Source: a virus (lineage: Duplodnaviria > Heunggongvirae > Uroviricota > Caudoviricetes). Taken from it: a stretch of DNA of 64,000 bases. Positions 1 through 64,000 of the stretch are shown one piece after another. A model generated the notes under the pieces. It saw nothing but the letters and a program-made list of their open reading frames with translations. It did not search any database and was not told where the DNA came from. The stretch lies in the IMG/VR virus record IMGVR_UViG_3300033074_000961; one strand, given 5' to 3'. Position 1 is the stretch's first letter, and each line of letters opens with the position of its first letter. A program made the position numbers and the translations under genes.

Positions 1-1560
1 GCGACACCCGCCATACATACCCGAAGGTATTTATTCTCCCCATCTTTATGCATCAGCAATGAATGAGGAATGACAAACCCACCAGTGTATGAACTGGTTG
101 AATTGGCACAGATTTGCTTGGGCGGTGTACCATAGAGCAGACAATACACCAAGGCATGACCCAATTCGTGAACCGCAACCAAGTGCTTGTAGTCATCCGT
201 GATTTCGTTACGAATCTGGTCAAGGACGGTAGGAATATGAATCTCTACCTTCTCGCCCCCAATCTTCGCCCACATTTTGTTCACGTCCACGGTAGCATGA
301 CACTTATCCGTATCTGCCAAGAGACATTTGTAGATGAAGGTAGGCAATGCCGAGGACAGAATGTTGGTGATAGTTGAGAGCAATGGACGCACCCCTTGAG
401 TCGGGAACACACCATTGTCGTACATCACTTTGTACACCGAAGGGTCAAAGGTAATTGTGATACCATTGGTGGTTGCAATCAGGTCGCCAATTTGCTTGCA
501 CTTCCTGATGATAATGTCCATGTAATTCTCCCTACTGAGCGAAGGATACAGAATATGCGAGTTGCCGAAACGGGCAATCTGTTCGGGACGGAAGCGATGC
601 CTCAAGGCATACTTGATGTCAATGACAGTCAGCTTCTTACTCCGTTCGTGATAGTAATCTGCATCGGCATCTGCCTCGCCAACATCATTGGCAATGCGGT
701 ATGCTTCGTCAAGATTTCCCGAAACGATGATAAGCATTTTCTTGAAAGAATCTCCCTCATAGAGTGCTGGATTATTGGCGCACTGGTCATAGAGACTCAT
801 GATTTTCTCGTCGTCCCACTTCATGATTTCTTCCATTGAATCCTGAACCTTGAAGAGACGCTTGACACGGCGAGCGAGATACACGGGCGTCTGATACTTG
901 CGCTTGACAGTTACTTTCTTGTCTTCGGCAACCGGAGGGGCACTACCTTCTGGTGTAGCGGCGACAGTATCATCTTTCTTGTTGTTTTTGCTGTTCGCTT
1001 TCTCCGTTTCTTCCCAATCCTTGTAATACTTACTATAGAGCAATTGTTCAAGCAACTCGGTCTTGCGAGTCAAGTCTGCTTGGAACTTACCATCACTCAG
1101 CAACGTCCATACGTCTTGGTGGGCATTGTTGTTGGTATTGACAGTGCCATCCTCTGCCACAGTGCGAAACTTCTGAAACTCGTCGAGGAACAAAATACAA
1201 CTTTCCTCGGGAGCGATGGAGGACGAGTCCAAGCGGTTTTGAATCTTCTTACTGGAATCATTGTCACCCTGCATTTCAATCTCAAGAAAGCGGTCTTGCA
1301 TTTTCATGTAAGAAACCATCTTTCTGATCATATCGGTCTTACCAACACCCGTGAGACCCCACAGACATACGATGGTAGGACGAATCTGCAACTCAGGAAA
1401 GATATACCAAACCTTGATGTTAGTCATTAGTTGGTCAATGATGTTATCCAGACCAACGAAGTCTTGCTTGAGTTTTGAAGCAATAGAGGCAAGCTCACGC
1501 TCTTTCGTCGCAATGTGCTCTACCATCTTTGCACGGTCAATTACTTTGTTTTTGGTTTCC
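1..1560 (-). CDS. AAA+ P-loop ATPase fused to an HExxH (FtsH/M41-like) metallopeptidase-like domain; partial, C-terminus lies beyond the window start
   Basis: Not in the ORF track because it runs off the edge. Manual minus-strand translation gives an uninterrupted frame from ATG at 1560 (alternative ATG 1527) to position 1. Motifs: Walker A GLTGVGKTD, Walker B ILFLDEFQK, then VAVHELGHALVY (HExxH) near the window start. Confidence 0.5.
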
Positions 1561-1768
1561 ATATTTTTGCTACTTTTTGTCTCCATGCCTCTTCTTCTTT
1601 CTCCTTCGCTTTCTTTCGCAGATAAGCGGAGAGAGAACGTTGCATGGATGGGATATGTTTCTTTTTGTCTGCCCGTTTATTCTCTTCGGCGTGTGCTTCT
1701 GCCAGCTTAGCAATATCCAACTCTTCATCGTTGGACAATACTCGCTTGGCAGTCTTGGGGTCCATATT
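1541..1768 (-). CDS. small basic hypothetical protein (internal start of ORF 1541..1906)
   Basis: Lys/Glu-rich C-terminus. Start moved to MDPKT so that it abuts the stop of the upstream gene. Confidence 0.3.
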   Translation of the reverse strand, partial: NMDPKTAKRVLSNDEELDIAKLAEAHAEENKRADKKKHIPSMQRSLSAYLRKKAKEKEEEAWRQKVAKIWKPKTK

Positions 1769-2168
1769 ACACCACAGGTTTCCAATCGGCAGGTATCTTC
1801 GCAAGGCGGATGATGCCTTTGTGATACCCCCACGCCACAAGGCGTTTGGCATTCTTATCCCTATGGTCAGGACCAACGAATGTATCGGGAAATCCAAACT
1901 CGTCAAACTTCACTTGCCGCCAACGAGTCTCGGGGAAATGCCCATCTTTGGAGGCGGGGATTGTTTCATCAAAGTACGTGCCAGTGACCACAACCACTTC
2001 CTTATCCAATCGTACCACAATCCATATGCGGCAACCACTATTGGGCAGTTCATTCCAACTCTTCCAATCAATGCGAAGGATGGATGATTTGCCAACTGCC
2101 TTGAGGAAGTCGTTATTCGGCAGTTCTTTTCCGCTTAGTACTTTGCTTTTCTTTTTGCTTTTCGTCAT
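1767..2168 (-). CDS. hypothetical protein
   Basis: 133-aa ORF with protein-like composition, in the same orientation as its neighbours. Confidence 0.45.
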   Translation of the reverse strand: MTKSKKKSKVLSGKELPNNDFLKAVGKSSILRIDWKSWNELPNSGCRIWIVVRLDKEVVVVTGTYFDETIPASKDGHFPETRWRQVKFDEFGFPDTFVGPDHRDKNAKRLVAWGYHKGIIRLAKIPADWKPVV

Positions 2169-2565
2169 AACGTTCTTGTCCTCTGTCTCTTTTGGGTTTC
2201 ACAAGGAAAACTTCCGCTAACCCCATGCTATAAAAAGTACTCAAATCTGGTCTGCCCTCGGGGTCTTCCGCAGTAGTTTTGACCCAACCCGTTTCGGGAG
2301 AGAACTTGGAAAACAATCCCAATGCCATACACTCGGCAGCACCGGGCCACAGTCCAGTCCATCGGGCAAAGAATGGATCGTGCCTCATGTTGCCCTTTTC
2401 ATCTTTGCACCCACCACATCGAAGCACTTGCCCACCACACCAAGAGCAGTGCTCAACATCGCACCCGCCCATGTGGGTCTCACCCGGCTTCGCACCGCAA
2501 TCGTGGCAGTTAGTCAGTTTGTCGTGGTTCATGTTACTTGGATTGTTTGTCAAAGCTGGGTGCAA
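2113..2565 (-). CDS. Cys-rich (zinc-ribbon-like) hypothetical protein with basic tail
   Basis: CHDCG...CSWCGG...CGGC motifs and a K/R-rich C-terminus. Confidence 0.4.
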   Translation of the reverse strand: MHPALTNNPSNMNHDKLTNCHDCGAKPGETHMGGCDVEHCSWCGGQVLRCGGCKDEKGNMRHDPFFARWTGLWPGAAECMALGLFSKFSPETGWVKTTAEDPEGRPDLSTFYSMGLAEVFLVKPKRDRGQERYDEKQKEKQSTKRKRTAE

Positions 2566-2722
2566 GGAAAGAGAGGACCATTGGCCATGCCATCATAACC
2601 ACATAGAAAAAGAAAACAAGTCCAATCTTATCCGACCCTTTTATAGATGGTGCAACCAATCCACATACATAGGATGCGAGAATGATGCCAACAATCAAAT
2701 AGAGAGCAAAGAACGTTTCCAT
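2534..2722 (-). CDS. small membrane protein
   Basis: Hydrophobic TM segments. Internal start METFF chosen because the upstream prs gene ends at 2724. Confidence 0.35.
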   Translation of the reverse strand: METFFALYLIVGIILASYVCGLVAPSIKGSDKIGLVFFFYVVMMAWPMVLSFLAPSFDKQSK

Positions 2723-2723
2723 A

Positions 2724-3686
2724 TTATTTGAAGAGTTCTGTAATACTATTGTTGTTGTGGGTTCCGAGGATAGCTTTACCAAACACGTCGGCAACACTTA
2801 CCACCGTGATGTACTCGGGAGTTTTCTTCATCCAATGGATTTCATCTTCCACAATTGAATCGGAGCAGAAGAAACGGGTGAATGTTCCCTTGCCCCAAGC
2901 TTCATGCAATCGTCCCGCACCCAACTCCGTAAGACAACCATGAGTCACGGCGAGATAAACATCCTTTGCCCCATTGTTCTTGCAACAATTGGCGGCACTA
3001 ATGAGAGTACCAGCAGACTCGGTAAGGTCGTCCAATACGAGCACGTTCTTGCCCTTCACGTCGCCCACGAACTGACTGACTTCAACATCAGTATCATTTT
3101 TGCGCTTCTTAACGATGAAGGCGAAGTCCACTCCATCCTTTTCTGAGAATTCCACTGCCTTTTTGATGCCTCCTGTGTCGGGAGCAACCACTACATCAAT
3201 CGAATACTTTTTCAATGCAGCGGAGAGAGTTGGTTGAAAGTAAAGGTGGTCCAGAGGAAGGTTGGTGAATCCTTGTACTTGCTGTGCGTGAAGGTCCATC
3301 GTAATGACACGATTGATTCCCGCAGCGGCAATAATATCAAGAACTAGCTTGGCAGAGATGGGGACTCGGGGTTTGTCTTTGCGGTCTTGGCGTGAATACC
3401 CAAGGTAGGGAATAACCGCAGTAATTCTGTCGGCAGAGGCACGGCGAGCAGCATCCGCCATGATAAGCAACTGCATCAGGTTATCATTGGCAGGTTGAGA
3501 AACCGCTTGCATCAAGAAAACGTCGGCACCCCGCACGTTCTCTTTCAGTTGGCAGTACCATTCACCCGAAGGAAACTGGTGATGATAGATTGCACCCCGA
3601 TTGATTGCATCGTGGCGAGCGGTTACGGATTTGGCAAGACGTTCACTCGCCTTACCAGCAAAGAGTACGCAACGTCGGTCTTTCAT
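2724..3686 (-). CDS. prs: ribose-phosphate pyrophosphokinase (PRPP synthetase)-family enzyme; could instead be an ADP-ribose pyrophosphokinase-type paralog
   Basis: Prs motifs DLHAQQVQGFF and VVAPDTGG; the 320-aa length is typical. Confidence 0.8.
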   Translation of the reverse strand: MKDRRCVLFAGKASERLAKSVTARHDAINRGAIYHHQFPSGEWYCQLKENVRGADVFLMQAVSQPANDNLMQLLIMADAARRASADRITAVIPYLGYSRQDRKDKPRVPISAKLVLDIIAAAGINRVITMDLHAQQVQGFTNLPLDHLYFQPTLSAALKKYSIDVVVAPDTGGIKKAVEFSEKDGVDFAFIVKKRKNDTDVEVSQFVGDVKGKNVLVLDDLTESAGTLISAANCCKNNGAKDVYLAVTHGCLTELGAGRLHEAWGKGTFTRFFCSDSIVEDEIHWMKKTPEYITVVSVADVFGKAILGTHNNNSITELFK

Positions 3687-3724
3687 GGTAGGTCAGTATA
3701 ACACACCCAAGATAATTGTCAAGG

Positions 3725-4540
3725 TCATTGTGGAATACGAACTCTGTGGACAGAACCCGGTCTTGTTGCTGCCGGTGGAGTGTAAACTAATTCATCACTA
3801 TAGACAGATTCAAGACCATTCGTAATATAAGCAGTAGCTGCATAGTAGGTGGGAATTCCTACAATGATGTTTGATAAAGTTATCGTCAACATTGCCTTGG
3901 CATCTACAACATTAGTATAGTTTCTACTTGACGGTCCAGAGTACACTTTATATTGAATGAACATGTTAGTGGAACTTGGGCTGGCATCCCACGCCAAAGT
4001 AACCTTTGCGTAAGTATTGGTTGAAGGCGGGAGATTTGTTATTGCATTAGCATAGATACAATAATTGAAATCAACGTTGCCACTCTGCATTGTTAGAGTC
4101 GTGGGCCATTGTCCATATGTTCTTGGCGAGCTTTCCCAACGAGTCGAACCACCACTTGTATTACAATATATTGCCGCTCCCTGTGTGTCAGACCATGAGG
4201 CAAACCAATAATACTGTCCATTAGTAAGAGAAACATTTGTCGCCAATGGCAATGAATACCAACCCGAAGACGGATTGGATATTTCTGAACTTTGTTGCAT
4301 CAATTGTGACGGACCAGAAGAATTTCCTGCATAGATTGCGAATTTGTATCTACCTGAAATACCAACAACTCGGGCATTTAGAGTAGAAATAGTCATGTTG
4401 GATGACGCTTGGAAACGAGACACATTGATATAGTTGTTAATTGGGTCGGAAGTAGTTCCGTTGCTATTATTTCCGATGAATGCATTAGCATTAACCACAA
4501 GGGTTAATAGAAATGAAATTGTTATCAGTAATGTTTTCAT
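3725..4540 (-). CDS. secreted hypothetical protein (N-terminal signal peptide, Asn/Ser/Thr-rich)
   Basis: MKTLLITISFLLTLVVNANA signal peptide. Confidence 0.5.
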   Translation of the reverse strand: MKTLLITISFLLTLVVNANAFIGNNSNGTTSDPINNYINVSRFQASSNMTISTLNARVVGISGRYKFAIYAGNSSGPSQLMQQSSEISNPSSGWYSLPLATNVSLTNGQYYWFASWSDTQGAAIYCNTSGGSTRWESSPRTYGQWPTTLTMQSGNVDFNYCIYANAITNLPPSTNTYAKVTLAWDASPSSTNMFIQYKVYSGPSSRNYTNVVDAKAMLTITLSNIIVGIPTYYAATAYITNGLESVYSDELVYTPPAATRPGSVHRVRIPQ

Positions 4541-4545
4541 AATGT

Positions 4546-5184
4546 TTATTCTCCGTATTTCTCAATTCCTTCTTGTCCAAAGCGGTTGAACAGTTTGTCC
4601 AAGTATGCTTGGGTTTTGATTTTGCACATCCAGATACCGCCTCTATGGGCACCCGTCTTCAATGTGCCTTTGCATACCACGCCCTCAGTAACAGGGTACT
4701 TGCCTGCCCTTACATCAGCAATGAATTGGTCCGTGAGGTTGCCAGTATAAACAACCTTGGGAGATATGATTTTGTATTTCTCACTTAGATTAACAAACTC
4801 TTGGGGTGATAGGAACTTCCTATTCTTATGCCCCACCATGATGTCAAAGCATACGAGACGCTGGGTTGGGTCATTGGGTTCATGCCATCCCGCAAAGGAT
4901 TGGTCGCCAAAGAACTCAAGGAAGGCGATGACTTCACGCTCATTGGGAAATTCACCCTCAATCAAGTCCACGAGGGGATTCTCAAAATGCTCATAGAAGT
5001 ATGGAATAGCAGGAGCGAGGAACGGATGCCCTTTATCAAACATCTGTGTGCGACTTCCAAACAAATGGAAACCTTTCTTGTTCGTGTACTTCACACGAAT
5101 GTTGCTGCCATCAAGCTTATCAAAGGCAATCATTGACTCCCGAGGAGCCTTGCCGCTTGGCATTATGGATGGATATTCAATCAT
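4546..5184 (-). CDS. RNA-ligase-family nucleotidyltransferase (KxDG motif I)
   Basis: AFDKLDGSNIRV matches ligase motif I (KxDGxN). Short, nucleotidyltransferase domain only. Confidence 0.5.
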   Translation of the reverse strand: MIEYPSIMPSGKAPRESMIAFDKLDGSNIRVKYTNKKGFHLFGSRTQMFDKGHPFLAPAIPYFYEHFENPLVDLIEGEFPNEREVIAFLEFFGDQSFAGWHEPNDPTQRLVCFDIMVGHKNRKFLSPQEFVNLSEKYKIISPKVVYTGNLTDQFIADVRAGKYPVTEGVVCKGTLKTGAHRGGIWMCKIKTQAYLDKLFNRFGQEGIEKYGE

Positions 5185-5777
5185 ACAAATGCTAATCCGT
5201 TTGTGTATTGTGGGTCATTGTCTGCGAACCCAACGTGCCCACGGTCCTCAACGAGTGTGGGTTTGTCATTGTGCATCAAGTAATGCTTATAGGCACGGTC
5301 ATACATCACGATGTACACCGCAGCGGCAAGGTTGGTGCAATGCCGTGTGGGTATCTTTACAAATCTGTGGCAGTGACGACGCATCACTGGTGGTATGCTG
5401 CCATCCTCGGGACCAAAGACGTACACTGCATCCTCGGGATGTTCAAAGTCCATCAAGCATTCGGAGTTGTCCACCAACTCAATTGCTACTGGTGTAATAC
5501 CTTTACCAAAATGCTCAAAGGGATAGTCAAACTGACGCAATTCAACATCCTTATATCCCTTGAGACGTTCCTCTCTTGGAAGTCGTTGTCCTTCATCCAG
5601 ACGCACACGATTACCAGTCCACCACACTTGCTTGAAACCAAAGCACGATGCTGCCCGTTGTACCGCACCTACGTTGGCAGAGTACTTGGGATTACATAAA
5701 ATCACGGCAGGGACAATCCCCTCGGGTTTACTATTCTTTCCGTATATGGCAGCAGCATTCATATGTCGTAGGCACAC
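5181..5777 (-). CDS. SPOUT (SpoU/TrmH-family) RNA 2'-O-ribose methyltransferase
   Basis: VYVFGPEDGSIP plus HCTNLAAAVYIVMYDR (TrmH motifs 2 and 3); N-terminal NVGAVQRAASCFG. Overlaps the ligase gene by 4 nt. Confidence 0.6.
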   Translation of the reverse strand: MCLRHMNAAAIYGKNSKPEGIVPAVILCNPKYSANVGAVQRAASCFGFKQVWWTGNRVRLDEGQRLPREERLKGYKDVELRQFDYPFEHFGKGITPVAIELVDNSECLMDFEHPEDAVYVFGPEDGSIPPVMRRHCHRFVKIPTRHCTNLAAAVYIVMYDRAYKHYLMHNDKPTLVEDRGHVGFADNDPQYTNGLAFV

Positions 5778-5971
5778 TCACGGGTGCAATCAGGACAGCA
5801 GGTACAATGAGGGTCGGTATTACCAGACATCTCTTCCGAGTAAGGACAGGAATGTGGTTCGCTTGCGGGATTACGCTTGCACCTTTTGCAGAGGTCTTTT
5901 TCTTCTTTGACTTCGCTATCCATATTGTGCCAGTTCTTTTTCCAACAGTTCTTTGTATTCGTTGTGGTCAA
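5759..5971 (-). CDS. small Cys-rich hypothetical protein
   Basis: CKRCKRN...CTCCPDC pattern. Confidence 0.3.
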   Translation of the reverse strand: MTTTNTKNCWKKNWHNMDSEVKEEKDLCKRCKRNPASEPHSCPYSEEMSGNTDPHCTCCPDCTRECAYDI

Positions 5972-6152
5972 GCAGTGCTTTGACCGCTTCGTTCAAAGTA
6001 TCTGCCAACTTCTTGCGCTCGTCGTCATCGTGCAACCCAAGAGCAATCTTGGTGTTGTCCACTTCGACATCTACATCGCAATACTTGGCAAGGTTTCGGA
6101 CTGTAATTGTCATACGTAATGTCGCCATCCACCCTTGGAGTTTGGTTGCCAT
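5916..6152 (-). CDS. hypothetical protein
   Basis: Charged, helical 78-aa ORF. Confidence 0.3.
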   Translation of the reverse strand: MATKLQGWMATLRMTITVRNLAKYCDVDVEVDNTKIALGLHDDDERKKLADTLNEAVKALLDHNEYKELLEKELAQYG

Positions 6153-6307
6153 CCAAGTTCTGTAAGGCGAGCGGTTTTTTCTTCGTCGTACTTCGTTACA
6201 TCAAGTCCGGCGATGATGACATCGTGCTCGGCACTGATGATGGTTGCTGGTTCTACGGACTTCACTATCTGAAGTCCCTCAATGATTAAGTCTAAAGTTG
6301 AGTGCAT
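6110..6307 (-). CDS. hypothetical protein
   Basis: ORF in a run of same-strand genes. Confidence 0.25.
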   Translation of the reverse strand: MHSTLDLIIEGLQIVKSVEPATIISAEHDVIIAGLDVTKYDEEKTARLTELGWQPNSKGGWRHYV

Positions 6308-6311
6308 ATGT

Positions 6312-6647
6312 TTATCCTAACGCCCAATTACAAATCCCCATGAACTCTCGGGGTTTCTCGTCCTCGGGCAAAAATCGCCATTCTCGTTTTTCGGTATCCC
6401 ATGCCCACCACTGTTCAGAGTGGACCATTGGGTGAATACCGGGTTCAATGTATTCCATTACCACATAGTCATACAAACACTCTTCAATGTTGCCACGGTT
6501 CTCTTTGACCGCAGTGTACGCTTCATTGTAGGTCGGATAGAATCCGAAAGTGCGCTTGCGAGAAAGGTATCGTTTATGGACACCGTATTCTTTCGCTTGC
6601 TTTTCCAGCGTTTCTTTACCAATGATTGATGTTATGAACCACGGCAT
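6312..6647 (-). CDS. hypothetical protein
   Basis: 111-aa ORF. Confidence 0.4.
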   Translation of the reverse strand: MPWFITSIIGKETLEKQAKEYGVHKRYLSRKRTFGFYPTYNEAYTAVKENRGNIEECLYDYVVMEYIEPGIHPMVHSEQWWAWDTEKREWRFLPEDEKPREFMGICNWALG

Positions 6648-6931
6648 AGTTGTAAAATCAGTTTGTTGACAAAATCTTTTCTGTCCGCTTCATTCAAGTT
6701 ATCCGAGTATGGTATAATCTCAGGTGTGAATGAAAGCAGCAAGGTGCGAGTTATTTCTCTTGGGTCGCCACGCAATGCTGACATCGTAATCAAGGGTTTC
6801 CCTTGATACCACCACGTATCAGAATAAGTGCCCCACTTGCCAACCCAAGGTTTGTTTACAAAACCAAGTTCAGTTAGCAGTTCCGCCAACCTTTTCTTGC
6901 TTGTTTTTCTTTTTTGGTTTGCCATATTCAC
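6632..6931 (-). CDS. hypothetical protein
   Basis: 99-aa ORF. Confidence 0.35.
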   Translation of the reverse strand: MNMANQKRKTSKKRLAELLTELGFVNKPWVGKWGTYSDTWWYQGKPLITMSALRGDPREITRTLLLSFTPEIIPYSDNLNEADRKDFVNKLILQLCRGS

Positions 6932-7070
6932 AATCGGGACAAATGACTAGCGGCTCTCCGTGGTTATGAAGCTGCCAAGCGAGAATACGCCACTTGGCGT
7001 ACGAAATGTCTTTCGCATCACCGAATGACTGTTTCTCGCCGCACTCACAGCATTCCAGCTTCCAACTCAT
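6870..7070 (-). CDS. zinc-ribbon hypothetical protein
   Basis: CCECG...CPDCEYG. A σ70-like promoter lies immediately upstream. Confidence 0.35.
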   Translation of the reverse strand: MSWKLECCECGEKQSFGDAKDISYAKWRILAWQLHNHGEPLVICPDCEYGKPKKKNKQEKVGGTAN

Positions 7071-7077
7071 CGTTGCC

Positions 7078-7110
7078 AGATGATACCACGCTTCTACAAA
7101 AAGTCAAGCT
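7078..7110 (-). promoter_or_regulatory. σ70-like promoter (TTGACT-N16-TGnTATCAT) for gene 6870..7070; its -35 box is half of the palindrome AGTCAAGCTTGACT
   Basis: Read on minus strand: CTTGACTttttgtagaagcgTGgTATCATctggcaacgATG. Confidence 0.5.
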
Positions 7111-7138
7111 TGACTTGGAACTATTTATGGTGTATGAT
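7110..7138 (+). promoter_or_regulatory. σ70-like promoter (TTGACT-N17-TATGAT) firing divergently from the same palindrome; start codon lies about 7 nt after the -10 (leaderless)
   Basis: cTTGACTtggaactatttatggtgTATGATagcgacaATG. Confidence 0.45.
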
Positions 7139-7145
7139 AGCGACA

Positions 7146-7283
7146 ATGAAGAAATTGTGGGACAGAGTAAAGTGGATAGGTGAGTGCCTATTCGTCTGGT
7201 GTATATTGCTCCCCATAATGATAATCCTGATGCAATTGTGGAAAAAGGATTACGAAAAGATGACCGACAACCGCTATGATTGA
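7146..7283 (+). CDS. small membrane protein (probably leaderless; shortened from ORF 7080..7283)
   Basis: MKKLWDRVKWIGECLFVWCILLPIMIILMQLW hydrophobic helix. The ATG sits at the predicted transcription start. Confidence 0.35.
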   Translation: MKKLWDRVKWIGECLFVWCILLPIMIILMQLWKKDYEKMTDNRYD

Positions 7284-7572
7284 CCTGAATAAAGTTCGAA
7301 GCATCCGTGCCCTTGAAGGGATGAAGAAGGATTTGACCGAGTTCGCCACATTTGATCGAGCGATAATGGTACAGGTCTATGACGAACAATATGGTTGGGG
7401 CGAGGAAGATTACGAGGCAGACCTTGACCAAGTTAAGGAAATGCTTGAGAAGGTGGAGCGTCGTATCAATAGTCTTTCCAACTATTTGAATAAGCAAAAG
7501 GTTAAGGTGGATAAGAAGAAGCATGGACAATCTGGTGCATCGGAATCCCCAACCGCTTCACAATCTGCTTAA
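7276..7572 (+). CDS. hypothetical acidic coiled-coil protein
   Basis: Protein-like 98-aa ORF. The antisense ORF 7045..7530 is low-complexity. Confidence 0.4.
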   Translation: MIDLNKVRSIRALEGMKKDLTEFATFDRAIMVQVYDEQYGWGEEDYEADLDQVKEMLEKVERRINSLSNYLNKQKVKVDKKKHGQSGASESPTASQSA

Positions 7573-8215
7573 TGCTTCCGTCTTTCTTATCCTTAATCTC
7601 TTCGGGCACAGTACAACCAACATGGATTTCTCCATTGTTCAAGTCGTAGTGGAATGATTTATCGAAGATACCTTCTTTCCTCACACGATCCAGATACTTT
7701 CTGATTGTGTCTGCCGTGCCGCCTTCTTTCACTTCTGACCCCTTGCCGAAAGTACAGGCAAGGATGAAGTCCGACTTGGCAACGAGTGCATTACGAGCGA
7801 AGAACCCCCTTGCAACAGGAATCAACTCAGCACCTTCCGCCTTTGCTATTTGAATCTGTGTAAGGGAGTTGATGTTGGTAGCCTTTTGAAACTGCCGATG
7901 ATAATAATTGGCAGTACCCCCGGGATTCTTATGGGAATCTCTTACGCCACTATCATAGAAAGACCCACCTTCAAATTCGGCGGGGAGGAAGAGACGAAGA
8001 TGGGGCACTTTCTTATCAAGAAATAGTTTTACTGCTACGTGATCTGCCCACGCTGCCCCACCTGATACCAAGTGTGAAATAGGATAATTGCTCTCCGCAA
8101 ACTGGTCAACTAAACCAGATGCAACGATGCACATGGCTTCAAAGTGTTTCTTTGAAAGCTTCTTTGCATCATCATTGCGTCCAGCCGTACCAACGATTGC
8201 GAAGGTGATTTCCAT
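7502..8215 (-). CDS. SLOG/DprA-like Rossmann-fold protein
   Basis: AIVGTAGR, VSGGAAWADHVA, FFARNALVAKSDFILA resemble DprA/Smf/SLOG motifs. Internal start MEITF chosen to abut the upstream gene. Confidence 0.4.
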   Translation of the reverse strand: MEITFAIVGTAGRNDDAKKLSKKHFEAMCIVASGLVDQFAESNYPISHLVSGGAAWADHVAVKLFLDKKVPHLRLFLPAEFEGGSFYDSGVRDSHKNPGGTANYYHRQFQKATNINSLTQIQIAKAEGAELIPVARGFFARNALVAKSDFILACTFGKGSEVKEGGTADTIRKYLDRVRKEGIFDKSFHYDLNNGEIHVGCTVPEEIKDKKDGSIKQIVKRLGIPMHQIVHASSYPP

Positions 8216-8216
8216 T

Positions 8217-8630
8217 TTACATGAAGACGACTTTGAACACCCATGCGAACAATATGCAAACCCACGGAGAGAGTAGAGGCACGAGGACTTCTGTAACTCT
8301 ATCCGAGACGGTCTTGGTCTTGTCCGCTTCACTGTTCAACTTCACTGTATGGGAACTGGTTACGAAGCGAACGACCATTAAAATAGCAGCTGCCTGAACC
8401 CATGTCAGTGCTTTGAGTCCGAGAATGGGGACCACGAACCATCCCCACAGGACAGAGAGGGCATAACCATAAGCAAAAACTCCATAATCCCAACCGAGAG
8501 GGAGAAGGAGAATGAAACCGAGTATAGCAGCAAGTGCTACACCAACTGACAGATTTTCGTCTTTCATATTTTTGTGTTTATTGAGAGCGGCCATCCGCTT
8601 TGCTTCTTCTTCGAAAAGGGATGGCTTCAT
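8217..8630 (-). CDS. multi-pass membrane protein
   Basis: Several hydrophobic segments. Confidence 0.45.
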   Translation of the reverse strand: MKPSLFEEEAKRMAALNKHKNMKDENLSVGVALAAILGFILLLPLGWDYGVFAYGYALSVLWGWFVVPILGLKALTWVQAAAILMVVRFVTSSHTVKLNSEADKTKTVSDRVTEVLVPLLSPWVCILFAWVFKVVFM

Positions 8631-8632
8631 GA

Positions 8633-8914
8633 TTAGAACGAGACAAGGGTTGGAGCTTGACGAACCAAGCGGTTACGAGAGAATGCTTTGAACTGTCCAT
8701 CCTTGGTAGAATGTGGATTGTCCAATTCATTACCCTTGATGTAGTCTGCATCGGCAGAGGTTACACGAAGATAACGGACTTTCATCTTGCCCGTTTCGCT
8801 ATCGGGGTATTCGAATTCCACTACGGGATAGCGGGGTTCTGGTGATGGAGTTGTCGCCGCAGTGGGCGGTGCCGGTGATTGTGCTGGATTACTCATATTG
8901 GGGCAGTCTATCAT
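8633..8914 (-). CDS. hypothetical protein (Pro/Ala-rich N-terminus)
   Basis: 93-aa ORF. Confidence 0.35.
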   Translation of the reverse strand: MIDCPNMSNPAQSPAPPTAATTPSPEPRYPVVEFEYPDSETGKMKVRYLRVTSADADYIKGNELDNPHSTKDGQFKAFSRNRLVRQAPTLVSF

Positions 8915-9369
8915 GCCTTGGGCGATTTGTCAACTTCTTTCCATTCGCCTATGGCAATCAGTTCATTTTTGATAGCGGTCCAATCCGTCTCGGGTTCAAA
9001 CCCTGCACGGTCATCTAGGAGGACGCTGAAATAGAATTTTTTGTTGAAATCGCTCCGAGGCGTGTTCTTGGCGTGAGGATTGGAATTGATATAATCAAAA
9101 TGAATTCCTTCATCTTCCAACCAATTGTAAACTTCGAAGAGTCGAGCAATCGGAGTTGAAGTCCACAGAATGAGCATAATGTCTTTCCGCTTGCTCAACA
9201 TCTGGAGAACTTCCTTGGCATCGGGGTAGAACTTGTGCTCGTCGGTCTTATCATCAGACCCCTTGCCACTCGGGATGATAGTGCCGTGTAAATCAATACA
9301 GAAGTACACTTCAGGCCATCCCTTGACCTTCTTCATGTCAAATGTCTTTCTGATATTGAATAGGTTCAT
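8911..9369 (-). CDS. hypothetical protein, possibly HAD-like hydrolase fold
   Basis: FCIDLHGTII is only loosely similar to HAD motif I. Confidence 0.3.
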   Translation of the reverse strand: MNLFNIRKTFDMKKVKGWPEVYFCIDLHGTIIPSGKGSDDKTDEHKFYPDAKEVLQMLSKRKDIMLILWTSTPIARLFEVYNWLEDEGIHFDYINSNPHAKNTPRSDFNKKFYFSVLLDDRAGFEPETDWTAIKNELIAIGEWKEVDKSPKA

Positions 9370-9698
9370 CGTCGTTTCCTTCCGAGACGCATAAGATTGT
9401 GCATCTGCTTTTGTTCAAATATCTTTACCTGCAAGTGATGCCCTTCCTTAAACCTTTCGTCGGGAGCAGCAACCGCAGCACCGTCATAAGCAGCAAGCAC
9501 TTTCCTTACAGTATCTACCTTAATGGCGGCGAGTTGTTGAAGTTTGAACAACAAGGTCTCCGTTTGAGATTTATTCAACCCACGATGGACACAATGAAGG
9601 GCAATCCTGTGTTCAGGACTGCCCTTCTTTAGCAAATCCCCAGCCACGGCAGCAACTTCGTACTCCCGTTCTGTTAGGGGTTTGGCGTACTTATTCAC
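9366..9698 (-). CDS. hypothetical protein with possible C-terminal HTH (LTEREYEV)
   Basis: Weak similarity to LuxR / sigma region-4 HTH. Confidence 0.3.
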   Translation of the reverse strand: MNKYAKPLTEREYEVAAVAGDLLKKGSPEHRIALHCVHRGLNKSQTETLLFKLQQLAAIKVDTVRKVLAAYDGAAVAAPDERFKEGHHLQVKIFEQKQMHNLMRLGRKRR

Positions 9699-10470
9699 GG
9701 CGGAAGGTTGGGATTGGGGCCAACTTGTGCAGAGTGGCAGCGTGCCGAGTCGTGTAGATTTCCAGCACTTGCTTCTGCCGAGGGGTTAATCCTTCAAGCA
9801 GGACCGTGGAGTAGCACCCCTTGCCATCTTCCACCCACTTCATTGCCCATTCCAGTTCCTCGTACGATGCACCAATGGCATCTTCATCCGTGCGGGTGTC
9901 CGCCCACAGACCATCCGTAGGAACTGCCTCAGAGAGTTCTGGCAGCACGCCCAAGTCACGGCACATCTGCCGCACTTCGGTCTTGGTCAAGTCGGAGATA
10001 GGAGAAATGTCCACACCACCATCACCATACTTGGTGAAGAAACCGATACCAAAGTCTTCCACCTTATTGCCGGTGCCTACTACGAACGCACCCTTGCAGC
10101 ACGCCACTTGATAAAGAGCAATCATGCGAAGGCGACTCTTCGTATTGGCAAAGGCAAGGTCATTGTTGTAGTCAATGCGGACTTCTTCACGAAACGCTTC
10201 AAACGTAGTCGTAAGGTCAATCTTGTGGAAAACTACATTGTTGTAGTTATCCTGCAACCAGTCAATGTGCTTTTCACCACGACTGGTTTGGTCGCCCTTG
10301 GTTTGACATGGAAGAATGACGCAGTGGGTCGGGAGTCCCGTCATTGCACAGAGGGTGGACACCAATGCGGAATCAACACCACCCGATACGCCAATTACCC
10401 AACCTTTGGCACCATTCTTTTTTGCGTAGTTATTCAACCACGCCACGATTTCATTTGCTAGTTCTTTCAT
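9691..10470 (-). CDS. nadE: NH3-dependent NAD+ synthetase
   Basis: PP-loop GVSGGVDSALV; 259-aa length and overall NadE architecture. Confidence 0.85.
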   Translation of the reverse strand: MKELANEIVAWLNNYAKKNGAKGWVIGVSGGVDSALVSTLCAMTGLPTHCVILPCQTKGDQTSRGEKHIDWLQDNYNNVVFHKIDLTTTFEAFREEVRIDYNNDLAFANTKSRLRMIALYQVACCKGAFVVGTGNKVEDFGIGFFTKYGDGGVDISPISDLTKTEVRQMCRDLGVLPELSEAVPTDGLWADTRTDEDAIGASYEELEWAMKWVEDGKGCYSTVLLEGLTPRQKQVLEIYTTRHAATLHKLAPIPTFRRE

Positions 10471-10471
10471 A

Positions 10472-10681
10472 TTAGAAACACTCCGTCTTTTTTGTTACAC
10501 CGAATTTCTTCATTGTTCTCTTCATGTCCGCAACCGCATCCCGCTTACGTTTGAAGGGAAGTCGGTTGGTAATCCACGCATCAGCAAACATACCGGGACC
10601 AAACCAAATGGGACATGCCCATTCCCATTGCCTATCAAGGCGACGGTTGAGGGTTCTGCGATAGGAGACAATCTCTTTCAT
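10472..10681 (-). CDS. hypothetical small protein
   Basis: 69-aa ORF between nadE and pncB. Confidence 0.3.
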   Translation of the reverse strand: MKEIVSYRRTLNRRLDRQWEWACPIWFGPGMFADAWITNRLPFKRKRDAVADMKRTMKKFGVTKKTECF

Positions 10682-11874
10682 GCTCCAATCTCCTGTAATG
10701 CCCGTTGAATTGCAGCGGCATCGCCTGTGTGCTTGCCAGCGTCATCCGAGAGCTTGACCACGGGAATCATACCTTGCCCGAAGTCAGCAGCAGTCAGTTT
10801 GATAACCATATTCAGCGGTTTGACTCCAACATCGTTAGTGAAGTTCGTTCCGATACCACCAACCGGCTGAGCAACTTTGCGATACTTATGGTCAATCGCC
10901 ACATAGTTGTAGTTTTTGCCAGCCATCACTTGGTCCTTCGGGGCAACCCCGAGACTGTCACTGAACACGAGACGCTTACCAATGGGATTGATACGCATAC
11001 GAGCGTAGAACGGCAGTACCTTATTGTCTGCCCAATCATAGGGTACACCCGAGTCTTGCCGCAGTCCATCGTACAGGTGAGCATCGTACTTCTCAAACTG
11101 ACGAAGGAAAAAGTCGGTCGTGAAAGTATCACTAAGAGATACACCAACATCACCCTCAAAGTGCTCTGCCCACACTTTGCGCCACATTTTGTCTGCCATG
11201 CGAACACCGTACAGTGCCGACATTGCCATAATGCATTCGTGGGCGTATGTGCCATGAGGGGTCACACCATACTTGAAAGCGAAATAGGGATTGCTCGTGC
11301 CGAGGAATCCATTAAGCATACGCATCTGTTTAACGACGGCTTCTTGAATCCTCTTGGCGAAACGACGGCGAGTGCCGAAGTCAATCCAGTGGCATCCCTC
11401 AGTCTGTAGGAGCACGCCTTTGTTCTCAATCCGTTGTTCCCACTCAGCATCGGGTTCTTGTCCCGTCATAATGAAATACAACTCGGAAATGATTGCCATG
11501 AGTTTGACTTCCCAGTAAATCGTGCGATACCACGGACCACGGATTTTGATACGAAGGTCTCCACCCTCTTGGGTAATGGTCACTTCATTGGGATTCATCT
11601 GATACCCATACAACCATTCAACATAGGTCGGGCGCATGTAAGGAATCTTCTTGAGCCAATCTGCCTCAAGATTGGTTAGACCAATGTGAGACAGCAAGTT
11701 GATTTGATGCTGTAGGTTTTCGGCAAACCCCTCGGGAAACTGAGTTTTGCCCCGGTTGAAGAAGGTGTACTCCACAATGGCACGGGGAAACATATGGAAG
11801 ACCACAGACCCCATGTTAATCTTGTAGAGGTCATCGTCCAACATGCTTGTGATAATCGGGCCTTTCACGTTCAT
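10678..11874 (-). CDS. pncB: nicotinate phosphoribosyltransferase
   Basis: DLYKINM N-terminus and GTSNPYFAFKYG region typical of PncB; 398 aa. Confidence 0.8.
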   Translation of the reverse strand: MNVKGPIITSMLDDDLYKINMGSVVFHMFPRAIVEYTFFNRGKTQFPEGFAENLQHQINLLSHIGLTNLEADWLKKIPYMRPTYVEWLYGYQMNPNEVTITQEGGDLRIKIRGPWYRTIYWEVKLMAIISELYFIMTGQEPDAEWEQRIENKGVLLQTEGCHWIDFGTRRRFAKRIQEAVVKQMRMLNGFLGTSNPYFAFKYGVTPHGTYAHECIMAMSALYGVRMADKMWRKVWAEHFEGDVGVSLSDTFTTDFFLRQFEKYDAHLYDGLRQDSGVPYDWADNKVLPFYARMRINPIGKRLVFSDSLGVAPKDQVMAGKNYNYVAIDHKYRKVAQPVGGIGTNFTNDVGVKPLNMVIKLTAADFGQGMIPVVKLSDDAGKHTGDAAAIQRALQEIGA

Positions 11875-11877
11875 GGT

Positions 11878-11912
11878 GTTATCCTATCACAGTGGTATAA
11901 AAAGTCAAGCTC
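11878..11912 (-). promoter_or_regulatory. σ70-like promoter (TTGACT-N16-TGnTAGGAT) upstream of pncB
   Basis: CTTGACTttttataccactgTGaTAGGATaacaccATG on the minus strand. Confidence 0.4.
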
Positions 11913-12204
11913 CCAATCCAAGAATCTCTCTAAGTCTCTTGGAAGGAGGGTTGTTCAACTTCCGGCGTTGGTCTCCCCACCACCGATTCTTTCTGAACCA
12001 CTTGGCAATGTCTCGCTTTACCAAGGGTCTGCCTAAACGATGTTCAAAGCATCCAATGCAAATGATAGCGGTGGCATTCTCACGCATTACGAATTTCCAC
12101 AATCCATTATTGACATAAAAATCTTCTCCCCGTCTCCACGGGTGACACCCACAGTCAACACAAGGCCAGTGACGCTTGTTATCGTTATGTAGTCTGGAAA
12201 TCAT
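11905..12204 (-). CDS. Cys-rich hypothetical protein
   Basis: CVDCGCHPW...CIGCFEH. Overlaps the downstream start by 4 nt. Confidence 0.35.
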   Translation of the reverse strand: MISRLHNDNKRHWPCVDCGCHPWRRGEDFYVNNGLWKFVMRENATAIICIGCFEHRLGRPLVKRDIAKWFRKNRWWGDQRRKLNNPPSKRLREILGLGA

Positions 12205-13925
12205 TTGCGTTTGATTTGATGAAAGCTGTTGCCATTGATAAAGAAAATGCCATCGCTGGTTGAGAACAACTTCATAGTGCTATCAAATGGAGGATTCTGC
12301 AACGTTTCAACCTGAGTGGCAGTGGCGAACAATTCCAATTCGTCGGGACTCGCCAGCAAAGCACACATACCATTCTCCATCACTGTGAAGTTGATAGTAT
12401 CATATGCCACGTCATCCACTTTGCGAACATCGCACGAGTTGTATGCCTTGTTGAAAATGATAATGAAGCGATCATATTGACCCTTCTTTTCACCGAGGAC
12501 CACAACTACATTCCGTTCTGCCTTGGCACCGACAATACGATACCCGTCCAACTGTGGGACGTGCTTGCTGAAACACGCACCTTGTTTGTATGGCAAGGTC
12601 AGATACATCTTGCCGAGCAAGTCCTGTACCACACAACCATCGTACATCTTGGAAGTAGTAACCGAGACGTTGGCAATTTCAATAGCACGACGAACCATTT
12701 TGTTGCCGAATGCCGTGAAGGAGTTCTCCATCAACTTACCGTGGGCAATGGTATAGATGCTGTTGTTCCTTGCGAACATTTCATTGCTCGTTGCCGTGCC
12801 AATAGGTTCACTAGCAGTAAGAGTCTTGAAGACTATCTTATTGCTATTGTCTTGTTGAGCAGTAATGAGAGTGCCATCCGATGCCGAGCAGAGAGTAATC
12901 TTCTTGGCATTATGCGTACCAATCTCTTTCTTGTTGGCATAGATATGGGTCTTAGTTGCCACGTAGTAGATGCCCAAGATTTGTTGAATTGCCAAGATAG
13001 GATTGGTATAGGCAGCGATTTCACTGACACCAATCTTATCCGTGCCTTGGATAGTGATAACTTGAGTGGGCACAAGCAAGGGCACACTACTATCTGCCAG
13101 CGGTGGAACACCACGCTCACCATTCAAGAACACTCGTTTGAACCAATCCAAGTGACGGCCCGGGATGACTTTGAAATCATTAACCGATGGAGGGACACGC
13201 ACTCCGCTATGGAATACGCTAATACCGTCGTCCATTTGCTTCGCCTTATCCTTGGGTTTGTAGTTGGGGTGAGTCCCACGATAAGGATGGATATTGGTAT
13301 AGAGCCAGAACGTCAGCACAGACCACGAGAACCAATCCGACTCAATGGTGGGATTGTAGTGCATAGTTCCACCCTTGTCAAAGGTAGTAACTTTCCTATC
13401 TCTCACCGAGTCCATAATAGCAGTTGCTCTGAACGATGGAGTGGAGTAACTATCCGTATCAATAAACCACGGCGTAAGATTGCTTCCCTTTTGTTCGGCA
13501 AGAATGTTCAACTCATTCAAGTCCACAATGAGACATTGAGCGGAGTGAACGTCGGCAACCACCTTCTGCATTTCTTTGACAAGGTGATTAACCATATGGA
13601 AGTCAATGTTGTTCGCATCCTTGAATGTGCGGGTGAAGAACTTCAAGAGCGGTTCAACGTTGTCCACGAAGCGGGTAGTGTACCCGAGCGGTTTGCCGTT
13701 CTTCGGGTCAAAGATGATTTCTTGTGGGATGACTACTTGGGGATTCTTAATCAATCCCAACTCCTGCATTTTCTTTGGCGGGAGCATCTTCTGGTCGGGG
13801 TCATGGTACAACTTATACGCCATGCCACTTTGGACATAGATTGCCGCTTCACCGCCAGCTGCCAAGTAGTTCTTGTCAGTAATGGTGATTACGCCACTGT
13901 TGCCTATTTTGACTTTCTGGTTCAT
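12201..13925 (-). CDS. protein-kinase-like (ePK/RIO/Kdo-like fold) protein with C-terminal extension
   Basis: Gly-rich loop AAGGEAAIYV, lysine in AYKLY, catalytic-loop-like IVDLNELNIL, FIDTDS (DFG-like). Confidence 0.5.
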   Translation of the reverse strand: MNQKVKIGNSGVITITDKNYLAAGGEAAIYVQSGMAYKLYHDPDQKMLPPKKMQELGLIKNPQVVIPQEIIFDPKNGKPLGYTTRFVDNVEPLLKFFTRTFKDANNIDFHMVNHLVKEMQKVVADVHSAQCLIVDLNELNILAEQKGSNLTPWFIDTDSYSTPSFRATAIMDSVRDRKVTTFDKGGTMHYNPTIESDWFSWSVLTFWLYTNIHPYRGTHPNYKPKDKAKQMDDGISVFHSGVRVPPSVNDFKVIPGRHLDWFKRVFLNGERGVPPLADSSVPLLVPTQVITIQGTDKIGVSEIAAYTNPILAIQQILGIYYVATKTHIYANKKEIGTHNAKKITLCSASDGTLITAQQDNSNKIVFKTLTASEPIGTATSNEMFARNNSIYTIAHGKLMENSFTAFGNKMVRRAIEIANVSVTTSKMYDGCVVQDLLGKMYLTLPYKQGACFSKHVPQLDGYRIVGAKAERNVVVVLGEKKGQYDRFIIIFNKAYNSCDVRKVDDVAYDTINFTVMENGMCALLASPDELELFATATQVETLQNPPFDSTMKLFSTSDGIFFINGNSFHQIKRK

Positions 13926-14701
13926 ACCACAATTGCCGCTACGGAAATATCGTCGGAATGCTTAATGCCTTCCTTCTCACATTTCCTTTTGAATGCCGCA
14001 AGACGACGGAGAACGAATTCGCCCTCGGTTGTCTTGTATCCCGTGAACTCGTCAACGAGGCTAGTCCATAGGATAGGTTCATTATCTGCACGACGAAAAC
14101 TATTGATACCATCCGAAATAACTGCAATGATGTCTCCCGGCTCCACGGTCGCATCAAAACTATATGGTTCAAGTGGCTTGGTGTTGACTTGAACAGTCTT
14201 GCCGAGGATAGTCACGGCGACTTCCTTCTTATTATCCTCTATGTTCTCGTAGGCTTGTCGCCTTAGAGGGTCAAGTTGATAAGCAAGGTAGTCAGGTGCT
14301 CCGCTAGTAAGATGGATATGGATACTATTGACGCCTAGTTTGGTTCTATGAACCAAGACACCATCACCATACATACGAGCAGTCAGTTTACCTTCCTTCA
14401 CCCACGCCACAAGCAACGTCGCATCCAATGCTTGAGAATGGAGATAAGGGAAGACATCAAATACTCGTTGGGCATTGTGGATAACATCCTGCCCCCACAG
14501 TTTGGCATCACTTTCCAATCCCAAACGAATCTGTCTCTTGGCAGACATGGCAAGACAACGAGCACCGAAGTCCACGTCGGGAGAAGCGGAGCATCCATCA
14601 CATACTACTGCATATGTCTTGCCTGCGATTTCCCCTGTGAGAGCATAGTCCTCACATACAATGTGGTCTTTGCCGATTTGATATGTACTGTTGGCGTTCA
14701 T
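13922..14701 (-). CDS. PP2C-family Ser/Thr protein phosphatase
   Basis: AVVCDGCSAS, VISDGI, DDISV metal-binding motifs. ATGA overlap with the kinase gene. Confidence 0.65.
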   Translation of the reverse strand: MNANSTYQIGKDHIVCEDYALTGEIAGKTYAVVCDGCSASPDVDFGARCLAMSAKRQIRLGLESDAKLWGQDVIHNAQRVFDVFPYLHSQALDATLLVAWVKEGKLTARMYGDGVLVHRTKLGVNSIHIHLTSGAPDYLAYQLDPLRRQAYENIEDNKKEVAVTILGKTVQVNTKPLEPYSFDATVEPGDIIAVISDGINSFRRADNEPILWTSLVDEFTGYKTTEGEFVLRRLAAFKRKCEKEGIKHSDDISVAAIVV

Positions 14702-15069
14702 TTAGATAAATCAATTTCGTTCAGTAGGTTGATGCTTCGGATGGTTGTGCCACAAATATGACACTTATCGGCGGGTCCACATTGAGCAGAACATATTCCA
14801 AGATGCCCCGTTGTAGAAACCATACCATGATTGCCCCACGTTGAGCGGTTGGTCCATTCTTCAAGGAGAGCATACATCTCGTCAAATCGCTTTTGTTTAA
14901 GCGTATTCGCCTCTCTTGCCTCTTTCAAATCAAGAGCAATCCGAAGGATACCCATTTCATTGATAGGGCCAGAACGAAGTTCACCTTCATTCTCTATCAA
15001 TTCTTCAAGCAGATTTTGTGGAACTCGCATTTTTCGTAATTTGTTGAATGATGTGCGACGTGGAATCAA
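14698..15069 (-). CDS. hypothetical protein
   Basis: 123-aa ORF with C-terminal Cys cluster. Confidence 0.35.
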   Translation of the reverse strand: MIPRRTSFNKLRKMRVPQNLLEELIENEGELRSGPINEMGILRIALDLKEAREANTLKQKRFDEMYALLEEWTNRSTWGNHGMVSTTGHLGICSAQCGPADKCHICGTTIRSINLLNEIDLSK

Positions 15070-15490
15070 ACTGCATCACGTCGGGGACAATGACTACTTC
15101 CGCTTTGTTCGGGTTCACCACGTCTTCGGGTTTGAAATTCGTATTCTTAAAGAGCACTGTGGGATGGAAGGAATTACAAGCAATCTCCCAATCATTCAAG
15201 CTGCCCATGATGAATGTTATGTCAACGCATTCCAACGCATTAACAATCATTACTCGTTGATGCTCCGATATGACTGGTCTATTCGGACCTTTGACCTTGC
15301 GTATAAAGTCATCGCAGTCCACGCCCACAATGAGGACATCACACATACGCTTGCATTTCTGCAAGTAAGCAAGGTGTAGTGAGTGGAATAAGTCAAAGCA
15401 TCCCGAAGTCAAACCAATGACGGGACTCTTCCCGAAGTAGTGGAATGAGATAAGGTCTTTGTCTCGTGTGCTGCGAATATCTATCAACAT
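15005..15490 (-). CDS. cytidylyltransferase-like nucleotidyltransferase (HxGH family)
   Basis: LTSGCFDLFHSLHLAYL matches GxFDxxHxGH of RfaE-II / TagD / NMNAT-type enzymes. Confidence 0.5.
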   Translation of the reverse strand: MLIDIRSTRDKDLISFHYFGKSPVIGLTSGCFDLFHSLHLAYLQKCKRMCDVLIVGVDCDDFIRKVKGPNRPVISEHQRVMIVNALECVDITFIMGSLNDWEIACNSFHPTVLFKNTNFKPEDVVNPNKAEVVIVPDVMQFDSTSHIIQQITKNASSTKSA

Positions 15491-15491
15491 A

Positions 15492-15746
15492 TTAGTCCTT
15501 CGGGTGTTCTCCGAATTGGAGAAAGTAGCTCAATCTCCACGAGTAGGCACAGGTGAATTCGTGTCGCCCATCCTCGGTCGTTCCCAAAACGAAAGCATTG
15601 TAATTTCTGTCCACACACCACTTGATGCATCGGTCAAAATCCCACAGGATAGGAAATGTAAAGATTTTGTTGGTCTTCGCATATCCATCATCTTCTTCCA
15701 TCGGGTCTGGACGCTCTTGAACTTCACTTTCAACGATGGCAGTCAT
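15492..15746 (-). CDS. hypothetical protein
   Basis: 84-aa ORF. Confidence 0.3.
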   Translation of the reverse strand: MTAIVESEVQERPDPMEEDDGYAKTNKIFTFPILWDFDRCIKWCVDRNYNAFVLGTTEDGRHEFTCAYSWRLSYFLQFGEHPKD

Positions 15747-16308
15747 AGTTGCTTATTGTTTTGCACATTTTAAGAAATTGGTCTTGAGGCATATCCCATT
15801 TCATGTTATTGACAATTGAGTGTACCCATTGCACATTTCCTTTAATGTATCCTTTGGACGAATCTATTCTATCCAACGATGCTGTTCCTTGTACCCGTCC
15901 ATGATTAGCACCAAATACAAGCGGGAGACCCGAAAGAGCACACTTCCTATTCTGTTTGATGAACAAATCCCATATCTCGTGGATGGTTAACTCGAATATG
16001 ATTTTCCGTGCCTTGGCATTGTACGAAATAGATTTGAAAAACCTACTGGAAATCTCTTTGTGACCTTTCCAACTCTTATGTGTTTCTCCGTAGGTGTAAT
16101 GAGAACATCCGCATGATTGGGTATGCCCACTTTTCAAATGAACTGCTTGTACTCTCTTTTTATTCCCACAATCGCAGTGACACTGCCATTGGGTTTGTCC
16201 GTTGATGCTTGGTAATCTATGTAAAACTACCAGTTTGCCAAATCGTTTATTTGTTAAATCAATAAGTTTCATATTATTCATCCCTATGTAGGTTGTTATA
16301 CCATACAT
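15730..16308 (-). mobile_element. free-standing HNH homing endonuclease (paralog of 36363..36950)
   Basis: CHCDCG Zn finger plus ASLDRIDSSKGYIKGNVQWV HNH motif. Shares long near-identical peptides with ORF 36363..36950. Confidence 0.65.
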
Positions 16309-16332
16309 AGGGATAAATATGATTCAAGTCCA

Positions 16333-17082
16333 CTAAAACTTGAAGTTATTGAGTGGAACGCTAGATTTTCCGCTTCCAAGGGCCGTGCTCGTTGAGCTAA
16401 TTGATTGACTCACAAAATCTGCGAGTTTAGCAATTTTGCCCGGGGTCGCTCGACCTATCGAAATGTACTGATCAAAACCACCATCGTCCTTGACGGTCTG
16501 GAGATAGGTATTCAAACTAATGTCGTCCTGAGTCACACCCACCAAAATCAGGAGGATGCTCTCAAGGTTCTCGGAGCGGCGAACTGCCTGCAACGATTTC
16601 TTGACTTGTGCGGGGTCCATGATGGCACCACAGTTGTTCTCACCGTCAGTAACGGCGACCACAATGGCGTTCACCAAGAAGTCCTGACTCGTCAATTGCT
16701 TGCCATAAGTGCCCGTGGCTTGGAGGGCTTCGTCCACTGCCTCAAAGAGAGCAGTGCTACCACCGAGTTGGAGAATGTTGTCATAATCCTTCTCGTTGAT
16801 AGTGGAGAGAAGCTTGAACCCGTGCAATTCAGTCAACCTATTGGCGAACTGAGTGAGACGGAGCATGAGGTTGTCACGCCGAGGCGACTTGTCACATGCC
16901 TTGAAGATGGTCTTCAATGCCTGTTCCAGTTGCACAGCGTAACCCTCGACGGAGCTGCTGGCATCCATCACGATGGTTGCCAGAGTGTACTCAGCGGCAC
17001 CGAGATCGTTAATCTTAGTGGCACTGAATTTGTATCCCGAACCTGCGTTCAGGTTTTCAAGGTTTTTGCTAAGTAAGCTCAT
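16333..17082 (-). CDS. von Willebrand factor A (vWA) domain protein
   Basis: MIDAS motif VMDASSSVEG; LGGSTAL. Confidence 0.6.
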   Translation of the reverse strand: MSLLSKNLENLNAGSGYKFSATKINDLGAAEYTLATIVMDASSSVEGYAVQLEQALKTIFKACDKSPRRDNLMLRLTQFANRLTELHGFKLLSTINEKDYDNILQLGGSTALFEAVDEALQATGTYGKQLTSQDFLVNAIVVAVTDGENNCGAIMDPAQVKKSLQAVRRSENLESILLILVGVTQDDISLNTYLQTVKDDGGFDQYISIGRATPGKIAKLADFVSQSISSTSTALGSGKSSVPLNNFKF

Positions 17083-17118
17083 AACTTGATATTCTGTTAT
17101 TGGTTGATGTTGATAGAA

Positions 17119-17997
17119 TTACCAGTCAGTCGTGCGAGTGACCTTCATTCCCTTGCCAACCATTTCCTTCACGAAGTCCTGACCGAGCTTCTCAAACGTA
17201 CCCACGTTCGAGGACGTGTCTTCCAGAAGGGTGAACTTCTGAACTTGGTCAACGCCGAAGTTGGCGGCAATGTCACGGATGGTGTTCGCAACGCAGTGCG
17301 ACAATGCTTCACCCGTAATGAGGATTTCATCTGCCTCAGTAAGTGTATCAATGAGGGCAGTGTTGAGACCCGTGCTTGGGTCTTGGTCGTCCGGCACGTC
17401 AGCCATCACGCCCGAGTAGTGTTCCGTAAACAAATTGGAACCCTTGGCGACGAAGTTGACTCGTTGGAAGTCCGCTTCCCACTCATACAGAGCGGCGGCG
17501 ACAGACGGCACGATGGAGTGACCCCACGTACCAATGAGACAGTGCGGCGGCCAAATCACCAACACGTAGCGACCATTCTTCTTCAAGGTCTCCACGTAAT
17601 TGAGGGCACGGCCCTGCCACTTCGGATTGTAGGCACGCCACGTTCCATTCTTCACGTCATCCTCAGTAATGAGGGTGAAGGGATTGGGACGCTCGCCCTT
17701 GGAATTGACCCAGAAGGCGGGGTGAGCAATGTGTACCAACTGGTGAGAATCCAGTGTGCAGTGAATTTGCTCAATGCGTTTCTTGTTCTTGACGATGAAT
17801 TTCGCCAAGCGATCCATGTCCGCATCAGCACCAGCAACTACCAGTGCGCCTTTCTCGTGCCCGAAGCGTGCAGTTTTGGCGTCTGCCCCGGGAGCCAGCG
17901 GAATGCAAAAATCATTCTGCGGATCGATTGTTATTAGATGTACGTTTTTTGTTGCCATAACTATGTGTCTTTCTTGTTTGTTTTCAGTCCCCGACAC
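17119..17997 (-). CDS. pncA: nicotinamidase (isochorismatase family)
   Basis: LITIDPQNDFC signature of PncA-type hydrolases; catalytic Cys region HCL. Confidence 0.65.
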   Translation of the reverse strand: MSGTENKQERHIVMATKNVHLITIDPQNDFCIPLAPGADAKTARFGHEKGALVVAGADADMDRLAKFIVKNKKRIEQIHCTLDSHQLVHIAHPAFWVNSKGERPNPFTLITEDDVKNGTWRAYNPKWQGRALNYVETLKKNGRYVLVIWPPHCLIGTWGHSIVPSVAAALYEWEADFQRVNFVAKGSNLFTEHYSGVMADVPDDQDPSTGLNTALIDTLTEADEILITGEALSHCVANTIRDIAANFGVDQVQKFTLLEDTSSNVGTFEKLGQDFVKEMVGKGMKVTRTTDW

Positions 17998-18014
17998 GGG
18001 ACTAAAGTGTTTGT

Positions 18015-18944
18015 TTACGGTAAGCGTAGTATCTCATTGTTGAAGTAATCGTTCAACATATGGAGCAGCGGACGATGGTTTTCCGAAACCTCCGCTTCGC
18101 TTAATTCTGCAAAGTTTTTCCAAGTGACATACTCAATGTCATCTGCCGCCTTGGGTGTACCGCCATTGTATTTCAATACGAAAAGGGCGGTCATAATCTT
18201 GTCTTGCTCCGAGCGGTAACGCCAATCATTAACGAAAGTGCTACCAACATACTTCGGTTCAATCACGTCAAGTCCCGTCTCTTCTTTGACTTCACGGATA
18301 GCTGCCTCTTCCATGCTCTTATCTTGAGCGGGGTCTGTGAACCCACCGGGGAAGCAGAGGGTAGAACGATTGGGTTTACGAGCAAGTAGAAGGCGTTTGT
18401 TATCGTAATCAATCACCGCCATGTCCACTGTCAACTTGAACGATGGGAATTGATTTTGGACTGCGTAAACAATACCTTCACGAAAGTCTTGGGTGGGTTT
18501 GGCCTTGATGCCGATGCGTCGGCGAATTTCACTCGCCGAAATGAATTTGCTAGGCACAAGTTCAATGGTGGGAAACCCACCCTTGTAGGAATTGATGAAA
18601 CTATCCCGACTGCCATACATGACCGCTTTCAATTTGGGTCCGATGGTCTGCGAAATGAGCTTGTCAAGGTTCTTGCTCCAAAGGTCGTTGTCGCCAACGT
18701 CATTCAGATAGAGAACTTCAACATCCCGATACTTTTCCTCAACCATTGCCTTGCGGATGCCGAAGTCAAACGGGTTGTTGGCAGTACACTTGAGCGGGGA
18801 TAGACCGAGAACGATGATTACTCGGGGATGGGCGTTGCGGACAATCTCGATGATTTCTTGATGTCCCTCGTGGAGGAATGGCGATTGGAATCTCGCCACA
18901 ATAACGCCAACGTCTGCATTTTGTTCAGTCACTTTCATAGTCAC
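18015..18944 (-). CDS. nadM: bifunctional NMN/NaMN adenylyltransferase – Nudix (ADP-ribose pyrophosphatase) NadM-type
   Basis: N-terminal ARFQSPFLHEGH (HxGH NMNAT motif as in NadM). C-terminal Nudix box REVKEETGL. Confidence 0.75.
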   Translation of the reverse strand: MTMKVTEQNADVGVIVARFQSPFLHEGHQEIIEIVRNAHPRVIIVLGLSPLKCTANNPFDFGIRKAMVEEKYRDVEVLYLNDVGDNDLWSKNLDKLISQTIGPKLKAVMYGSRDSFINSYKGGFPTIELVPSKFISASEIRRRIGIKAKPTQDFREGIVYAVQNQFPSFKLTVDMAVIDYDNKRLLLARKPNRSTLCFPGGFTDPAQDKSMEEAAIREVKEETGLDVIEPKYVGSTFVNDWRYRSEQDKIMTALFVLKYNGGTPKAADDIEYVTWKNFAELSEAEVSENHRPLLHMLNDYFNNEILRLP

Positions 18945-19065
18945 CTTATCTTGTATCTCGGTGTTGCTACACCCGCAAAGAACCTAATCCTTAATCTTGG
19001 TTCAATGCGAACAACAATACATAGTATTGATTGTGAAGAAAGTGTAACATAGACACTTTTTATTG

Positions 19066-19296
19066 TCAAGTTCTTTCTGCAACTTCTTCAAGTTGCTCTG
19101 CCGTAAGGGGTTTCCATCCTTCGATTTTTCCAGTGTCGTTGTCAATGGTGAGGCGAACATAGTCACCACCACCAATGCCAAGGTTGCGAGGCACTTCCCC
19201 ATTATATTCAAGTTCTGTCTCAAGGACTTTCATCCCGAAGCAGTCACTACACTTTGCCACGATTCGTATTTTCATATCAGTTTGTTTGTAGGGCAA
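19066..19296 (-). CDS. hypothetical protein
   Basis: 76-aa ORF. Confidence 0.3.
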   Translation of the reverse strand: MPYKQTDMKIRIVAKCSDCFGMKVLETELEYNGEVPRNLGIGGGDYVRLTIDNDTGKIEGWKPLTAEQLEEVAERT

Positions 19297-19942
19297 CGAG
19301 GCGGTCCAAACCTATGGCAACCTCGAAAACGATACCGTGCTCCCAATCACTACGCACCGAGCACCCCGCCACTTCCAACCCATTCAACTCCCAATCAAGG
19401 GTCTTGCTGGAATAGTGTGGTAATTCTTTTGCTTCAACAATTGTGCCGCCATAGCGTCCCGTCAATGCTGCCAATGCTTCCTCAAGGTACGGAGCTTTTG
19501 TGCCGAGCGAAGTAAAGAGCTGAAACTCCATCTGGTAAAATTGAATTAAACGCAGCTGCGATGCCCTCATGGTGTCGGCACACTTCTCGTCACGGAAGCT
19601 ACACCCGACTTGCCACATGCAGAAAGGTAGATATTTCTTCATTAGTGCCTTGTCGGGGAACTTCTGATCGAAGGATTCGTACGTGCCCACGGTTGTCTCA
19701 GGACGAAGAAAAAGGTTGCGCTCGCTCTTGACTTCAAGCAACTCAAACCCTGTAGCAATGTGAGAAGCAAGACGCTCCCGAGGGACAAGTATTGGCGTCT
19801 CACAACGCTCCATCTTGACGGCGGGATTTAGATTGCGCCAAGTGTCAATAAGCAGAGCGGGAATCTCCCGAATCAAAGACTCACGGCGAGTGATTTCAAA
19901 CTCCGACCAACTGACAGTAGCGTTTGTGAAAATAGGTTTCAT
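19277..19942 (-). CDS. class IIa aminoacyl-tRNA-synthetase-like catalytic core (HisRS/HisZ-like), no anticodon-binding domain
   Basis: Motif 1-like FLRPETT, motif 2 CSFRDE...QFYQMEF, motif 3 AIGLDRLVAL. Confidence 0.5.
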   Translation of the reverse strand: MKPIFTNATVSWSEFEITRRESLIREIPALLIDTWRNLNPAVKMERCETPILVPRERLASHIATGFELLEVKSERNLFLRPETTVGTYESFDQKFPDKALMKKYLPFCMWQVGCSFRDEKCADTMRASQLRLIQFYQMEFQLFTSLGTKAPYLEEALAALTGRYGGTIVEAKELPHYSSKTLDWELNGLEVAGCSVRSDWEHGIVFEVAIGLDRLVALQTN

Positions 19943-20247
19943 TATTTCCTACCAAGCAGTCGCATGGGAATGCGCCAGTACATCATTGCGAACCACACGA
20001 GCACAGTCAACACTGAAGAAAGCAAGTGGAGTCCATCTGTGGCGGCAATGGGGAAGGATAAAGGTTTGCCAGTGAAGAAGAGGATGGACACAATAAAGAG
20101 TACTTTGGTCACACCAAAGAGAAGAAATGAGGCGAAGAACCACCCCAAGAATCCACCGAGGCCGTCAACGGGTTTCCACGTCCCATGTTTCCGCATACAG
20201 AATGCCAGCGTGAACATGAACACAACGATAAAAAACATGTCTTGCAT
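19942..20247 (-). CDS. membrane protein
   Basis: Three hydrophobic helices. A σ70-like promoter lies upstream. Confidence 0.45.
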   Translation of the reverse strand: MQDMFFIVVFMFTLAFCMRKHGTWKPVDGLGGFLGWFFASFLLFGVTKVLFIVSILFFTGKPLSFPIAATDGLHLLSSVLTVLVWFAMMYWRIPMRLLGRK

Positions 20248-20253
20248 AGTGCG

Positions 20254-20288
20254 ATACTTTACTTCATGTGGTATAAAAAGTCAAGGGG
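20254..20288 (-). promoter_or_regulatory. σ70-like promoter (TTGACT-N17-TAAAGT) with a short leader
   Basis: CTTGACTttttataccacatgaagTAAAGTatcgcactATG. Shares the 18-mer GTGGTATAAAAAGTCAAG with the pncB promoter. Confidence 0.4.
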
Positions 20289-20655
20289 AAAGTATGACGG
20301 GTTGCATTTCTTCCCTAAGTAGGTCGGAAGGAGCAATGTAGCAGAGACCTATTTTGTAGTCCGCATATGCCACTGTTCGCTTCTGGAGGTAAAGTTTGAC
20401 GTTGGCACTGTCAAAACTACGATATTCAAGGTAGAACACTACATTATTGGTCTGTCGGTATGCTTCCGCAACAGGGATAAAGAAGTGTTTCCATTGAATA
20501 TGCTTTTGTTGAAATTCCACATAGGGTCCACGCTTACCAATCACTACACGGGTATATCCTGTAGCGAGCAACAGACCTGTAGCACTGTAGAACTTCAAGT
20601 CATCACTGCCCGAGTCCACATTGATTAACAAACTATTGCGTATTCGTTGACTCAT
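20281..20655 (-). CDS. hypothetical protein (internal start of ORF 20281..20760)
   Basis: Protein-like. Start trimmed to MSQRIRN to reduce overlap with the PRTase gene. Confidence 0.35.
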   Translation of the reverse strand: MSQRIRNSLLINVDSGSDDLKFYSATGLLLATGYTRVVIGKRGPYVEFQQKHIQWKHFFIPVAEAYRQTNNVVFYLEYRSFDSANVKLYLQKRTVAYADYKIGLCYIAPSDLLREEMQPVILSP

Positions 20656-21097
20656 CTTTTTCCCAAGGGTACACAATCCATTGGTCTTTATGTTTTGTTT
20701 CAACAAAGAAGTCGGGTTTGCAGTCAGGACTACTTTCGGGACACCAGTGGAGGGCAGCAACCCACATATTATCCGTGCGGACTACTTGCTTCAAGAACTT
20801 GATAGTTTTCCCACTGTCCACAATGTCATCCACCACGAGGAAAGGAACACCATCAAACATTTGTGCGAAGTGATACCACCGTTGGTCTCCTATAGCAGGA
20901 GCATTTCCATCACGAAAGGATATGTTGACAGAAGTGTGTTGTTTATTCAAAGCATAGGATAACCATCGAGAAAGCGGAAGTCCACCACGCTCAATGCCTA
21001 CAACCCATTGGAAGCGATTTTGAATCTTACCTAATTGAGCACAAAGATTTTGTGCCATCCGAGAGAAGTCTTCGTTGGTAAGGTATAACTTAGTCAT
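20633..21097 (-). CDS. gpt: type I purine phosphoribosyltransferase, xanthine-guanine PRTase (Gpt)-like
   Basis: IERGGLPL, PRPP-binding FLVVDDIVDSGKT, C-terminal QWIVYPWEKD resemble Gpt. Confidence 0.6.
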   Translation of the reverse strand: MTKLYLTNEDFSRMAQNLCAQLGKIQNRFQWVVGIERGGLPLSRWLSYALNKQHTSVNISFRDGNAPAIGDQRWYHFAQMFDGVPFLVVDDIVDSGKTIKFLKQVVRTDNMWVAALHWCPESSPDCKPDFFVETKHKDQWIVYPWEKDESTNTQ

Positions 21098-21504
21098 GAG
21101 AGTGTTGTAACAATATCTTTTGCTAACTGCAATAATTCATCTTCTGAGAACATTGCTTTAGCGAGGTTGGCATGATAATCAACAAAGCGAAGGTTAGAAA
21201 TATCATTAGTCCCACCACGACTTTTGGGAACAGAATGATCAATAGATATGTTTTTTCTAGTAAGGCGTCGTCCAGTCAAAGGACAAATCAATTGTTGCCG
21301 TTTGGCAATTTTCCATAAATCCCATGCCCCAATGCCTATACTGTACTTTCGCCGAAGGATTTCAGATAGATATTTGAAATACCTCTTTTGCTTGTGGCGT
21401 TTAGCTTTGCGACGAATTCGGGCAATATACTTAGGAGTATGCTTAATGCGATGATACTTTCGCCTTGCTTTTGCTCTCCGCTTGTCAATTTCTTCCTGAG
21501 ACAT
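21094..21504 (-). mobile_element. free-standing HNH endonuclease
   Basis: CPLTGRRL...IDHSVPKSRGGTNDISNLRFVDYHAN. Confidence 0.65.
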
Positions 21505-21508
21505 AAAA

Positions 21509-21542
21509 ATTGGACGGCAGACCCACCCGAATAGGTCTGCCG
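21509..21542 (-). terminator. rho-independent terminator (12-bp stem) followed by AATTTTTAT on the minus strand
   Basis: ggacggcagacc/ggtctgccgtcc hairpin downstream of gene 21605..22771. Confidence 0.5.
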
Positions 21543-21604
21543 TCCGTTATTAGGGCATCGGGAACGCTAGGAACGATGCCCCTTCTTCTTTTGGGAGAAG
21601 ATGT

Positions 21605-22771
21605 TTACAAAAGTTCTTTTTCAAAGTATCCATTGACGTACCCTTCAATGTACTTAGCGTGAGCGGGACTGTCTGCCCCTTGCACGTCTCCCGCAAGGAA
21701 ACGAGCAGAGTTCAAACGGTCCTTGTCATAGATACCCGCTTGCATTCCTTCGAGATACTTTTCCTCGTTGTCATCATCGTCGGAAAGGACACCGGCATCT
21801 TGTGCTGCCTGCACCAGTTCATTTGAATTTGGTGAAAGCGAATCTGCCAGTGCAACACCACCAATCACGGCGGGATCACCATTAGGCGCATCAAGACCGG
21901 GAGTCTCCATCGCACGGCATTGTTCACAATCACACCCACAGTTGGGACAGTCAGTACCGCCACAAGTGCAAGAGTTGTCAGTATCAAACTCGGGGTCTCG
22001 GGGTTCAAATTCCGAAGTATAAGTATCAGGCATCGGTCCAGTATATTCACCAATTACCCGATATTTGCAGCAACGAAGTTTCTGGCATGAGCAGTCGGAA
22101 GGCACAGAAACCACGTCGGCGGGGTCAATTTCCACTAGAATCACACGCTCGCCCCAACCACGGGCATAGGCGAGAGAACCAGCGTGCAACCCGAAGGAGC
22201 ATCCATTGCGGAAGTCGTCATCGCACGAGGACCGTTCGATTTCGATAGTTTTCCCGATTTCATTCAAGATATGTCCCTCGGAGTCCGTGACACCTTGAAG
22301 CACCACAGTCTTGGTGTTACCCATCACCGAGTAGAAAGACGAGCGGACACCTTTGTAGGCAATAATCATACCCTCGGGAGTCAGGGGCATGTTTTTGTGC
22401 TCAAGAAAGTTGTACAATTCGTTGATGGCTCGAGCGGAAGGATTCTTCAACTTACGTGCCATGTAATTGGCAATCGGCCTGAAGGGGAGACCATCACGCA
22501 AGAAAGCAAGCACCCGATCCGAATCAACCCCGTGCATCGGACGACCAGCATACGTGACACCTGTAGAATTCACGGAGAGCAACCCCACCGTGTAGTCTTC
22601 CATGACTGCCTTGAGAGAGATAAGGGAGCGAAGCACTGCTTCGTTTCCCGCTTTGAATGCATCCACAATCTCCGTCCACTTGGGATGGTCATTGCGAGCA
22701 GTGAGAATTTCGGAACCACCATTCAATACGAGGGTGAGCGTTCCATTCGTCAAAGACATTGCTGTAATCAT
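21605..22771 (-). CDS. hypothetical protein with Cys-rich segment; possible rIIB-like partner of rIIA (by position only)
   Basis: 388 aa, immediately downstream of the rIIA-like gene. Confidence 0.3.
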   Translation of the reverse strand: MITAMSLTNGTLTLVLNGGSEILTARNDHPKWTEIVDAFKAGNEAVLRSLISLKAVMEDYTVGLLSVNSTGVTYAGRPMHGVDSDRVLAFLRDGLPFRPIANYMARKLKNPSARAINELYNFLEHKNMPLTPEGMIIAYKGVRSSFYSVMGNTKTVVLQGVTDSEGHILNEIGKTIEIERSSCDDDFRNGCSFGLHAGSLAYARGWGERVILVEIDPADVVSVPSDCSCQKLRCCKYRVIGEYTGPMPDTYTSEFEPRDPEFDTDNSCTCGGTDCPNCGCDCEQCRAMETPGLDAPNGDPAVIGGVALADSLSPNSNELVQAAQDAGVLSDDDDNEEKYLEGMQAGIYDKDRLNSARFLAGDVQGADSPAHAKYIEGYVNGYFEKELL

Positions 22772-22802
22772 AGTCGTATCTTACTTGGTTTTGGTGTTTT
22801 TG

Positions 22803-23024
22803 TCAAATACTTTCTTCGGTTTCGGGAGGGAAGTTGTCTTGAATGACTGTCTTGTGGACTCTACTCACACAAGAAGGTGGGAAGAAACCGCCATTCCGAT
22901 TGATGAAAATGACACCATACTTGTCCACCATTTTTCGGTCGTGTCCGATAGTGTTGTCCTGATGCCCAAGGTAAGACCAATAAGTGCATCCACTCGTGTT
23001 TGTAATGAGCAAGTATGTTTCCAT
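22803..23024 (-). CDS. hypothetical protein
   Basis: 73-aa ORF. Confidence 0.3.
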   Translation of the reverse strand: METYLLITNTSGCTYWSYLGHQDNTIGHDRKMVDKYGVIFINRNGGFFPPSCVSRVHKTVIQDNFPPETEESI

Positions 23025-23056
23025 AGTGCGTTATTATACTTTGTTTCGGGTTATTG

Positions 23057-25480
23057 TCAAGCGGCAACTTCGGACTCTTCAACTTTCTCTTCCACAACGG
23101 GTTGTGGAGGAGCTGGCGGGGTCATGTCCCGAGTCAAGTCAATGAACAAGTCCATTGCGTTGACATACTTGGCGACTTTCGCCGCTTCTTCAGGCTTGGC
23201 ATAGTAATCGTTTTCCAAGTTGCTGAAATTGATATAAGGATACATGGCTTTGGCATCTTCCGTAACTTTCTCAAAGTCAATCGTGCCCACAGTCTCACCC
23301 TTAACCTTATCCCAGTAGTGCAGCTCCTTGAGGGCATTCACCAGCTTGAGATAGTTGTCATAATTTTTGTCGCTTCCCGTAGCGATAAGTTTCAACATGA
23401 GACTGTTCTTGTCCATGATTTGTGGAATAAGCAAATCTGCCCACGCCTTTTCAACTACCGTGCTACCATTGAATGCTTCGGCATCCACGAGAGAAGAAAC
23501 ATTCGTGATACCGGGAAGTGCTTCTTCAATGACAGACCAAACGTTGGTCCAATCGCCACAAGAAACCGCTTCCTTGAACCATTTCGCTTCACTGGTTTGC
23601 TTGCCCACGATGTACACCCGAGGCACGTCCAGACCAAGTTCATCCACCAGAACCTTGATGGCTTCGGCAACTTCGTCAGCATCCCGATGCCAGCCATTGC
23701 TCAACTTAACCGTAACACTCGGGTCTTCGGAAGTGTGCCAGCGACGACGGCGACGAGCACGAGTAACTTCACCAATCTCCACGAAGTAAGCACCCTCTTC
23801 GATTTCACGAATGGGCACTTCCATTTCTTCAACGGAGACTTCACCATCAAAATCCATATAACGGAGCGTGCGAGTACCCCCGCCACCGCCACCGTAGGAA
23901 CGAGACACTTTGTTGACATTATTCCACGTTTTCGCAGCGGGAAGGATTTCAGATAGAATCAACACGGGCACAGTATCAAAATGATACTCTGCGAAGAAAG
24001 CATCCCGCACAGTCTGGTTGACGAAGTTGAGGACATGCACCGTGCGAATCTTGGAACCATCCTGAAGAATGAGATACCTAGCGGCAACGGACTGTCCATA
24101 CTTCGCACCAGTATCATTGATGATAACAGCAACTTGATGGGAAGCAACGATGCGGTTGGCACTTTCAGAAGTGCAACGATTCATCTTCGCCCGTTTCTTC
24201 TTCTTGCGATACGTCACCATCACGGGGATAGACGGATTGTGCTTGTGCTTCTGAATGCCGGGGAAGTTAGTGACATCATTATCAAAACGATTGATGCCAT
24301 TAAATCCAGCGTCGTCAATCACAATATCGTTCCACTTGAATGACCCACGGAAGTTGATCTCGATGGACGTGAGATTGCCATCCAAAACCTTAATGCGCTC
24401 AATCGTGTCGGCATCCTCGCCTTTTTCCAGCTCAAGCATACCCGTGCCGAAAAGGGAGTTGTAAATCATTTTCGCTTCCCACACGGTCTTGGCATCGGCG
24501 AACTTCGCTTGGAAGGACTCCTGAATCTTAGCGAAGATGCTTTCAATGCGGTCCATGAGTGCCTTGATAGTGAAGTCGGTGTACTCAAGGGACTCCCGAG
24601 AGTCAACGAACTGAACTTCACCCATCTTGAAGAACAAGGTCACGTCATTGTTCTGGAGAAGGTCAAAGAGACAACGCTTTTGAGCAGTCAGAGACATGCG
24701 CTTGCTAAGGACGTTCCAATCAATACGGTAAGGAACACCGCCCATGAATGCCACGCCCACGGCAGAACCTTCCGAGCGAGGGCGAACGTTCCAACCCTCG
24801 CCTTGCAACGTCGGCGGGGTATTGCGGAATTTCATCATACGATTGAAATGGCTGTCTTCCAAGCGATTGATGGTAGGGAGGACTTCCCAATACTTAAAGT
24901 AATCGGCAGCCTCTTGATGGAAAGTCCACAGAGAAGATTGCTTCACGGGGATGCAGACTTCAATGCCAGAGGGTTCATCCGAAGGAGTGCGGGACAATTC
25001 ATAGACCGTGTGAAGTTTGGTGGAGTCGCCCTTGACACAGTTGTAAACAGCCTTCTCACCATTCACCCAAGACGTAACCGTGAAAGAATCGGCATGAGCA
25101 AATCCTGCCTTGCACCCGTAACCGAGTACGCCGTTCTCGGCAGCAGAGTTGCGCTTGGTGGACAATCCCATGACGCAATAGATGCCACGGATTTGGTCCT
25201 TGGTCAGTCCAGAACCGAAGTCACGGACTTTGAAGGTGAAATCTTCCATCGTCGGGAGAGTAACGATGACTTCGGAAGTTGGTTTGCCAGCGACAATGTG
25301 AGCATCGTTGGCGTTGTTGGAGTATTCACGGACAGATGCCAGCTCTTTGCGAGTGTACATCTTATCCGAGAGGGATTGCATGATACGGGCCTTGGTGTCA
25401 TCCGTAAAGTCGAAGTTTCCAACCACTTCAACCCCCATACCTTGCGTTTCAATCGTTTGCGGCGTTTCGTTCGGAATCAT
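23057..25480 (-). CDS. rIIA: rIIA-like protein with N-terminal GHKL (Bergerat-fold) ATPase domain
   Basis: N-box SNNANDAH, G1 VRDFGSGL, G2 LGYGCKAGF; 807 aa. The pattern matches my recollection of T4 rIIA (ITNMIDAH / CRDFGPG / FGLGSKSPF). Confidence 0.55.
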   Translation of the reverse strand: MIPNETPQTIETQGMGVEVVGNFDFTDDTKARIMQSLSDKMYTRKELASVREYSNNANDAHIVAGKPTSEVIVTLPTMEDFTFKVRDFGSGLTKDQIRGIYCVMGLSTKRNSAAENGVLGYGCKAGFAHADSFTVTSWVNGEKAVYNCVKGDSTKLHTVYELSRTPSDEPSGIEVCIPVKQSSLWTFHQEAADYFKYWEVLPTINRLEDSHFNRMMKFRNTPPTLQGEGWNVRPRSEGSAVGVAFMGGVPYRIDWNVLSKRMSLTAQKRCLFDLLQNNDVTLFFKMGEVQFVDSRESLEYTDFTIKALMDRIESIFAKIQESFQAKFADAKTVWEAKMIYNSLFGTGMLELEKGEDADTIERIKVLDGNLTSIEINFRGSFKWNDIVIDDAGFNGINRFDNDVTNFPGIQKHKHNPSIPVMVTYRKKKKRAKMNRCTSESANRIVASHQVAVIINDTGAKYGQSVAARYLILQDGSKIRTVHVLNFVNQTVRDAFFAEYHFDTVPVLILSEILPAAKTWNNVNKVSRSYGGGGGGTRTLRYMDFDGEVSVEEMEVPIREIEEGAYFVEIGEVTRARRRRRWHTSEDPSVTVKLSNGWHRDADEVAEAIKVLVDELGLDVPRVYIVGKQTSEAKWFKEAVSCGDWTNVWSVIEEALPGITNVSSLVDAEAFNGSTVVEKAWADLLIPQIMDKNSLMLKLIATGSDKNYDNYLKLVNALKELHYWDKVKGETVGTIDFEKVTEDAKAMYPYINFSNLENDYYAKPEEAAKVAKYVNAMDLFIDLTRDMTPPAPPQPVVEEKVEESEVAA

Positions 25481-25542
25481 AGCGTTTTGTTTTTGTCGTG
25501 TTGTTATGACTGATTTCGGGTCAGTCGTTTCTTATTACGCTA

Positions 25543-25574
25543 CAACTATAGCATACCCATTGAGGATGTCAACA
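25543..25574 (-). promoter_or_regulatory. σ70-like promoter (TTGACA-N16-TATAGT) with upstream A/T tract, ahead of the rIIA-like gene
   Basis: ctttttttattttcgctgTTGACAtcctcaatgggtatgcTATAGT on the minus strand. Confidence 0.45.
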
Positions 25575-25606
25575 GCGAAAATAAAAAAAGTTTCGGGCGA
25601 TGTATG

Positions 25607-26188
25607 TCATTGTTTATCAACGACATCCAATCTTTCGGCATCGTCCATTCTGGCAGAAATACCATCGCAAAGATGGAGCAACCAAGCAACTCGGGTCTTC
25701 GGTGCTACAGGACTTCCTGCCTCACGTCTTCCGTGATGGGCGAGAATAGCATGAAGAACCCGATCATGATACCTTTCATTGACATCAGGATACTTACTCA
25801 CGCAATCATGCCAGATGATACATGAACGGGGGAGATGGTGGATAAGCCTTCGGTGCTCGGCAGGTTTCCACACCTTCAACTCCCCTTGAAGCTCCATTGT
25901 ATAATCAAACATTTTACCCGTGTCGTGGAATAGTGCTGCCAGATAAAATTCAATTGGGTCAACCTTGTCGCAGAGATTGAGTAAAGGAATTGCCCATAGT
26001 CCCAACTCAATGATTTCGGTGGTATGGCGTAACAATCCACCCTCTTCATAGTGATGAAGCATTTTGTTATGACTACCCGCCCAATACTCAAATTGAGGAT
26101 ATTGAGATAGCAATTCGTTGAAGACTAGTTCTACGTTATGCTGTCTTGCCCGGGCACGGAGCAGTTCTATTCTTGGGACTTGGTTCAT
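25607..26188 (-). CDS. HD-domain phosphohydrolase
   Basis: H...HDTGK...HH...D arrangement: LRHTTEI, ALFHDTGK, AILAHHG, LHLCD. Confidence 0.6.
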   Translation of the reverse strand: MNQVPRIELLRARARQHNVELVFNELLSQYPQFEYWAGSHNKMLHHYEEGGLLRHTTEIIELGLWAIPLLNLCDKVDPIEFYLAALFHDTGKMFDYTMELQGELKVWKPAEHRRLIHHLPRSCIIWHDCVSKYPDVNERYHDRVLHAILAHHGRREAGSPVAPKTRVAWLLHLCDGISARMDDAERLDVVDKQ

Positions 26189-26634
26189 GATAGATATTTC
26201 AAGGCAAAGTAGTTGATGACTAAGTGGAGGAAATTGTCATGGACGATGTACAACCATGCCGAAATAAAGAACAGGCGTGGTTTGTAATACAAATCAGTTG
26301 ACCCATCGCCCGAGGTTGCCTTCGTGGTATTGAAGGGGCTGTCATCATAATATCCCGTGGTGTCGCACTTGGCATATTCGGGATAGATAAACTTCGGATT
26401 CAAGTGACCACGCAACCAGATGAAACGCTTGAGTGGAGTATGGAAGCGGTCAAGTAGGAAGTGCGTTGCTCCAATCACGAGCAGTGCTTTCCAACTAGTA
26501 GTAAGTAGCAAAAAACAGGCAGTGTAAATGAGAACATGCACTAAACATGGAATAGTGCGTTTAGACTTGTTCAATGCCATCCAGTCGGATTGCAGAACAT
26601 AATCACCCATTAGATGAACGAGGAGCTGCTCCAT
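26185..26634 (-). CDS. membrane protein
   Basis: Hydrophobic helices. Confidence 0.4.
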   Translation of the reverse strand: MEQLLVHLMGDYVLQSDWMALNKSKRTIPCLVHVLIYTACFLLLTTSWKALLVIGATHFLLDRFHTPLKRFIWLRGHLNPKFIYPEYAKCDTTGYYDDSPFNTTKATSGDGSTDLYYKPRLFFISAWLYIVHDNFLHLVINYFALKYLS

Positions 26635-27196
26635 TTAACATACTTATCTTACATTGAGTGTTTTCCAGAACTTCACCGCCGCACTCAAAGGTTCCGGTGA
26701 TGAAGACATCATTGATACCTTTCAACGATAACGAGTCTATACTACGAAAATACCCCACGTTTGTCAAGGAAAGATTACCCGTCATTTGGGAGAAGACCCA
26801 TTCATTCTCAAAGGTCTTCTTATAGACTGCCTTTGGACCAGTGAAGAACATGGTCTTGGTATGGTGTCGGTGATTAACTCCCGGCGAGAATAGTTCCTTG
26901 ACCTTTTCTATTTTAGAATCATACTCTTGCTGCTTCTTTTCTGCTTTGATGTTTCCAAGGTAATAGTCAACATATTCCATTGAAGCATAGAGAACGTCGT
27001 CGCCCAATCCTTGTCCGTCCATTTCGGTAAGGTAGTCATTGGGAACTACAAGAATAGGAATACGAAAAGGTTCTCGGGAGACGAGACGGCAATCCCGTGT
27101 TCTTAGAGTCGGTGATGCCAAGCACTCGGGATATTCAAAGACTTGTTCAATCTTTCCGCTTCTCGGGTCTTTCAATAGAAACAGTTTGAGTAACAT
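26603..27196 (-). CDS. hypothetical protein
   Basis: 197-aa ORF. Confidence 0.4.
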   Translation of the reverse strand: MLLKLFLLKDPRSGKIEQVFEYPECLASPTLRTRDCRLVSREPFRIPILVVPNDYLTEMDGQGLGDDVLYASMEYVDYYLGNIKAEKKQQEYDSKIEKVKELFSPGVNHRHHTKTMFFTGPKAVYKKTFENEWVFSQMTGNLSLTNVGYFRSIDSLSLKGINDVFITGTFECGGEVLENTQCKISMLNGAAPRSSNG

Positions 27197-27437
27197 TTTT
27201 TGGTGGGTAATTCACTACAAGATTAACTTGTTCACTTGCCTTTTGATGGTCTATGATTTTTTGTACTAAGTCTTGAAGTTCTTTATGAATACGCTCGGGA
27301 CTATTCCATAAGGGGTCTCCGCTACATGGACAACGACACTTACTGCCGCCAAAATGACCGGGAGGGGCGGGATGCCCTAATTCGCAGTTTCCATGATTAC
27401 CGTTTTCGCACGCCTGACAGTAGTAGAGGTAAACCAT
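27147..27437 (-). CDS. hypothetical Cys/His-rich protein
   Basis: CQACENGNHGNC...CRCPC. Confidence 0.35.
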   Translation of the reverse strand: MVYLYYCQACENGNHGNCELGHPAPPGHFGGSKCRCPCSGDPLWNSPERIHKELQDLVQKIIDHQKASEQVNLVVNYPPKNVTQTVSIERPEKRKD

Positions 27438-27438
27438 A

Positions 27439-27891
27439 TCAGTCGTAGTTACAGATGGTTAGCTCTATTGGACAATCACCGAAAAGATCACCGATTATTG
27501 CCCTAACTATGTCCCAAGACCCACCGCCAAGGCGACAACCCATGTTCTTGGGCAGTCCGAGACGTTGGACGTTTGCTTGTAGGGCGTGCTCTCTGACTAA
27601 TTCGAGACCCGTATAGAGTGCTTCATAGTTAGTATTGCGCTTCCATCCCCCAAAGTTGAACTGACCATAGACATTGTAGATATATTTATCATCATGTGCC
27701 TTTACCACAGACATCTTACCAAGGCGAGATACATCACCTTTTCGTCCATGTTGAAGGTCTGCCTTATACGCTTCGGGATACTTGGCACGAATGGCAGCGG
27801 CAATGCCAGCTCCCATTGTGTGAAAGCAGTTGCATTGGTGCCCGAACCCGTCAAGCGGGTGTTCTAATAAGTTGGCATCTACTTCAATAAT
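27439..27891 (-). CDS. macrodomain protein (ADP-ribose binding/processing)
   Basis: DGFGHQCNCFHTMGAGIAAAIRAKYPEAY matches the macrodomain nucleotide-binding loop. Internal start MIIEV chosen. Confidence 0.6.
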   Translation of the reverse strand: MIEVDANLLEHPLDGFGHQCNCFHTMGAGIAAAIRAKYPEAYKADLQHGRKGDVSRLGKMSVVKAHDDKYIYNVYGQFNFGGWKRNTNYEALYTGLELVREHALQANVQRLGLPKNMGCRLGGGSWDIVRAIIGDLFGDCPIELTICNYD

Positions 27892-28094
27892 CATTGCTTT
27901 ACGAGTGATTTGTACGTGCCAGCGGGACATCCGCCACAATCCACCTTGCCACAACCGAGGCAACGTTCTTCATTGACAACCTTATACTTTTTTCCATTGG
28001 GGTTGCACTTACCACAGGCATAAGGTATGTCGTCAATGATAATGAAGCGAAAGTTTTCGCAGCACGGGCATTCAGATTTCTTCTTAGTCGCCAT
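27891..28094 (-). CDS. Cys-rich small protein
   Basis: CPCCEN...CGKC...CLGCGKVDCGGC. Confidence 0.35.
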   Translation of the reverse strand: MATKKKSECPCCENFRFIIIDDIPYACGKCNPNGKKYKVVNEERCLGCGKVDCGGCPAGTYKSLVKQ

Positions 28095-28416
28095 CTGGTT
28101 TCTTGCTCACTTCTATGGGAGGGACTTCAAATCCTTCGCACCGACCTTCGGTGTTTATCTTACATCGGCTGGGAACCATACACTTCTCACCATGATTGTA
28201 TCTACATCCTGTCGCTTTACAATCAATATCTTCCCAATCCCGAGAGACGGGAAACCCATAGGGGCGACGTTCCCTTGGCATCAGACCAAGAACTTGTGGT
28301 CCATCCAGAAAAGCACGTTGCTTGTCCAAGTCTTCCATTAACCTTTCCGAAACTGTCTTACCACAGATGCAGCATCCACCACCATCACTATCATATTCAC
28401 AGGTATGGTCACTCAT
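28084..28416 (-). CDS. Cys-rich hypothetical protein
   Basis: CCICGKT, CRYNHGEKC. Start trimmed to MSDHT to avoid overlap with mazG. Confidence 0.35.
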   Translation of the reverse strand: MSDHTCEYDSDGGGCCICGKTVSERLMEDLDKQRAFLDGPQVLGLMPRERRPYGFPVSRDWEDIDCKATGCRYNHGEKCMVPSRCKINTEGRCEGFEVPPIEVSKKPDGD

Positions 28417-28417
28417 A

Positions 28418-28741
28418 TCACAGATGATATTTACTGCCCCAACGCTTCGAGACAATGTTGAACTTTTCAATGAGTGCCGCTTCCATATCAATATCCAGTT
28501 GGTCTGATAGGAGACTGAGGTACGTCAGAATGTCAGCAATTTCATGTGCCATCTTCTTCTTTGGAATCTTGTCACCCCGAGAGAGCTTCTTGAGATAGTT
28601 GCACAATTCGCCCACTTCACCCGCCAGCGCACCACCCCATGACAGAGGTATCCAAGTGTGCGAGTGCTTAATGTCGGCACGGGCACGGGCAGTGTTTATC
28701 TTGTGAAACTTGCAGAACGTCAATGCTTTCTTCTTTTTCAT
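28418..28741 (-). CDS. MazG-like nucleotide pyrophosphohydrolase
   Basis: EVGELCNYLKK...EIADILTYLSLLSDQLDIDMEAALIEKFNIVSKRW. Confidence 0.65.
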   Translation of the reverse strand: MKKKKALTFCKFHKINTARARADIKHSHTWIPLSWGGALAGEVGELCNYLKKLSRGDKIPKKKMAHEIADILTYLSLLSDQLDIDMEAALIEKFNIVSKRWGSKYHL

Positions 28742-29172
28742 ACTTTATCCCATTTGAATGCTGTTCGGGGCACCTTGAAGAATAGTTCACCACTCTTCAC
28801 GAACTTGTTTGGACTTTCCTTCAACGTATCTTCGGTTAGATGCTTCCGCAGCTCTTTACCGCTTATCATCCCGATACGAGTGAAGTCTCGGGAGAGAATA
28901 ACATAGCAAACGCTATTCTCCACGAAGAACTTTGCCTTCCTTTCGGGGACATTCACTTCCGCAAACGGAAACTCGTCAGAGTCCCAAACCAATCGGTGCT
29001 CCACTTCTACCTTGAGTGTACCATCTTCGGAGATTAAGTCAACCCCAAACTTGTTGGGGTTGTCGTCCAATGGCATCTTATTTTTGGCAAAGTACTCTTT
29101 GACCACCTTCCGTGACTTCGGATCATTCCGTTGATGAAGGGACTTGCTGAACTGTTTGTATTCACCCTTCAT
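28738..29172 (-). CDS. hypothetical protein
   Basis: 144-aa ORF. Confidence 0.4.
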   Translation of the reverse strand: MKGEYKQFSKSLHQRNDPKSRKVVKEYFAKNKMPLDDNPNKFGVDLISEDGTLKVEVEHRLVWDSDEFPFAEVNVPERKAKFFVENSVCYVILSRDFTRIGMISGKELRKHLTEDTLKESPNKFVKSGELFFKVPRTAFKWDKV

Positions 29173-30332
29173 TTCTTTAACGATTTATGATATGCTAACA
29201 AACCCAAAACCTTTTGAACGATCTTGGACATGCCTTCAGGAGTGCCATCAAACACTTCGTAGCACTCACCAGCATCATCCAAAGTATCCAGAATCATATT
29301 GTCTAGTGCTTTAGCTTCATCAAATCCGTGAATACGACCTTTGGGGTTGAATTTCTTCACCCTTTTAATAAAAGCATTGTAGGTCCACATTTTGCGATGT
29401 TCTTCATAGACCAGTTGCTTCAATGTTTCTCGCTTCTCTCCATCATAGACCACCGAGAGCAATAGCGGACTGTCAGTAATGACAACTTCCACTTGCCCCA
29501 AGAGACGGAAGATACGATGATGCTGCTTGCCGAAGATGTACACTTGGTTCTGGAAGGTGCGATGACGTTCTTCCCAAGTAAGGTCTTTGGCGTACTCAGC
29601 AGCGAGTTCGCAGTTAATACCACGACTCTTTAGTTCAAAGAATAGACCAGCTGCCGTGGTGCTCTTACCTGCTCCCGGTCCTGCGAACAAATTGACCACG
29701 AGAGTTTGTTTACGTGCTTCTTTTTCAAATGTCTCAACGACAGAGCGCACTTCCAAATCATCTTTGCGGCGTTGTTCCTCAATGGTTTCTTCAATTAACT
29801 CATTGAGTTCGGCGGCGTCCTGTTGGTCAAACAAGTCTTCAATCATGGCATCCAACCCACCATTGTCACCCCTCTTCTCTTCCTTATCCAATTTCTCAAG
29901 ATAAGCACGCTCGCTTTCTTCTTCACGTAAGCGACGTTCTCGGTCATCCAAAGCATTGGCCACGTTGCGCTTTGCACAAGCACATGAATGCTTGAATTCA
30001 AAATCATCCGAATGTTGTTTTACAAGGTCTTCCTCAACTTTCGCCGAAAAGAAATCCTCATACAATTCGTTGAGCGTCGGTTCTTTATTCAATCCAAGTC
30101 GTTCTCTTACCGTTTCTTTTGAACGGGGTTGAAATGTTTCTTCATCATTGAAGAAAGCATCAAATGCTTTAGATAGTTCACTTCGTTGTTGCATAGATTT
30201 TGGACAGTCGCAAGTTATTCTGTGTGCTGCATAATGTACCTTCCCACAGTAGGGACATCTCCACATTGGGTCTCCGCACGGCATACAGTTATTTCTTTCT
30301 CTTTTTGGTAGAAGTCTTTTTGTTCTTCTCAT
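29169..30332 (-). CDS. P-loop NTPase/kinase-domain protein with N-terminal zinc ribbon and acidic coiled coil
   Basis: Walker A NLFAGPGAGKSTTA in the C-terminal half. N-terminal CxxC...CPYCG. Confidence 0.5.
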   Translation of the reverse strand: MRRTKRLLPKRERNNCMPCGDPMWRCPYCGKVHYAAHRITCDCPKSMQQRSELSKAFDAFFNDEETFQPRSKETVRERLGLNKEPTLNELYEDFFSAKVEEDLVKQHSDDFEFKHSCACAKRNVANALDDRERRLREEESERAYLEKLDKEEKRGDNGGLDAMIEDLFDQQDAAELNELIEETIEEQRRKDDLEVRSVVETFEKEARKQTLVVNLFAGPGAGKSTTAAGLFFELKSRGINCELAAEYAKDLTWEERHRTFQNQVYIFGKQHHRIFRLLGQVEVVITDSPLLLSVVYDGEKRETLKQLVYEEHRKMWTYNAFIKRVKKFNPKGRIHGFDEAKALDNMILDTLDDAGECYEVFDGTPEGMSKIVQKVLGLLAYHKSLKK

Positions 30333-30897
30333 ATGGAGGAATCAAGTCGGAGGGTGTAAGAGGTTCATCTATTCCCTTCCAAGCACGCTTGGGGTTCTTC
30401 CGACTCTGTTTGACCTTCTCCATAAGTGTAATCATCTTCTTGTCGGTCTTGATGTTTTTCTTGTACTCGTCGGCACAGAAAATACAAAGAGATTGAATCC
30501 ATCCCTTATCGGTGCGACCAACGAATTGGTCAAATTGACCACAGTTTTCGCAAATGTAATGAGATTGGTATTCGGCAAAGGAAATAGCATTTCTGATATA
30601 ATCATCCCCACCTTCGTAATAGATACGGAGTGCGCCAAACTTCTCTTTTATTTGGTGAAAGACAACTTGAGGCACTTCGTCTTGTTCCACGCCAAGTTTT
30701 TTCCACTTCGCCGCTTGGTCAATGTGGTATTGAATAGCGTCACAAAGAGTATTCAGCAAGAAGAACCAACCATCGCCACAGGAGCATCCCCATGCCATAC
30801 AGGTCTTCTTCGGATCGCCATACATATCCCGAAAGAGTTTCGGGTATGTCTTCACTAAATGTTTTTCTAAAAGGGCATTCATATTATTTACGAGCAT
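30289..30897 (-). CDS. Cys-rich hypothetical protein
   Basis: CSCGDGW...CENCGQF...CIFCADEY. Confidence 0.4.
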   Translation of the reverse strand: MLVNNMNALLEKHLVKTYPKLFRDMYGDPKKTCMAWGCSCGDGWFFLLNTLCDAIQYHIDQAAKWKKLGVEQDEVPQVVFHQIKEKFGALRIYYEGGDDYIRNAISFAEYQSHYICENCGQFDQFVGRTDKGWIQSLCIFCADEYKKNIKTDKKMITLMEKVKQSRKNPKRAWKGIDEPLTPSDLIPPYEKNKKTSTKKRKK

Positions 30898-31228
30898 TCA
30901 TGGGATAACACTTCAAACAAGGAATGACTTCAATGCTGTTCGCTTTGAATCCAATATATCCTCGCCCGTAGCATTTCTTACAATTTGCCTTGGGAGCAAA
31001 TGGTACTTTGAGTTGCGTCTCCTTCTTCACGTCTTTGCCCGTCTTCTCGTCCTTTTCATACTTGACGACTGTGATGGTCTGAGGTCCACGCTTTGGAGCG
31101 GGAAGTCCCGTTACATCTTCAACAAGTACATACTCTGACGGAGGGGGTGCTTGTTGTTTTGGTGCTTGGGGAGTATAAACCAGTGGTGCTGGCGTTGCCG
31201 ATGCTTCTTGTTGTTTCACGTCTTCCAT
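30884..31228 (-). CDS. Pro/Ala-rich protein with C-terminal zinc ribbon
   Basis: CKKCYGRGY...CLKCYP. Confidence 0.4.
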   Translation of the reverse strand: MEDVKQQEASATPAPLVYTPQAPKQQAPPPSEYVLVEDVTGLPAPKRGPQTITVVKYEKDEKTGKDVKKETQLKVPFAPKANCKKCYGRGYIGFKANSIEVIPCLKCYPMNARK

Positions 31229-31316
31229 ATGTCTAAGTAGTACGAGGAAATGAAAATCCCTCAGTGTAGTGGTATTCTACACCGAGGGATTGAAACAGTC
31301 AACTTATTATAACCAC

Positions 31317-32492
31317 TTACTTCGTGGCTGGAGTGGGAGTATTGACGATAGGAGCACCCGTCAAAGTATCAAGACCCTTCACGTAGTTGTCCGTGAGAAT
31401 GTTGACCTTCATATCGGCGGGGAGATACCCCTTGATGCCACTAATGCCCGTTCCGAGACTCTTGGCAACTTCTACCTTCACCCAATTTTCAGAACCGGGA
31501 ACGGCATATGCCTTGAGCAAGAGTTCTTGAGAGGCGGCGGTTGCTTTACCCATAGCGATAACACCTTCGGCCTCGGCAATTTTCTGCAACTTTTGACCTT
31601 CACCCTTTAGCTCCGCTTGCTTTTTCTCTGCTTCGGCAGCAATGGTGACTTGTTCGGCAGAAGCCTTAGCGGCGATAACAACCTTCTCGTTTTCTGCTTG
31701 AGCGTTAATGACCATAATCTTGGCATCACGCTCGGCACCCACGACTTGAGTATTCAAATCGGCTTGTGCCTTTGCCTTGGCAACCAATGCTTCGGCAGTA
31801 GCAGCTTTCTCTTCCTCAACAGCACGTAGTTGCTTTTGCGTAGCAATCTGCTTTGCCTTGATTTCTTCAATGTACTTCGGGTCAAGTTCAATATGCTCAA
31901 TCACGAAGTTTTCTACAATGACACCACGCTCGGCGAGTTCATCGGTTTCTCTCTGGTCTTTGCCTGAGAGAGCGTCTTGAATTTCAGCTTGTAATTTGAC
32001 AAGACCATCACCAGAATAAGCATCAATAGCTTTCATCTTGGTTGCCTTGTCCTTGACGACACGCATGACCACAGGACGGATAATCTTGTCTTCCACGTCC
32101 TGACGAACGGTTTTGTGAATCATGACCAACTTGACGGGATCGAGACGCCAACGAAGATTCAAGGAGATTTTCATATCCTGTCCTTCTTGAGACTGGACGA
32201 GATAAGCATCACGATCACGCCCGACACCTTTTTCACCACCACCTTCGGTCTTGTCATTCATTACAAACACCTGCGAAGCAGCGTCGTACTTATAGACAGT
32301 TTGAGACCAACCCGGGAAGAGGAAATATGTCTTGGGTTGCATGACGGTTTCTTCAACACCACTCGCCCATGTTTCCTTAATGCCGAGTTGATTACCCTCA
32401 ATAGTAACCACCTTGAAGGTCAGGAGGGTAACGACCAAGGCGATGAGCAACACGATGCCGCTCACGATTAACTTGACTGGACTCTTATTCAT
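31317..32492 (-). CDS. SPFH/band-7 (HflK/C-, stomatin-like) membrane protein
   Basis: N-terminal TM LIVSGIVLLIALVVTLL, band-7 core, long Ala/Glu/Lys coiled-coil. The ORF may extend to 32669. Confidence 0.55.
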   Translation of the reverse strand: MNKSPVKLIVSGIVLLIALVVTLLTFKVVTIEGNQLGIKETWASGVEETVMQPKTYFLFPGWSQTVYKYDAASQVFVMNDKTEGGGEKGVGRDRDAYLVQSQEGQDMKISLNLRWRLDPVKLVMIHKTVRQDVEDKIIRPVVMRVVKDKATKMKAIDAYSGDGLVKLQAEIQDALSGKDQRETDELAERGVIVENFVIEHIELDPKYIEEIKAKQIATQKQLRAVEEEKAATAEALVAKAKAQADLNTQVVGAERDAKIMVINAQAENEKVVIAAKASAEQVTIAAEAEKKQAELKGEGQKLQKIAEAEGVIAMGKATAASQELLLKAYAVPGSENWVKVEVAKSLGTGISGIKGYLPADMKVNILTDNYVKGLDTLTGAPIVNTPTPATK

Positions 32493-32562
32493 ACTTGTTT
32501 GTGTGTTTGTTTGCTTACTGTTGATTTGTTTACCGAAATCTTCTGTTGGATATAGCTCAGTG

Positions 32563-32802
32563 CTATTCCGACTTCGGGGTTTTCTTGGACTTGGCATTTG
32601 TTTGCGTTGTTTTGGTTGGTTGTTCTGTTGATGGTTTGCTGCGAATAAATGATACCGTCCAATAAGCAAACCAACAAACGCCTATAGCTGATACCATATA
32701 CCACACGTTTCGGAGAGGGCGAATGCCTTCACCAACGGCGATGAAGAGCAATAACCAGATGACTCCCAAAATACAAAGGATTGCGAATTTTTTGTCTTTC
32801 AT
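32563..32802 (-). CDS. small membrane protein
   Basis: Two hydrophobic helices. Internal start MKDKK. Confidence 0.35.
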   Translation of the reverse strand: MKDKKFAILCILGVIWLLLFIAVGEGIRPLRNVWYMVSAIGVCWFAYWTVSFIRSKPSTEQPTKTTQTNAKSKKTPKSE

Positions 32803-32809
32803 AACTTGA

Positions 32810-33502
32810 TTATTGTTGACCGGGACTTGATGGGATATGGTGTCTGTCAACCGCCACAAACTGCTTCTTATTCATGATAGCAGTAATCTCGGCGAGAGAC
32901 AGAGGCTTCTTGTGTCCATCCCAACCACAGTCAAGAATCTTGCCGTGAGTGTTTGCATCGGCAGTGGACGGAGGATACCCATAATGAGAATGCCCGCAGA
33001 GCATCCAAGCTCCGTGCGACATCTCATTCCACACGCCAATAGGATAATGACACAAAATTGTGTACTGACCATTCAAGACAGCTTCCACGTAATGACCGAG
33101 AAAAGTCATATTCTTATACTTGAATGGATAGACCTCGGGCGGGAAAGGTCCGTGGTTGTTCGCCAAGACTCCCCGAACGAGCGTCTGATATACCTTCTTC
33201 TCGTGGGGGTTGTTGTGGTTGCCCCAGAGAGCAAAGATGTTCTGACACTGGAAAAGGTCCATTTGTGCATCAAATTGTTCCTTGGTAGTATTCAGACACC
33301 AATCCCCGAGGAAGATAAGAATGTCCGAAGGACGAACAATACTGTTCGTCACGTCAACAATCTGCTTAGTCATATCCTGTGCCGATTCATATCCCCGCAT
33401 CTTCCAAATGGGGACTGGCCAAGACTTCGGGTCGTGATTCAGATGAAAATCCGAACTCACGTAAATCTTTTGACTATCCGTTTCTCTTAGATTCATTAAC
33501 AT
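32810..33502 (-). CDS. calcineurin-like metallophosphoesterase
   Basis: DFHLNHD, GDW, GNHN, GHSH motifs. Confidence 0.6.
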   Translation of the reverse strand: MLMNLRETDSQKIYVSSDFHLNHDPKSWPVPIWKMRGYESAQDMTKQIVDVTNSIVRPSDILIFLGDWCLNTTKEQFDAQMDLFQCQNIFALWGNHNNPHEKKVYQTLVRGVLANNHGPFPPEVYPFKYKNMTFLGHYVEAVLNGQYTILCHYPIGVWNEMSHGAWMLCGHSHYGYPPSTADANTHGKILDCGWDGHKKPLSLAEITAIMNKKQFVAVDRHHIPSSPGQQ

Positions 33503-33503
33503 A

Positions 33504-34136
33504 CTAGCGTTTTCCTAATGCGATAAACTGCTTGAAGACGGCAGCAGTTGTCTTTGTGTCCACACTTGCATCGTGCAAGTCGCCGTCAATCGGGATATTG
33601 AAATACTTTGCCAGTGCTCCTACGCTTCCATCCGTGTCCATCGGCATCTTACCACAAGCACGAAGGAATTGGAGCACAACACTGGTATCCAGATAGTGAT
33701 AGGTACAGAACTGTTCCCATGACCCCGTTGAAATGAGGTACTTCAGAACGAATTCAATGTCACCCTTCACACCATGCCCAACGGGGGTTACACGATGAAC
33801 CTTGCCGTGAGTCTGGAGGAAATTAAACAACAAAGGCTTTGCCTGCTTGTAGGGGATGGCAATCTTGTCGTGCTCGGCAAGATTGATTTTGTTTACAGAC
33901 ATGCCTTGCCCACTCACGATGTAATCTCCATCGTCAGGCTTCACTGCCAGCGACAATTCCCCAAGGGGATTCATGTCGGCGTCAGTAACGAGGAAATAGG
34001 CAGTGAGAAGGGAATACTTCAAGTCCCTTCCACCCATTTCACAGTCAAGATGGAGGTATTTCATCATGTTGCCGCACATTATACGACAAGCACGCCAGAA
34101 GTCAAGCCCTTTTGATAAAGCGGTCAATTTTCGCAC
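33504..34136 (-). CDS. DEDDh 3'-5' exonuclease (DnaQ/RNase T/oligoribonuclease-like)
   Basis: Exo I YLHLDCEMGG; Exo III HDASVDT. The true start may be an internal Met. Confidence 0.55.
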   Translation of the reverse strand: MRKLTALSKGLDFWRACRIMCGNMMKYLHLDCEMGGRDLKYSLLTAYFLVTDADMNPLGELSLAVKPDDGDYIVSGQGMSVNKINLAEHDKIAIPYKQAKPLLFNFLQTHGKVHRVTPVGHGVKGDIEFVLKYLISTGSWEQFCTYHYLDTSVVLQFLRACGKMPMDTDGSVGALAKYFNIPIDGDLHDASVDTKTTAAVFKQFIALGKR

Positions 34137-34581
34137 GTTTCCACCATCTCAAGACTCTCCCCGAAGCAGGAGCATGACCACTTGAAGCTGCCTCTTCCAC
34201 AACATGATCCACCTTCAATCCCTTTTCTACTTCACCGAGGCGCAACCGCCCTACCAGTATAAAGTCGGTGGGTTTGTGTAACCATCCCTCTTCTGTGACA
34301 TTGGAATCAAACACTTTCTTGGGAGGGTCTGCTATGACTTTATCTTTGGTCCGATAGATTCGTAAACGAGCATCAAGATTGTATGGGATAGCGGTAATAC
34401 ATTGCTCTATTGAGGGAGAGACACAAATTCTATTACCATCTGGTTCATCACCGCCACGATTGAATCCATCTTCACGGGGTACAAGATGCACCCACTTATA
34501 GTTCAGGGTAGTGGATACGTGATACCAATACCGAGGGTAGGTATAAATAGATCTCTTACGAGACCGTCTCCTTGCTGCCAT
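34102..34581 (-). CDS. hypothetical basic protein
   Basis: 159-aa ORF. Confidence 0.35.
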   Translation of the reverse strand: MAARRRSRKRSIYTYPRYWYHVSTTLNYKWVHLVPREDGFNRGGDEPDGNRICVSPSIEQCITAIPYNLDARLRIYRTKDKVIADPPKKVFDSNVTEEGWLHKPTDFILVGRLRLGEVEKGLKVDHVVEEAASSGHAPASGRVLRWWKRAKIDRFIKRA

Positions 34582-34592
34582 ACTACGTTTTC

Positions 34593-35051
34593 TTAGGGGT
34601 GAAGCGGTAAGTCGCCCACCAGCATTTCTCTATCGGGACTATCATCAGCGATGAATAAGTACCCGCAAGTGAGTTCGTTTCTGAACAGAACCCACCGACC
34701 ATCTTCGTTTATGATTGCATCTGCCGTAAACGTGCGGCGGTCAATTAACTGAGCAATTTCTTCGTGGAGGGAATAACCATACTCAGGATCATATACTAAT
34801 CCCGCAGGCCATCCCTTCTTCAATGCTGCCTTGATAACTTCTGCCAGTTGAATTTTGTTGGCAGACAGACAAATCGTTGTACCAAATCCCTTGGCATCAT
34901 GTTGCCATTCTTTCACCCGAGGATGCTTGGGATACTCGAAAGTGAACTGGTTCGCCGCATGTGCGGCGTGTGCCATACCCTTACCGGGATTCAGCGAGGG
35001 CAAGTCATTACGCATCAAAATGTATAGGCGATGATTGGAACGTTTCTTCAT
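34593..35051 (-). CDS. peptidyl-tRNA hydrolase PTH2-family protein
   Basis: LYILMRNDLPSLNPGKGMAHAAHAA parallels the PTH2 VVRxDLxMxxGKxAAQxxHAA motif. Confidence 0.5.
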   Translation of the reverse strand: MKKRSNHRLYILMRNDLPSLNPGKGMAHAAHAANQFTFEYPKHPRVKEWQHDAKGFGTTICLSANKIQLAEVIKAALKKGWPAGLVYDPEYGYSLHEEIAQLIDRRTFTADAIINEDGRWVLFRNELTCGYLFIADDSPDREMLVGDLPLHP

Positions 35052-35230
35052 TCTGAGTCCTCTTCCTCAATCACCTTTTTCTTTCGGGGTGAGTGATTAT
35101 GGTAATGCTTGTGGATATTGATAATCCCTTTCCAAGGCCAATCACCAATCCAAAAGCTTGCAAAGGCGATGATACCTACAATGGATACTACTGCCGAGGG
35201 CCATGAGACTATTTCAGCTAACATAATCAT
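35048..35230 (-). CDS. small membrane protein
   Basis: Single TM helix. Confidence 0.3.
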   Translation of the reverse strand: MIMLAEIVSWPSAVVSIVGIIAFASFWIGDWPWKGIINIHKHYHNHSPRKKKVIEEEDSE

Positions 35231-36366
35231 TTCTTTCCTTGGAAGCAGTTGTCGGGGTCAATGTTGGCGTAGTTCGGAGTCCCAAGACCCGTCAAACCAT
35301 TGTAGCAGAAAGTTACTTCCTGACCAACCCATTTGTCAGTGTTCTTCAAAATCTCACGACGAGTCTCTTGCGAACCCTTAAATGTTGCATTGAATGTCTT
35401 ACCCTTCCACTTGATTTCGGCAGTGGCAGCGAGTCCGCTTGCATTCCCCGTACCTTCAAAGATGGTGAGAATGATACCTTCACTGTCATCAGTGGGCTTC
35501 ACCTTGAGAAGGTTGTATGAACGTTTGTGCTCGTAAGGAGCATTGCAGTTGCGAATGATAGAACCTTCATATCCATCCTTCACGTCTTCATCATAGATGG
35601 CGTACACATCATCCAATGTAGTCGCAAGACGATACGGCACCCACACTACGTACGGAACCTTATGCAACAGTTCTTTGAGTGCCTTGCGGCGTTCGAGATT
35701 GCCCGTTTGGGCAGTGATGCCTTCAAACCCATAACCATCGTACACATAAAGGCGCACGATTTGCTCTGAGCGGCGAAGCAACTCAGGAGTAATCTTGGAC
35801 TGCTTGGTGGTCCGCAGAATGGACATGAGTTCATTCAACTTAAACCGAAGGTCGTGGTTATATCCCTCACCATCCAAAAGGAGATTGGGATACTTATCAA
35901 ATAGGGGTTCAATTGCTTCCCAAATGTGGGGAATGGATGCATATTGCTCGCCCTTACGGGTAAAGAGTCCCCGTGCTTCTCCCACAACACGCCCACCGTT
36001 GTACTTCTTATCAACCATACAAGGTAGTTGAACCTTATCGGCATGGTCACGAAGCTTGTGGGCAAGCATCGGTTCAATGAACCGAGCGGTCTTGTCAATA
36101 TCCTTGATGTCTTCCCAATACCCTTCCCGCTTGATTTTCTTCTTCCACTTGGAATCTGCTTCCAACTGAGCCTGTTGCTCGTCAGTCGTCTCGTTTGCCT
36201 GACCTTTGTTCTTACCAGTACAAACAGACCACTTGGACGTTATCATATTGGGACTTCCCATTTTACCAACGATGGTTCGGTACTTGTTACCCTTAACCTC
36301 AATGCGCCATTCTTGGACAGATCCATCGCTATTGCGAGAGTAAAGTTCTGGATATTGGAGTATCAT
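35227..36366 (-). CDS. ATP-dependent DNA ligase
   Basis: EPMLAHK, motif I KKYNGGR (Asn in place of the usual Asp), motif III LLLDGEGY, motif IV EGSIIRN, motif V LLKVK. Confidence 0.6.
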   Translation of the reverse strand: MILQYPELYSRNSDGSVQEWRIEVKGNKYRTIVGKMGSPNMITSKWSVCTGKNKGQANETTDEQQAQLEADSKWKKKIKREGYWEDIKDIDKTARFIEPMLAHKLRDHADKVQLPCMVDKKYNGGRVVGEARGLFTRKGEQYASIPHIWEAIEPLFDKYPNLLLDGEGYNHDLRFKLNELMSILRTTKQSKITPELLRRSEQIVRLYVYDGYGFEGITAQTGNLERRKALKELLHKVPYVVWVPYRLATTLDDVYAIYDEDVKDGYEGSIIRNCNAPYEHKRSYNLLKVKPTDDSEGIILTIFEGTGNASGLAATAEIKWKGKTFNATFKGSQETRREILKNTDKWVGQEVTFCYNGLTGLGTPNYANIDPDNCFQGKK

Positions 36367-36950
36367 AGATTTCGATGTTTGACCACCATCTTACACGTTC
36401 TCAGGAAATTGTCAAGACTCAAATTCCACTTGATTGTATTGACCTTTTTATCTACCCAATGAACATTGCCCTCAACATAACCCTTATTAGGGTCTATGCG
36501 ATCAAGTGATGCTGTTCCATCAGAATAGTCACTTCTGGTCTTGAAAAATAGGGGGAGTCCTGTCAAAGTGCATTTGCGGTCTTGTTTTATGAAGATGTCC
36601 CATACGTAAGAAGTGGAGATGGAAAATTCTATACCTCTTTTCTTGGCATTCCGTTTGAGAGTTTCCCAATACTTTCCGCTTATATCTTCATATCCTTTCC
36701 AGCAAGAATTTGATTTCCCCCGACGATATTGACCGCATCCGCAGGAAGATATTTTACCCCCCACTAAATGCTTGGCAGCGACACTTTTTTCATTTCCACA
36801 ATCACACTTACATCTCCAGTACACTCGGTTACGAGTAATGTCAATGTCAATTGGAGTAAGTATTCCAAATCTTTGTCCACGAAGATCGTGACAACGCCTA
36901 TTATTGAGTCCTTTTGTAAGATTCATACTAATAAGTATTGTCGCTCGCAA
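36363..36950 (-). mobile_element. free-standing HNH homing endonuclease (paralog of 15730..16308)
   Basis: CKCDCG, ASLDRIDPNKGYVEGNVHWV. VWDIFIKQDRKCTLTGLPL is shared with its paralog. Confidence 0.65.
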
Positions 36951-36980
36951 TAAAAGTCCATTATTTTGGAAAGAAAATCA

Positions 36981-37532
36981 TCATAATGGACTGACTATCC
37001 CCCCCCGTTTGTCAAGAACTTCTTTCTTTTCTGTAAATCCTTGAAGGGCAGTAGAATCGGTAGCTGCAAAGAAACCGGGAAGACGTTGTTTTTCCTCGGT
37101 GTTACCCTCTCGGCGCATATCCCAAATACTGTCTATGAATTTTAGGTATTCTTCTTCTTCGTTGTAGCAAACGAATACGGATGCGTAAGAATTGACAACA
37201 TCATGCTCTACCCATATCCACAATGCTGCTTCAAAATGAAGCGTTGGAGAAATTTGATAAATTACACGCTGAATACCATCTTCTGGTTTTACAGGGCAGT
37301 TGTAAGTTACGCAATGTTCTTTATATTTTTCCAACAACTTCTCTGGGTCCACGGCAAAAGCAGTACGGAGAAGTTTAACCTTTTCCATCGTTCTTAACCA
37401 CTTACCCGAGGGTAAAAATGAGAACTCTCGGAGGTATCCATCAAAAGAGGCACATGGATGGCGATGAACTAGAAGCGGAAGAATCTTATCCCGCCAGTAT
37501 TCATGAACTTTATTGCAGTGGTTATAATTCAT
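36981..37532 (-). CDS. hypothetical protein
   Basis: 183-aa ORF. Confidence 0.4.
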   Translation of the reverse strand: MNYNHCNKVHEYWRDKILPLLVHRHPCASFDGYLREFSFLPSGKWLRTMEKVKLLRTAFAVDPEKLLEKYKEHCVTYNCPVKPEDGIQRVIYQISPTLHFEAALWIWVEHDVVNSYASVFVCYNEEEEYLKFIDSIWDMRREGNTEEKQRLPGFFAATDSTALQGFTEKKEVLDKRGGIVSPL

Positions 37533-37707
37533 TTTTGTATAAGTCGAAAATGTCGTTTAGCTTCGAGAGGAAGGTCGTCATATATTGACAACAACATCTC
37601 GTCGGTCTTCAATTCGGTAGGAAGTGTCCCATAAGTAAAGACTTTGAGTACGAGAGCCAGCTCGTAAATGGTAATATCGGGTTGTGGTGAATATACAAGT
37701 TTCTTTT

Positions 37708-39006
37708 TCATACTGCAATAGGTGCTTTGATAGCGGGGTGAGACTTATAGTCCACCAATTGTATGTCCTCAAACTTGAAATCCATCAGATTGCGGACATT
37801 GGGGTTGATGACTAACTTGGGCAGAATCTTGGGCGTTCTGCTTAGTTGTTCCTTGACTTGTTCCAAATGATTCTCATAGATATGCAAGTCTCCATAGGTA
37901 TGAGTGAATACTCCCGGCACCATATTGACACAATGAGCGATCAATGCAGTCAGTAGGCAATAGGACGTGATATTGAAAGGTACACCGAGGAAGGTGTCAC
38001 AACTGCGTTGGTAGAGCAAGCAATTAAGCCTTCGGCGAGGAACACCTACATTATCCAAATTCTTATGTTGATCTTCTTCCGTTTTACCGAGGTATTTGGG
38101 GAGCAATCCATACTTGCCATTATGATACACTTCGATTCTTTCTGCTATTGACAGAACTTCGGTATGAAAATGAAACATACAATGACATGGAGGTAGAGCA
38201 CAATGGTCAACCCAATAAGGATGCCAAGCACTAACAATTATGCGACGGTCATCGGGATTGGTCTTGAGCTTATCTACAACTTTCTTGAGTTGGTCCACTG
38301 TTCCATATTGGGTAGAGTCTAGTGGGTTATCGGCATTTCGTGGGACATAATAAGGAAATGCTCTCCACATTCCACCATAAGTTCCTTCCCCAAGTTCGCC
38401 CCACTTCTCAGCAAACTTGGCGTCGGTCTTAATGCGGTGAATGAATTCCGCCTGTGTATATTGCTCTGGTTCTGGACCGTGATGATGTTTGGTAAAGTCG
38501 GTAGTGCGTGTTCTTTCCTTGTTATACCAATCAACATATCGTTTATACGCCCATTCATCCCAGATATGAACGTCATTGTCCACAAGGTATTTGATGTTAG
38601 TATCCCCACGGATGAACCACAGCAATTCATGGACGATTGCTTTGAAGAAAATCTTCTTGGTAGTAAGAATAGGGAAGGCATCAAGGTCAATGTCGAACTT
38701 CGCTTGTGCTCCAAAGACCCCAATGGTATCAACCCCTGTACGATTCTTCTTACGTTTCCCTTCACGGAGAATAAGATTCAACAAATCATTGTATTCCGAA
38801 TCTACATGATTGTAAAATTGAATGACTTCTTCACAGGGAAGACATGGATGAACTTCTAGTCCACAGTTTGAACAGAGTTCTCTATCAATCTCTTCCTTTA
38901 CAACTTTGGGTAGAGATTCTTCAACACCCAGCTTTTGTGCAAGAGTCTTGAGCATCGCTTTTTCGTCGTTGGTTAATTCACTCATTTCCAGTACTTGGTT
39001 ATCCAA
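37708..39006 (-). CDS. thyA: thymidylate synthase family enzyme (ThyA / dNMP hydroxymethylase-type) with ~100-aa N-terminal Cys-containing extension
   Basis: FKAIVHELLWFIRGDTN, IVSAWHP, LPPCH active-site motif. N-terminal CSNCG...CLPCEE. Confidence 0.7.
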   Translation of the reverse strand: MDNQVLEMSELTNDEKAMLKTLAQKLGVEESLPKVVKEEIDRELCSNCGLEVHPCLPCEEVIQFYNHVDSEYNDLLNLILREGKRKKNRTGVDTIGVFGAQAKFDIDLDAFPILTTKKIFFKAIVHELLWFIRGDTNIKYLVDNDVHIWDEWAYKRYVDWYNKERTRTTDFTKHHHGPEPEQYTQAEFIHRIKTDAKFAEKWGELGEGTYGGMWRAFPYYVPRNADNPLDSTQYGTVDQLKKVVDKLKTNPDDRRIIVSAWHPYWVDHCALPPCHCMFHFHTEVLSIAERIEVYHNGKYGLLPKYLGKTEEDQHKNLDNVGVPRRRLNCLLYQRSCDTFLGVPFNITSYCLLTALIAHCVNMVPGVFTHTYGDLHIYENHLEQVKEQLSRTPKILPKLVINPNVRNLMDFKFEDIQLVDYKSHPAIKAPIAV

Positions 39007-39455
39007 AAATCCTTCTCTTCCCTAATCGTTTCTGATTTGGGAAACAAATGTTCAAACTCGGGCATGTAAGTATCACCTTCATAGTCACCGAGCACATTCG
39101 TTACATAAAGCTCGCTACATCGAGGAAGCATTGTTGTGTAAGTCTTTGCCCCACCAACAACCCATACCCGAGGCCACGGCACAGTAAGATGCCTTAAATC
39201 ATCGGGACTTACATACCGCCATTTTTCCGATGGCTGTAGTGCTCGTAAATTAGGGTTATTGGTCAAGATGTATGTGAACCTATTGGGAAGTGCTCCTACT
39301 TTCTGAAAGGTAGTCAATCCCATAATTAGGTATCCACCGAGAGTAGGGTCCGTGGTCATCTTTTTGAACCACTTCATGTCTTCGGAGATATGCCAAGGTA
39401 TTTCACCCTTGTATCCGATGACTCTATTTCCAGACATTGCTACGATTGCTTTCAT
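38982..39455 (-). CDS. folA: dihydrofolate reductase
   Basis: IVAMSGNRVIGYKGEIPW, IMGLTTF, WVVGGAKTY. Immediately upstream of thyA, as in T4 frd-td. Confidence 0.75.
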   Translation of the reverse strand: MKAIVAMSGNRVIGYKGEIPWHISEDMKWFKKMTTDPTLGGYLIMGLTTFQKVGALPNRFTYILTNNPNLRALQPSEKWRYVSPDDLRHLTVPWPRVWVVGGAKTYTTMLPRCSELYVTNVLGDYEGDTYMPEFEHLFPKSETIREEKDFWITKYWK

Positions 39456-39790
39456 GAATAGATGGTAGGAAAATCAGTTTTCAACTTGTTGTACGCTTCC
39501 CTATCATTCCATAGGATAGCATTTGATGCCATTGTTGCATAAGGTTCTACACAATTAGCACACACAAATTCAAGGAATGCCAGTTCCTTCTTGCCAAACT
39601 TGGTCTTATCCTCAATTTGAACATAATTCAGCAAAGCATCTACGATGAGCTTGGCGTCATATTTGTCCTTGGCACGAGCAATGATTTCCTCTTGCCCCTC
39701 TGGTCCTTTCCACACGGCAACTTCTTTACCATTCCATCCTTCTTCAATGAAACACCAATAGTGGTCGTTGCCGTATTTTGTTGCACTCAT
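39452..39790 (-). CDS. hypothetical protein
   Basis: 112-aa ORF. Confidence 0.35.
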   Translation of the reverse strand: MSATKYGNDHYWCFIEEGWNGKEVAVWKGPEGQEEIIARAKDKYDAKLIVDALLNYVQIEDKTKFGKKELAFLEFVCANCVEPYATMASNAILWNDREAYNKLKTDFPTIYS

Positions 39791-39832
39791 ATAACGTAGT
39801 ATCGCAGATCGTCCCGCAGTTGTCCACTTATT

Positions 39833-40243
39833 TTAAGTTTTACCGAAAGCCTTTTGTTGTTCTTCCCCGCCGTTTGGAACAAGTGGATAGAACTTACCCT
39901 TTTCAAGAGTGATGGTTTGGTCTCTATGAAAGGTCACACCAAGCTGCCCATCTTTCTTTACTATCTGTACATCCAGAATACCAAGACTCAAGATGGCAGA
40001 CCATATTTGATGGTACACGGGGTCAATGGGTGGGAACGGCGGCGAGTAGGGAATTGCTGTGAATACGGGAGTATCGCCGATTGGTTTGTTTAATACTTCC
40101 ATCCACTTCTTCATTAGATCGGGGTCGGGTTTTGAAAACTCTTCCATAGCTTCCCGGTGCCGCTTCTCTTCCTCGGGAGTTAACTCAACAGGCGGATACT
40201 TATCACTTTCCGTCCACGGGCCGTAATGGGGTAGTTTCTTCAT
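39833..40243 (-). CDS. hypothetical protein
   Basis: 136-aa ORF. Confidence 0.35.
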   Translation of the reverse strand: MKKLPHYGPWTESDKYPPVELTPEEEKRHREAMEEFSKPDPDLMKKWMEVLNKPIGDTPVFTAIPYSPPFPPIDPVYHQIWSAILSLGILDVQIVKKDGQLGVTFHRDQTITLEKGKFYPLVPNGGEEQQKAFGKT

Positions 40244-40577
40244 AAGGGATTAGTTTATAGTCATAGTCTTCTATGATATGGGGAGTTTCCCACGAAGACC
40301 ATTCATTACAGGTGACAACTTCATAGATACCATCTTTGCACTCATCAAGGTTGATGATGTTTTTGACTACTTCATCAGCACCAGCATTATGACAATCTTC
40401 ATAGAGAAGATTATATCCTTGGCATTTGCGCCGAAGATAACGGAGGGTTTTCTTGATATGTATTCCACTCCCGTCGTGCCATACCGAAGTTGTAAGTCGG
40501 ACAACACACTTGGGCGGGGGTTCTTTATACTTGGCAACCAAGTCATCAAAGGTTAGTGCTGTGATTTCTTTGCTCAT
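40203..40577 (-). CDS. hypothetical protein
   Basis: 124-aa ORF. Confidence 0.35.
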   Translation of the reverse strand: MSKEITALTFDDLVAKYKEPPPKCVVRLTTSVWHDGSGIHIKKTLRYLRRKCQGYNLLYEDCHNAGADEVVKNIINLDECKDGIYEVVTCNEWSSWETPHIIEDYDYKLIPYEETTPLRPVDGK

Positions 40578-41176
40578 CGGGCAACTACTTTGATGAAGTA
40601 GGTTAGTTCAATCTTCTCACCCACCGTAGAGGATACATCCTTGATAAGTTGACCTATCGTAACCGTATCCTCACGGACAAAGGGTTGATTGAGCAGACAT
40701 ATCTGGTTCACTCGCTTCTGAATTTTTCCTTGAATGATCTTGTCCCGCACCGGAGCAGGTTTGCCCTCCGTCTCACGGATGTATTCACTTGCCCACTTCA
40801 AGCGAACATCCTCTGGAATGGACTCCATAGAGATGTACTCGGGAGCAACAGGAGCAGAGACAATATGCATACAGATATTTTTTGCCAATGTAATGAAGGC
40901 ATCACTCTTGGCAACGAAGTCGGTCTGACATGCAAGCACAATCATTGCGCCAACACGGTTGTTGTGGACGTAAGAGTACACAATCTTGGTGTTGGCAGTG
41001 CGATTCGCCATCTCATTGGCATCTGCTTGCTTCTCGGCAATCAGAATCTTGACCGCTTCCGCCTCATCACCATTCGCTCGTTGAAGAGCTTCGTTGATCT
41101 TATTGATAGGTGAAAAGGTGATAGCACGGATATGCTTTACCTTCTCCACATTGGTCATTGTCTTTTCAACATTCAT
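40574..41176 (-). CDS. tsf: translation elongation factor Ts (EF-Ts)-like protein, short form
   Basis: N-terminal UBA-like VKHIRAITFSPINKINEALQ...AEAVKILIAE, core LACQTDFVAKSDAF (compare EF-Ts CETDFVA+N..F), C-terminal LLNQPFVREDTVTIGQLIKD. Confidence 0.55.
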   Translation of the reverse strand: MNVEKTMTNVEKVKHIRAITFSPINKINEALQRANGDEAEAVKILIAEKQADANEMANRTANTKIVYSYVHNNRVGAMIVLACQTDFVAKSDAFITLAKNICMHIVSAPVAPEYISMESIPEDVRLKWASEYIRETEGKPAPVRDKIIQGKIQKRVNQICLLNQPFVREDTVTIGQLIKDVSSTVGEKIELTYFIKVVAR

Positions 41177-41436
41177 TGTTCAAGTCCTTTCCATAACTCG
41201 GGGTCGGGATGGAGTTCCATACACTTTTTCATGAAATCACCCCGAGAGGGTATCTTGCTCTTACCGGGAAAACTCGCCGTGGCGTATGCCAAGAGAACAT
41301 CTAATGGATGTTCTTTGACATGATGCTGTAGATAGGCATAGAAACCATTTAAGGTTTCCCAATTGCCTTTCGTCATTTCTCCATCTATGAAATCATAAAT
41401 GGAATCAAGCACCGCATCACTTACGTCCTGCATCAT
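41173..41436 (-). CDS. hypothetical protein
   Basis: Internal start MMQDV of ORF 41173..41646. Confidence 0.3.
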   Translation of the reverse strand: MMQDVSDAVLDSIYDFIDGEMTKGNWETLNGFYAYLQHHVKEHPLDVLLAYATASFPGKSKIPSRGDFMKKCMELHPDPELWKGLEQ

Positions 41437-41713
41437 CTGATTTTGTTCCTTTGCCGAAGACTTGTTCAAACAAACCACTCTTACCAAAGACTTCCTCGAA
41501 CACGCTTTCGTATTCTCTGTACAATCCTTGATTGATTGGTTTAGTGAACCGCAACCCTTGTTTGCACGTTGGGCATGGCAGAGTAAAGATGGGTGCATTG
41601 GTGGGATAATCTCCCTTTTCCATTTCAAACTGACAACCACATACACGGCAAGAGAATTTCTTACCCAACCACCAGAACTCTGGTTCTAATTTGCCTTCTT
41701 TCAGTATTTTCAT
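41417..41713 (-). CDS. zinc-ribbon hypothetical protein
   Basis: CRVCGCQF...CPTCKQ. Confidence 0.3.
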   Translation of the reverse strand: MKILKEGKLEPEFWWLGKKFSCRVCGCQFEMEKGDYPTNAPIFTLPCPTCKQGLRFTKPINQGLYREYESVFEEVFGKSGLFEQVFGKGTKSDDAGRK

Positions 41714-41864
41714 TTTGTAAACTTTCCCCACAGGAATCCAACAGCAACAAATCCAACGAGTATAATGGCAAGGTGCATTGCTTTCACTCCTACCCAAGCT
41801 ATCGCCAATCCCTTCACTAAAATAACGAGAAGGAAAATAATTGCTATGACTCCTACAACTTTGT

Positions 41865-42656
41865 TCATTTTGGATATTCAGGTATCATTGCAAGGATTTT
41901 ATCCTTATCTTCGGTAAACTTCCACGCACCCTTGGAAACCCATCTAGTGCGCTCAACGGTGTTGTCTTGAATTTGAGCTTCAAAACTCTCTTTCACAATG
42001 AGACGCCCGTTCTTCTCACCATCGGTGTAATCCGTGGCCCAGTTCTTACCCGCTTGGTGAATCATCTCATGCTTGTCCGAAGTGGACTTGCCGTGAAGCT
42101 CCTTGTGCGAGTACAGGGATTGAGCAACCATTGAGACAGAGTTGCGAGCACAATCTTGATTACGCCAGATGAAGTAGTTCATCACTTCAACTCTGTCAGG
42201 AATGGTGAATACACGGGCATCAAAGAATGCCAGATGCTTTCGCATCCTCGCTTCTTTCAAATCCATTGGCAGTGTTTGAGTAATCTTAAACGCTCTCTCA
42301 AGCCGACATTGATTGAATTCCGCAGTCATGATAGATGCCGCCACAGAACACATTTTCTGTAGGTTGCCGTCAAACCATGCACAAGTACCAATGTCAACGA
42401 AGTCGGTCAAAAGTACACTGATCTCGTCAGATTGGGTATAGGCGAAGACCGCCCCCTGAAGTTCTGGGAGCATCGCAATGATTGCGGCGTCAATGTCCTC
42501 AAAGAGTCCTTTGTCAAAAGGTTTCTCAAGTCCTCGGGTGTACGTATGAAATGCCTTACCATCCAGACGGATGATTGTGTAAGTGCGTCTTGGCAGTAAG
42601 AACCGAGTACGGTCCTCATACTGCCCCTTCATTCTGTCGCCAAGTGCGTCTTGCAT
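41865..42656 (-). CDS. Thg1-like protein (tRNA-His guanylyltransferase / 3'-5' nucleotide polymerase family)
   Basis: RLDGKAFHTYTRGLEKPFD, AYTQSDEISVLL, FFDARVFTIP, NYFIWRNQDCARNSVSM follow the Thg1 family motif pattern. Confidence 0.6.
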   Translation of the reverse strand: MQDALGDRMKGQYEDRTRFLLPRRTYTIIRLDGKAFHTYTRGLEKPFDKGLFEDIDAAIIAMLPELQGAVFAYTQSDEISVLLTDFVDIGTCAWFDGNLQKMCSVAASIMTAEFNQCRLERAFKITQTLPMDLKEARMRKHLAFFDARVFTIPDRVEVMNYFIWRNQDCARNSVSMVAQSLYSHKELHGKSTSDKHEMIHQAGKNWATDYTDGEKNGRLIVKESFEAQIQDNTVERTRWVSKGAWKFTEDKDKILAMIPEYPK

Positions 42657-42659
42657 AAG

Positions 42660-43127
42660 TTATGAGAAGTGTTCGAACTGGAAGGTTGTCTCGGGACCAG
42701 TGCGCCAGACAACATCGCTGCCCTGATTGTCATAGAGAGCACCACCCGACCAACCTGTATTCAAGTTCAAATTGTCCTTGAAGATGTTGGGAAGAACGTT
42801 CCAACTCCAATTTACACTGACATCGGTTGACCCTGCAAATGTGGGTTCCCAATACAAACTCTGAGCGAGAGTAATCCACACTTCGGGACGCTTCTCAAAT
42901 GGATTGGTTCCAATAGAGAAGTCCAGACCGAAATAGGACTCCCCGTTGAGAGATTCACCACCACCGCCAAGGGTCAGTTCCCAACTGCCATATTCATTCT
43001 CCGCAGCGGGAGCATTGGTCAGTGATAGAGACGGAGCCGTAATGGCGTTAGTGCTGATGTTTGTCTGAGCGTTAACACTGAAGGTCAGTGCGACGAGCAG
43101 AATGAGTGATACAATGTACTTTTTCAT
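42660..43127 (-). CDS. signal-peptide protein, probable outer-membrane β-barrel
   Basis: MKKYIVSLILLVALTFSVNA signal peptide, alternating Gly/aromatic β-strand pattern, ends ...FQFEHFS. Confidence 0.4.
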   Translation of the reverse strand: MKKYIVSLILLVALTFSVNAQTNISTNAITAPSLSLTNAPAAENEYGSWELTLGGGGESLNGESYFGLDFSIGTNPFEKRPEVWITLAQSLYWEPTFAGSTDVSVNWSWNVLPNIFKDNLNLNTGWSGGALYDNQGSDVVWRTGPETTFQFEHFS

Positions 43128-43396
43128 ATGATTGTTTTCTGTATGTGTGTTTTGGTTGGGTGAGACAATTAGTCCGAGTTCATGGGAACGACGCAAGAGA
43201 AGAGAATCATCTTGGTCAATGAATATGTTTGTTGCCATAAATTAGAATCCCCACTCGTCTCGGAGTGCTTTCTTATCTGCCTTGCGCTTCTCACGGACTT
43301 CCTTGCGACGTTTCTTCGCTGCCCCACGGCGTTGCTGTGGGGTCATATAGCGAGTATCAATACGCTCGGCATGTCTTTCTTTGAGGACGTAGGGTC

Positions 43397-43696
43397 TCAT
43401 ACTACATTATACTTTCTCCACCATTCCAAGTCTTCACAGAAAAAGGCATGATACCCACAATGCTCCGTCCAAATAAGAAGCATCTCGTGCCCATCCACCT
43501 TTTGCTTCCTCAAATTTGCATTTTGGAATAAAAAGTGTGACCTATCACCGTGACACACTTCAACCACATAGTTAAACATATCACAGCGAAGGGTCGGACG
43601 CCTTGCTTCAAGGATTTCCTGTGCTTTCTTGATGACGGGATGCATTACGATTTGATGACGTAGGTATTCAGGAACAGCTTCCGTTTGACAATCCAA
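43397..43696 (-). CDS. hypothetical protein
   Basis: 99-aa ORF. Confidence 0.3.
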   Translation of the reverse strand: MDCQTEAVPEYLRHQIVMHPVIKKAQEILEARRPTLRCDMFNYVVEVCHGDRSHFLFQNANLRKQKVDGHEMLLIWTEHCGYHAFFCEDLEWWRKYNVV

Positions 43697-44160
43697 ATGT
43701 CGGTAAGGTCAGTCTGGTTTTGACAAATAAAGTCGCCTTCTTCGCCAGCCTGAACATTCTTCTCCGTGCCAACGGTAGCACCCCACTGCCCGATAATGGT
43801 AAACGAATTGCGGTTGTGTCCATCGGGCGTCGTCATGTCGTGCGTAACTTCAACGCAGTTTACAGCATTGTCGGGCAACGGTTCACAATCCATCCAGCCA
43901 TCTTTGTCAATGCTTTTGACAACGTACTTTTGAAGGAGTTTCTTGGGCATCTGCTGCCAAGCATCGCCTGCTTCGCCGACACAGATAACCACGCCATCGC
44001 CGAGGGGTTCATGCCCTTCCAACGTATCCACGAGGAACTTGCTAGTAACGGTACGGTCAACCAAAAGACTGACCAATGGCTTTGCTTTAATGGGGCGAGT
44101 CTTACTGGCAATTCGCCAATTCGTTATTTTTGTAGTATCAATTCTCATACGCTTCTCCAC
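43645..44160 (-). CDS. hypothetical protein
   Basis: 171-aa ORF. Confidence 0.4.
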   Translation of the reverse strand: MEKRMRIDTTKITNWRIASKTRPIKAKPLVSLLVDRTVTSKFLVDTLEGHEPLGDGVVICVGEAGDAWQQMPKKLLQKYVVKSIDKDGWMDCEPLPDNAVNCVEVTHDMTTPDGHNRNSFTIIGQWGATVGTEKNVQAGEEGDFICQNQTDLTDIWIVKRKLFLNTYVIKS

Positions 44161-45179
44161 CTTCCACCATAGAACAATGCTTTGAGAATGGACATGCCCT
44201 TCGGGTCACGCTTTCCCATGCCGTGTAACGGATCTGGTGCTGCTGTTACGACTTTTGGGTTATAGGATTCTCTGAACGCTTGAAATACATTCACTGCCCT
44301 GTTAAGCAAATCACCCTTGAGACAGAGTTCATCGCACAGCATGAAGTTCTTGTATCCAATATCAGCCAACCACGCCAATTCGTGAAAGTCAGCACACGAA
44401 GGAACGGGGTCGGTAATCACTGACAATAGTATCCGAGAGCCTACTATAGCTTCGGGGTCTTTGTCAACAATCATTTTCACTGCTGCTAAAATCTCGTGGG
44501 GTCTGTCAACTTCGACATACAAATCACCACGGGCGGCAACCAAGTTGCGATTAGGTTTCTTTTTGTATTCGTTTGCCACGTACGCCAACCCCGCCTTGTT
44601 CTCTATCTTTAAGTTGACAATGGCATCATCCCCTACCATTTCAACGAATTGATCTACGTCCCTCTGTGATTCAACGTAGGACAGAAACCAATGCTTAAAT
44701 CCAGCTGCCTTGACTTTCTCAATCTTTTCCAGCTCAACTGGTACAAATTGAGGACCACTAACAACCAGACTTTCATCACGGATATGAAGGGATTCCCCTT
44801 CCTTCACCATATACTTGGGACCACCTAAAAACTTGAGACGGAAACCACCTTCACAAACTTCGTGAAGAAGGGCGACATCCGCCCCTGCCTTGAAAAGAAC
44901 AGGGGTCGGAGTATCAACCTGAATCGGATGGTTAATCCGTATGTCCAAATACTCGTCATTCGGAATGAATTCCGTAACTCGGAGCTGACGCCCCTTAATG
45001 TCGTAATAGAGGGGCACATCAATACGCATATTCTTAATCCTTTCAAGCTCTTCGTCCAACTCAACCATGCTCATCATGGCACTATTCAGACGAATACTTG
45101 AAATGCGGTCATCTGTGGCGAAAGGCGCAAAGTGCGGAAAGCTTGGCCAAAGAGTGACTGACAGATTAAGGTTATTCAT
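44145..45179 (-). CDS. pyruvate-kinase-like / HpcH-type TIM-barrel protein
   Basis: LVAARGDLYVEVD resembles the PK active-site motif MVARGDLGVE. 344 aa, barrel only. Confidence 0.35.
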   Translation of the reverse strand: MNNLNLSVTLWPSFPHFAPFATDDRISSIRLNSAMMSMVELDEELERIKNMRIDVPLYYDIKGRQLRVTEFIPNDEYLDIRINHPIQVDTPTPVLFKAGADVALLHEVCEGGFRLKFLGGPKYMVKEGESLHIRDESLVVSGPQFVPVELEKIEKVKAAGFKHWFLSYVESQRDVDQFVEMVGDDAIVNLKIENKAGLAYVANEYKKKPNRNLVAARGDLYVEVDRPHEILAAVKMIVDKDPEAIVGSRILLSVITDPVPSCADFHELAWLADIGYKNFMLCDELCLKGDLLNRAVNVFQAFRESYNPKVVTAAPDPLHGMGKRDPKGMSILKALFYGGRWRSV

Positions 45180-45184
45180 ATTGA

Positions 45185-46180
45185 TTAGATTAAGGGTTTC
45201 ATCGTCTTACCGCTCCCGTCACCAATCTTCTTGACGGACTTGCGGAGGACAGACTTCCCACCACCCAACTTGGCACGGGTCGTTTCTGACGTTTTGTGAA
45301 TCGTTGCGAGCGACTTGTAAACGGTCTTGACCTGATCGGCAGATTGACGGTCTTCAATTTCGTGCTCAAAGTAAGCGATGCGATTCGCTTCCTTGGCAAG
45401 AATGCCGAAGATAACGTCCACCACACGCCCAGCCTCGGGAAGGTTGGCAATATGGTCATCACCGAGCAGTTCTGCCCAATGCTTCGTAATGCGACGGTCC
45501 TCTTCACTCAACGTATTCCCCGAAGAAGACCCATAGGGCTTACGAATGAGATAGACGGAGAACTTTTCCTTGAGTTTCTTGAACACCTGAGCGGTGGACA
45601 AGGATTTCTCCAACTTAATCCCGAGCAGCTGTTCGGCATGGTCGGGAGAAATGCTATCGTAGCATTGTTCGTCACCGATGAAAATCATAACGGGTTTGAC
45701 CGCCTTGGGGATTTCCATCTTCTCGGCAGCGAATAAAGCAGCGAGTTCATAGGTTTCTGTGGTTTGCCCACCACCACCACCTTCAATTACCAACTCCTTG
45801 AGTCGGTCCTTGAGTTCGAGACCCTTGGCGAAAGGACGCACTTGCAACGGGTACTTCTCGTTACAATAAGCATCACCAATTGCCATGAAGCAGATTTCGG
45901 CATCTTCACCCATGTACTCCTTCAACTCGTTTTCGAGATAAGGGAGTTTGGAGAAGATTGTGGCAGGCCAATCACCCATGCTGCCAGTCTCGTCAACGAC
46001 AATCACCAGTGGAGCAGAACTGTCGGTCTTGACGTTTTCGGCAATGAGGTCTTTGGTTCCCTTGCCAGCGGATACGGCAGCAGAATAACTGCGACCAACG
46101 TAAGCATCATAAGTGCGACGAGCACTTGCAAAATCGTGTCCTTTCCAGACACCGGGACTATAATCACCTGATTCAGACAT
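45185..46180 (-). CDS. vWA domain protein
   Basis: MIDAS VVDETGSMGD; IFIGDEQ. Confidence 0.55.
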   Translation of the reverse strand: MSESGDYSPGVWKGHDFASARRTYDAYVGRSYSAAVSAGKGTKDLIAENVKTDSSAPLVIVVDETGSMGDWPATIFSKLPYLENELKEYMGEDAEICFMAIGDAYCNEKYPLQVRPFAKGLELKDRLKELVIEGGGGGQTTETYELAALFAAEKMEIPKAVKPVMIFIGDEQCYDSISPDHAEQLLGIKLEKSLSTAQVFKKLKEKFSVYLIRKPYGSSSGNTLSEEDRRITKHWAELLGDDHIANLPEAGRVVDVIFGILAKEANRIAYFEHEIEDRQSADQVKTVYKSLATIHKTSETTRAKLGGGKSVLRKSVKKIGDGSGKTMKPLI

Positions 46181-46185
46181 ATGTT

Positions 46186-47193
46186 TTACTTTCCAGCGAT
46201 GGGTTTCATGCCCGAACGATGGCGTCCGAACACCTTTTTACGCAACTCCACAATTGTATCACAAAGGTCTTCCTTGCCATACTGCGGACGGGAGTTCACG
46301 TCTCGTGCAATCAATCGCTTAATGAATGCACACATTTCTTCGGGTACATCTTTAGGCACCATCTTACGCTCAACGTATTCTGGACCACCCGATAAAGCAT
46401 AAATCATCGTCATTCCAAGACTGTAATAGTCAGACTCGGGAATGAGGGGTTTGCCAGCTATTTCTTCGGGAGGGGCAAAGTAAGGAGTGAACCCCTTTGC
46501 TTCGGCAGAACCCGTGGGTTTCACCATTGACAAACCGAAGTCCACCAGAACTGCCATGTGCCTATCCTCTTGCACGATGATATTCTGGGGTTTCAAATCG
46601 CCATGCACCACGCCATGACGATGAATGTAATTAAGAGCATTGAGGATTCTTTCAGTAATCCACGCAACGGTTTCTGGTTCCATTGCTCCTACTCGTTTCA
46701 CTTCTTTCTCAAGAGTGAGACCGGGAATGTAGCTCATGACGAGCAGTACCCGTCCATCTTCCAACTTATACAAATCCCTCATGGCGGGGAGAGCGTAGTG
46801 TCTCAAATCCCACAACACTCGGCACTCTTGAACAAGCATATCCACATCATCCAAAGAGACGTTAGAGCAGTCTTTGATACAGACCAATTCTTTGAGAATG
46901 GAATGCTCTGCTTTGTAGGTGCGACCAAACCCGCCTTCGGCAATAACAGATTGAACTTTGTAAGGTCCAATTATCTTGGTAGTGCCTTCGATACGTTCAC
47001 GGTCAAAATCACGACGCTTACGGGGGTCGGTAAGAATGTCATGTGCTTCGTTGAGGGAACGGGCATGAGACCCCACAGTGGCATGGTCTAAATCAGGATG
47101 ATGTTCCTTCATTAGTGCCCGATATGCCGCCTCAATCACTGAGGGACTTGCTTTCGGGTGGACTTGGAGGACTTGATACCAGTCGTTTTTCAT
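46186..47193 (-). CDS. J-domain (DnaJ) – Ser/Thr protein kinase fusion
   Basis: N-terminus DWYQVLQV...MKEHHPD (J domain with HPD). Kinase HRHGVVHGDLKPQNII, DFG, APE-like PPE. Confidence 0.65.
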   Translation of the reverse strand: MKNDWYQVLQVHPKASPSVIEAAYRALMKEHHPDLDHATVGSHARSLNEAHDILTDPRKRRDFDRERIEGTTKIIGPYKVQSVIAEGGFGRTYKAEHSILKELVCIKDCSNVSLDDVDMLVQECRVLWDLRHYALPAMRDLYKLEDGRVLLVMSYIPGLTLEKEVKRVGAMEPETVAWITERILNALNYIHRHGVVHGDLKPQNIIVQEDRHMAVLVDFGLSMVKPTGSAEAKGFTPYFAPPEEIAGKPLIPESDYYSLGMTMIYALSGGPEYVERKMVPKDVPEEMCAFIKRLIARDVNSRPQYGKEDLCDTIVELRKKVFGRHRSGMKPIAGK

Positions 47194-47225
47194 TGTGGCG
47201 ACATATTATACCACAACCAGCGTTT
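47193..47225 (-). promoter_or_regulatory. consensus σ70 promoter (TTGACA-N15-TGgTATAAT), short leader to the J-kinase operon
   Basis: CGCTTGACAaaacgctggttgTGgTATAATatgtcgccacaATG on the minus strand. Confidence 0.5.
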
Positions 47226-47380
47226 TGTCAAGCGGATATTTTTAATCGCCTCGTTGATCGGCATCTCGGGCAGTTAGCCAACCCACATTCCATTCACCAC
47301 GAGCATCTTCATCAGGATAATCGGGGCAATCTTTTTGAGGCACACCATCAAAATACGCTTTGAATCCAGCATCCCACGCT

Positions 47381-47617
47381 TCAAGTTTTTCTTTGTCTGT
47401 CATAAGTTTCAAATGTTATACCAAATCCCTCCGACTCAAATTGAGGAGGAGTAAGATGTCGAATTACTGTGGCAGCACAAGCAGTATCTTGTTTCAATTC
47501 ACAAATGACTTCGCCGTGATACATCATGAAGAATTCAGATGCGTTTTCAGCACGGACTCTTCCACCATTATTCAGGTGTTGTAATGCTTCACTCGGCGTC
47601 ATCTTCATTTCCTTCAA
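47381..47617 (-). CDS. hypothetical protein
   Basis: 78-aa ORF. Confidence 0.3.
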   Translation of the reverse strand: MKEMKMTPSEALQHLNNGGRVRAENASEFFMMYHGEVICELKQDTACAATVIRHLTPPQFESEGFGITFETYDRQRKT

Positions 47618-47870
47618 TCAAGTCAGTCAGTTGTTTCGTTGGTTTAATGTATCCTTCCGGTGGTGCCAATTCTCCTTTTTCAACCATTCGCTGCATTTCG
47701 GTTAGTCCACCAGCAATAATGCAACCTTTATCCCCAAGCGGGAGCATCCCCAAAAACACAAGGGGTTCGAGTTGACGTTTTCCATCTCGGGAAACCGAGA
47801 CGAAAACTTCCATGTCATCCAAATCCGAAGACTGGTACAATGTTGACTCCTTCAGCTGTTTGAGTGTCAT
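47589..47870 (-). CDS. hypothetical protein
   Basis: 93-aa ORF. Confidence 0.35.
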   Translation of the reverse strand: MTLKQLKESTLYQSSDLDDMEVFVSVSRDGKRQLEPLVFLGMLPLGDKGCIIAGGLTEMQRMVEKGELAPPEGYIKPTKQLTDLIEGNEDDAE

Positions 47871-47874
47871 ATTC

Positions 47875-48690
47875 TTATCCTTTCATAGGATTGGGATTAG
47901 CACCACATTCTGGACAAGCCTTCGTCGGCATACCATCACTGGCATCCATTGGTCCCATCGGAGATGCTTCACCCATTGCCCACAATCCATATCCCCAACA
48001 AGTCGTACACTTCTTTGTCTGTGGCGGTTTGATAGGTGTATTCAATTGATTAGCAATATCTACAATCTGTTTGGATACACAATCGGGGATAACAATCTTG
48101 TATCCGCCCTTCTTTTTAGGAGGAAGTTCAATACACTTACCTTCTTTGATTTCCTTCATTGCCTCTTTGAGTTTACCCTTGATTTCTTCGGCATGGTCAT
48201 CACACTTCTTTTCAGTCCATCCATAAAAAGTCAACTCCCACAAAATCTCAGCAACAACCTTTTCCATAGAATACTTGGCGTCATTGATGATGGGCGTGTC
48301 AATGATTTTGCTCCACGAAGTAAACCCCATTGCAAAAGTCTTGTTGTGTTTATTGAGATTGCAATTGTAGTACTTACCCTTCTTGGGGAATTTATTTCCA
48401 CCCCAAGGTTTTGCACCTTTGGGAGGGGCAACATAGCGAGGGTTTAAGAAACAGACATCAGCGTACTTATGTTTATCAAACCAATCTTCTGCCTCATGTA
48501 CCAAAATGGACATGGAGTACTTGCGTGTACGAGGCTTTTCAAGAAGTTCCTTTACGACAGACGTATAGGCATCTACCGTTTGTTGCAACGTCGGTGCCTT
48601 AGACTTGGGTTCGATTTCACTGTCCTTTTTATTGATTAGACGATAGACCTCATCAAGGTCAACTGACATAAGTGCTTGTCGTAGAGTCAT
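47875..48690 (-). CDS. hypothetical protein with C-terminal Cys cluster
   Basis: 271 aa; CTTCWGYG...CPECG. Confidence 0.45.
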   Translation of the reverse strand: MTLRQALMSVDLDEVYRLINKKDSEIEPKSKAPTLQQTVDAYTSVVKELLEKPRTRKYSMSILVHEAEDWFDKHKYADVCFLNPRYVAPPKGAKPWGGNKFPKKGKYYNCNLNKHNKTFAMGFTSWSKIIDTPIINDAKYSMEKVVAEILWELTFYGWTEKKCDDHAEEIKGKLKEAMKEIKEGKCIELPPKKKGGYKIVIPDCVSKQIVDIANQLNTPIKPPQTKKCTTCWGYGLWAMGEASPMGPMDASDGMPTKACPECGANPNPMKG

Positions 48691-48705
48691 ATCCTTATTT
48701 GATGG

Positions 48706-48912
48706 TTATTTGATTTCTGGTGCAATCTTGGTGTACGTGAACAACACATTTTGTGGCATCATGTGAGCATGGTCTTGTTTGACCTGATTCTCAAACTTCA
48801 ATTGGGCCTCTGCCCGATTGATACCGTTCACCAAGTAAGAAACGTCTTTTTCAAAAGGTGCGGAGATACCCGCAACCTTCGCACTAACTCTGGCTTCAAT
48901 TAGAAATAGCAT
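48706..48912 (-). CDS. small hypothetical protein (leaderless candidate)
   Basis: ATG lies 5 nt after a TATAAT box. Confidence 0.35.
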   Translation of the reverse strand: MLFLIEARVSAKVAGISAPFEKDVSYLVNGINRAEAQLKFENQVKQDHAHMMPQNVLFTYTKIAPEIK

Positions 48913-48915
48913 ACT

Positions 48916-48947
48916 GTATTATACTCCTTTGTTGGGAAAAGTCAAGC
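48916..48947 (-). promoter_or_regulatory. σ70 promoter (TTGACT-N16-TATAAT), leaderless
   Basis: aagCTTGACTtttcccaacaaaggagTATAATacagtATG on the minus strand. Confidence 0.5.
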
Positions 48948-49283
48948 TTCCCCTCGTTGTTGTTTCATCAGAGGAATTAAATCCTCAAAAGTTTTTCGGA
49001 TGACCCGATACCGATAGCAAACCAAGTTCTTGGTATGCGTTTTAATGATAGGGTCAAGTTTGGTCTTATCCACTCGTTGAAGTGTGAAGTCTCGGAGCAG
49101 TTCCATACAGGTGCAAACTGTCTCGGGGTCTTTCGCTCCAGTGATAGTAATCAACTTGCGAGAATAACTACCCAAAAGGCGGGAGACTCGTCTGCTTGCC
49201 CAAGGTTTACCTTCAAGAAGTTGTTCGAGTTTTTCGCTTGCCTTTGTTTTTCCGAATGTGAATTTCATGATTGTTTCTTCCAA
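48942..49283 (-). CDS. hypothetical protein
   Basis: 113-aa ORF. Confidence 0.4.
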   Translation of the reverse strand: MEETIMKFTFGKTKASEKLEQLLEGKPWASRRVSRLLGSYSRKLITITGAKDPETVCTCMELLRDFTLQRVDKTKLDPIIKTHTKNLVCYRYRVIRKTFEDLIPLMKQQRGEA

Positions 49284-49645
49284 TGTCTTATGAATTTCTC
49301 TGCCAGTATCTTGTCTCGTCGTGGTTCTCCATTGAGATCGTTAATCAAACATTCAAGAATGATACCGCTAACGTCGTCTGCATGATTCACTCCATAGGTT
49401 GTGAGGAACCACATGCATAGAATACTATCCTTATCCCATAAAGACCATTCATTACGAAGATACATGCCGAGAGAAAAGTGAAGTTGCGTAGAAAGCATCT
49501 TCTTGATTTCTTCCTTTTCTGCGTCAGAAAGTGCCTCCTTGAGCAGGACGAGTGCTTCCTCAAGATTGACGGGAACCTTATCTTGGTTCAGATTCATATG
49601 GTATTTCGTAAGGATACGGAAAGAAATCCGCATCGTAATTATCAA
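49265..49645 (-). CDS. hypothetical protein
   Basis: 126-aa ORF. Confidence 0.35.
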   Translation of the reverse strand: MIITMRISFRILTKYHMNLNQDKVPVNLEEALVLLKEALSDAEKEEIKKMLSTQLHFSLGMYLRNEWSLWDKDSILCMWFLTTYGVNHADDVSGIILECLINDLNGEPRRDKILAEKFIRHWKKQS

Positions 49646-50324
49646 AGGGGAATTGAAAGTTGTGTCTCAGTTTATGTTTCCGCATGGGTGTCACCAACTG
49701 ATACTTTTCTCCCTCGCCCCGTTCGAGTACCAATATCTCACAGTTCTTAGGATTACCCCACGATTCAAATTCTTCCACCGAGCAATGAAACCATCGCATA
49801 ATGAATAGGCGCATGGTCATTCCATGAGTGACAATCACACAATTGCGAGGAAAGTCTTTCTTCTGAAAGTCCCGATGCATTGTATTCATGAAGTCGCTTA
49901 CACGGTCAAATACATCCGCACAGGATTCACCACCATCACGAAAACGATAGTAAAAGTGTCCGTAGCTATCCCGATATTCCTCAACCTTCTCCTTGTATCC
50001 TTCCCGAGATTCCATATTCTGTCCCCACTCTTGCTCACGAAGGCGAGGGTCTTCGTAATAACGATACAAATCTGGGTCTGGAATAGGGAATGATTTGCGG
50101 ATACCGGCATAGGTCTGACGAGTACGCCAGAAGGGAGAAACGTAGAACTGAATGGACTCGTGTGGTTGAATGTAAGTCTTGAGAGACAATCCTGCACTTT
50201 CTGCTTGCTGTTCGCCCAAGGGAGTAAGTTGAAGAGCGTAGTCGGGGGTTGTAGCGTATGCTTCTTTGTCGGCATTACCCACAGACTGTCCGTGCCGGAC
50301 GAGGAATATCTTATCGGGTTTCAT
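49578..50324 (-). CDS. histidine-phosphatase superfamily (phosphoglycerate-mutase-like) protein
   Basis: LVRHGQSVGN (RHG motif); HG later in sequence. Confidence 0.55.
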   Translation of the reverse strand: MKPDKIFLVRHGQSVGNADKEAYATTPDYALQLTPLGEQQAESAGLSLKTYIQPHESIQFYVSPFWRTRQTYAGIRKSFPIPDPDLYRYYEDPRLREQEWGQNMESREGYKEKVEEYRDSYGHFYYRFRDGGESCADVFDRVSDFMNTMHRDFQKKDFPRNCVIVTHGMTMRLFIMRWFHCSVEEFESWGNPKNCEILVLERGEGEKYQLVTPMRKHKLRHNFQFPFDNYDADFFPYPYEIPYESEPR

Positions 50325-50628
50325 TATCCAAATAGTTGACTATCGTTTGTAAGTGGCATCGGAGTGACTTACATTTTGGATTGCCGCAATGTGGTTCGCA
50401 CCGACACCAGCAACCAAGTTTCTTTCCTTTTAACGCTAACACTTTAGCATGAAATTCGGGATCACGCAACTTTTTATAGAAGTGCTCCGCAAATTTTTCA
50501 CATGCTTCATCCCGAGTGATACCGAGGCGATTGTGGTCGAAGGGATTACCAAATGGAGAACCACGCCCACAATAAACTTCCGCCTTGTGATGGCGAAGGT
50601 TTACTATGGACGTGGTTTTCTCACTCAC
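50311..50628 (-). CDS. small Cys/His-rich protein (GNPF...CWC...CH; DUF4326-like)
   Basis: YCGRGSPFGNPF...GCWCRCEPHCG. Confidence 0.35.
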   Translation of the reverse strand: MSEKTTSIVNLRHHKAEVYCGRGSPFGNPFDHNRLGITRDEACEKFAEHFYKKLRDPEFHAKVLALKGKKLGCWCRCEPHCGNPKCKSLRCHLQTIVNYLDNETR

Positions 50629-50920
50629 GTTGTTCTGATGCCTTACGCCGTCACCTTGCGAATCTGGATGCGGGACTTCAAGATGTAATTCTTGAGCCAG
50701 CTCACATCACCACGCAAAGGTTGACGGTTCAGACTGTAATTGGTGAAGGAAAGACCCGCATAGGGACCAGTCCAACGACCATTGGAACGATAGAACAAAC
50801 CGAACCGAGGTTTCGTTGATTTTGCCATAACTGTGTTTCTGTTGCGCCCCAACTATAGGGGCAGTTGTAGTTTCAGCGAGTAGATTACCACACTTTTAGA
50901 TTGTTGTCAAGTACGAAAAA

Positions 50921-50945
50921 ACCCCGCCCGAAGGCGGGGTCTGAA
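50921..50945 (-). terminator. rho-independent terminator
   Basis: accccgccttcgggcggggTTTTTT on the minus strand, directly after the stop of gene 50958..52514. Confidence 0.65.
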
Positions 50946-50957
50946 TTCGTATGGTTA

Positions 50958-52514
50958 TTACACCACAACACGGTCGTAACGAGGATTGTTCACCGTCTCG
51001 TAAACGATGTCCATAGGACTGAAGCTCTTCGCTGAGAGCAGCGACTTCAAGATGCTTGGTGAGCATCCCGAGACAAGGGCAGTGCCATTGTCGTCCGCAC
51101 GGATTGGGAAGTTATCGTTGCGGGAGGCAACGTTCCACCACACGATGCGAGGCAGCGTGTATCCATGCTTCTCGTACTTCTCACGGATGACTTGGAAGTT
51201 GGTCTTGCTGTTGCAACCCGAGGCTGCATCAAACTCCATGTCGGAGACCACATAGAGAACGCTTGGCATATCCTTTGCCGCAACACGGTTCTGCACCGCA
51301 GTACGGAGGATAAGGTCAAACGCAGACTGGAGATTCGTGGACTGAGCCCAGTTGGACTTGTCCATGTTATCCCACTTCTCAAGCAAGGTTTGTCCAACCA
51401 ACTTTTGGAAGGTTGGCGAGCTGGAGAAGTTCATCCAGAAGTCCTTGAAAGGACCAACGTTACGCTCTGCGAAGTAAATCGCAAGCGAGACCGACACGAG
51501 AATTGGCAGCATGTCATGGGTGAACATGGAGCCAGACACGTCGGCAATAACAATACCATAGTGCTCGTTACCTTCCAGCCAGTTTGGCATGGACTTCCAT
51601 TGCAGGTCTGCCTGCTTTGCGCTCATGGCGTCTGGACGACCATGCATGACGATGGAACGCAGGATTTCGTATGGGAATACGGCACCGGCATTCATCTTCT
51701 TCTCGCCCTTCTCAACGGACTTGAGATAGGCAGCGTAACGCTCCTGATCGTGCTTACCGAACGCCTTGCGGTAGTTCAGCGAAGCCTTGGAAGGAACGTG
51801 CTCGAAGTCAATCTTGGCCCAGTCGCCAGCGCACATCTTGACTTCAAGTACATCAATGTGCTTACGCAGCGCAGAGAGAATCTTGCGGTAACGCTTTGGA
51901 GTCAGTTCAAGAGCCTCACGGGTCTTGCGAGCAAGACGACGGGACTCCGCAGAACTGGTGTTCTCGGACTTGAGCCACTTGGCAAGCAGCGAGACGGACT
52001 CGCCCTTCTTCATGTTCTTGAGGTCTGCCTTCAACTGGGTAGCGAAAAGGGCATAGACTTCCGACTCAAGTGGGGTTCCCACGAGAGCATAGAGGTCATC
52101 ATAGCGTCCGAAGAACGCCACGTTCTCAAGGTTCTTGCGAGCAACGTCGGTGTAGTTCTGGGCGAGCCAGTTCACCAACGTACGGAAGGTCTTACGCTCT
52201 CCCTGTCCCTCACGTACGTCACGGAGGTAGAACAGAATCTTGGTAGCCAAGAGACGGTCCTGTGCAAATGCACGGGAGAAAAGATTGATTACGTCCTGCT
52301 CGGCACGAGAGCGGATTGCTCCACCAGCACCGAAGAAGTCGAGGACATAGTTGAGCGTGCTCTTGTTGGTCAGAGCACCCTTCTCGGTATAACCGAGATT
52401 TCCCTGATTCTGCATAGCAGACAGGAATGGGTTCTGTGAGAGCACAGTGGTTTGAGGCACAAACTGAGTTGAGCGGGTCTTACGAGTCACGTTCTTCATA
52501 ACGGTTCCTTTCAT
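50958..52514 (-). CDS. TROVE-like N-terminal domain + C-terminal vWA protein (Ro60/Rsr-like or DUF2828-type)
   Basis: C-terminal MIDAS IVIADVSGSM. N-terminal GYTEKGALTNKST...LDFF and REGQGERKTFRTLVNWL resemble TROVE motifs. Confidence 0.45.
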   Translation of the reverse strand: MKGTVMKNVTRKTRSTQFVPQTTVLSQNPFLSAMQNQGNLGYTEKGALTNKSTLNYVLDFFGAGGAIRSRAEQDVINLFSRAFAQDRLLATKILFYLRDVREGQGERKTFRTLVNWLAQNYTDVARKNLENVAFFGRYDDLYALVGTPLESEVYALFATQLKADLKNMKKGESVSLLAKWLKSENTSSAESRRLARKTREALELTPKRYRKILSALRKHIDVLEVKMCAGDWAKIDFEHVPSKASLNYRKAFGKHDQERYAAYLKSVEKGEKKMNAGAVFPYEILRSIVMHGRPDAMSAKQADLQWKSMPNWLEGNEHYGIVIADVSGSMFTHDMLPILVSVSLAIYFAERNVGPFKDFWMNFSSSPTFQKLVGQTLLEKWDNMDKSNWAQSTNLQSAFDLILRTAVQNRVAAKDMPSVLYVVSDMEFDAASGCNSKTNFQVIREKYEKHGYTLPRIVWWNVASRNDNFPIRADDNGTALVSGCSPSILKSLLSAKSFSPMDIVYETVNNPRYDRVVV

Positions 52515-53599
52515 ATACTTTCTGTTGTTCGGGTTTGTTCAAGATACATACGTGTTATCACGAGATAGCTGTTCGTATCTTCAACGAAAATACTACTAGA
52601 TGCAGCCCTTGACGTTGGCAACCTGCATTAAGCGTTCCTGCTGTACGCATCTAAAATTGGGCTAGGTCCAGACGTTTACTGTTCGTCCTCAGAGCACTAT
52701 GAGATTTCTCCTAACTGAATAGGTGGAGTATGCCAGTATCTCCGTTCTTTTTTCATGGTTAGATGAATTTAGTTTTGTTGCTGTACGGACCTAAATTGAT
52801 TGTAGCGTTGGTATCGGCATTTACCTTACCGAAAGTCCCTTTTTCACGGACTAACACTACGAAATTCAAAGAACAATCTACAAATTCAAGGGGTTTCAGT
52901 AAAGAAACCCCAAACAAGATGTCAGGATTTACCGTTGTCTCGGTGGCGTGTTTACGTCTGCCCTTGACGAGTGCTCCGAAAACTAACTCTCTATCGGGCA
53001 CTACTCCGAGGTCTTTTGGGACCGGGAACCACCCCGTAGTCTTGTCAACCGTTGACTGGACGGTTTGCTGCAAAGTCAATTGGTTACACAGTGCAGCCGC
53101 TTGTTCTCTTTTTTCTTTTATTTATGTCTTGCTGTGACGACATCTTAATTCAGCAAACCACTCGGTCTGCCGAAAGTTTGAAAGAACAACGAGATGCCTT
53201 TGCTTTTTCAATAGCGTATGCTGTACGCATCTCAAATCATTGTGGCGAGAAGTATATCACACTCGCCGAAATTGTCAAGCCCTACTTCAAACTTTTTTCA
53301 ACAGAGTTTGTTTTGGGTCCAAGTAGGTAATGGCGTCATCCAATTCAAGTTGAGCGTCCACGACCTTACTGGCAAACAACGCATTGTGATTCTTTCCGCT
53401 ATTCAGGCGCAAAGCATCACCCATCAAACGGTCTGCTTCGAGCAGGAGCGAATGAATCTTACGAGCACGTTGTTTATCGTTCATTGTGGAGCAAACAATA
53501 CCACAATACTGTGAACTTGTCAAGAGGGATTTTAGCGTTCTCTCTTATTGGGAGACTTCGGGTCTCTGAGGATAAGTATATGCCAAAAACCAAAAACGA

Positions 53600-54385
53600 T
53601 TATTTTTTCGTTTTTCTTTGAGAGTATGGTTTGTCCACATTATGCAAGTTCTGTTCTGCACACACCCGCTCGACATCATTCGAAATTGATTGAAGTCTCT
53701 GCTTTGCTAATTCGACATAAGTATCGTTAACTTCAATGCCCACGTAGTTATGGTCCATTGCTGCCGCAGCAACAAGAGTGGTGCCGATACCGCAGTAAGG
53801 GTCAAGCACGTTCAATCCTCTGCGTTCATCGGCAATGCTGTAAATACAACGCACTGGTAATTCAATAGGAAATGGTGCGGGATGTTCCTTGAATCCACTC
53901 TCGGGGCGGATACGCCAAATGGAAGTCATCTTGGCATGTCTGCTTTCCAGTTCATCACCTTTGGTCAATCCCTTTTGCATCCAATAGATTCTTTCTTCAA
54001 CTTGCCAGAATCTCCATCCTCTTACGTTGCCAGCAATGATTCTATCCCAAATGAGTTCTTGGCGAATGCCCCACATGGTTTTGTTCAACCAATCCAACGG
54101 ATGAATCATCTTACCATCTTGCCAACGGAGTTTGTGGTTGTAGAAGATATGCCCTCCCGGCTTGGTGACTCTCCACAACTGGTCCAACACTTGCACTTGC
54201 TGCTTCTGATACTCTTCTTCGGGCATGTTATCAGAGTGAACACCATATTCAACTTTGCCCACCAACTCCCCCGATACTTTCTGCTTATTGTATGGCGGCG
54301 AGGTAACGGTGATGTCAAAAAAGTCATCCTCAAACTGCCGCAGTACAGTAACAGCATCCCCAACGTAAATCTTGTTGTTATCCAT
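53600..54385 (-). CDS. DNA methyltransferase, β-class amino-MTase (SPPY motif IV before FxGxG motif I); N4-C or N6-A
   Basis: VTSPPY then DPYCGIGTT. Confidence 0.65.
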   Translation of the reverse strand: MDNNKIYVGDAVTVLRQFEDDFFDITVTSPPYNKQKVSGELVGKVEYGVHSDNMPEEEYQKQQVQVLDQLWRVTKPGGHIFYNHKLRWQDGKMIHPLDWLNKTMWGIRQELIWDRIIAGNVRGWRFWQVEERIYWMQKGLTKGDELESRHAKMTSIWRIRPESGFKEHPAPFPIELPVRCIYSIADERRGLNVLDPYCGIGTTLVAAAAMDHNYVGIEVNDTYVELAKQRLQSISNDVERVCAEQNLHNVDKPYSQRKTKK

Positions 54386-54454
54386 TATGACCCAAATTTT
54401 ATACTACAATGAGGCAAACGTCAACTTATAATAAGTTGACCTATCATATGTTAT

Positions 54455-55276
54455 GTGGCATACTCGTGGGCGATGATACAATTGTTCAACGAGGACTTCC
54501 TCAAGGCAGATTTTACTTCCATCCCACCAATCAATTTGGTGGTAACGTCCCCGCCGTACAATGTAGGCATTGAATATGACAAGCATGACGACACAATGAC
54601 CTATGAGGAATATCTTGTTTGGTGCAAAAAGTGGATTGCTAAGCTTTATTCATTGATGGCGGATGACAGTCGTATCTGCATAAACATTCCATTCTCCATT
54701 ACACCGATTCACTTGAATAAAGTCAAGGGTGCCGAGGACATCAACTACCCCGTATCAGCAGACTACACCGAAATCTGTCAGGAAGTAGGATTCAAATACT
54801 ATCGTAATGTCATATGGCAGAAGTTAGGAAGCAATAAGACGTGTTGGGGAAGTTGGCGGTCTGCCCGTGCTCCTTTCATCATTGACCCCAACGAGTGTAT
54901 CCTTATCTTTTACAAGGGGAATTGGAAGCGAAAAGAAAAGGGCAAGTCCACCATTCGTGGTCGTGAATTCATGACTTATGTAAAGAATCTGTGGCACATG
55001 CATCCCGAGACACAATCCAAGCATCCCGCAGCCTTTCCGTTGGAACTACCGAATAGGTGTATCAAACTTCTATCCTATGAAGGAGACCTTGTGTGTGACC
55101 CATTCTTAGGGTCTGGCACAACAGGCGATGCCGCAGTCAGATTGAAGAGAAGTTTTGTAGGTGTGGAGAAGAGCGAAGAGTATTTCAAAATGGCAAAAGA
55201 AAGGATTGATACAGCAGAAATTCAAACTTCTTTGATTGCATCAATCATGCCAGATGGTGACGAAGATGATGATTGA
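54455..55276 (+). CDS. DNA methyltransferase, β-class amino-MTase (second SPPY enzyme)
   Basis: VTSPPYNVG then CDPFLGSGTT. Confidence 0.65.
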   Translation: MAYSWAMIQLFNEDFLKADFTSIPPINLVVTSPPYNVGIEYDKHDDTMTYEEYLVWCKKWIAKLYSLMADDSRICINIPFSITPIHLNKVKGAEDINYPVSADYTEICQEVGFKYYRNVIWQKLGSNKTCWGSWRSARAPFIIDPNECILIFYKGNWKRKEKGKSTIRGREFMTYVKNLWHMHPETQSKHPAAFPLELPNRCIKLLSYEGDLVCDPFLGSGTTGDAAVRLKRSFVGVEKSEEYFKMAKERIDTAEIQTSLIASIMPDGDEDDD

Positions 55277-56336
55277 ACCAAATCTGTTCTACGAGAAAGG
55301 ACTGATTCATGCCAGAGGACACCACGATCCTGTCGGAAAGTGTTTGACCTTGTTGGCAGGTTCGCAGGGCGTTGTTTGCTCTAATCCACGAAGCGTTTTC
55401 TTCGGATGTCCCGAAATTCAAAAGGAATACGAACGAAATATCCTCAACAGTACGGCGAGTGCTGGTAATGATACTCAGTACTATCTTCAAAAAGACGTAA
55501 AGTGTTATGCCACTGATAACCGAGATGAACTTGATGTTGCGGCATCTCTTATTGCGGGTGCATTGATGAAGGGCGATACGTTGTGGAGAAATAAGGACGG
55601 AATGAGTATGAGGCAAATTCGTTCTACTCTACTCATCGAAGCTCCTGTTGAAAATTCAGATGAAGATATTCAACGATTCAATGCCGCAGCAACTCGGGCA
55701 TTTAACATACTTTCGGCAGACCGAGATGGAATGATTGACATTTTATCGAAGGCATGGCACTTCAAACAAATTCTTGGCACTAAGAACGAAGACCGATTCA
55801 TTATTCCCCGACAAGTGGACCACGGGATTGCTAAACTTTTCAACCTTCTCTGTGAAGAGGAAGAAGCATATGACCTTTCCATCCCTACAGATGGATATAC
55901 AATTTCTGACAAGATGGCAAACGACCTGTTCCACCAAAGCACGAGTAAAAAAGTCAGAAGTGGTATCATCAAGGACAATCTTCAAATGTCCAATACTCGT
56001 TCAGGTCAATCCAGCAACAATCACCAACGTCCACGGTTCGATTGCTTGCTTGCCATGCAGTACATCCCCTATTTGGTATGTGGAATTGTGCCCTACCACA
56101 AAATTGTATCACATTTCCGTCATACCGATGGGGGATGGGTATTGAAGAGAGTTCCCATAGACCATTTCCAATACATTCTCTCTCCCACCGAAACAATTCC
56201 TCCCCAAGACATCTCCCCCGACGATAAAGCGGAGATGGAAAACTTTGCACAACTAGTTAAGGGAGAGTTTTTTCCGAAACTCCTTGACAAACGACCAAAA
56301 AAAGCGGATACTACGCCGCAAATTGAAGTATGGTGA
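55263..56336 (+). CDS. hypothetical protein between methyltransferase genes
   Basis: 366-aa ORF. Start trimmed to the Met past the upstream stop. Confidence 0.4.
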   Translation, partial: KMMIEPNLFYEKGLIHARGHHDPVGKCLTLLAGSQGVVCSNPRSVFFGCPEIQKEYERNILNSTASAGNDTQYYLQKDVKCYATDNRDELDVAASLIAGALMKGDTLWRNKDGMSMRQIRSTLLIEAPVENSDEDIQRFNAAATRAFNILSADRDGMIDILSKAWHFKQILGTKNEDRFIIPRQVDHGIAKLFNLLCEEEEAYDLSIPTDGYTISDKMANDLFHQSTSKKVRSGIIKDNLQMSNTRSGQSSNNHQRPRFDCLLAMQYIPYLVCGIVPYHKIVSHFRHTDGGWVLKRVPIDHFQYILSPTETIPPQDISPDDKAEMENFAQLVKGEFFPKLLDKRPKKADTTPQIEVW

Positions 56337-57274
56337 AACCGAAGACGAAACTTACTCCTGTCCGCTACCCCGGCGGCAAGTCCAACGCTTTGAAGTTCTT
56401 GGACAAGCACCTACTGCGTTCATTTTCCACCTACCGTGAACCATTCTTTGGTGGTGGGTCTGTCGGTCTCTACCTGATGCAGTTCAACAAGGATGCAGTC
56501 TATTGGGTCAACGACTTGTTCTATCCCGTGTACTGTTTCTGGAAGGTTCTCTACGAGCGTCCCGATGAAATGGTGAAGTATCTCCTTGCTCGTCATGAGA
56601 CGTATTCCAAACCGCAAAGCGGGATTGCTGGACAAGACATAAAGGTAAAAGGAGTGCCTACCAAGGCTGCCGAAGCTGCTCGGGCACTACATGCATTCTG
56701 CCGCCAGCAAATTCAAATCAATATCGAACAGAAGGACGAGTTTCATACCGCTTGCCATTGGTATATCCTCAACAAGACTTCATACTCAGGTATGGCAATG
56801 ATTGGTTCATATGCGCCTCTTGCATGGGACCAGAACTTCACCATCAATTGCATCAACAATCTTCCCAAGACCACCGCACTTATGCGGAGCGTAAAGGAAG
56901 TTCGCATTACCAATTTGGATTATGCCGACATGCTGAAACCCGATGGCGACCACGACGAGAATACGTTTGTATTTCTCGACCCGCCCTACAAAATCCCCCA
57001 CAGTCTCTACGGGGATGGTGGAGACATGCATGAAGGATTTGACCATCGCCGTTTCTATGAGGAAGTCATCAAGTGTCCAACTCGCTGGTTGATTACCTAT
57101 AACAAAGACCCTGAAATTGACGCATGGTTCTTAGGATACCATAAACTCCCGTGGGAACTTCAGTACACCATGAAGGCGGCAAAGCGTGAGGGGCAAGAAG
57201 GGTCTGCCAAAACTGGCAAATCAGGTAAGAAGGGACGAGAGTTATTGATAGCAAACTATCCGCTTACAGCCTGA
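56330..57274 (+). CDS. dam: Dam-type (α-class, D12) DNA N6-adenine methyltransferase
   Basis: YPGGK, EPFFGGGSV (motif I), FLDPPY (motif IV). Confidence 0.7.
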   Translation: MVKPKTKLTPVRYPGGKSNALKFLDKHLLRSFSTYREPFFGGGSVGLYLMQFNKDAVYWVNDLFYPVYCFWKVLYERPDEMVKYLLARHETYSKPQSGIAGQDIKVKGVPTKAAEAARALHAFCRQQIQINIEQKDEFHTACHWYILNKTSYSGMAMIGSYAPLAWDQNFTINCINNLPKTTALMRSVKEVRITNLDYADMLKPDGDHDENTFVFLDPPYKIPHSLYGDGGDMHEGFDHRRFYEEVIKCPTRWLITYNKDPEIDAWFLGYHKLPWELQYTMKAAKREGQEGSAKTGKSGKKGRELLIANYPLTA

Positions 57275-58304
57275 GATAGTTTTTCCACACAATCCGTGCT
57301 TCATAATTCCAATCGTCCAACCCCCAGTTGTTGACGTAGTGTAGATTTATTTTTTTACCAATCCACGCCAACCATAGATGATTAACGATATTGTCAAGGT
57401 GCGTCGTCTTCGCCCTGTACAGAGGGTTCAACCACGGAATTTCGCTAGACCCAATAATAGGTACTTTCAAATGAACAAAGTCGGCAGCGACAATGTTGAA
57501 TGTTTCTGAAAATGATACCTGTAGTCCAAGGTCCATTCCACGAATAATCTTCAAGAACTCGTGGTGAAGCACCCACTCATGCGTCACCAGTTCGTGCTTT
57601 GTTCCTTGAAACAATGCTTGAATATTTTTGAAAGCATTGTCTCCATTCTGTTCTAGGCGAGAATGATTAACATGAAAATGTAAAGTCTTATTCAACTCGT
57701 TGGCGAATGCCATTGCTGCCATTGCTTGAATAAGTTGGTTCTTCATTGGGCGAACCGCACCGAAGCATCCAATTTCAAGAACATTTGGGTCTTTATCTTT
57801 CGGAGTCTTATGTTCAAACTCGATTGCCGACTTGTGTGGTTGATAGATGTTGGGCGAGTAAATAGTACGAATACCAAGTGATGCTCGTAAATCTTCACAC
57901 ATTCTCAGGGCATTTGGAGAAATGTGAAATTTTGGATACCTTTTTTGCAGTTCATCATACTTCTTAATCCATTCAATTGCCATTCCCTCGTTGGCGATGA
58001 AAGGAGTATTGCTATGCAATCTTACATGCCATTCAACTTTGGGATGTAATGGAATAAGTACATCGAATTTCTCTGGAACAACCCACAGTGCTTCAATAAA
58101 GACATGGGTGGGTTTATATCGGTGTACTTCACGATCAATAAAGTTGTTATCAACTACTTCTACCAGCTTTGCCTCTGCTCCCATACTCTCCAAGGCATTG
58201 CACAAGAAGCGACAGGAATTGAGAAGTCCATAAGATGCCCCATAGCGTGCTGGACGCTGTTTGCATATAAAAAGGACTCTCGGCTTGTTTTTCGCAGTAT
58301 TCAT
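57264..58304 (-). CDS. GT-B fold glycosyltransferase (GT4-like)
   Basis: EIGCFGAVRPMKNQLIQA (GRLxxxKG-like region) and ETFNIVAADFVHLKVPIIGS (E-x7-E region). Confidence 0.45.
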   Translation of the reverse strand: MNTAKNKPRVLFICKQRPARYGASYGLLNSCRFLCNALESMGAEAKLVEVVDNNFIDREVHRYKPTHVFIEALWVVPEKFDVLIPLHPKVEWHVRLHSNTPFIANEGMAIEWIKKYDELQKRYPKFHISPNALRMCEDLRASLGIRTIYSPNIYQPHKSAIEFEHKTPKDKDPNVLEIGCFGAVRPMKNQLIQAMAAMAFANELNKTLHFHVNHSRLEQNGDNAFKNIQALFQGTKHELVTHEWVLHHEFLKIIRGMDLGLQVSFSETFNIVAADFVHLKVPIIGSSEIPWLNPLYRAKTTHLDNIVNHLWLAWIGKKINLHYVNNWGLDDWNYEARIVWKNYLRL

Positions 58305-58379
58305 CTCAGAGATAAATATGAAAAAATAGCAAGAGAAGTCGGGAAAACCGACACTCCGAAAAAAAATTTCATAAAGGAC

Positions 58380-58408
58380 TTGACAAACCCCAAGTACTCT
58401 GTTATATT
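58380..58408 (+). promoter_or_regulatory. σ70 promoter TTGACA-N17-TATATT
   Basis: acTTGACAaaccccaagtactctgtTATATTtg, 25 nt upstream of the ATG at 58434. Confidence 0.45.
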
Positions 58409-58433
58409 TGCCACCGAAATTGAAAAAACGTCT

Positions 58434-58877
58434 ATGACTCTATCTCAAGCACTCAAAAAGAAGAACCGCCTCGCCGGTGAACTCGTCCGCAACCAGCAAA
58501 TCCTTCAGCGTGAGAACGCCCGTCGCTCTGACAGCGTTTCCAAGGTTGACCGAGTGGCGGTCTGGAACAGAATCCTTCAACTTTCCGAAGAACTCGGCGA
58601 GCTGAAGGGGAAAATCACCACTGCCAACGTGGGTATCTACCCCGCTCTGGAACGAATGGCAGAACTCAAGGCAAGAATTGCCTACGTGAACGGTCTGCCC
58701 AAGCGTGAGGGGGAAGAAATCTCCTTCGTGGGTCGTGACCAAGAAAAGTTGGTCTATACGTGGGAGTCCCACATTAACCAAAGTGCCGCCGACGCAATGG
58801 TTGCAGAAATCCAGAAGCAGATTGACACTCTGCAAGACCAAGTGGACGCATATAATGCGACCACGCAGGTTGTGTAA
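58434..58877 (+). CDS. coiled-coil hypothetical protein
   Basis: Internal start of ORF 58104..58877, placed past the divergent GT gene. Confidence 0.4.
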   Translation: MTLSQALKKKNRLAGELVRNQQILQRENARRSDSVSKVDRVAVWNRILQLSEELGELKGKITTANVGIYPALERMAELKARIAYVNGLPKREGEEISFVGRDQEKLVYTWESHINQSAADAMVAEIQKQIDTLQDQVDAYNATTQVV

Positions 58878-59377
58878 ACAATTTGAGGGCAGCTCGTGGA
58901 AGTGAAATCGTCGTAATGATGGGCGATACTTGGAGGGCGCAAGCCCTTCTATGCCTTACGAGAAAGAGAAAGATGCCCCACTTTATGTTCGATTCATGGG
59001 TGGGTTCAAAACTAAATTCTCAAGGTCTCAACAGTCAACCCGCAAGCCTCAAGAGTCAAACCTCTTTTTGCTTCATCGGGAAAACGAGAGTAATGGAAGC
59101 GAGCTGACCCTCTCCCCTTATGGCAACAAAGTACTCACACATACCCCGCCAATGTCGCCGACATGGGTTTCAAAGACCCCATGCCAAGACAAAATGCTAC
59201 TTTTGTTACCAACGCAGTTTCCTTGGCGATTACAACAATAGTACCAAAATCCGTCCCGAGGAATATCTACTTCATCAAATCTTCGGGGGTGGTCGCTTCA
59301 TCGTATCCCGTAAACGCAAAGAACGTAGGCGTCCGCTCCCTCCCCATCACCCCAAATACAAGGGGCCAAAATTTCCC

Positions 59378-59409
59378 TCTTGACTTTTTTTAATCGTGTG
59401 GTAAGATGT
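59378..59409 (+). promoter_or_regulatory. σ70 promoter (TTGACT-N16-TGgTAAGAT), 9 nt before the ATG
   Basis: ctcTTGACTtttttTAATcgtgTGgTAAGATgtcagcaatATG. Confidence 0.45.
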
Positions 59410-59416
59410 CAGCAAT

Positions 59417-59620
59417 ATGGCAGAACCAACACGTAAAAGTTACTCGCTTCGCCAAGCAATCAATGCTTTCGCAGGCGTAGATACCGAGCAATCCATCCGC
59501 AACGACACTTGTACCATGTGTCGGAAACCCGCACTTGCCTTCAAAGATGAACTAAGCAAGAAAGAGTTCACCATCAGCGGCATGTGCCAAGAGTGCCAAG
59601 ACAAAGTTTTTGGCTCTTGA
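59417..59620 (+). CDS. small zinc-ribbon protein
   Basis: CTMCRK...CQECQD. Confidence 0.4.
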   Translation: MAEPTRKSYSLRQAINAFAGVDTEQSIRNDTCTMCRKPALAFKDELSKKEFTISGMCQECQDKVFGS

Positions 59621-59655
59621 CAACTGACGATAAAACGCTAAACTCAAGCACAATT

Positions 59656-60918
59656 ATGGCAACTCTAATCAAAGAAGTAAAGCTGATCATGACCGAGGTT
59701 GGCACCAACAACAACAAGTGGTGGACCGGACAGCTTTTTGACGATGGCACAGTCAAAGCGACTTGGGGACGTGTCGGATACTCTGGTGACTCGGGTGAAT
59801 GGCAGGGTGGACAATCGTATTTGGATAAGAAAGTCAAGGAGAAGATCAAGAAGGGTTATACTGAGTTGAAGACTGTTGGTAACGCTGGTATTGCGCCGTC
59901 CAGTTCTGCTCCCGTTCGCAATGCAGACCTTCACCAGATTGCCAAAACTCAACTTATCAAATCTTCCAACCCGACGCTGGAACGTTTGATTAAGCGTTTC
60001 GTTGAAGCAAACGTCCACAAGATTACTCGTGACACGCAAATCACCTACAATTCATCAACGGGTTTGTTTGCCACGCCTCTCGGTATTGTCACGATGGAAG
60101 GTTTGACCGATGCTCGTGACTTGCTCGCCAAACTTGCTCCTATCGTTCGTGGTCGTCGCTTCGGGTCCGAAGCAGATGCTCTTTTGAGTAAGTATCTTCG
60201 TCTCATTCCTCAACATTTGGGTATGGGGCGATTCTCTTGCCAGTCGGTTATCCCCGACGACAATGCTTTGCAGAAGCAGAGCGACTTGATTGACTCTTTG
60301 GAGTCGTCCTATCAAGCAATGTCCACGCAACCGGCTCAAGCGGGTCAACCCGTCAAGAAGCAGGAAACCGTGTTCCAAGTGGACTTGGACGTACTCACCG
60401 ACCAATCCGAGCGCAATCGTTTGGAACGTTATTTTGAAACGTCCAAGAAACGTATGCACGGGTATGACAACGTGCGAGTGAAGGAAATCTTCGCCGTCAA
60501 TGTCCACGATATGACTCGTGGGTTTGAAAACAGCACCACTCCCATTAAAGAAGTGTTCCACGGCACTTCCCAAGCAAACTGCCTCTCCATTCTCAAGAGT
60601 GGACTCAAGGTGTCGCCTCCGTCCACTGCTGCCATCGCTGGCAAGATGTTCGGCAACGGCATCTATGGCGCAATCAACTCCACCAAGAGCCTTGGTTATA
60701 CTTTCAACCGTTGGGGTCAAGGTGGAGTGGGCGATGCGGGATGGCTCTTCATCTGTCAGTTCGCAATGGGCAAGATTTACGAGACTCGGCACAGCTGCTC
60801 TCCGCAACGGGGTTACGACTCTGTATGGGCGAAGGCTGGCGGCAGTCTGGCGAATGATGAATTGATCGTCTATCGCAATACCCAAGTCAAAATCACTCAC
60901 CTTTTGGAGTGCAAATAA
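59656..60918 (+). CDS. WGR domain – PARP-like catalytic domain ADP-ribosyltransferase
   Basis: N-terminus ATWGRVGYSG (WGR). C-terminus VFHGTSQANCLSILKSGLKV...GKMFGNGIYGA...NDELIVY parallels the PARP1 H-G-S / Y / E catalytic core (LLWHGSR...GYMFGKGIYFA...YNEYIVYD). Confidence 0.65.
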   Translation: MATLIKEVKLIMTEVGTNNNKWWTGQLFDDGTVKATWGRVGYSGDSGEWQGGQSYLDKKVKEKIKKGYTELKTVGNAGIAPSSSAPVRNADLHQIAKTQLIKSSNPTLERLIKRFVEANVHKITRDTQITYNSSTGLFATPLGIVTMEGLTDARDLLAKLAPIVRGRRFGSEADALLSKYLRLIPQHLGMGRFSCQSVIPDDNALQKQSDLIDSLESSYQAMSTQPAQAGQPVKKQETVFQVDLDVLTDQSERNRLERYFETSKKRMHGYDNVRVKEIFAVNVHDMTRGFENSTTPIKEVFHGTSQANCLSILKSGLKVSPPSTAAIAGKMFGNGIYGAINSTKSLGYTFNRWGQGGVGDAGWLFICQFAMGKIYETRHSCSPQRGYDSVWAKAGGSLANDELIVYRNTQVKITHLLECK

Positions 60919-60919
60919 T

Positions 60920-61189
60920 ATGCCAGAACGAACCCAAGAAAAAGCATTTCCATTCACCTACGATGGATGGGACGAAGCGGGTGGAGACTATGGTGATGTC
61001 CAGTTCTACAAAGTGGAATTCACCGAGGACTTCGGACCCATCAAGAAGGGTAGCAAGTTTGATTGCGTGGTGGTCTATCACTGCGAAGGCAAACTCGTTG
61101 CTTGTATTAACGGACCATTTGATGAAATACAAGGGTTCGCTCCGCAAGTAGGCGAGATTGTTGTACCATTCAAGGTCATCCCTGCATAA
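60920..61189 (+). CDS. hypothetical protein
   Basis: 89-aa ORF. ATGA-type coupling to the PARP gene. Confidence 0.4.
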   Translation: MPERTQEKAFPFTYDGWDEAGGDYGDVQFYKVEFTEDFGPIKKGSKFDCVVVYHCEGKLVACINGPFDEIQGFAPQVGEIVVPFKVIPA

Positions 61190-61193
61190 GCAT

Positions 61194-61598
61194 ATGGGAC
61201 GTTGCATAATTCAACTTGATGGTAAGCTAATGCATTGGACTTCGGTTAGTGATGGTCCGTGCTCTCTCTTGCTCACCGAAGAACAGTTTCGCCGCTATTG
61301 GCGAGAAGAGTTTGGTCGTGACCGATGGCCTGAACTTGCCGAGCTTCTTCTGACCGTCAAGGCGAAGGGTACTACTGCCCGAGGATATACGGTTGACGAC
61401 ATTATTAAAGAAAACCGTGCTGGTGAAAAGGGTAAGAAACTCACCAAGGCACAAATCATTGAAGCATACACTCCCACCGATGCCGAATTTGAAGAATGGT
61501 GTAAGAACCGAGACAAATTCGCCGAAGACCAGTACAAGGAATGGGAGGAAGTGTGGACAGAAAGATTCTCCCCGAAGAAAGAGAAAAAAGGGAGTTGA
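61194..61598 (+). CDS. hypothetical charged protein
   Basis: Internal start MGRCIIQ of ORF 61158..61598. Confidence 0.35.
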   Translation: MGRCIIQLDGKLMHWTSVSDGPCSLLLTEEQFRRYWREEFGRDRWPELAELLLTVKAKGTTARGYTVDDIIKENRAGEKGKKLTKAQIIEAYTPTDAEFEEWCKNRDKFAEDQYKEWEEVWTERFSPKKEKKGS

Positions 61599-61677
61599 CA
61601 TTTTCCACGGGTGATGTATAATAACCCCGTAACGTTGGAAAACAACAAACGACAACAACAAAATCAAATAGAACCAT

Positions 61678-62298
61678 ATGTGCAATCAAGCAAATGTTCC
61701 GTCCGTAACGCTCCAGACCGCCGTGCTCATGCAGGTGAAGGAGTTTGCCCAAAACTCTCAGCCGTTCAGCGTCCATGATGTGACCCGCAACCTTCGGATG
61801 AAGACCTCCCAAGGGGAGATCGAGATTCCCGAAGTGGAAGTGCAGGGTGCGTCTTTCCGTTTTGACATCCCCCACGTCAAGGTGAAGGGCATCTTTGACG
61901 AACTGTGGCGTACTGGTGTCTTTGACCCCGTGTTGACCCTCAACCGTACCTTCAACGGCACGTATTTTGAGTACACCCCGTCTCTCGTCGCTGGTGCTGC
62001 TCCTTCTGTGACCGTTACCGCTCCCCCCGTGACTCCGACTCAGACCGTGAGTACGCCGTCTGCCTCCCCGACTTCCGGTCCCGTGTCCGACTCGGTAGTT
62101 CAGAGCCGCATCCAGACCTATCTGGACAACTGCCAGTCCCGTAACTTCCGCCCGACCCTCAAACAGGTTCAGTCTGCCATCAAGCGTGACGTGAGCACTG
62201 GTTGGTCCTGTGAAAAGATTCAGGACTACATCGAAGGTCTCGGTTACTCCGTGGTTGCCGACCCCGATTACGTGTCTGCCTCACAAGTGGCACTGTAA
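61678..62298 (+). CDS. hypothetical protein with Pro/Thr/Val-rich linker
   Basis: 206-aa ORF. Confidence 0.45.
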   Translation: MCNQANVPSVTLQTAVLMQVKEFAQNSQPFSVHDVTRNLRMKTSQGEIEIPEVEVQGASFRFDIPHVKVKGIFDELWRTGVFDPVLTLNRTFNGTYFEYTPSLVAGAAPSVTVTAPPVTPTQTVSTPSASPTSGPVSDSVVQSRIQTYLDNCQSRNFRPTLKQVQSAIKRDVSTGWSCEKIQDYIEGLGYSVVADPDYVSASQVAL

Positions 62299-62477
62299 TG
62301 CCCGACTTGCCCGACATTGTGGTTCATCTTCCGGCAGAGCATTTCGATGCTCTGTCGGAAGTTATCTTTTCGGGACTTCAACGGGCAAACATTGACCCTA
62401 AGACCCGCAACGAGCTTCGGGATTGGTGGACCGCCGAAAAGGAATTCATAGAAGACGAAATAAAGGGACAAGCGTGA
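62298..62477 (+). CDS. small hypothetical protein (59 aa, below the ORF-track cutoff)
   Basis: Manual translation MPDLPDIVVHLPAEHFDALSEVIFSGLQRANIDPKTRNELRDWWTAEKEFIEDEIKGQA. TAATG and GTGA couplings on either side. Confidence 0.3.
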   Translation: MPDLPDIVVHLPAEHFDALSEVIFSGLQRANIDPKTRNELRDWWTAEKEFIEDEIKGQA

Positions 62478-63415
62478 GCGAGATTGTTATTGTAATGGGA
62501 TTCCCCGCCTCGGGGAAGAGTACGACGGTTGACCAATTTGTTAAACAAGGGTACACCCGCTTCAATCGTGATGCTGCTGGCGGCACAATGGAAGGTTTAC
62601 ATAATGCCGTTGACCAATACCTTCAGAAGTGCAACGACAATGTAGTACTTGATAATCTTTATCCTTCGGTGGAAAGTCGCAAGGCAATCATCGCCATCGC
62701 CAAGAAGCACAAGGCAACCATTCGGTGTGCCATGATGGGTACAAGCATGGAAGATTCTATGCTGAATGCCTGTCTCCGCATGATGCAGAAGCATGGATGT
62801 ATCCCCGACCCCAAAGATTTTGGACGAGTGGCAGACCCTAACACCTTCCCCGTAGCAGTTATCTACAAGTATCGGAAAGAGTTTCAACAACCGACCACAA
62901 AGGAGGGATTCGGTTCTGTCCAAGTAGTGCCGTTTGTTCGCACTTGGGGACCAGATTACATCAACAAAGCCATCCTTGTGGACTATGATGGCACTCTCCG
63001 ACTCAGCACGGGTAAACAGAAGTTCCCTATTCTTAAAGGGGATATAAAGATGATGCCGGGAAGGAAGGAAGTCCTACAACGGTACAAGGACCAAGGGTAT
63101 CTTATTTTGGGCGTAAGTAATCAATCAGGTGTCGCCAAGGGGCAGATTACCTTCGCTGAGTGCAAGCAACGATTTGTTGATACCAATGAAATGCTTGGGA
63201 AGGGTATCGTGGACGAATTCTCGTTCTGCCCTCACAAAGTCCCACCCATTTCATGCTACTGCCGCAAACCCAATGTTGGAATAAGTGCTTTTTACATTTA
63301 TCAACACAAGCTTCGACCTTCGGAATGTATCATGGTTGGCGATATGGGGAGCGATAAAACATTCGCTCATAGAAGTGGGTTTAAGTTTGTTCATGCCGAC
63401 GAATTTTTCAAATAA
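62474..63415 (+). CDS. pnk: polynucleotide 5'-kinase / 3'-phosphatase (T4 Pnk-like)
   Basis: N-terminal P-loop IVIVMGFPASGKST, C-terminal HAD phosphatase ILVDYDGTL ... GDMGSDK. GTG start 62474 preferred (P-loop near the N-terminus as in T4 Pnk). The ORF track gives ATG 62423. Confidence 0.65.
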   Translation: MSEIVIVMGFPASGKSTTVDQFVKQGYTRFNRDAAGGTMEGLHNAVDQYLQKCNDNVVLDNLYPSVESRKAIIAIAKKHKATIRCAMMGTSMEDSMLNACLRMMQKHGCIPDPKDFGRVADPNTFPVAVIYKYRKEFQQPTTKEGFGSVQVVPFVRTWGPDYINKAILVDYDGTLRLSTGKQKFPILKGDIKMMPGRKEVLQRYKDQGYLILGVSNQSGVAKGQITFAECKQRFVDTNEMLGKGIVDEFSFCPHKVPPISCYCRKPNVGISAFYIYQHKLRPSECIMVGDMGSDKTFAHRSGFKFVHADEFFK

Positions 63416-63424
63416 GTATGCTGT

Positions 63425-63970
63425 TTGGTCGAAATCCAATCTATTTATTGGAATACGGCAAAATATCATATGAAACGATGTAATAGATGTTTAGTTGAGA
63501 AGGAGGACTCGCAGTTTGAAGTTGGGCAAAATAAGTGTATTCCCTGTCATACTAAACGACGTGATTACTATCTCGAAAATCGTTCACAAGAAATCGCCCG
63601 AGCAAAAAAACACGCTAATAAAGATAGAAATCATACAAATGAACTAAAGCGAAAAAATTTGCGAAAAAATCCTGTCAGTTACATTTTATGGAGAACTAAA
63701 TCAAAATGTAAGAAAGAAAGCATTCCATTTGATTTAACTCATGCTGATATTATTGTTCCGTCTCATTGTCCAATTCTCGGAATTCCATTGATTATAGGAG
63801 ACACCAATTCACAAGATGGTTCTCCATCAATAGATCGCAAAGATCCCAAACTTGGATATGTAAGAGGAAACATTCAAATCATTTCTCATAAAGCAAATAC
63901 AATCAAGAGCGATGCTACAATCTTAGAAATTGAGAAAGTTTGGAGATATATGAAACAAATGCTCGGGTAG
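63425..63970 (+). mobile_element. free-standing HNH endonuclease
   Basis: CNRC...CIPCH zinc finger plus PSIDRKDPKLGYVRGNIQIISHKAN. Confidence 0.6.
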
Positions 63971-64000
63971 CTGAATTGGATACAGCAACAGATTTCTAAT

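Follow-up and report, generated by a model that had tools for sequence, protein, structure and literature searches.

A stand-alone macrodomain protein from an uncultured large-phage lineage, a putative ADP-ribosyl glycohydrolase of the T4 Tk.4 (AdfM) kind

The macrodomain gene and its surroundings

The macrodomain gene described here lies in a 64,000-nucleotide stretch of DNA (hereafter the window), the phage nature of which is apparent from the presence of rIIA/rIIB, ligase, and ThyA genes, and it belongs to a large lytic phage of an uncultured lineage. No tRNA genes were detected in the window with ARAGORN. A megablast search with positions 25000..35000 against 50,697 phage records returned no matches, implying that this region has no close sequenced relative among them.

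The original prediction located the gene at 27439-27891. The locus is correct, but the end is 3 nt short: because the ATG occupies 27894..27892, rather than starting at 27891, the reading frame extends to 27894 and encodes 151 residues (Table 1). The ATG overlaps the TGA of an upstream 67-residue ORF in an ATGA junction, and the TGA of the macrodomain gene itself (27441..27439) is followed one base later by a further ATG, at 27437. An alternative TTG start at 27963 (174 residues) was rejected owing to its 70-nt overlap with the upstream ORF; the ATG at 27894 is preferred because it forms a classic ATGA junction and gives a product matching the length of homologues (150–153 residues). The upstream ORF has no Pfam matches, and a homologue of it beside the macrodomain gene is absent in all 82 macrodomain loci compared. 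The product of the macrodomain gene has a single domain, and the gene lies in a closely spaced, early-type run of genes that all point the same way, as expected of a phage counter-defence gene.

Table 1. Positions and assignments of the features discussed
Feature	Coordinates	Strand	Assignment and evidence
Macrodomain gene	27439..27894	-	151 aa; putative AdfM/Tk.4-type stand-alone macrodomain, TARG1/DarG/SCO6735 (ALC1-like) class
First ADP-ribose-binding loop (predicted)	27790..27849	-	Residues 16-35, GFGHQCNCFHTMGAGIAAAI; His19, Asn22, G-x-G motif
Gln78 codon	27661..27663	-	Column of the catalytic Lys (DarG K80, TARG1 K84, PhiKZ AdfM K78)
Gly-rich phosphate-binding loop (predicted)	27514..27552	-	Residues 115-127, PKNMGCRLGGGSW; aligns with SCO6735 PRIGCGLAGGTW
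67-aa Cys-rich ORF	27891..28094	-	Upstream of and translationally coupled to the macrodomain gene (ATGA overlap)
HD phosphohydrolase	25607..26188	co-directional with macrodomain gene	PF01966 31.2 bits; YhaM-like
MazG-like pyrophosphatase	28418..28741	-	PF03819 22.4 bits (cut-off 22); phrog_229 E 1.8e-6
P-loop kinase	29169..30332	co-directional with macrodomain gene	Only phrog_2107 E 8e-14 and sub-threshold AAA_28
Metallophosphoesterase	32810..33502	co-directional with macrodomain gene	Only phrog_547 E 1.3e-34
DEDDh exonuclease	33504..34136	co-directional with macrodomain gene	phrog_192; PADLOC DEDDh E 1.3e-7; PDB oligoribonuclease E 1.9e-5
WGR + helical + PARP catalytic protein	59584..60918	+	PF00644 80.7 bits; WGR 22.2 bits
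NMNAT + Nudix (NadM-like) bifunctional protein	18015..18944	-	NUDIX 54.3 bits and weak CTP_transf_like
Isochorismatase-like protein, candidate nicotinamidase (PncA)	17119..17997	-	Weak Pfam match, 21.6 bits; PDB nicotinamidases E 7e-5
Nicotinate phosphoribosyltransferase (PncB)	10678..11874	-	NF003704 391.7 bits (cut-off 379); TIGR01514 348 bits; Pfam NAPRTase
NAD+ synthase (NadE)	9691..10470	-	PF02540 163 bits; TIGR00552 165.5 bits
Ribose-phosphate diphosphokinase (Prs-like)	2724..3686	-	Pfam Pribosyltran_N 147.6 bits; NF002320 324.5 bits (cut-off 297)

The five neighbours that the original prediction had named (HD phosphohydrolase, MazG, P-loop kinase, metallophosphoesterase, and DEDDh exonuclease) are present where it had placed them, with folds roughly as it had proposed (Pfam, PHROGs, PDB, and PADLOC searches). 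A PDB sequence search gave no match for the metallophosphoesterase or the kinase, and Pfam gave none for the phosphoesterase, the exonuclease, or the ORFs at 26603..27196, 28738..29172, and 30289..30897. The five genes form a loose “block”, being scattered among approximately 20 ORFs over 8.5 kb, and a strong terminator-like hairpin on the minus strand (31255..31291), which together with a promoter-like site spans 31255..31302, divides the phosphoesterase and exonuclease genes from the macrodomain gene. The ORFs adjoining the macrodomain gene encode small Cys-rich proteins, the MazG-like protein, and products of 96 and 197 residues. MazG is the nearest of the named neighbours, and in some relatives of the lineage (L003/L004) it lies directly upstream of the macrodomain gene and abuts it.

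Fold and family membership

The original assignment of a macrodomain is borne out by the Pfam Macro profile (PF01661), which matches the 151-residue protein with 35.9 bits (gathering cut-off 22 bits; E 7.9e-9) over profile positions 3-117 (115/118), and by a PHROGs profile search (phrog_335, E 5.9e-44). An AlphaFold2 model (mean pLDDT 92.8, pTM 0.89) has six strands and four helices arranged in the three-layer α/β/α macro fold around a central mixed sheet. Foldseek comparison of this model with the PDB gave 173 matches at E <= 0.001, the best 50 of which are all macrodomains or designs on a macro scaffold. The best match is TARG1 (E 1.9e-12, TM 0.81-0.87, 28% identity), and the top matches also include Thermus aquaticus DarG (E 1.6e-11, TM 0.84), Mycobacterium tuberculosis DarG, and BT1257. 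The macrodomain identity is real and far above chance.

Ranks 1-14 of the Foldseek matches are occupied by TARG1, DarG, BT1257, and Poa1p, with Chikungunya nsP3 not appearing before rank 33, and the PDB sequence matches are SCO6735, TARG1, DarG, and BT1257. Sequence and structure therefore agree in placing the protein in the ALC1-like class (TARG1/DarG/SCO6735), as opposed to the MacroD, PARG, or viral Mac1 types. The labels “RNase III inhibitor / YmdB” and “O-acetyl-ADP-ribose deacetylase” carried by database relatives were rejected as generic COG-style names, because both sequence and fold lie outside the MacroD/YmdB class.

The same PHROGs family, phrog_335, contains the window protein, T4 Tk.4, and PhiKZ gp104, and homologues of the window protein occur in 2,717 of the 50,697 phage records; as a stand-alone macrodomain of the phrog_335 type, it is nothing out of the ordinary, the family being very common in phages. 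The reported frequency of macro domains is about 40% among medium-sized phages and 56% among jumbo phages (PMC9503650).

The sole family that NCBIfam and PADLOC yield is DarG, matched in its macro part (56.5 bits and 62.8 bits, respectively), and the same profiles score T4 Tk.4 below the window protein (30.3 and 36.0 bits). The NCBIfam match is to the equivalog for two-domain DarG (NF048014), of which it covers only profile positions 5-143 of 338, with a score well under the cut-off of 250 bits. We tested whether the protein could be a DarG antitoxin proper and rejected this assignment: it has a single domain and a sub-cut-off score, lacks the catalytic lysine, and has no adjacent darT, since no ART match was found by Pfam or PHROGs in the ORFs adjoining the gene.

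Active site and comparison with characterised relatives

Conservation was assessed over 82 homologous sequences with 33-88% identity to the window protein, and both Gly-rich loops are conserved, from which ADP-ribose binding is predicted. The first loop, GFGHQCNCFHTMGAGIAAAI, was given in the original prediction as the macrodomain loop, and does correspond to residues 16-35 of the minus-strand product. It aligns with HGCNCFHTMGSGVA of T4 Tk.4 and HVCNDLGGWGKG of SCO6735; within it Asn22, Cys23, Gly30, and Ala32 are invariant across the 82 homologues, and His19 is present in 77. The residues equivalent to Asn22 in DarG (Asn22) and SCO6735 (Asn27) are required for activity (PMC13309987; PMC9411070). 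In the Gly-rich loop (residues 115-127), Pro115 and Gly124 are invariant, and Gly119, Gly125, and Trp127 are nearly so, with position 121 being variable (R/V/K/G).

Gln78, which occupies the position of the catalytic lysine in other members of the class, is invariant (82/82). It aligns with a glutamine in T4 Tk.4, SCO6735 (Gln85), and BT1257, and with a lysine in DarG, TARG1, and PhiKZ gp104. Activity of SCO6735 is lost with Q85A and N27S (PMC9411070). His24, Asn27, and Gln85 of SCO6735 are thus all retained, as His19, Asn22, and Gln78, giving the window protein an SCO6735-type Gln site; a contact between Asn22 and Gln78 is suggested by the alignment alone. Lys34 of SCO6735, which like Lys89 is a basic residue that positions DNA, and Gly128 of its phosphate loop are replaced by Ala29 and by Arg121, at the variable position; PhiKZ AdfM, which aligns with an alanine at the Lys34 position, is active (PMC13309987 for the activity). 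The loop after Gln78 contains Lys85 and Arg86, position 86 being Arg or Lys in 75 of the 82 homologues; the corresponding mobile loop of SCO6735 is longer in the alignment (Lys89 and Lys94). What this analysis shows directly is the macro fold, to which family the protein belongs, and that these active-site residues are conserved.

The window protein and T4 Tk.4 are both stand-alone phage proteins of approximately 150 residues (BLASTP 31% identity, E 2e-21) that share a CNCFHTMG[AS]G stretch within the H-x-C-N-C-F-H-T-M-G-[AS]-G motif, a glutamine rather than a lysine at the catalytic position, and a Gly-rich second loop followed by a tryptophan. Their neighbourhoods differ, with the T4 gene located between vs and tk.3. 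SCO6735 (PDB 5E3B), the top PDB sequence match (36.5 bits, E 4.5e-8, 29% identity), is a chromosomal protein of Streptomyces coelicolor, whereas the window protein is phage encoded. BT1257 of Bacteroides (PDB 2FG1/2AFC) is, like both of these, a Gln-type ALC1-like macrodomain. In human TARG1/OARD1 (PDB 4J5S), which is of similar size, the catalytic dyad Lys84/Asp125 corresponds to Gln78 and Gly123 of the window protein.

PhiKZ gp104, the AdfM of chimalliviruses, is more distant (BLASTP 24% identity, E 7e-11) and retains the conserved asparagine as Asn23; the DarG2 macrodomain (PDB 5M3E and 5M3I) has the same fold, with its Asn22 equivalent to Asn22 of the window protein. In contrast to the window protein, where the sequence is Y-G-Q, both DarG and gp104 carry the catalytic lysine in an F-P-T-K motif. 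DarG additionally has a second, DarT-binding domain and an adjoining darT gene, neither of which accompanies the window protein, and gp104 goes into the phage nucleus, an import of which the window protein shows no sign. Phage AdfM proteins are of two active-site types, a Lys type (PhiKZ, DarG-like) and a Gln type (T4 Tk.4 and the window lineage, SCO6735-like). Since Tk.4 and SCO6735 are both of the Gln type, catalysis by T4-type AdfM is probably water-mediated, as has been put forward for SCO6735, which may widen the substrate range to DNA, RNA uracil, and protein glutamate.

Proposed function and alternative substrates

Tk.4 and gp104 have recently been named AdfM (anti-DarT factor macro), on genetic evidence for Tk.4 and on biochemical evidence as well for gp104, with their functions in T4 and PhiKZ assigned in 2025-2026 (bioRxiv 10.1101/2025.11.20.689424; PMC13309987). 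In a transposon screen with a DarTG2 host, T4 tk.4 alone emerged as a hit, and its clean deletion makes T4 sensitive to DarTG2, according to a preprint in which the evidence is purely genetic and the biochemistry of Tk.4 is inferred (bioRxiv 10.1101/2025.11.20.689424). In vitro, ADP-ribose that DarT2 has attached to DNA is taken off by PhiKZ gp104, which also protects the phage (PMC13309987). SCO6735 cleaves thymidine-linked ADP-ribose from DNA more quickly than DarG or TARG1 do, and protects Escherichia coli against DarT (PMC9411070).

By analogy with these proteins, we favour, with moderate confidence, the proposal that the window protein is a stand-alone phage ADP-ribosyl glycohydrolase of the Tk.4 (AdfM) kind, acting as an orphan antitoxin-like anti-DarTG2 DNA de-ADP-ribosylase. 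Reversal of DarT-type DNA ADP-ribosylation, among the activities that the original prediction had offered, is the best supported, given the Tk.4 deletion phenotype and the cleavage of ADP-ribosylated DNA by SCO6735. The probable substrate, as judged from the homologues, would be thymidine-linked ADP-ribose on DNA, and the window protein, gp104, and DarG2 would share the job of clearing this modification. During infection, host DarT2 would use NAD+ to place ADP-ribose on thymidine of single-stranded phage DNA, thereby blocking its replication. The ADP-ribose would be held in a macrodomain cleft built from two loops, HxCN...GxG and the Gly-rich PxxMGCxLGGGxW, and the enzyme would hydrolyse the thymine-ribose bond, releasing free ADP-ribose and intact DNA, such that the phage would evade DarTG2 as though carrying an orphan antitoxin. 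In SCO6735-type catalysis, Gln78, fixed by Asn22, would position the distal ribose, with a water molecule acting in place of the DarG/TARG1 lysine. A likely anti-DarTG2 factor thereby becomes annotatable in an uncultured large-phage lineage.

Several points temper this assignment. The characterised homologues all share little sequence identity with the protein (Tk.4 31%, SCO6735 29%, and gp104 24%), and neither the catalytic lysine of DarG and TARG1 nor Lys34 and Gly128 of SCO6735 are kept. DNA is perhaps neither the sole nor the main substrate, because the substrates of SCO6735 and TARG1 include protein Glu-ADP-ribose and uracil-linked ADP-ribose on RNA; TARG1 acts on the thymidine-linked modification as well as the uracil-linked one.

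The phage also has its own PARP gene, which adjoins the macrodomain gene in some relatives. Its product, a candidate ADP-ribose writer, is complete, with WGR, helical, and ART regions and an H-Y-E triad (FHGT...GIYGA...DELIVY), and matches PDB entries for PARP1/PARP2 with an E value of about 5e-14 and coverage including WGR to ART. The macrodomain may therefore erase the marks of this PARP on proteins (the PARP itself or proteins of host or phage) or on DNA ends, taking off the terminal ADP-ribose in the way that TARG1 and SCO6735 act on the Glu-linked form, and so confer reversibility or limit self-damage; SCO6735 strips Glu/Asp-linked ADP-ribose from PARP1 E988Q (PMC9411070). PARP is encoded about 250 nt downstream of the macrodomain ORF on the same strand in L017/L018, 2.5 kb downstream in L014, and, as a divergent protein (27% identity), 1 kb upstream in L026. 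Reciprocally, a same-strand macrodomain gene was found inside 10 kb in 9 of 33 PARP loci (about 6 of them distinct). Among these nine are PARPs of only 24-27% identity. However, in the window 32 kb separates the two genes, which are on different strands, PARP lies inside 10 kb of the macrodomain gene in only 4/82 loci, and no macrodomain gene was found near PARP in the other 24 of the 33. Moreover, the DarTG2 phenotype of the T4 and PhiKZ macrodomain genes was demonstrated with no need of a PARP partner (bioRxiv 10.1101/2025.11.20.689424; PMC13309987), and because much of the linkage is in related lineages, it may reflect inherited synteny in an NAD+/ADP-ribose island. We consider this eraser role unlikely, though credible.

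The genes that recur beside the macrodomain gene, all of which are also present in the window, are those for the WGR-PARP, NMNAT-Nudix, nicotinamidase-like, PncB, NadE, and Prs proteins. Inside 10 kb, the Prs-like gene accompanies the macrodomain gene in 20 of the 82 loci and the NMNAT-Nudix gene, whose product matches NCBIfam models for bifunctional NMNAT/Nudix proteins below threshold, in 13; the nicotinamidase-like gene is nearby in 9, and adjoins the macrodomain gene in L026. In L017/L018 the macrodomain, PARP, Nudix, nicotinamidase-like, PncB, and NadE genes form one co-directional cluster of approximately 10 kb. It is conceivable, although rather improbable, that these genes constitute a self-contained ADP-ribose economy, in which a break-sensing WGR-PARP would write ADP-ribose, the Gln-type macrodomain would erase phage- or DarT-written marks, and NAD+ would be rebuilt from the released ADP-ribose and nicotinamide by a phage-encoded Preiss-Handler-type route. 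Nudix would yield ribose 5-phosphate and Prs would convert it to PRPP, the nicotinamidase would supply nicotinate, and PncB, NMNAT, and NadE would complete the route. Such a route is absent from NARP1-3, the NAD+ reconstitution pathways so far described for phages, so that these true recurrent companions may represent a further one.

The same recurrent neighbours, the commonest around the gene, would accord with action of the macrodomain on small soluble derivatives, namely ADPR-1''-phosphate (as for yeast Poa1p), O-acetyl-ADPR, gcADPR, or His-ADPR, with the freed ADPR recycled to NAD+ by the Nudix, Prs, nicotinamidase, PncB, NMNAT, and NadE proteins of the phage. The family has historically been annotated as “phosphatase / A1pp”, Poa1p shares the H-x-C-N-C motif (weak sequence match, 20 bits, E 0.004; Foldseek E 3e-10), and degradation of soluble ADP-ribose signals by phage macro domains has been proposed from comparative genomics (PMC7824862; PMC9503650). 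However, the closest characterised relatives (Tk.4, SCO6735, DarG, and TARG1) work on macromolecule-linked ADP-ribose, macrodomain cleavage of gcADPR or His-ADPR is not reported in the macrodomain literature surveyed, and no maker of ADPR-1''-phosphate (KptA/Tpt1 or a 2H phosphoesterase) is among the best 25 of the 29 Pfam families of the window. Co-location with NAD+ genes equally fits a common “NAD+ conflict” island, and a soluble substrate seems to us doubtful.

The original prediction had further proposed that the hydrolase block degrades nucleotide immune signals, the macrodomain and its five named neighbours jointly destroying cyclic oligonucleotides, gcADPR, and (p)ppApp; although calcineurin-like and HD enzymes have been proposed as signal degraders in jumbo phages (PMC7824862), and the block genes are real, co-directional, and contained within their 8.5 kb, this is very improbable, as the association is limited to the phage's own lineage and none of the block proteins matched a Pfam, PHROGs, or NCBIfam model for an anti-defence enzyme known to degrade signals. 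Synteny within ±10 kb of the 82 macrodomain loci led us to reject the block as a conserved module, the HD gene being present in 2, MazG in 6, the kinase in 1, the exonuclease in 8, and the phosphoesterase in 27, the last at varying distances and with low identity. The neighbours of the T4 and PhiKZ AdfM genes are unrelated, the hairpin and promoter-like site split the phosphoesterase and exonuclease genes from the macrodomain unit, and the exonuclease and HD proteins look RNase-like (resembling oligoribonuclease and YhaM, respectively). Within the lineage, the order ligase-PTH2-exonuclease-phosphoesterase-SPFH-...-MazG-macro is preserved in L003, L005, L009, L012, L014, and L022. Among the ORFs lying between the block genes in the window are an SPFH protein, a DUF3307 protein, and small Cys-rich ORFs.

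Fold, class and active site of the macrodomain protein

The predicted macrodomain is borne out: the Macro HMM search called for in the original prediction gave 35.9 bits (Pfam cut-off 22) over nearly the full profile, and an AlphaFold2 model built from 82 homologues has a mean pLDDT of 92.8. Foldseek comparison with the PDB returned TARG1 (E 1.9e-12, TM 0.81-0.87) and T. aquaticus DarG (TM 0.84) as top matches, with BT1257, Poa1p and M. tuberculosis DarG among the other best matches; the closest solved structures by sequence are SCO6735, TARG1, DarG and BT1257. The window protein thus belongs to the ALC1-like (TARG1/DarG/SCO6735) class rather than to the MacroD/YmdB, PARG or viral Mac1 classes. 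The gene lies where predicted, but the proposed end (27891) is 3 nt short of the ATG (27894..27892). This ATG shares bases with the stop codon of a 67-aa Cys-rich ORF (ATGA), and the TGA stop (27441..27439) ends 1 base ahead of the next gene's ATG; the 151-aa protein is therefore encoded in a tightly packed string of genes, which is presumably co-transcribed.

Alignment with characterised proteins reveals two types at the catalytic-lysine position. T. aquaticus DarG, M. tuberculosis DarG, TARG1 and PhiKZ gp104 are of a Lys type (F-P-T-K in DarG and gp104, I-T-K in TARG1), whereas the window protein, T4 Tk.4, SCO6735 and BT1257 are of a Gln type (Y-[GT]-Q or I-G-Q). Among the homologues, Asn22 and Gln78 are invariant (82/82) and His19 is present in 77; the loop after Gln78 contains Lys85 and Arg86, with Arg or Lys at position 86 in 75/82. 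The Gln type is catalytically competent: SCO6735 is more efficient than DarG and TARG1 at removing thymidine-linked ADP-ribose from DNA, removes Glu-linked ADP-ribose from protein, and rescues E. coli from DarT, while its Q85A, Q85E and N27S variants are inactive, and a water-mediated mechanism in which the Gln positions the distal ribose has been proposed (PMC9411070). SCO6735 also removes uracil-linked ADP-ribose from RNA (PMC13036486). The two proteins share the H-x-C-N and Gln elements, but Lys34 of SCO6735 is replaced by Ala29 in the window protein, as in the active PhiKZ AdfM (anti-DarT factor macro, gp104), and Gly128 by an Arg, at a variable position.

Relationship to phage AdfM proteins

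The window protein matches phrog_335 (E 5.9e-44), which also holds T4 Tk.4 and PhiKZ gp104; direct comparison gave 31% identity with Tk.4 (E 2e-21) and 24% with gp104 (E 7e-11). Relatives were found by tblastn in 2,717 of 50,697 phage records, every one below 60% identity, many being T4-like phages with the annotation 'tk.4 phosphatase'. The macro gene is a further member of this known and very common phage family. In a transposon screen performed on a host expressing DarTG2, T4 tk.4 was the sole significant hit; its deletion renders T4 sensitive to DarTG2, and the gene was named adfM (bioRxiv 10.1101/2025.11.20.689424). PhiKZ gp104, independently named AdfM, strips DarT2-made ADP-ribose off DNA in vitro and shields chimalliviruses against DarTG2; its putative active-site residues, Asn23 and Lys78, correspond to Asn22 and Lys80 of DarG (PMC13309987).

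Homology to T4 Tk.4/AdfM and SCO6735, together with the strictly conserved Asn/Gln active site, makes de-ADP-ribosylation of DarT-modified DNA the best-supported function, which we propose with moderate confidence. To this extent the original interpretation stands; its other half, a hydrolase block degrading nucleotide signals, is not supported. The more interesting leads are the split between Lys-type and Gln-type proteins among phage AdfMs, and the PARP and NAD+ salvage context of the gene.

On DarG profiles (NCBIfam and PADLOC, respectively) the window protein scores 56.5 and 62.8 bits, above Tk.4 (30.3 and 36.0) and below gp104 (137.8 and 132.9). Assignment as a DarG antitoxin was rejected: the protein is a single domain that lacks both a darT neighbour and the catalytic Lys, and its 56.5 bits fall far below the 250-bit cut-off.

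Genomic neighbourhood

The window comes from a large lytic phage, and every gene around the macro gene lies on the minus strand. Megablast of 25000..35000 against the 50,697 GenBank phage records found no near-identical phage. Relatives of the macro protein from metagenomes share 48-88% identity with it and lie on contigs that reach 236-369 kb, which makes a jumbo-phage lineage probable.

Features of the window
Feature	Position	Strand
Prs	2724..3686	-
RNA ligase	4546..5184	-
NadE	9691..10470	-
PncB	10678..11874	-
574-aa protein, weak Kdo/WaaP-kinase-like similarity	12201..13925	-
PP2C-type phosphatase	13922..14701	-
RfaE-domain-II-like adenylyltransferase	15005..15490	-
VWA-domain protein	16333..17082	-
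Nicotinamidase-like protein, isochorismatase family	17119..17997	-
NMNAT-Nudix fusion	18015..18944	-
Class-II aaRS (GlyRS-like) core fragment	19277..19942	-
rIIB	21605..22771	-
rIIA	23057..25480	-
HD protein	25607..26188	
Cys-rich ORF	27147..27437	-
Macrodomain protein	27439..27894	-
Cys-rich ORF, 67 aa	27891..28094	-
Cys-rich ORF	28084..28491	-
MazG	28418..28741	
P-loop kinase	29169..30332	
Terminator-like hairpin with overlapping promoter-like site	31255..31302	-
Metallophosphoesterase	32810..33502	
DEDDh exonuclease	33504..34136	
PTH2-like peptidyl-tRNA hydrolase	34593..35051	-
ATP-dependent DNA ligase	35227..36366	-
Thymidylate synthase	37708..39006	-
DnaJ-kinase protein	46186..47193	-
Dam-like D12-class N6-adenine DNA methyltransferase	56330..57274	+
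PARP (WGR, helical and ART domains; intact H-Y-E triad)	59584..60918	+
Polynucleotide kinase-phosphatase	62423..63415	+

The five neighbours named in the original prediction (HD, MazG, kinase, phosphoesterase and exonuclease) exist, with varying support: the HD protein is similar to the HD domain of the 3'-5' exoribonuclease YhaM, the DEDDh protein is similar to oligoribonuclease, and the P-loop kinase and phosphoesterase were identified from PHROG profiles only. Their grouping as a signal-degrading unit is unsupported. When the region's 20 proteins were all searched against 82 loci with a macro-gene homologue (±10 kb), the HD gene was found in 2, the kinase in 1, MazG in 6 and the exonuclease in 8; the phosphoesterase was found in 27, at varying distance and 23-57% identity. 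The order ligase-PTH2-exonuclease-phosphoesterase-SPFH-...-MazG-macro-...-DUF3307-HD-rIIA-rIIB is found complete or partial within the lineage of this phage (loci L003, L005, L009, L012, L014 and L022), and T4 tk.4 and PhiKZ gp104 lie among unrelated genes. A terminator-like hairpin with a 15-bp stem (AATCCCTCGGTGTAG...CTACACTGAGGGATT and a T-rich tail), overlapped by a promoter-like site (10/12 match), lies between the SPFH gene and ORF 30884..31228 and sets the macro unit apart from the genes for SPFH, phosphoesterase and exonuclease; it likely marks a transcription-unit boundary inside the proposed block. From the lineage-limited order, low counts, T4 and PhiKZ contexts and hairpin, we conclude that the block is not a module but reflects synteny within the lineage, in an early or auxiliary region of the phage.

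Three small Cys-rich ORFs (zinc-ribbon-like CxxC), none with a Pfam match, flank the macro gene, and none of the 82 loci carries a homologue of the 67-aa ORF close to the macro gene. No recognisable Shine-Dalgarno sequence precedes the macro ATG (27895..27910, cgtaaagcaATG), and a 54% identical homologue (P0066, 203-kb contig) is labelled as from a Bacteroidales MAG; both are weak hints to the host. The G+C content of the window is ~46%.

NAD+ and ADP-ribose genes

The rest of the window holds an extensive NAD+/ADP-ribose gene set. Besides the PARP, it comprises a near-complete complement for NAD+ salvage and recycling (Prs, NadE, PncB, the RfaE-domain-II-like adenylyltransferase, the nicotinamidase-like protein and the NMNAT-Nudix fusion), which could convert ADP-ribose and nicotinamide to NAD+ by a Preiss-Handler-type route; this route is not one of the phage pathways NARP1-3 that have been described (PMC13464706). 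The PARP, whose start is likely the ATG at 59653, aligns with PARP1/PARP2 from the WGR through the ART domain. Within 10 kb of the macro gene, Prs recurs in 20/82 loci, NMNAT-Nudix in 13, the nicotinamidase-like gene in 9, and PncB, NadE and PARP in 4 each. On one 369-kb contig (L017/L018), macro, PARP, Nudix, nicotinamidase-like, PncB and NadE genes form a single co-directional ~10-kb cluster in which PARP begins ~250 nt past the macro ORF; in L014 and L026 PARP lies within 3 kb. Reciprocally, of 33 PARP loci, 9 (~6 distinct) carry a macro gene on the PARP strand no more than 10 kb away, and PARPs of 24-27% identity are among them. Support for a writer-eraser link between macrodomain and phage PARP is thus real but confined to a minority of loci. 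The linkage also supports a proposal made earlier, in which Macro and Nudix enzymes of phages return ADP-ribose to NAD+ metabolism (PMC7824862; PMC9503650). In two distant PARP loci, the PARP match is preceded on its own strand by a macro-like match that starts ~240 nt (L122, ~9759..11212) or 1.4 kb (L098, 7801..10479) upstream; these could be adjacent gene pairs or even fusions.

Three further proteins among the NAD+ genes (Kdo/WaaP-kinase-like, PP2C and VWA) could form a kinase/phosphatase signalling set. Elsewhere, and unusually for a phage, a single protein carries an N-terminal DnaJ (J) domain (54.6 bits) fused to a Ser/Thr protein kinase domain of eukaryotic type (Pkinase, 122.5 bits). 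The RNA ligase, polynucleotide kinase-phosphatase, PTH2-like protein and aaRS fragment relate to RNA repair and translation, and other Pfam matches in the window include Thg1, EF-Ts, SpoU methylase, DHFR, His_Phos_1 and DUF4326. Two N6_N4 DNA methylases are encoded besides the D12-class enzyme, which suggests heavy DNA methylation as anti-restriction.

Follow-up and report, generated by a model that had tools for sequence, protein, structure and literature searches.

A phage-encoded short-form EF-Ts homologue from a distinct and abundant viral lineage with a derived N-terminal domain

We analyzed a window of phage DNA (the whole stretch of 64,000 nucleotides, from a contig of 94.6 kb that is itself a partial genome) that contains an open reading frame encoding a homologue of elongation factor EF-Ts (Table 1). 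The open reading frames of the window are tightly packed and mostly co-directional, and many of them have no match to any family. Those that could be assigned include rIIA and rIIB; the nucleotide and ligase genes ThyA, DHFR and an ATP-dependent DNA ligase; a set of NAD+ and PRPP genes (PRPP synthetase, a NAPRTase-family enzyme, NadE and an NMNAT-Nudix fusion); an RNA ligase and a Pnkp-like kinase/phosphatase with predicted roles in RNA repair; and a DnaJ-Ser/Thr-kinase fusion, a PP2C and a PARP with a WGR domain. One further ORF resembles RMF at a score below threshold and is a possible RMF. Judged by this predicted gene content, the window is phage DNA with an accessory repertoire typical of jumbo phages. 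We found no near-identical DNA among deposited phage genomes.

Table 1. Features of the EF-Ts gene and its surroundings, with positions in the window.
Feature	Position	Strand	Basis or remark
EF-Ts coding sequence	40574..41176	-	ORF list; 200 aa, intact, ATG start (M1)
AAGGA Shine-Dalgarno-like motif	41185..41189	-	8 nt upstream of the M1 ATG; minus-strand sequence
N-terminal three-helix UBA-like domain, residues 7-58 (predicted)	41003..41158	-	AF2 helices; family conservation
EF-Ts core (dimerisation-type) domain, residues 59-200 (predicted)	40577..41002	-	Pfam EF_TS; Foldseek 1tfe
TDFV motif (T85 D86 F87 V88; E. coli T79-V82)	40913..40924	-	Direct base-by-base reading
LLNQPFV motif (residues 161-167)	40676..40696	-	Base-by-base reading; alignment
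Conserved 87-aa ORF directly upstream of EF-Ts, with C-terminal ELWKGL motif	41173..41436	-	tblastn across loci
Thg1-like tRNA-His guanylyltransferase, syntenic anchor	41865..42656	-	Pfam Thg1, 94.9 bits
PTH2-type peptidyl-tRNA hydrolase, same co-directional array	34593..35051	-	Pfam PTH2, 27.2 bits (cutoff 23)
rIIA	23057-25480		
rIIB	21605-22771		

EF-Ts is one member of a long array of accessory genes that run in the same direction. The initiating ATG of the EF-Ts gene overlaps the TGA of the preceding ORF (ATGA), a stop/start overlap that would be compatible with translational coupling of EF-Ts to the upstream ORF. An alternative start, M7, lies at 41158, and nearly all homologues in the family alignment begin at the equivalent of this residue (MTN.EKVK). 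The domains of the protein are intact with either start. A scan for promoters and terminators around the gene returned counts that were not above those in shuffled sequence.

To identify the product we used sequence profiles and solved structures. The Pfam model PF00889 (EF_TS), which the earlier note had named as a check on its assignment, matched residues 53-188 with 90.2 bits (E = 1.8e-25), where the cutoff is 27 bits. The best match among solved structures in a sequence search was Thermus thermophilus EF-Ts (1aip_C, E = 2.4e-33), and residues 7-195 of the phage protein align to residues 1-190 of this 196-aa chain, N-terminal domain included. The NCBIfam model TIGR00116 (tsf), which spans 293 positions and describes long-form EF-Ts, scored 101.6 bits against an equivalog cutoff of 104.05, a marginal miss by 2.5 bits. 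Searches of PHROGs and PADLOC with the phage EF-Ts yielded no meaningful match. The TDFV and LLxQPFV motifs on which the earlier note had relied are present where it placed them, and the second of these has equivalents in T. thermophilus (LLEQPFV) and E. coli (LTGQPFV). As the match is far beyond chance, we regard the identity of the 200-aa ORF as an EF-Ts homologue as confirmed.

An AF2 model built on 29 family members (pLDDT 88, pTM 0.78) predicts three N-terminal helices (residues 9-20, 24-33 and 38-50; pLDDT 86-89) followed by an alpha/beta core, and it agrees with the alignment in placing a conserved strand at the C-terminus of the viral proteins. All 20 Foldseek matches to this model with E < 0.001 are EF-Ts. 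The match to 1aip had an E-value of 6e-16 and a TM-score of 0.70, and the core superposed on 1tfe with a TM-score of 0.87 and an rmsd of 1.8 A over 142 columns. There was also a partial match to 2cp9, the UBA domain of human mitochondrial EF-Ts (prob 0.90), and the three predicted N-terminal helices are consistent with a UBA-like domain. The fold matches further include the replicase-subunit EF-Ts/EF-Tu structures 3mmp, 4r71 and 3agp. The earlier reading of this ORF as a short-form EF-Ts with a UBA-like N-terminus is thus upheld by sequence, motifs and predicted fold, including the end-to-end alignment to 1aip_C and to its N-terminus.

The cellular protein that most resembles the phage EF-Ts in architecture is that of Thermus thermophilus (196 aa; 1AIP, 1TFE), which falls in the same length class, has an N-terminal three-helix domain and a single core domain, and aligns with the phage protein from end to end at 35% identity. 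The Thermus protein and the phage family have in common TDFV, a G-K/R-x-x-K motif, LL.QPF and a C-terminal GE.I strand. They differ at several positions. Thermus Cys190, which forms an inter-subunit disulfide, has no counterpart in the phage family, where the aligned position 195 is V or I. The viral proteins share a family-wide two-residue insertion (P109-V110) and two invariant cysteines, C102 and C160, that are specific to them, and the Thermus-side TGAGMMDVKRAL loop becomes T-x-S-P-x-N-K-I-N-x-A-L in the phage family. In addition, the present protein is encoded in a phage and not beside rpsB. The E. coli protein (283 aa; 1EFU) is more distant, with 21-22% identity in the structural alignment, and its residues ~90-162, its coiled-coil dimerisation module and its C-terminal module are all missing from the phage protein. 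Equivalents of E. coli D80/F81, R12 and K166/M170/H171/V234 are kept, but those of K23 and K51 are not conserved. From these alignments, the phage protein can be classed as a Thermus-type short form of 200 aa, with a predicted single core and neither a coiled-coil nor a C-terminal module.

To place this gene among known phages, we searched deposited records and the literature. Matches to EF-Ts were found in 9 of 50,697 deposited phage records. Four of the GenBank 'phage' matches (H4, H5, H7 and H9) were rejected as bacterial contamination, as they are labelled UNVERIFIED and carry an rpsB-tsf block, with pyrH-frr also present in three of the four, and a fifth matching record bears the organism name Salmonella enterica. 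The sole match that we found in a phage context is a 595-kb uncultured phage (LR756511.1), whose EF-Ts is 26% identical to that of the window. As a practical matter, an rpsB neighbour exposes bacterial contamination, which is the source of most tsf matches in 'phage' records (four examined). Elongation factors G, Tu and Ts have already been reported in huge phages and proposed to sustain translation there (Al-Shayeb et al. 2020, PMC7162821); this was the sole mention recovered by our literature search, which found no paper describing the present viral family or characterising any phage EF-Ts. The claim in the earlier note that DNA phages rarely encode such a protein therefore holds for deposited genomes but has to be qualified, because huge phages were already listed with EF-Ts (PMC7162821). 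Like the EF-Ts genes of huge phages such as LR756511.1, the present gene probably belongs to a very large genome with other translation genes, and the role proposed for the huge-phage factors would apply to it as well (PMC7162821). The LR756511 copy, together with L099 and L100 (27-30% identity), looks like a separate lineage, although the tree described below excluded LR756511. Phage-borne EF-Ts is thus already known, and what is newly defined here is a distinct and abundant lineage with a derived N-terminal domain.

The extent of this lineage became apparent in a search of 5.8 billion proteins, which gave 910 matches. The best 120 of these are all 51-100% identical to the window protein and ~194 aa long, and several lie on contigs of 236-380 kb. 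Full-length clusters of the viral family number at least 116, and their contigs reach 380 kb. Identity within the family is 46-99% (median 58%), against 44% for the best match outside it. In an exhaustive library clustered at 50%, the family has one full-length representative (276 bits), and the next full-length single-domain match scored 128 bits. All 50 bootstraps of a neighbor-joining (NJ) tree recovered the viral family as a monophyletic group; closest to it were sequences from two further viral contigs (L097 and L098), a sister placement that is weak at such depth.

We retrieved genomic contexts for relatives at 79%, 64% and 60% identity and for 11 IMG/VR contigs at 51-68%, with contigs of 353,772 bp and 214,733 bp among the IMG/VR members of the family. 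All retrieved contexts share a phage neighbourhood of Thg1, ThyA or ThyX, DHFR, ligase, PTH2 and an SPFH protein. The Thg1-like gene is conserved beside EF-Ts in related phage loci, PTH2 is syntenic in L002-L004, and syntenic relatives of the 94.6-kb contig lie on contigs of 236, 312, 354 and 215 kb. Near EF-Ts, the retrieved loci with identities of 51% or more are all devoid of rpsB, pyrH and frr. The bacterial loci that we recovered all have 40% identity or less to the window protein, and rpsB is immediately upstream in 79 of 80 of them, usually with pyrH-frr after tsf; the lone exception (L010) starts 168 bp before tsf, yet carries frr. As the rpsB-tsf(-pyrH-frr) context is lacking, we conclude that the phage EF-Ts is a viral gene and not a cellular tsf. 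Its assignment to a phage in the earlier note is likewise supported by rIIA and rIIB in the window and by synteny conserved on viral contigs of 214-354 kb.

Comparison with its 79% homologue in L002 gave a dN/dS of 0.12 for EF-Ts, and its GC content (0.461) and GC3 (0.517) are like those of the genes of the window (0.460 ± 0.035 and 0.487 ± 0.075, respectively). This ratio and the phage-like composition indicate an old, functional viral gene that is neither a recent capture nor an assembly artefact. Four GenBank 'phage' records with tsf matches are exactly such contamination, and we considered that the present gene might be a bacterial tsf introduced by chimeric assembly or contamination, or else a decaying passenger. 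However, many independent assemblies (JGI, ENA, Logan and NCBI) carry this gene with its phage synteny unchanged, no rpsB, pyrH or frr lies nearby, the ORF is intact and selected, and its base composition matches the phage, so that this explanation is effectively refuted. The viral EF-Ts proteins form a discrete, monophyletic family that is under purifying selection and has long been resident in its viral lineage.

To compare the viral family with cellular EF-Ts residue by residue, we determined per-column conservation in 120 family members and in a bacterial set, using contact residues taken from PMC3747624 and PMC9529903. In cellular EF-Ts the Asp/Phe wedge of TDFV displaces Mg2+/GDP from EF-Tu (PMC3747624, PMC9529903). 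In the viral family the wedge residues D86 (E. coli D80) and F87 (E. coli F81) are conserved at 100% and 99%, and R17, which corresponds to E. coli R12 and M. tuberculosis R13, at 97%. In the helix that contacts EF-Tu domain III, K99 (98%), M103 (95%), H104 (98%) and S107 align with E. coli K166, M170, H171 and A174, respectively. V167 occupies the position of E. coli V234, a residue that touches EF-Tu domain III (PMC3747624).

The N-terminal loop of bacterial EF-Ts contacts EF-Tu domain I (PMC3747624, PMC9529903). In the viral family the bacterial TGAGMMDCKK loop is replaced by a family-conserved T20-x-S22-P23-x-N25-K-I-N. As a result the canonical signature L-R-x-x-T-G-A-G-M-M-D-C-K-K-A-L fails, with R17, T20, A30 and L31 retained and GAGMMDCK changed to x-S-P-x-N-K-I-N. 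The individual replacements G18 to P23, M20 to N25 and K23 to N28 are found in 96%, 88% and 80% of the viral family, respectively, while the bacterial set has G at 63-68%, M at 58% and K at 74% in the same loop. Outside the loop, E. coli K51 corresponds to M56 in the viral family (95%), and the equivalents of bacterial E74 and G44 are V80 and K49. In M. tuberculosis, K24 (E. coli K23) pairs with EF-Tu D144/D145 through salt bridges, and E. coli K51 is counted among the residues vital for binding (PMC9529903). Because the equivalents of K23 and K51 are absent, EF-Tu binding by the viral proteins may depart from the canonical mode. As far as these alignments go, the exchange residues are intact, and one of the two predicted contact surfaces for EF-Tu domain I has been rebuilt and then held fixed.

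Considering the predicted fold and the conserved residues, we think it probable that the phage protein acts on host EF-Tu as a functional exchange factor and that its gene is one of several translation-maintenance genes of this phage. It would bind host EF-Tu, and the Asp86/Phe87 wedge would enter the nucleotide pocket and expel GDP. Regeneration of EF-Tu-GTP would then keep up the supply of aminoacyl-tRNA ternary complexes, providing extra exchange capacity during infection beside the Thg1-like protein, PTH2, the RNA ligase and Pnkp-like enzyme and the possible RMF. The protein may form homodimers as in Thermus, and its benefit to the phage is likewise something that we infer. If it is an ordinary exchange factor, this would mean that EF-Tu recycling becomes limiting in jumbo-phage infection. 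Phage-encoded translation factors have been catalogued and are essentially uncharacterised, and the present family offers a good test case: its members have ~195 aa, are abundant in metagenomes, viral and ancient, and combine intact catalytic residues with one defined difference in the contact surface.

The host protein is the likely EF-Tu partner, because a scan of the viral contigs carrying the EF-Ts family with E. coli 8-mers, including the near-universal HADYVKNM, found no EF-Tu on them, within the limits of such patterns. We also asked whether EF-Ts might instead serve an EF-Tu encoded elsewhere in the phage genome. Other jumbo viral contigs (UViGs of 224-533 kb) do carry EF-Tu, huge phages have been reported with EF-Tu (PMC7162821), and the altered N-terminal loop could mirror co-evolution with a divergent partner. 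However, the 64-kb window has no EF-Tu, and none of the 11 IMG/VR contigs of the EF-Ts family (including those of 353,772 and 214,733 bp) is among the EF-Tu-bearing ones in the 8-mer scan, which is limited but not blind. We therefore consider a phage-encoded partner very unlikely.

The sub-cutoff TIGR00116 score, the remodelled N-terminal loop and the patchy distribution described below count against reading the protein as an exchange factor. It is conceivable, if improbable, that the change from TGAGMMDCKK to T-x-S-P-x-N-K-I-N and the replacement of K51 by M mark a retargeted EF-Ts that would engage EF-Tu in a non-canonical way, keeping it working or hidden from host immunity that would cleave, modify or recruit it, or escaping host control of exchange. 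Were such retargeting true, this would be the first case of a DNA phage with an anti-defence or takeover factor centred on EF-Tu. More broadly, a protein that is not an ordinary exchange factor would represent a new way to manipulate EF-Tu, which several defences already exploit.

We examined IMG/VR relatives collected via a neighbouring gene or via Thg1, and called a locus strongly syntenic when at least 12 window proteins were matched. EF-Ts is present within 10 kb in only 3 of 8 strongly syntenic loci anchored on Thg1. The relatives' contigs are partial genomes, so EF-Ts could lie elsewhere in those that lack it here; none of the EF-Ts-less syntenic contigs was among the matches of a collection-wide EF-Ts scan of IMG/VR. 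In L162 and L163, a homologue of the ORF downstream of EF-Ts comes ~60 bp after Thg1, and because Thg1 nearly abuts this homologue we conclude that a block of ~1.3 kb, containing EF-Ts and the 87-aa ORF, is missing. L251 and L253 have an RNase_T-like gene after the 87-aa ORF where EF-Ts would otherwise be, and in L003 EF-Ts is upstream of Thg1, not downstream. EF-Ts is therefore not a core gene of this clade and is dispensable in close relatives. Such patchiness is as compatible with an accessory or counter-defence gene of conditional use as with a translation booster.

In the loci compared, the 87-aa ORF was present in 7 of 10 loci with EF-Ts versus 0 of 5 syntenic loci without it. A functional tie between the two genes was rejected, because L251 and L253 have the 87-aa ORF without EF-Ts.

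A gene with this distribution might act in counter-defence, such that the phage EF-Ts would shield EF-Tu from EF-Tu-based immunity, compete with that immunity or act as a decoy for it and would not raise exchange capacity. Candidate systems are the Lit protease, the caspase-like protease of type IV Thoeris, Avs7 and Doc/kinase-type toxins. Several defence systems do cleave or recruit EF-Tu: Lit and type IV Thoeris cleave it, and it serves as a scaffold for Avs7 (PMC12803255). Patchy presence in close relatives, in a slot with accessory-gene turnover, is common for counter-defence genes; the N-terminal EF-Tu-contact loop is remodelled yet family-conserved; and likely counter-defence functions, such as NAD+ synthesis and RNA repair, are abundant in the window. 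However, 6-10% of the proteome of E. coli is EF-Tu (PMC12803255), so that one-for-one shielding looks costly and could work only with EF-Ts expressed at a very high level. A pure shield could do without the catalytic wedge, yet the wedge is invariant, and no PADLOC or PHROG link was found. Given this balance, we judge a counter-defence role unlikely, though biologically plausible, and the protection against Lit or against kinase/AMPylation toxins suggested in the earlier note is speculation to which nothing in the analysis points.

The remaining alternative is a repurposed EF-Tu binder, which would either recruit EF-Tu into a phage complex or sequester it to shut off or re-tune host translation, perhaps with the DnaJ-Ser/Thr kinase. 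Phage use of the EF-Tu/EF-Ts pair has a precedent in the Q-beta replicase holoenzyme, and the replicase-subunit structures among the fold matches would accord with recruitment of this kind. Q-beta, however, borrows host EF-Tu/EF-Ts for RNA replication, whereas the present DNA phage encodes its own EF-Ts, for which no link to a polymerase is evident. The derived N-terminal domain and the DnaJ-kinase fusion, which is conserved ~5 kb away in relatives, also speak for a repurposed binder. Against this, the kinase is present in relatives without EF-Ts, we found no fusion partner or strictly co-occurring gene (the 87-aa ORF also occurs without EF-Ts), and all exchange-related residues are retained. 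We consider repurposing distinctly improbable, and continue to favor an exchange factor for host EF-Tu.

The closest bacterial EF-Ts proteins come from a Gammaproteobacteria MAG, Caldisericales and CPR, all at 35-40% identity to the window protein, and are uninformative on the host. Relatives of the phage also carry a class-II aaRS and RMF, and the RMF-like ORF of the window gives a weak hint of a gammaproteobacterial host.

The EF-Ts gene and the 87-aa ORF directly upstream of it form a block of approximately 1.3 kb that is missing from close relatives in which the neighbouring genes are 74-89% identical. Comparison of the retrieved loci placed an accessory-gene turnover site in the slot between the Thg1-like gene and a 124-aa ORF (L162/L163, positions 8813-10336; L164; L172; L183; L251; L253), and in other relatives the position of EF-Ts is occupied by an RNase_T-like gene. 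The protein encoded by the 87-aa ORF is conserved and has the C-terminal pattern L-W-K-x-L (ELWKGL in six of seven sequences); searches of Pfam and PADLOC with this protein returned no match.

Viral contigs outside this family also carry EF-Ts genes. The copies on four IMG/VR contigs (L097-L100) and on LR756511.1 (L165) are only 26-33% identical to the EF-Ts family of the window, their N-terminal motifs are more canonical, and rpsB was not found near EF-Ts on any of these five contigs. These copies suggest that several distinct EF-Ts lineages exist in phages. On one of these contigs (L098), ThyA immediately follows EF-Ts. The best matches outside the family in the exhaustive search were proteins of 377-1133 aa (P0121-P0137), most of which contain two EF-Ts stretches. 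These are probably polyproteins of the plastid type in which short-form EF-Ts domains are repeated in tandem, and their high scores reflect EF-Ts duplication rather than closeness to the phage family.

A bacterial rpsB-tsf block is present in four GenBank records deposited as phages (L166-L169: OR846595.1, OR844988.1, OQ572403.1 and MT835604.1), one of them a 386-kb "Staphylococcus phage", with pyrH-frr additionally present in L166-L168. All four carry an UNVERIFIED flag, and we conclude that these records contain host DNA. Five jumbo viral IMG/VR contigs of 223-533 kb (L114, L117, L123, L126 and L131) encode a full-length EF-Tu that shares 58-69% identity with the E. coli factor; none of these contigs carries a member of the window's EF-Ts family.

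The other genes of interest in the window are listed in the table below. Together, the RNA ligase, the Pnkp-like enzyme, the Thg1-like protein and PTH2 constitute a repertoire for repairing tRNA and maintaining translation. The genes for PRPP synthetase, NadE, the NAPRTase-family enzyme and the NMNAT-NUDIX fusion make up a near-complete set for NAD+ synthesis and salvage. Phage NAD+ reconstitution pathways counter NAD-depleting defences, and the set in the window looks to us like such a pathway.

Selected features of the window outside the EF-Ts gene
Feature	Coordinates	Strand	Remarks
PRPP synthetase	2724-3686	-	
RNA ligase	4546-5184	-	
NadE (NAD synthase)	9691-10470	-	
NAPRTase-family enzyme	10678-11874	-	
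Kdo/WaaP-kinase-like protein	12201-13925	-	574 aa; weak match
PP2C-type phosphatase	13922-14701	-	directly downstream of the 574-aa protein
Cytidylyltransferase (NMNAT)-NUDIX fusion	18015-18944	-	
PTH2	34593-35051		
Thymidylate synthase	37708-39006	-	432 aa
Conserved 87-aa protein	41173-41436	-	invariant D7, T53, R65, F68, C72
Thg1-like protein	41865-42656		
J-domain (DnaJ)-Ser/Thr protein kinase fusion	46186-47193	-	
RMF (ribosome modulation factor)-like ORF	47242-47412	-	small; sub-threshold, 20.2 bits vs cutoff 27.9
PARP catalytic-WGR protein	59584-60918	+	444 aa; PARP 80.7 bits
Pnkp-like polynucleotide kinase/3'-phosphatase	62423-63415	+	

The DnaJ-kinase fusion is 73-87% conserved in relatives with or without EF-Ts, and its targets may be host chaperones or translation factors. 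The Kdo/WaaP-kinase-like protein and the PP2C-type phosphatase may constitute a kinase/phosphatase pair. The combination of PARP catalytic and WGR domains is a eukaryote-like PARP architecture, here in a phage, and the protein is kept at 86% in one relative (L003).

The 266-position Pfam model for thymidylate synthase matches residues 71-432 of the window's protein, which therefore contains an N-terminal extension and internal insertions; this long form (432-438 aa) also occurs in relatives. The RMF-like ORF is 43% identical to an RMF-annotated ORF of L251, a relative with two such ORFs (851-1003 and 4485-4658). Since RMF is mainly gammaproteobacterial, the ORF in the window provides a weak hint about the host.

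Follow-up and report, generated by a model that had tools for sequence, protein, structure and literature searches.

A predicted bacterial-type Thg1-like 3'-5' RNA polymerase in a conserved gene block of an uncultivated jumbo-phage lineage

Bacterial Thg1-like proteins (TLPs) repair 5'-truncated tRNAs whatever the anticodon (PMC3701042; PMC6471195), and in vitro both bacterial and archaeal TLPs can also attach G-1 across from C73 (PMC6471195). Enzymes of the Thg1/TLP superfamily are homotetramers with 3'-5' nucleotide addition activity. The physiological role of the bacterial enzymes is still a question in the field (PMC3701042). In the TLP of Bacillus thuringiensis (BtTLP), D30 and D75 are ligands of the two-metal site and H35 contacts the 3'-OH of the activating NTP (PMC3701042). 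A K-P-x-D loop surrounds this NTP, and R147, D150 and N154 (DdiThg1 numbering) lie on a helix facing the transferred NTP (bioRxiv 10.1101/2025.10.12.681950). Thg1 was listed among the RNA-repair enzymes of jumbo phages in a 2021 review (PMC7824862). A search of the literature returned no phage TLP with measured activity.

An earlier note, made from the letters alone, had claimed a Thg1-like 3'-5' polymerase in a phage and proposed HMM searches against PF04446 and Thg1C. The claim is confirmed by Pfam, PHROG and structure matches to BtTLP. The ORF in question (41865..42656, minus strand) lies in a 64 kb stretch of DNA, here called the window, and runs uninterrupted from ATG to TGA (263 aa). Its product matches PF04446 (Thg1) far more strongly than chance would allow, with an E-value of 4.7e-27 and 94.9 bits against a curated cut-off of 29.2 bits, over profile positions 3-130 of 130. 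PHROG 4717, "tRNA-His guanylyltransferase", covers aa 1-254 (E 2.7e-77). The Thg1C model fell short of significance (E 0.56), whereas the C-terminal domain is spanned by the PHROG profile and by the structural alignment with BtTLP (about 255 aligned columns). An NCBIfam search with the protein returned no family. Sequence searches of the PDB matched BtTLP (4kgk_A) with an E-value of 3.8e-46, besides Candida Thg1 (3e-15), an archaeal TLP (4e-10) and human THG1 (1.5e-6). When an AlphaFold (AF2) model with a pLDDT of 81.8 was compared with the PDB by Foldseek, the top 32 matches were all Thg1/TLP structures; the best was BtTLP (TM 0.85, E 3e-16), and Thg1 and archaeal TLPs reached at most 0.71. 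Cyclases and Cas10 also appeared in the list, weakly and below significance (E > 0.05). In the predicted model, the polymerase-like palm fold and the C-terminal domain of the superfamily thus appear to be present, and BtTLP is nearer by both sequence and structure than Thg1 or archaeal TLP. Judged from its sequence, 41865..42656 is a real, intact gene whose predicted product is a Thg1-like protein of the bacterial repair type, an RNA polymerase working in "reverse" (3'-5').

The active-site motifs and the main variable region of the protein are the following:

42549..42569, minus strand: RLDGKAF (aa 30-36), with metal-binding D32 (BtTLP D30) and invariant R30 and G33
42513..42524, minus strand: KPFD loop (aa 45-48), the universal K-P-x-D, in which x is F as in BtTLP and N in eukaryotic Thg1
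42417..42434, minus strand: QSDEIS (aa 75-80), containing SDE, with S76, metal-binding D77 (BtTLP D75) and E78, all invariant
42231..42311, minus strand: hypervariable insertion site 1 (aa 116-142), where 35 relatives agree with the window residue at 18% on average
42213..42224, minus strand: FDAR (aa 145-148), with invariant F145, D146 and R148
42129..42167, minus strand: WRNQDCARNSVSM helix (aa 164-176), with universal R165, D168 and N172 toward the incoming NTP

The succession RLDGKAF, SDE, FDAR, WRNQD, from which the family had been recognised, is present as described, WRNQD being aa 164-168 within the last helix. RLDGKAF, FDAR and WRNQD each occur only once in the six reading frames of the window. 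When the window protein and its lineage were aligned with BtTLP, CaThg1 and MaTLP, the residues R30, D32, G33, F36, K45, P46, D48, S76, D77, E78, K101, D146, R148, R165 and N172 proved invariant. These catalytic residues are conserved to 94-100% among 35 lineage members, and R165, D168 and N172 of WRNQDCARN to 100%. The two-metal site, made up of the Asp of RxDG and the Asp-Glu of SDE, is complete (D32, D77, E78), which answers the question of whether metal-binding Asp/Glu residues might be missing. H37, directly after RLDGKAF, corresponds to BtTLP H35, and K45-P46-F47-D48 provides the K-P-x-D loop.

The residues that mark bona fide Thg1, which adds G-1 opposite A73 in an anticodon-dependent manner, were not found. 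In the HINNLYN motif the H, Y and N are essential; the window protein has A170-R-N-S-V-S175-M176 (ARNSVSM) at this site, A170, S175 and M176 replacing the Thg1-specific H, Y and N. Likewise, KPFD stands in place of the KPND loop with its Thg1-specific N46. Both positions that discriminate bacterial-type TLPs, the F of KPFD and the Met at the site of BtTLP M158, are occupied as expected by F47 and M176. Because the residues defining eukaryotic Thg1 are absent, as in BtTLP, we call the protein a bacterial-type TLP. As the residues for anticodon recognition and non-templated G-1 addition are lacking, a function centred on tRNA-His, as the earlier note had proposed, is unsupported.

Family membership, an intact active site, a residue signature of TLPs and not of Thg1, conservation and synteny are established here; substrate and benefit for the phage we infer. 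The ORF is predicted to encode a catalytically competent bacterial-type TLP that is probably a template-dependent repairer of 5'-truncated tRNAs and not a dedicated G-1 adder. By homology to BtTLP and the archaeal MaTLP, a 5'-monophosphate RNA end would be activated with ATP or GTP. An incoming NTP, matched through Watson-Crick pairing to the 3' strand of the acceptor stem, would then attack the activated end with its 3'-OH. Pyrophosphate would be removed in a third step. The net result would be rebuilding of missing tRNA 5' nucleotides in the 3'-5' direction, independent of the anticodon. On tRNA-His, as a special case, G-1 would be put back in a templated way, opposite C73. The most likely role would be to maintain host and/or phage-encoded tRNAs in a usable state in infection through repair of 5'-truncated acceptor stems.

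The genes of the window that bear on this role are listed here by position:

4546..5184, minus strand: RNA ligase (PF09414; PHROG 548), 37 kb from the TLP gene
19277..19942, minus strand: short class IIa aminoacyl-tRNA synthetase core-like ORF (221 aa), PF00587 at 25.7 bits, below the cut-off of 29.3
21605..25480, minus strand: rIIA/rIIB pair, 16-20 kb from the TLP gene
34593..35051, minus strand: PTH2-like peptidyl-tRNA hydrolase (27.2 bits, cut-off 23), which closes the conserved block on its downstream side
40574..41176, minus strand: EF-Ts homologue, near neighbour of the TLP gene, conserved in related contigs
41710..41868, minus strand: small hydrophobic ORF (52 aa) without family match, its ATG overlapping the TLP stop codon (ATGA)
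50958..52514, minus strand: Ro60/TROVE-like RNA-binding protein (DUF2828/DUF7788), upstream end of the conserved block
62423..63415, plus strand: bifunctional polynucleotide kinase (N-terminal P-loop)/HAD 3'-phosphatase (Pnkp), 20 kb from the TLP gene

Homologues of rIIB (21605..22771, minus strand) and rIIA (23057..25480, minus strand) are phage hallmark genes and identify the window as viral. In this uncultivated lineage of jumbo phages, the TLP gene belongs by conservation to an early/auxiliary block with many genes for RNA and translation maintenance. The block, with the order Ro-like protein, His-phosphatase, DUF6557, TLP, EF-Ts, DHFR, ThyA, DNA ligase and PTH2, is common to viral contigs of 81, 312 and 325 kb. 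In relatives the corresponding RNA/translation-rich block contains ThrRS or RMF, ThrRS lying near the TLP gene in one of them, and in a related contig (L003) an RNase T-like exonuclease adjoins the TLP gene. The ATGA overlap between the TLP stop codon and the start of the 52-aa ORF suggests translational coupling, as far as can be predicted from the arrangement. Relatives of the TLP are found at 18 loci in IMG/VR (47-76% identity), and 84 columns, catalytic residues included, are invariant across 35 relatives with 66-91% identity.

Almost all of the ten ORFs flanking the TLP gene lacked an assignment in PHROG and Pfam, and the NCBI cluster names of the relatives were uninformative. A contig look-up with the exact sequence of the window protein gave no record. 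Between 39.0 and 47.5 kb, the numbers of promoters (15 sites; shuffle mean 13.3 +/- 3.9) and terminators (13 sites; 7.8 +/- 3.5) were within about 1.5 standard deviations of chance and thus uninformative. At gathering thresholds, Rfam matched nothing in the whole window, so that the Ro-like gene has no Y-RNA-like partner there. Megablast of the 36-48 kb region against 50,697 phage records gave no match, hence there is no close isolate among them. A scan of 185,579 species-representative genomes with peptide patterns from the window TLP, which reaches close relatives only, retrieved a single relative, with 37% identity, in Polycladospora coralii. This one distant relative indicates that the lineage is no recent copy from a known host, and it gives no clue to the host.

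As companions of the TLP, the earlier note had named Pnk, ligase, PTH2 and a class IIa HisRS-like core. The first three are indeed all encoded in the window, but they are located 7-37 kb from the TLP gene and share no operon with it. Operonic or otherwise conserved adjacency of the repair genes to the TLP gene was not found; its neighbours encode EF-Ts, DHFR, ThyA, the Ro-like protein and others. A SpoU-class methyltransferase (5181..5777) lies directly upstream of the RNA ligase. PDB sequence searches with the RNA ligase and PTH2-like ORFs gave no significant matches. The fourth companion did not hold up. ORF 19277..19942 is a weak generic fragment whose nearest solved relatives in the PDB are of the GlyRS type (E 0.003-0.04), and it had no PHROG match, nor was any HisRS-specific family listed for it. 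Its identification as HisRS or HisZ was therefore discarded, and the synthetase near the TLP gene in a relative is ThrRS. The reading of tRNA 5'-end repair, also put forward in the earlier note, is reasonable given the TLP family, the metal ligands, Pnkp, RNA ligase and PTH2. Against it can be held that the TLP gene is not adjacent to those for Pnkp and RNA ligase, and that the window and its three closest loci are without tRNA genes.

Nothing in the window ties the TLP specifically to tRNA-His. ARAGORN detected no tRNA genes in the 64 kb window or the three closest syntenic loci; tRNAs are present at four of the 18 IMG/VR loci, none of them for His. A phage enzyme that mainly adds G-1 to host or phage tRNA-His for charging by HisRS is unlikely, even though bacterial and archaeal TLPs catalyse this addition opposite C73 in vitro, the database label reads "tRNA-His guanylyltransferase", and tRNA-His with C73 is encoded by TLP-bearing jumbo phages. 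In the tRNA-His genes of Xoo-sp13 and RAS14, however, G-1 is already encoded along with C73 and CCA, as in bacteria. Moreover, the HINNLYN histidine, which stacks on the GUG anticodon, is absent together with the Thg1-specific N46, Y157 and N158, and the window has neither a tRNA-His gene nor HisRS. We rejected a tRNA-His-specific role on the residue signature, the encoded G-1, the GlyRS-like ORF and the ThrRS of the relative. Maturation of phage tRNAs by 5'-editing, in which encoded 5' mismatches would be removed and the TLP would rebuild the end as mitochondrial DdiTLP3 does, has a very low probability. TLP-bearing phages have large genomes and usually many tRNA genes, and the RNase T-like exonuclease of L003 would suit such a pathway. 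However, 27 tRNAs from loci of TLP-bearing phages end in a clear NCCA, and 26 of them show complete pairing at acceptor positions 1-3; the remaining one is an initiator-like tRNA-Met. The window itself has no tRNA gene. Mitochondrial-style editing was rejected on these paired acceptor stems.

The Ro60/TROVE-like gene conserved in the same block raises the possibility of a non-tRNA substrate, such as some other structured RNA that would be repaired or extended and that might associate with the Ro-like protein, or of another chemistry, such as cap-like 5' addition or a nucleotide signal made by the palm domain. Some eukaryotic TLPs work outside tRNA-His maturation, and the Thg1 palm is distantly similar to cyclases and Cas10. 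Yet these structural matches were not significant, the Rfam search of the window detected neither Y-RNA nor any further ncRNA, and the protein, 45% identical to BtTLP, keeps all residues facing the two NTP sites; we consider such activities quite improbable. Finally, the sporadic distribution among phages might mean that the gene is a passenger, stems from host contamination or is decaying, and does nothing for the phage. This is extremely improbable and already largely refuted by the conservation pattern: the ORF is intact, its invariant columns include the catalytic residues, it keeps one syntenic position across several large contigs of viruses, and the genome scan for close relatives yielded only the 37% match.

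Within the favoured reading of acceptor-stem repair, the damage to be repaired is hypothetical, given the cut sites of known nucleases. The defence tRNA nucleases described in the literature attack the anticodon loop or stem, the D-loop, the CCA tail or, in the acceptor stem, the 3' strand, and a literature search for a defence enzyme trimming the 5' ends of tRNAs found none. It is conceivable, albeit doubtful, that the TLP is a fixed part of a conserved "translation-maintenance" island (Ro-like protein, TLP, EF-Ts, PTH2, and ThrRS or RMF in relatives) and would counter a hypothetical host activity that erodes acceptor-stem 5' ends, the two hypervariable surface insertions reflecting an arms race with a host factor. 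If so, infection would be the long-missing physiological context for bacterial-type TLPs.

TLPs had been described as rare in phages. They are indeed few, with homologues in 162 of 50,697 phage records, but they form a known PHROG family, most are annotated, and the repair-toolkit idea was published in 2021 (PMC7824862). The window TLP is a divergent member in a new genomic context; gene presence, annotation and the repair-toolkit hypothesis are already in databases or literature. The usual name, "tRNA-His guanylyltransferase", misleads here: these phage proteins have the repair-type TLP signature and not that of the G-1-adding Thg1. A conserved jumbo-phage TLP that is predicted to be active adds to the indications that intact tRNA 5' ends are important in infection.

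Annotated phage TLPs of PHROG 4717 occur in Bacillus phage Bc431v3 (gp143), Xanthomonas phage Xoo-sp13 (gp127), Stenotrophomonas phage RAS14, mycobacteriophage Kalah2 (gp116) and Ralstonia phage RsoM2USA (ORF183). Like the window TLP they belong to large or jumbo genomes, but all isolate proteins are below 50% identical to it. In Xoo-sp13 and RAS14, rIIA/rIIB follow about 1 kb downstream of the TLP gene and RNA-repair genes are in the same genomes, whereas in the window 16-20 kb separate TLP and rIIA/rIIB. In Kalah2 it is two genes from polynucleotide kinase, with RNA ligase farther along; in RAS14 the distance to an RnlA-type ligase is 4 kb and that to a tRNA array 15 kb. A TLP gene beside EF-Ts, in a block with a Ro-like protein, occurs in the window lineage and was not seen in the isolates examined. 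With T4, whose Pnkp and Rnl1 repair tRNA cut by the PrrC anticodon nuclease, the window shares a Pnkp-type kinase/phosphatase and an RNA ligase, and with the jumbo-phage toolkits (Iyer et al. 2021) the set of Pnkp, RNA ligase and PTH2 grouped with Thg1. Those repair sets are linked, whereas the window genes are dispersed over about 58 kb. Furthermore, T4 mends anticodon-loop breaks, whereas a TLP acts at the 5' end of the acceptor stem. Dictyostelium DdiTLP3, which edits mitochondrial tRNA 5' ends, is likewise a templated TLP acting on many tRNAs, but the phage tRNAs examined have no encoded 5' mismatches that need editing. Eukaryotic Thg1 (human 3OTB, Candida 3WBZ, yeast 5XOX) has the same fold and two-metal site at 20-31% identity, human D29, D76 and E77 corresponding to D32, D77 and E78, and the same three-step chemistry is expected. 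The closest counterpart is BtTLP (PDB 4KGK/4KGM), which is 45% identical over nearly the full length and shares the metal ligands (D30/D75 for D32/D77), the KPFD loop and the R-D-N helix ending in M. Compared with BtTLP, the phage protein has an insertion of 15-27 aa after a long helix (aa 116-142), a second variable insert near aa 226-236 and a longer conserved C-terminal tail (WVSKGAWKFTEDKDKLL.MIP.Y). Both inserts are hypervariable in the lineage; the first varies in length by tens of residues among relatives within a flanking core of about 80% identity. BtTLP is a cellular enzyme, whereas the window TLP is encoded by a virus.

The gene of the Thg1-like protein (TLP) is an uninterrupted ORF of 263 codons, in which all four motifs listed in the earlier note occur in the order claimed there:

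41865..42656, minus strand, TLP ORF
aa 30-36 of TLP, RLDGKAF
aa 76-78 of TLP, SDE
aa 145-148 of TLP, FDAR
aa 164-168 of TLP, WRNQD

Three of these four motifs are unique in the window in all six frames, and ORFs lying opposite the gene on the other strand do not exceed 68 aa. A gap of only 3 nt to the upstream ORF and an overlap of the TLP TGA with the ATG of a 52-aa hydrophobic ORF (ATGA) indicate that TLP belongs to a long minus-strand polycistronic array. Promoter and terminator consensus counts around TLP lay about 1.5 sd or less from the shuffle means. Within the upstream ORF (42660..43238, minus strand), a signal peptide that ends in SVNAQ follows an internal Met38. Shine-Dalgarno (SD) motifs precede 10 of the 53 ATG-start ORFs of at least 90 aa in the window (background 9%). 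This low count and the signal peptide point weakly to a host that makes little use of SD motifs, for instance among the Bacteroidota.

What the earlier note observed is right, and membership of the family is firmly established. Pfam Thg1 (PF04446), named there as a check, matched with E 4.7e-27 and 94.9 bits (cut-off 29.2) over the entire profile, and PHROG 4717, "tRNA-His guanylyltransferase", with E 2.7e-77 (aa 1-254). Pfam Thg1C was below significance by itself (E 0.56); despite this, PHROG 4717 and the structural alignment both extend over the C-terminal half. The NCBIfam search matched no model. Among PDB sequences, the Bacillus thuringiensis TLP (BtTLP, 4KGK; E 3.8e-46) preceded Candida Thg1 (E 3e-15), Methanosarcina TLP (E 4e-10) and human THG1 (E 1.5e-6). 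An AlphaFold2 model built from 35 lineage sequences was confident (mean pLDDT 81.8, pTM 0.77). All 32 significant Foldseek matches in the PDB were Thg1/TLP structures, with BtTLP as the best (target-normalised TM 0.85, E 3e-16).

When 11 lineage members, BtTLP, Candida Thg1 and M. acetivorans TLP were aligned to the window protein, 22 columns proved invariant, among them R30, D32, G33, K45, P46, D48, S76, D77, E78, K101, D146, R148, R165 and N172. The metal-binding Asp/Glu residues are thus present (D32, D77, E78). D32 and D77 are equivalent to D30 and D75 of BtTLP, its two strictly conserved metal ligands, and H37 to H35, the residue in contact with the 3'-OH of the activating nucleotide (PMC3701042). 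According to the Jackman laboratory, two places separate bona fide Thg1 from TLPs: KPND, whose N46 promotes non-templated G-1 addition, and HINNLYN, whose H stacks on the GUG anticodon and whose H, Y and N are essential to non-Watson-Crick addition opposite A73 (bioRxiv 10.1101/2025.10.12.681950; PMC6471195). Eukaryotic Thg1 has both motifs, whereas the window protein reads KPFD and A170-R-N-S-V-S175-M176, the same residue choices as in BtTLP (KPFD; SKNSISM with M158). It retains the universal helix R165/D168/N172. By these residues it belongs to the superfamily and is very probably a bacterial-type TLP and not a true Thg1.

The protein database lists at least 7,998 homologues of TLP with E below 1e-10. 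The best 120 are metagenomic and 60-100% identical, many on contigs of 100-380 kb. An alignment of 35 of them has 84 invariant columns, with each catalytic position 94-100% conserved. The core is about 80% conserved outside two segments hypervariable in sequence and length, aa 116-142 (42231..42311, minus strand; 18% mean identity to the window residue) and aa 226-236 (41949..41981, minus strand; 28%). The lengths of these insertion sites differ by tens of residues among lineage members. Sequence context was available for three relatives, on contigs of 81 kb (IMG/VR), 325 kb (Logan) and 312 kb (NCBI assembly GCA_040384425.1), and all have the gene order of the window: Ro-like protein (DUF2828/DUF7788), His-phosphatase, DUF6557, (DnaJ-kinase), TLP, EF-Ts, DHFR, ThyA, ATP-dependent DNA ligase and PTH2. 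Eighteen IMG/VR viral contigs carry TLP at 47-76% identity, and a scan of 185,579 species-representative genomes with peptide patterns from the window TLP, which reach close relatives only, returned one relative (37% identity). Together with rIIA (PHROG E 3e-86) and rIIB (PHROG E 4e-50) in the window, this argues for a phage rather than a bacterial lineage. At the DNA level no isolate phage matched the 36-48 kb region of the window. The jumbo-phage lineage is uncultivated, and TLP is a stable gene under selection in it. A tmRNA gene (7359..7784 of locus L011, plus strand) is predicted 2.2 kb upstream of TLP in a 113 kb IMG/VR relative from this lineage.

A function centred on tRNA-His, one of the two proposed in the earlier note, finds no support, and several findings besides the missing true-Thg1 residues weigh against it. 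Neither the window nor three syntenic loci contain tRNA genes. A tRNA array including tRNA-His lies 14-15 kb from TLP in the jumbo isolates Xoo-sp13 and RAS14; their TLPs share 46-49% identity with that of the window across roughly three quarters of the window protein. In both isolates the tRNA-His gene carries G at -1 together with C73 and CCA, as in bacteria, which makes post-transcriptional G-1 addition unneeded. Mitochondrial-style 5'-editing would be another use of such an enzyme, but among the 27 tRNAs from TLP-bearing phage loci whose NCCA end is unambiguous, 26 are fully paired at acceptor positions 1-3, which argues against it. The supposed HisRS-like core (19277..19942, minus strand) did not hold up either. 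It scored 25.7 bits against a generic G/H/P/S/T core (cut-off 29.3), gave weak GlyRS-type PDB matches in the motif-2 region (E 0.003-0.04) and had no PHROG match, none of which supports a HisRS identity. This stand-alone ORF of 221 aa is class IIa aaRS-core-like, keeps an fRxE-like motif 2 (SFRDEK) and lacks an anticodon-binding domain. Four genes away from TLP, one relative (L001) encodes a synthetase that is clearly ThrRS (E 2e-61).

The repair companions named in the earlier note are all in the window:

62423..63415, plus strand, bifunctional polynucleotide kinase/HAD phosphatase (kinase domain against mammalian PNKP E 1.7e-17), 20 kb from TLP
4546..5184, minus strand, RNA ligase (Pfam E 2.2e-10, PHROG 548 E 5.9e-11), 37 kb from TLP
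34593..35051, minus strand, PTH2-like protein (27.2 bits, cut-off 23), 7 kb from TLP

At these distances co-occurrence is shown, but linkage to TLP is not. A general association of TLP with RNA repair is supported by Mycobacterium phage Kalah2, with a polynucleotide kinase two genes from TLP and an RNA ligase 14 kb on, and by RAS14, with an RnlA-type ligase 4 kb away. By homology, TLP would form a tetramer, activate the tRNA 5'-monophosphate with ATP or GTP at a two-metal site (D32/D77/E78), choose NTPs by pairing with the acceptor-stem 3' strand and add them, pyrophosphate being removed. 5'-truncated tRNAs would be restored whatever the anticodon, with G-1 of tRNA-His opposite C73 as a special case. 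We infer a benefit to the phage, and consider the full statement including this physiological role rather likely. Defence tRNases found in the literature cut anticodon loops/stems, D-loops, the acceptor-stem 3' strand (retron Eco2) or CCA tails, and none of these is known to make a 5'-recessed TLP substrate.

The more unusual items of the window lie outside the TLP finding. Two ORFs downstream of TLP is an EF-Ts homologue (40574..41176, minus strand; Pfam EF_TS E 1.8e-25), kept beside TLP in the 312 and 325 kb relatives and adjoined by a ribosome modulation factor (RMF) gene in one relative. With only nine weak tblastn matches in 50,697 phage records, EF-Ts is much rarer in phages than TLP. 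A PARP catalytic domain (59584..60918, plus strand; E 1.3e-22) is joined to an N-terminal WGR domain, giving this phage protein the architecture of a eukaryote-like poly(ADP-ribose) polymerase. PRPP synthetase, NAD synthase, nicotinate phosphoribosyltransferase and an NMNAT-like cytidylyltransferase-like/Nudix fusion (2724..3686, 9691..11874, 18015..18944, minus strand) make up a near-complete set for NAD+ supply, which would fit a role against host defences that deplete NAD+. A DnaJ-domain protein is fused to a Ser/Thr protein kinase (46186..47193, minus strand; kept in L001), and a kinase-like ORF adjoins a PP2C phosphatase (12201..14701, minus strand). The Ro60/TROVE-like RNA-binding protein (DUF2828/DUF7788; 50958..52514, minus strand) has homologues in 711 phage records; Rfam on the whole window revealed no Y-RNA-like or tRNA-like partner.

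By tblastn, TLP homologues occur in 162 of 50,697 phage records (0.3%). To call the gene rare in phages, as the earlier note did, exaggerates its novelty; most of the records listed are already annotated "tRNA-His guanylyltransferase". Nearly all are large genomes (88-635 kb), including Bacillus, Caulobacter, Mycobacterium, Erwinia, Xanthomonas, Burkholderia, Vibrio and Aeromonas phages and Lak megaphages. Names are inconsistent across databases: the Kalah2 homologue gp116 (20001..20681 of locus L026) is mislabelled 'tRNA nucleotidyltransferase' in several Omegavirus records, and that of Burkholderia phage BcepSauron 'tRNA synthase'. In 2013 it was flagged in Bacillus phage Bc431v3 as an unusual gene (PMC3601020), and it is also listed for Ralstonia jumbo phage RsoM2USA (PMC8504454). 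A comparison of 224 jumbo phages explicitly classed Thg1 with RNA-repair enzymes, alongside RNA ligases, polynucleotide kinase/phosphatases, CCA-adding enzyme, Ro/TROVE and PTH2 (PMC7824862); the repair idea of the earlier note is thus in print already as a prediction. Phages are absent from the 2019 TLP review (PMC6471195), and the searchable literature yielded no experiment on any phage TLP. What the window adds is a divergent TLP, of a kind that phage annotations already include, in new genomic surroundings beside a phage EF-Ts. The short RNA ligase (PF09414, 212 aa) lies directly downstream of a SpoU-class 2'-O-methyltransferase gene, whose end it overlaps (4546..5777, minus strand). This ligase and methylase pair recalls bacterial Pnkp/Hen1 repair, in which the repaired junction is protected by methylation.
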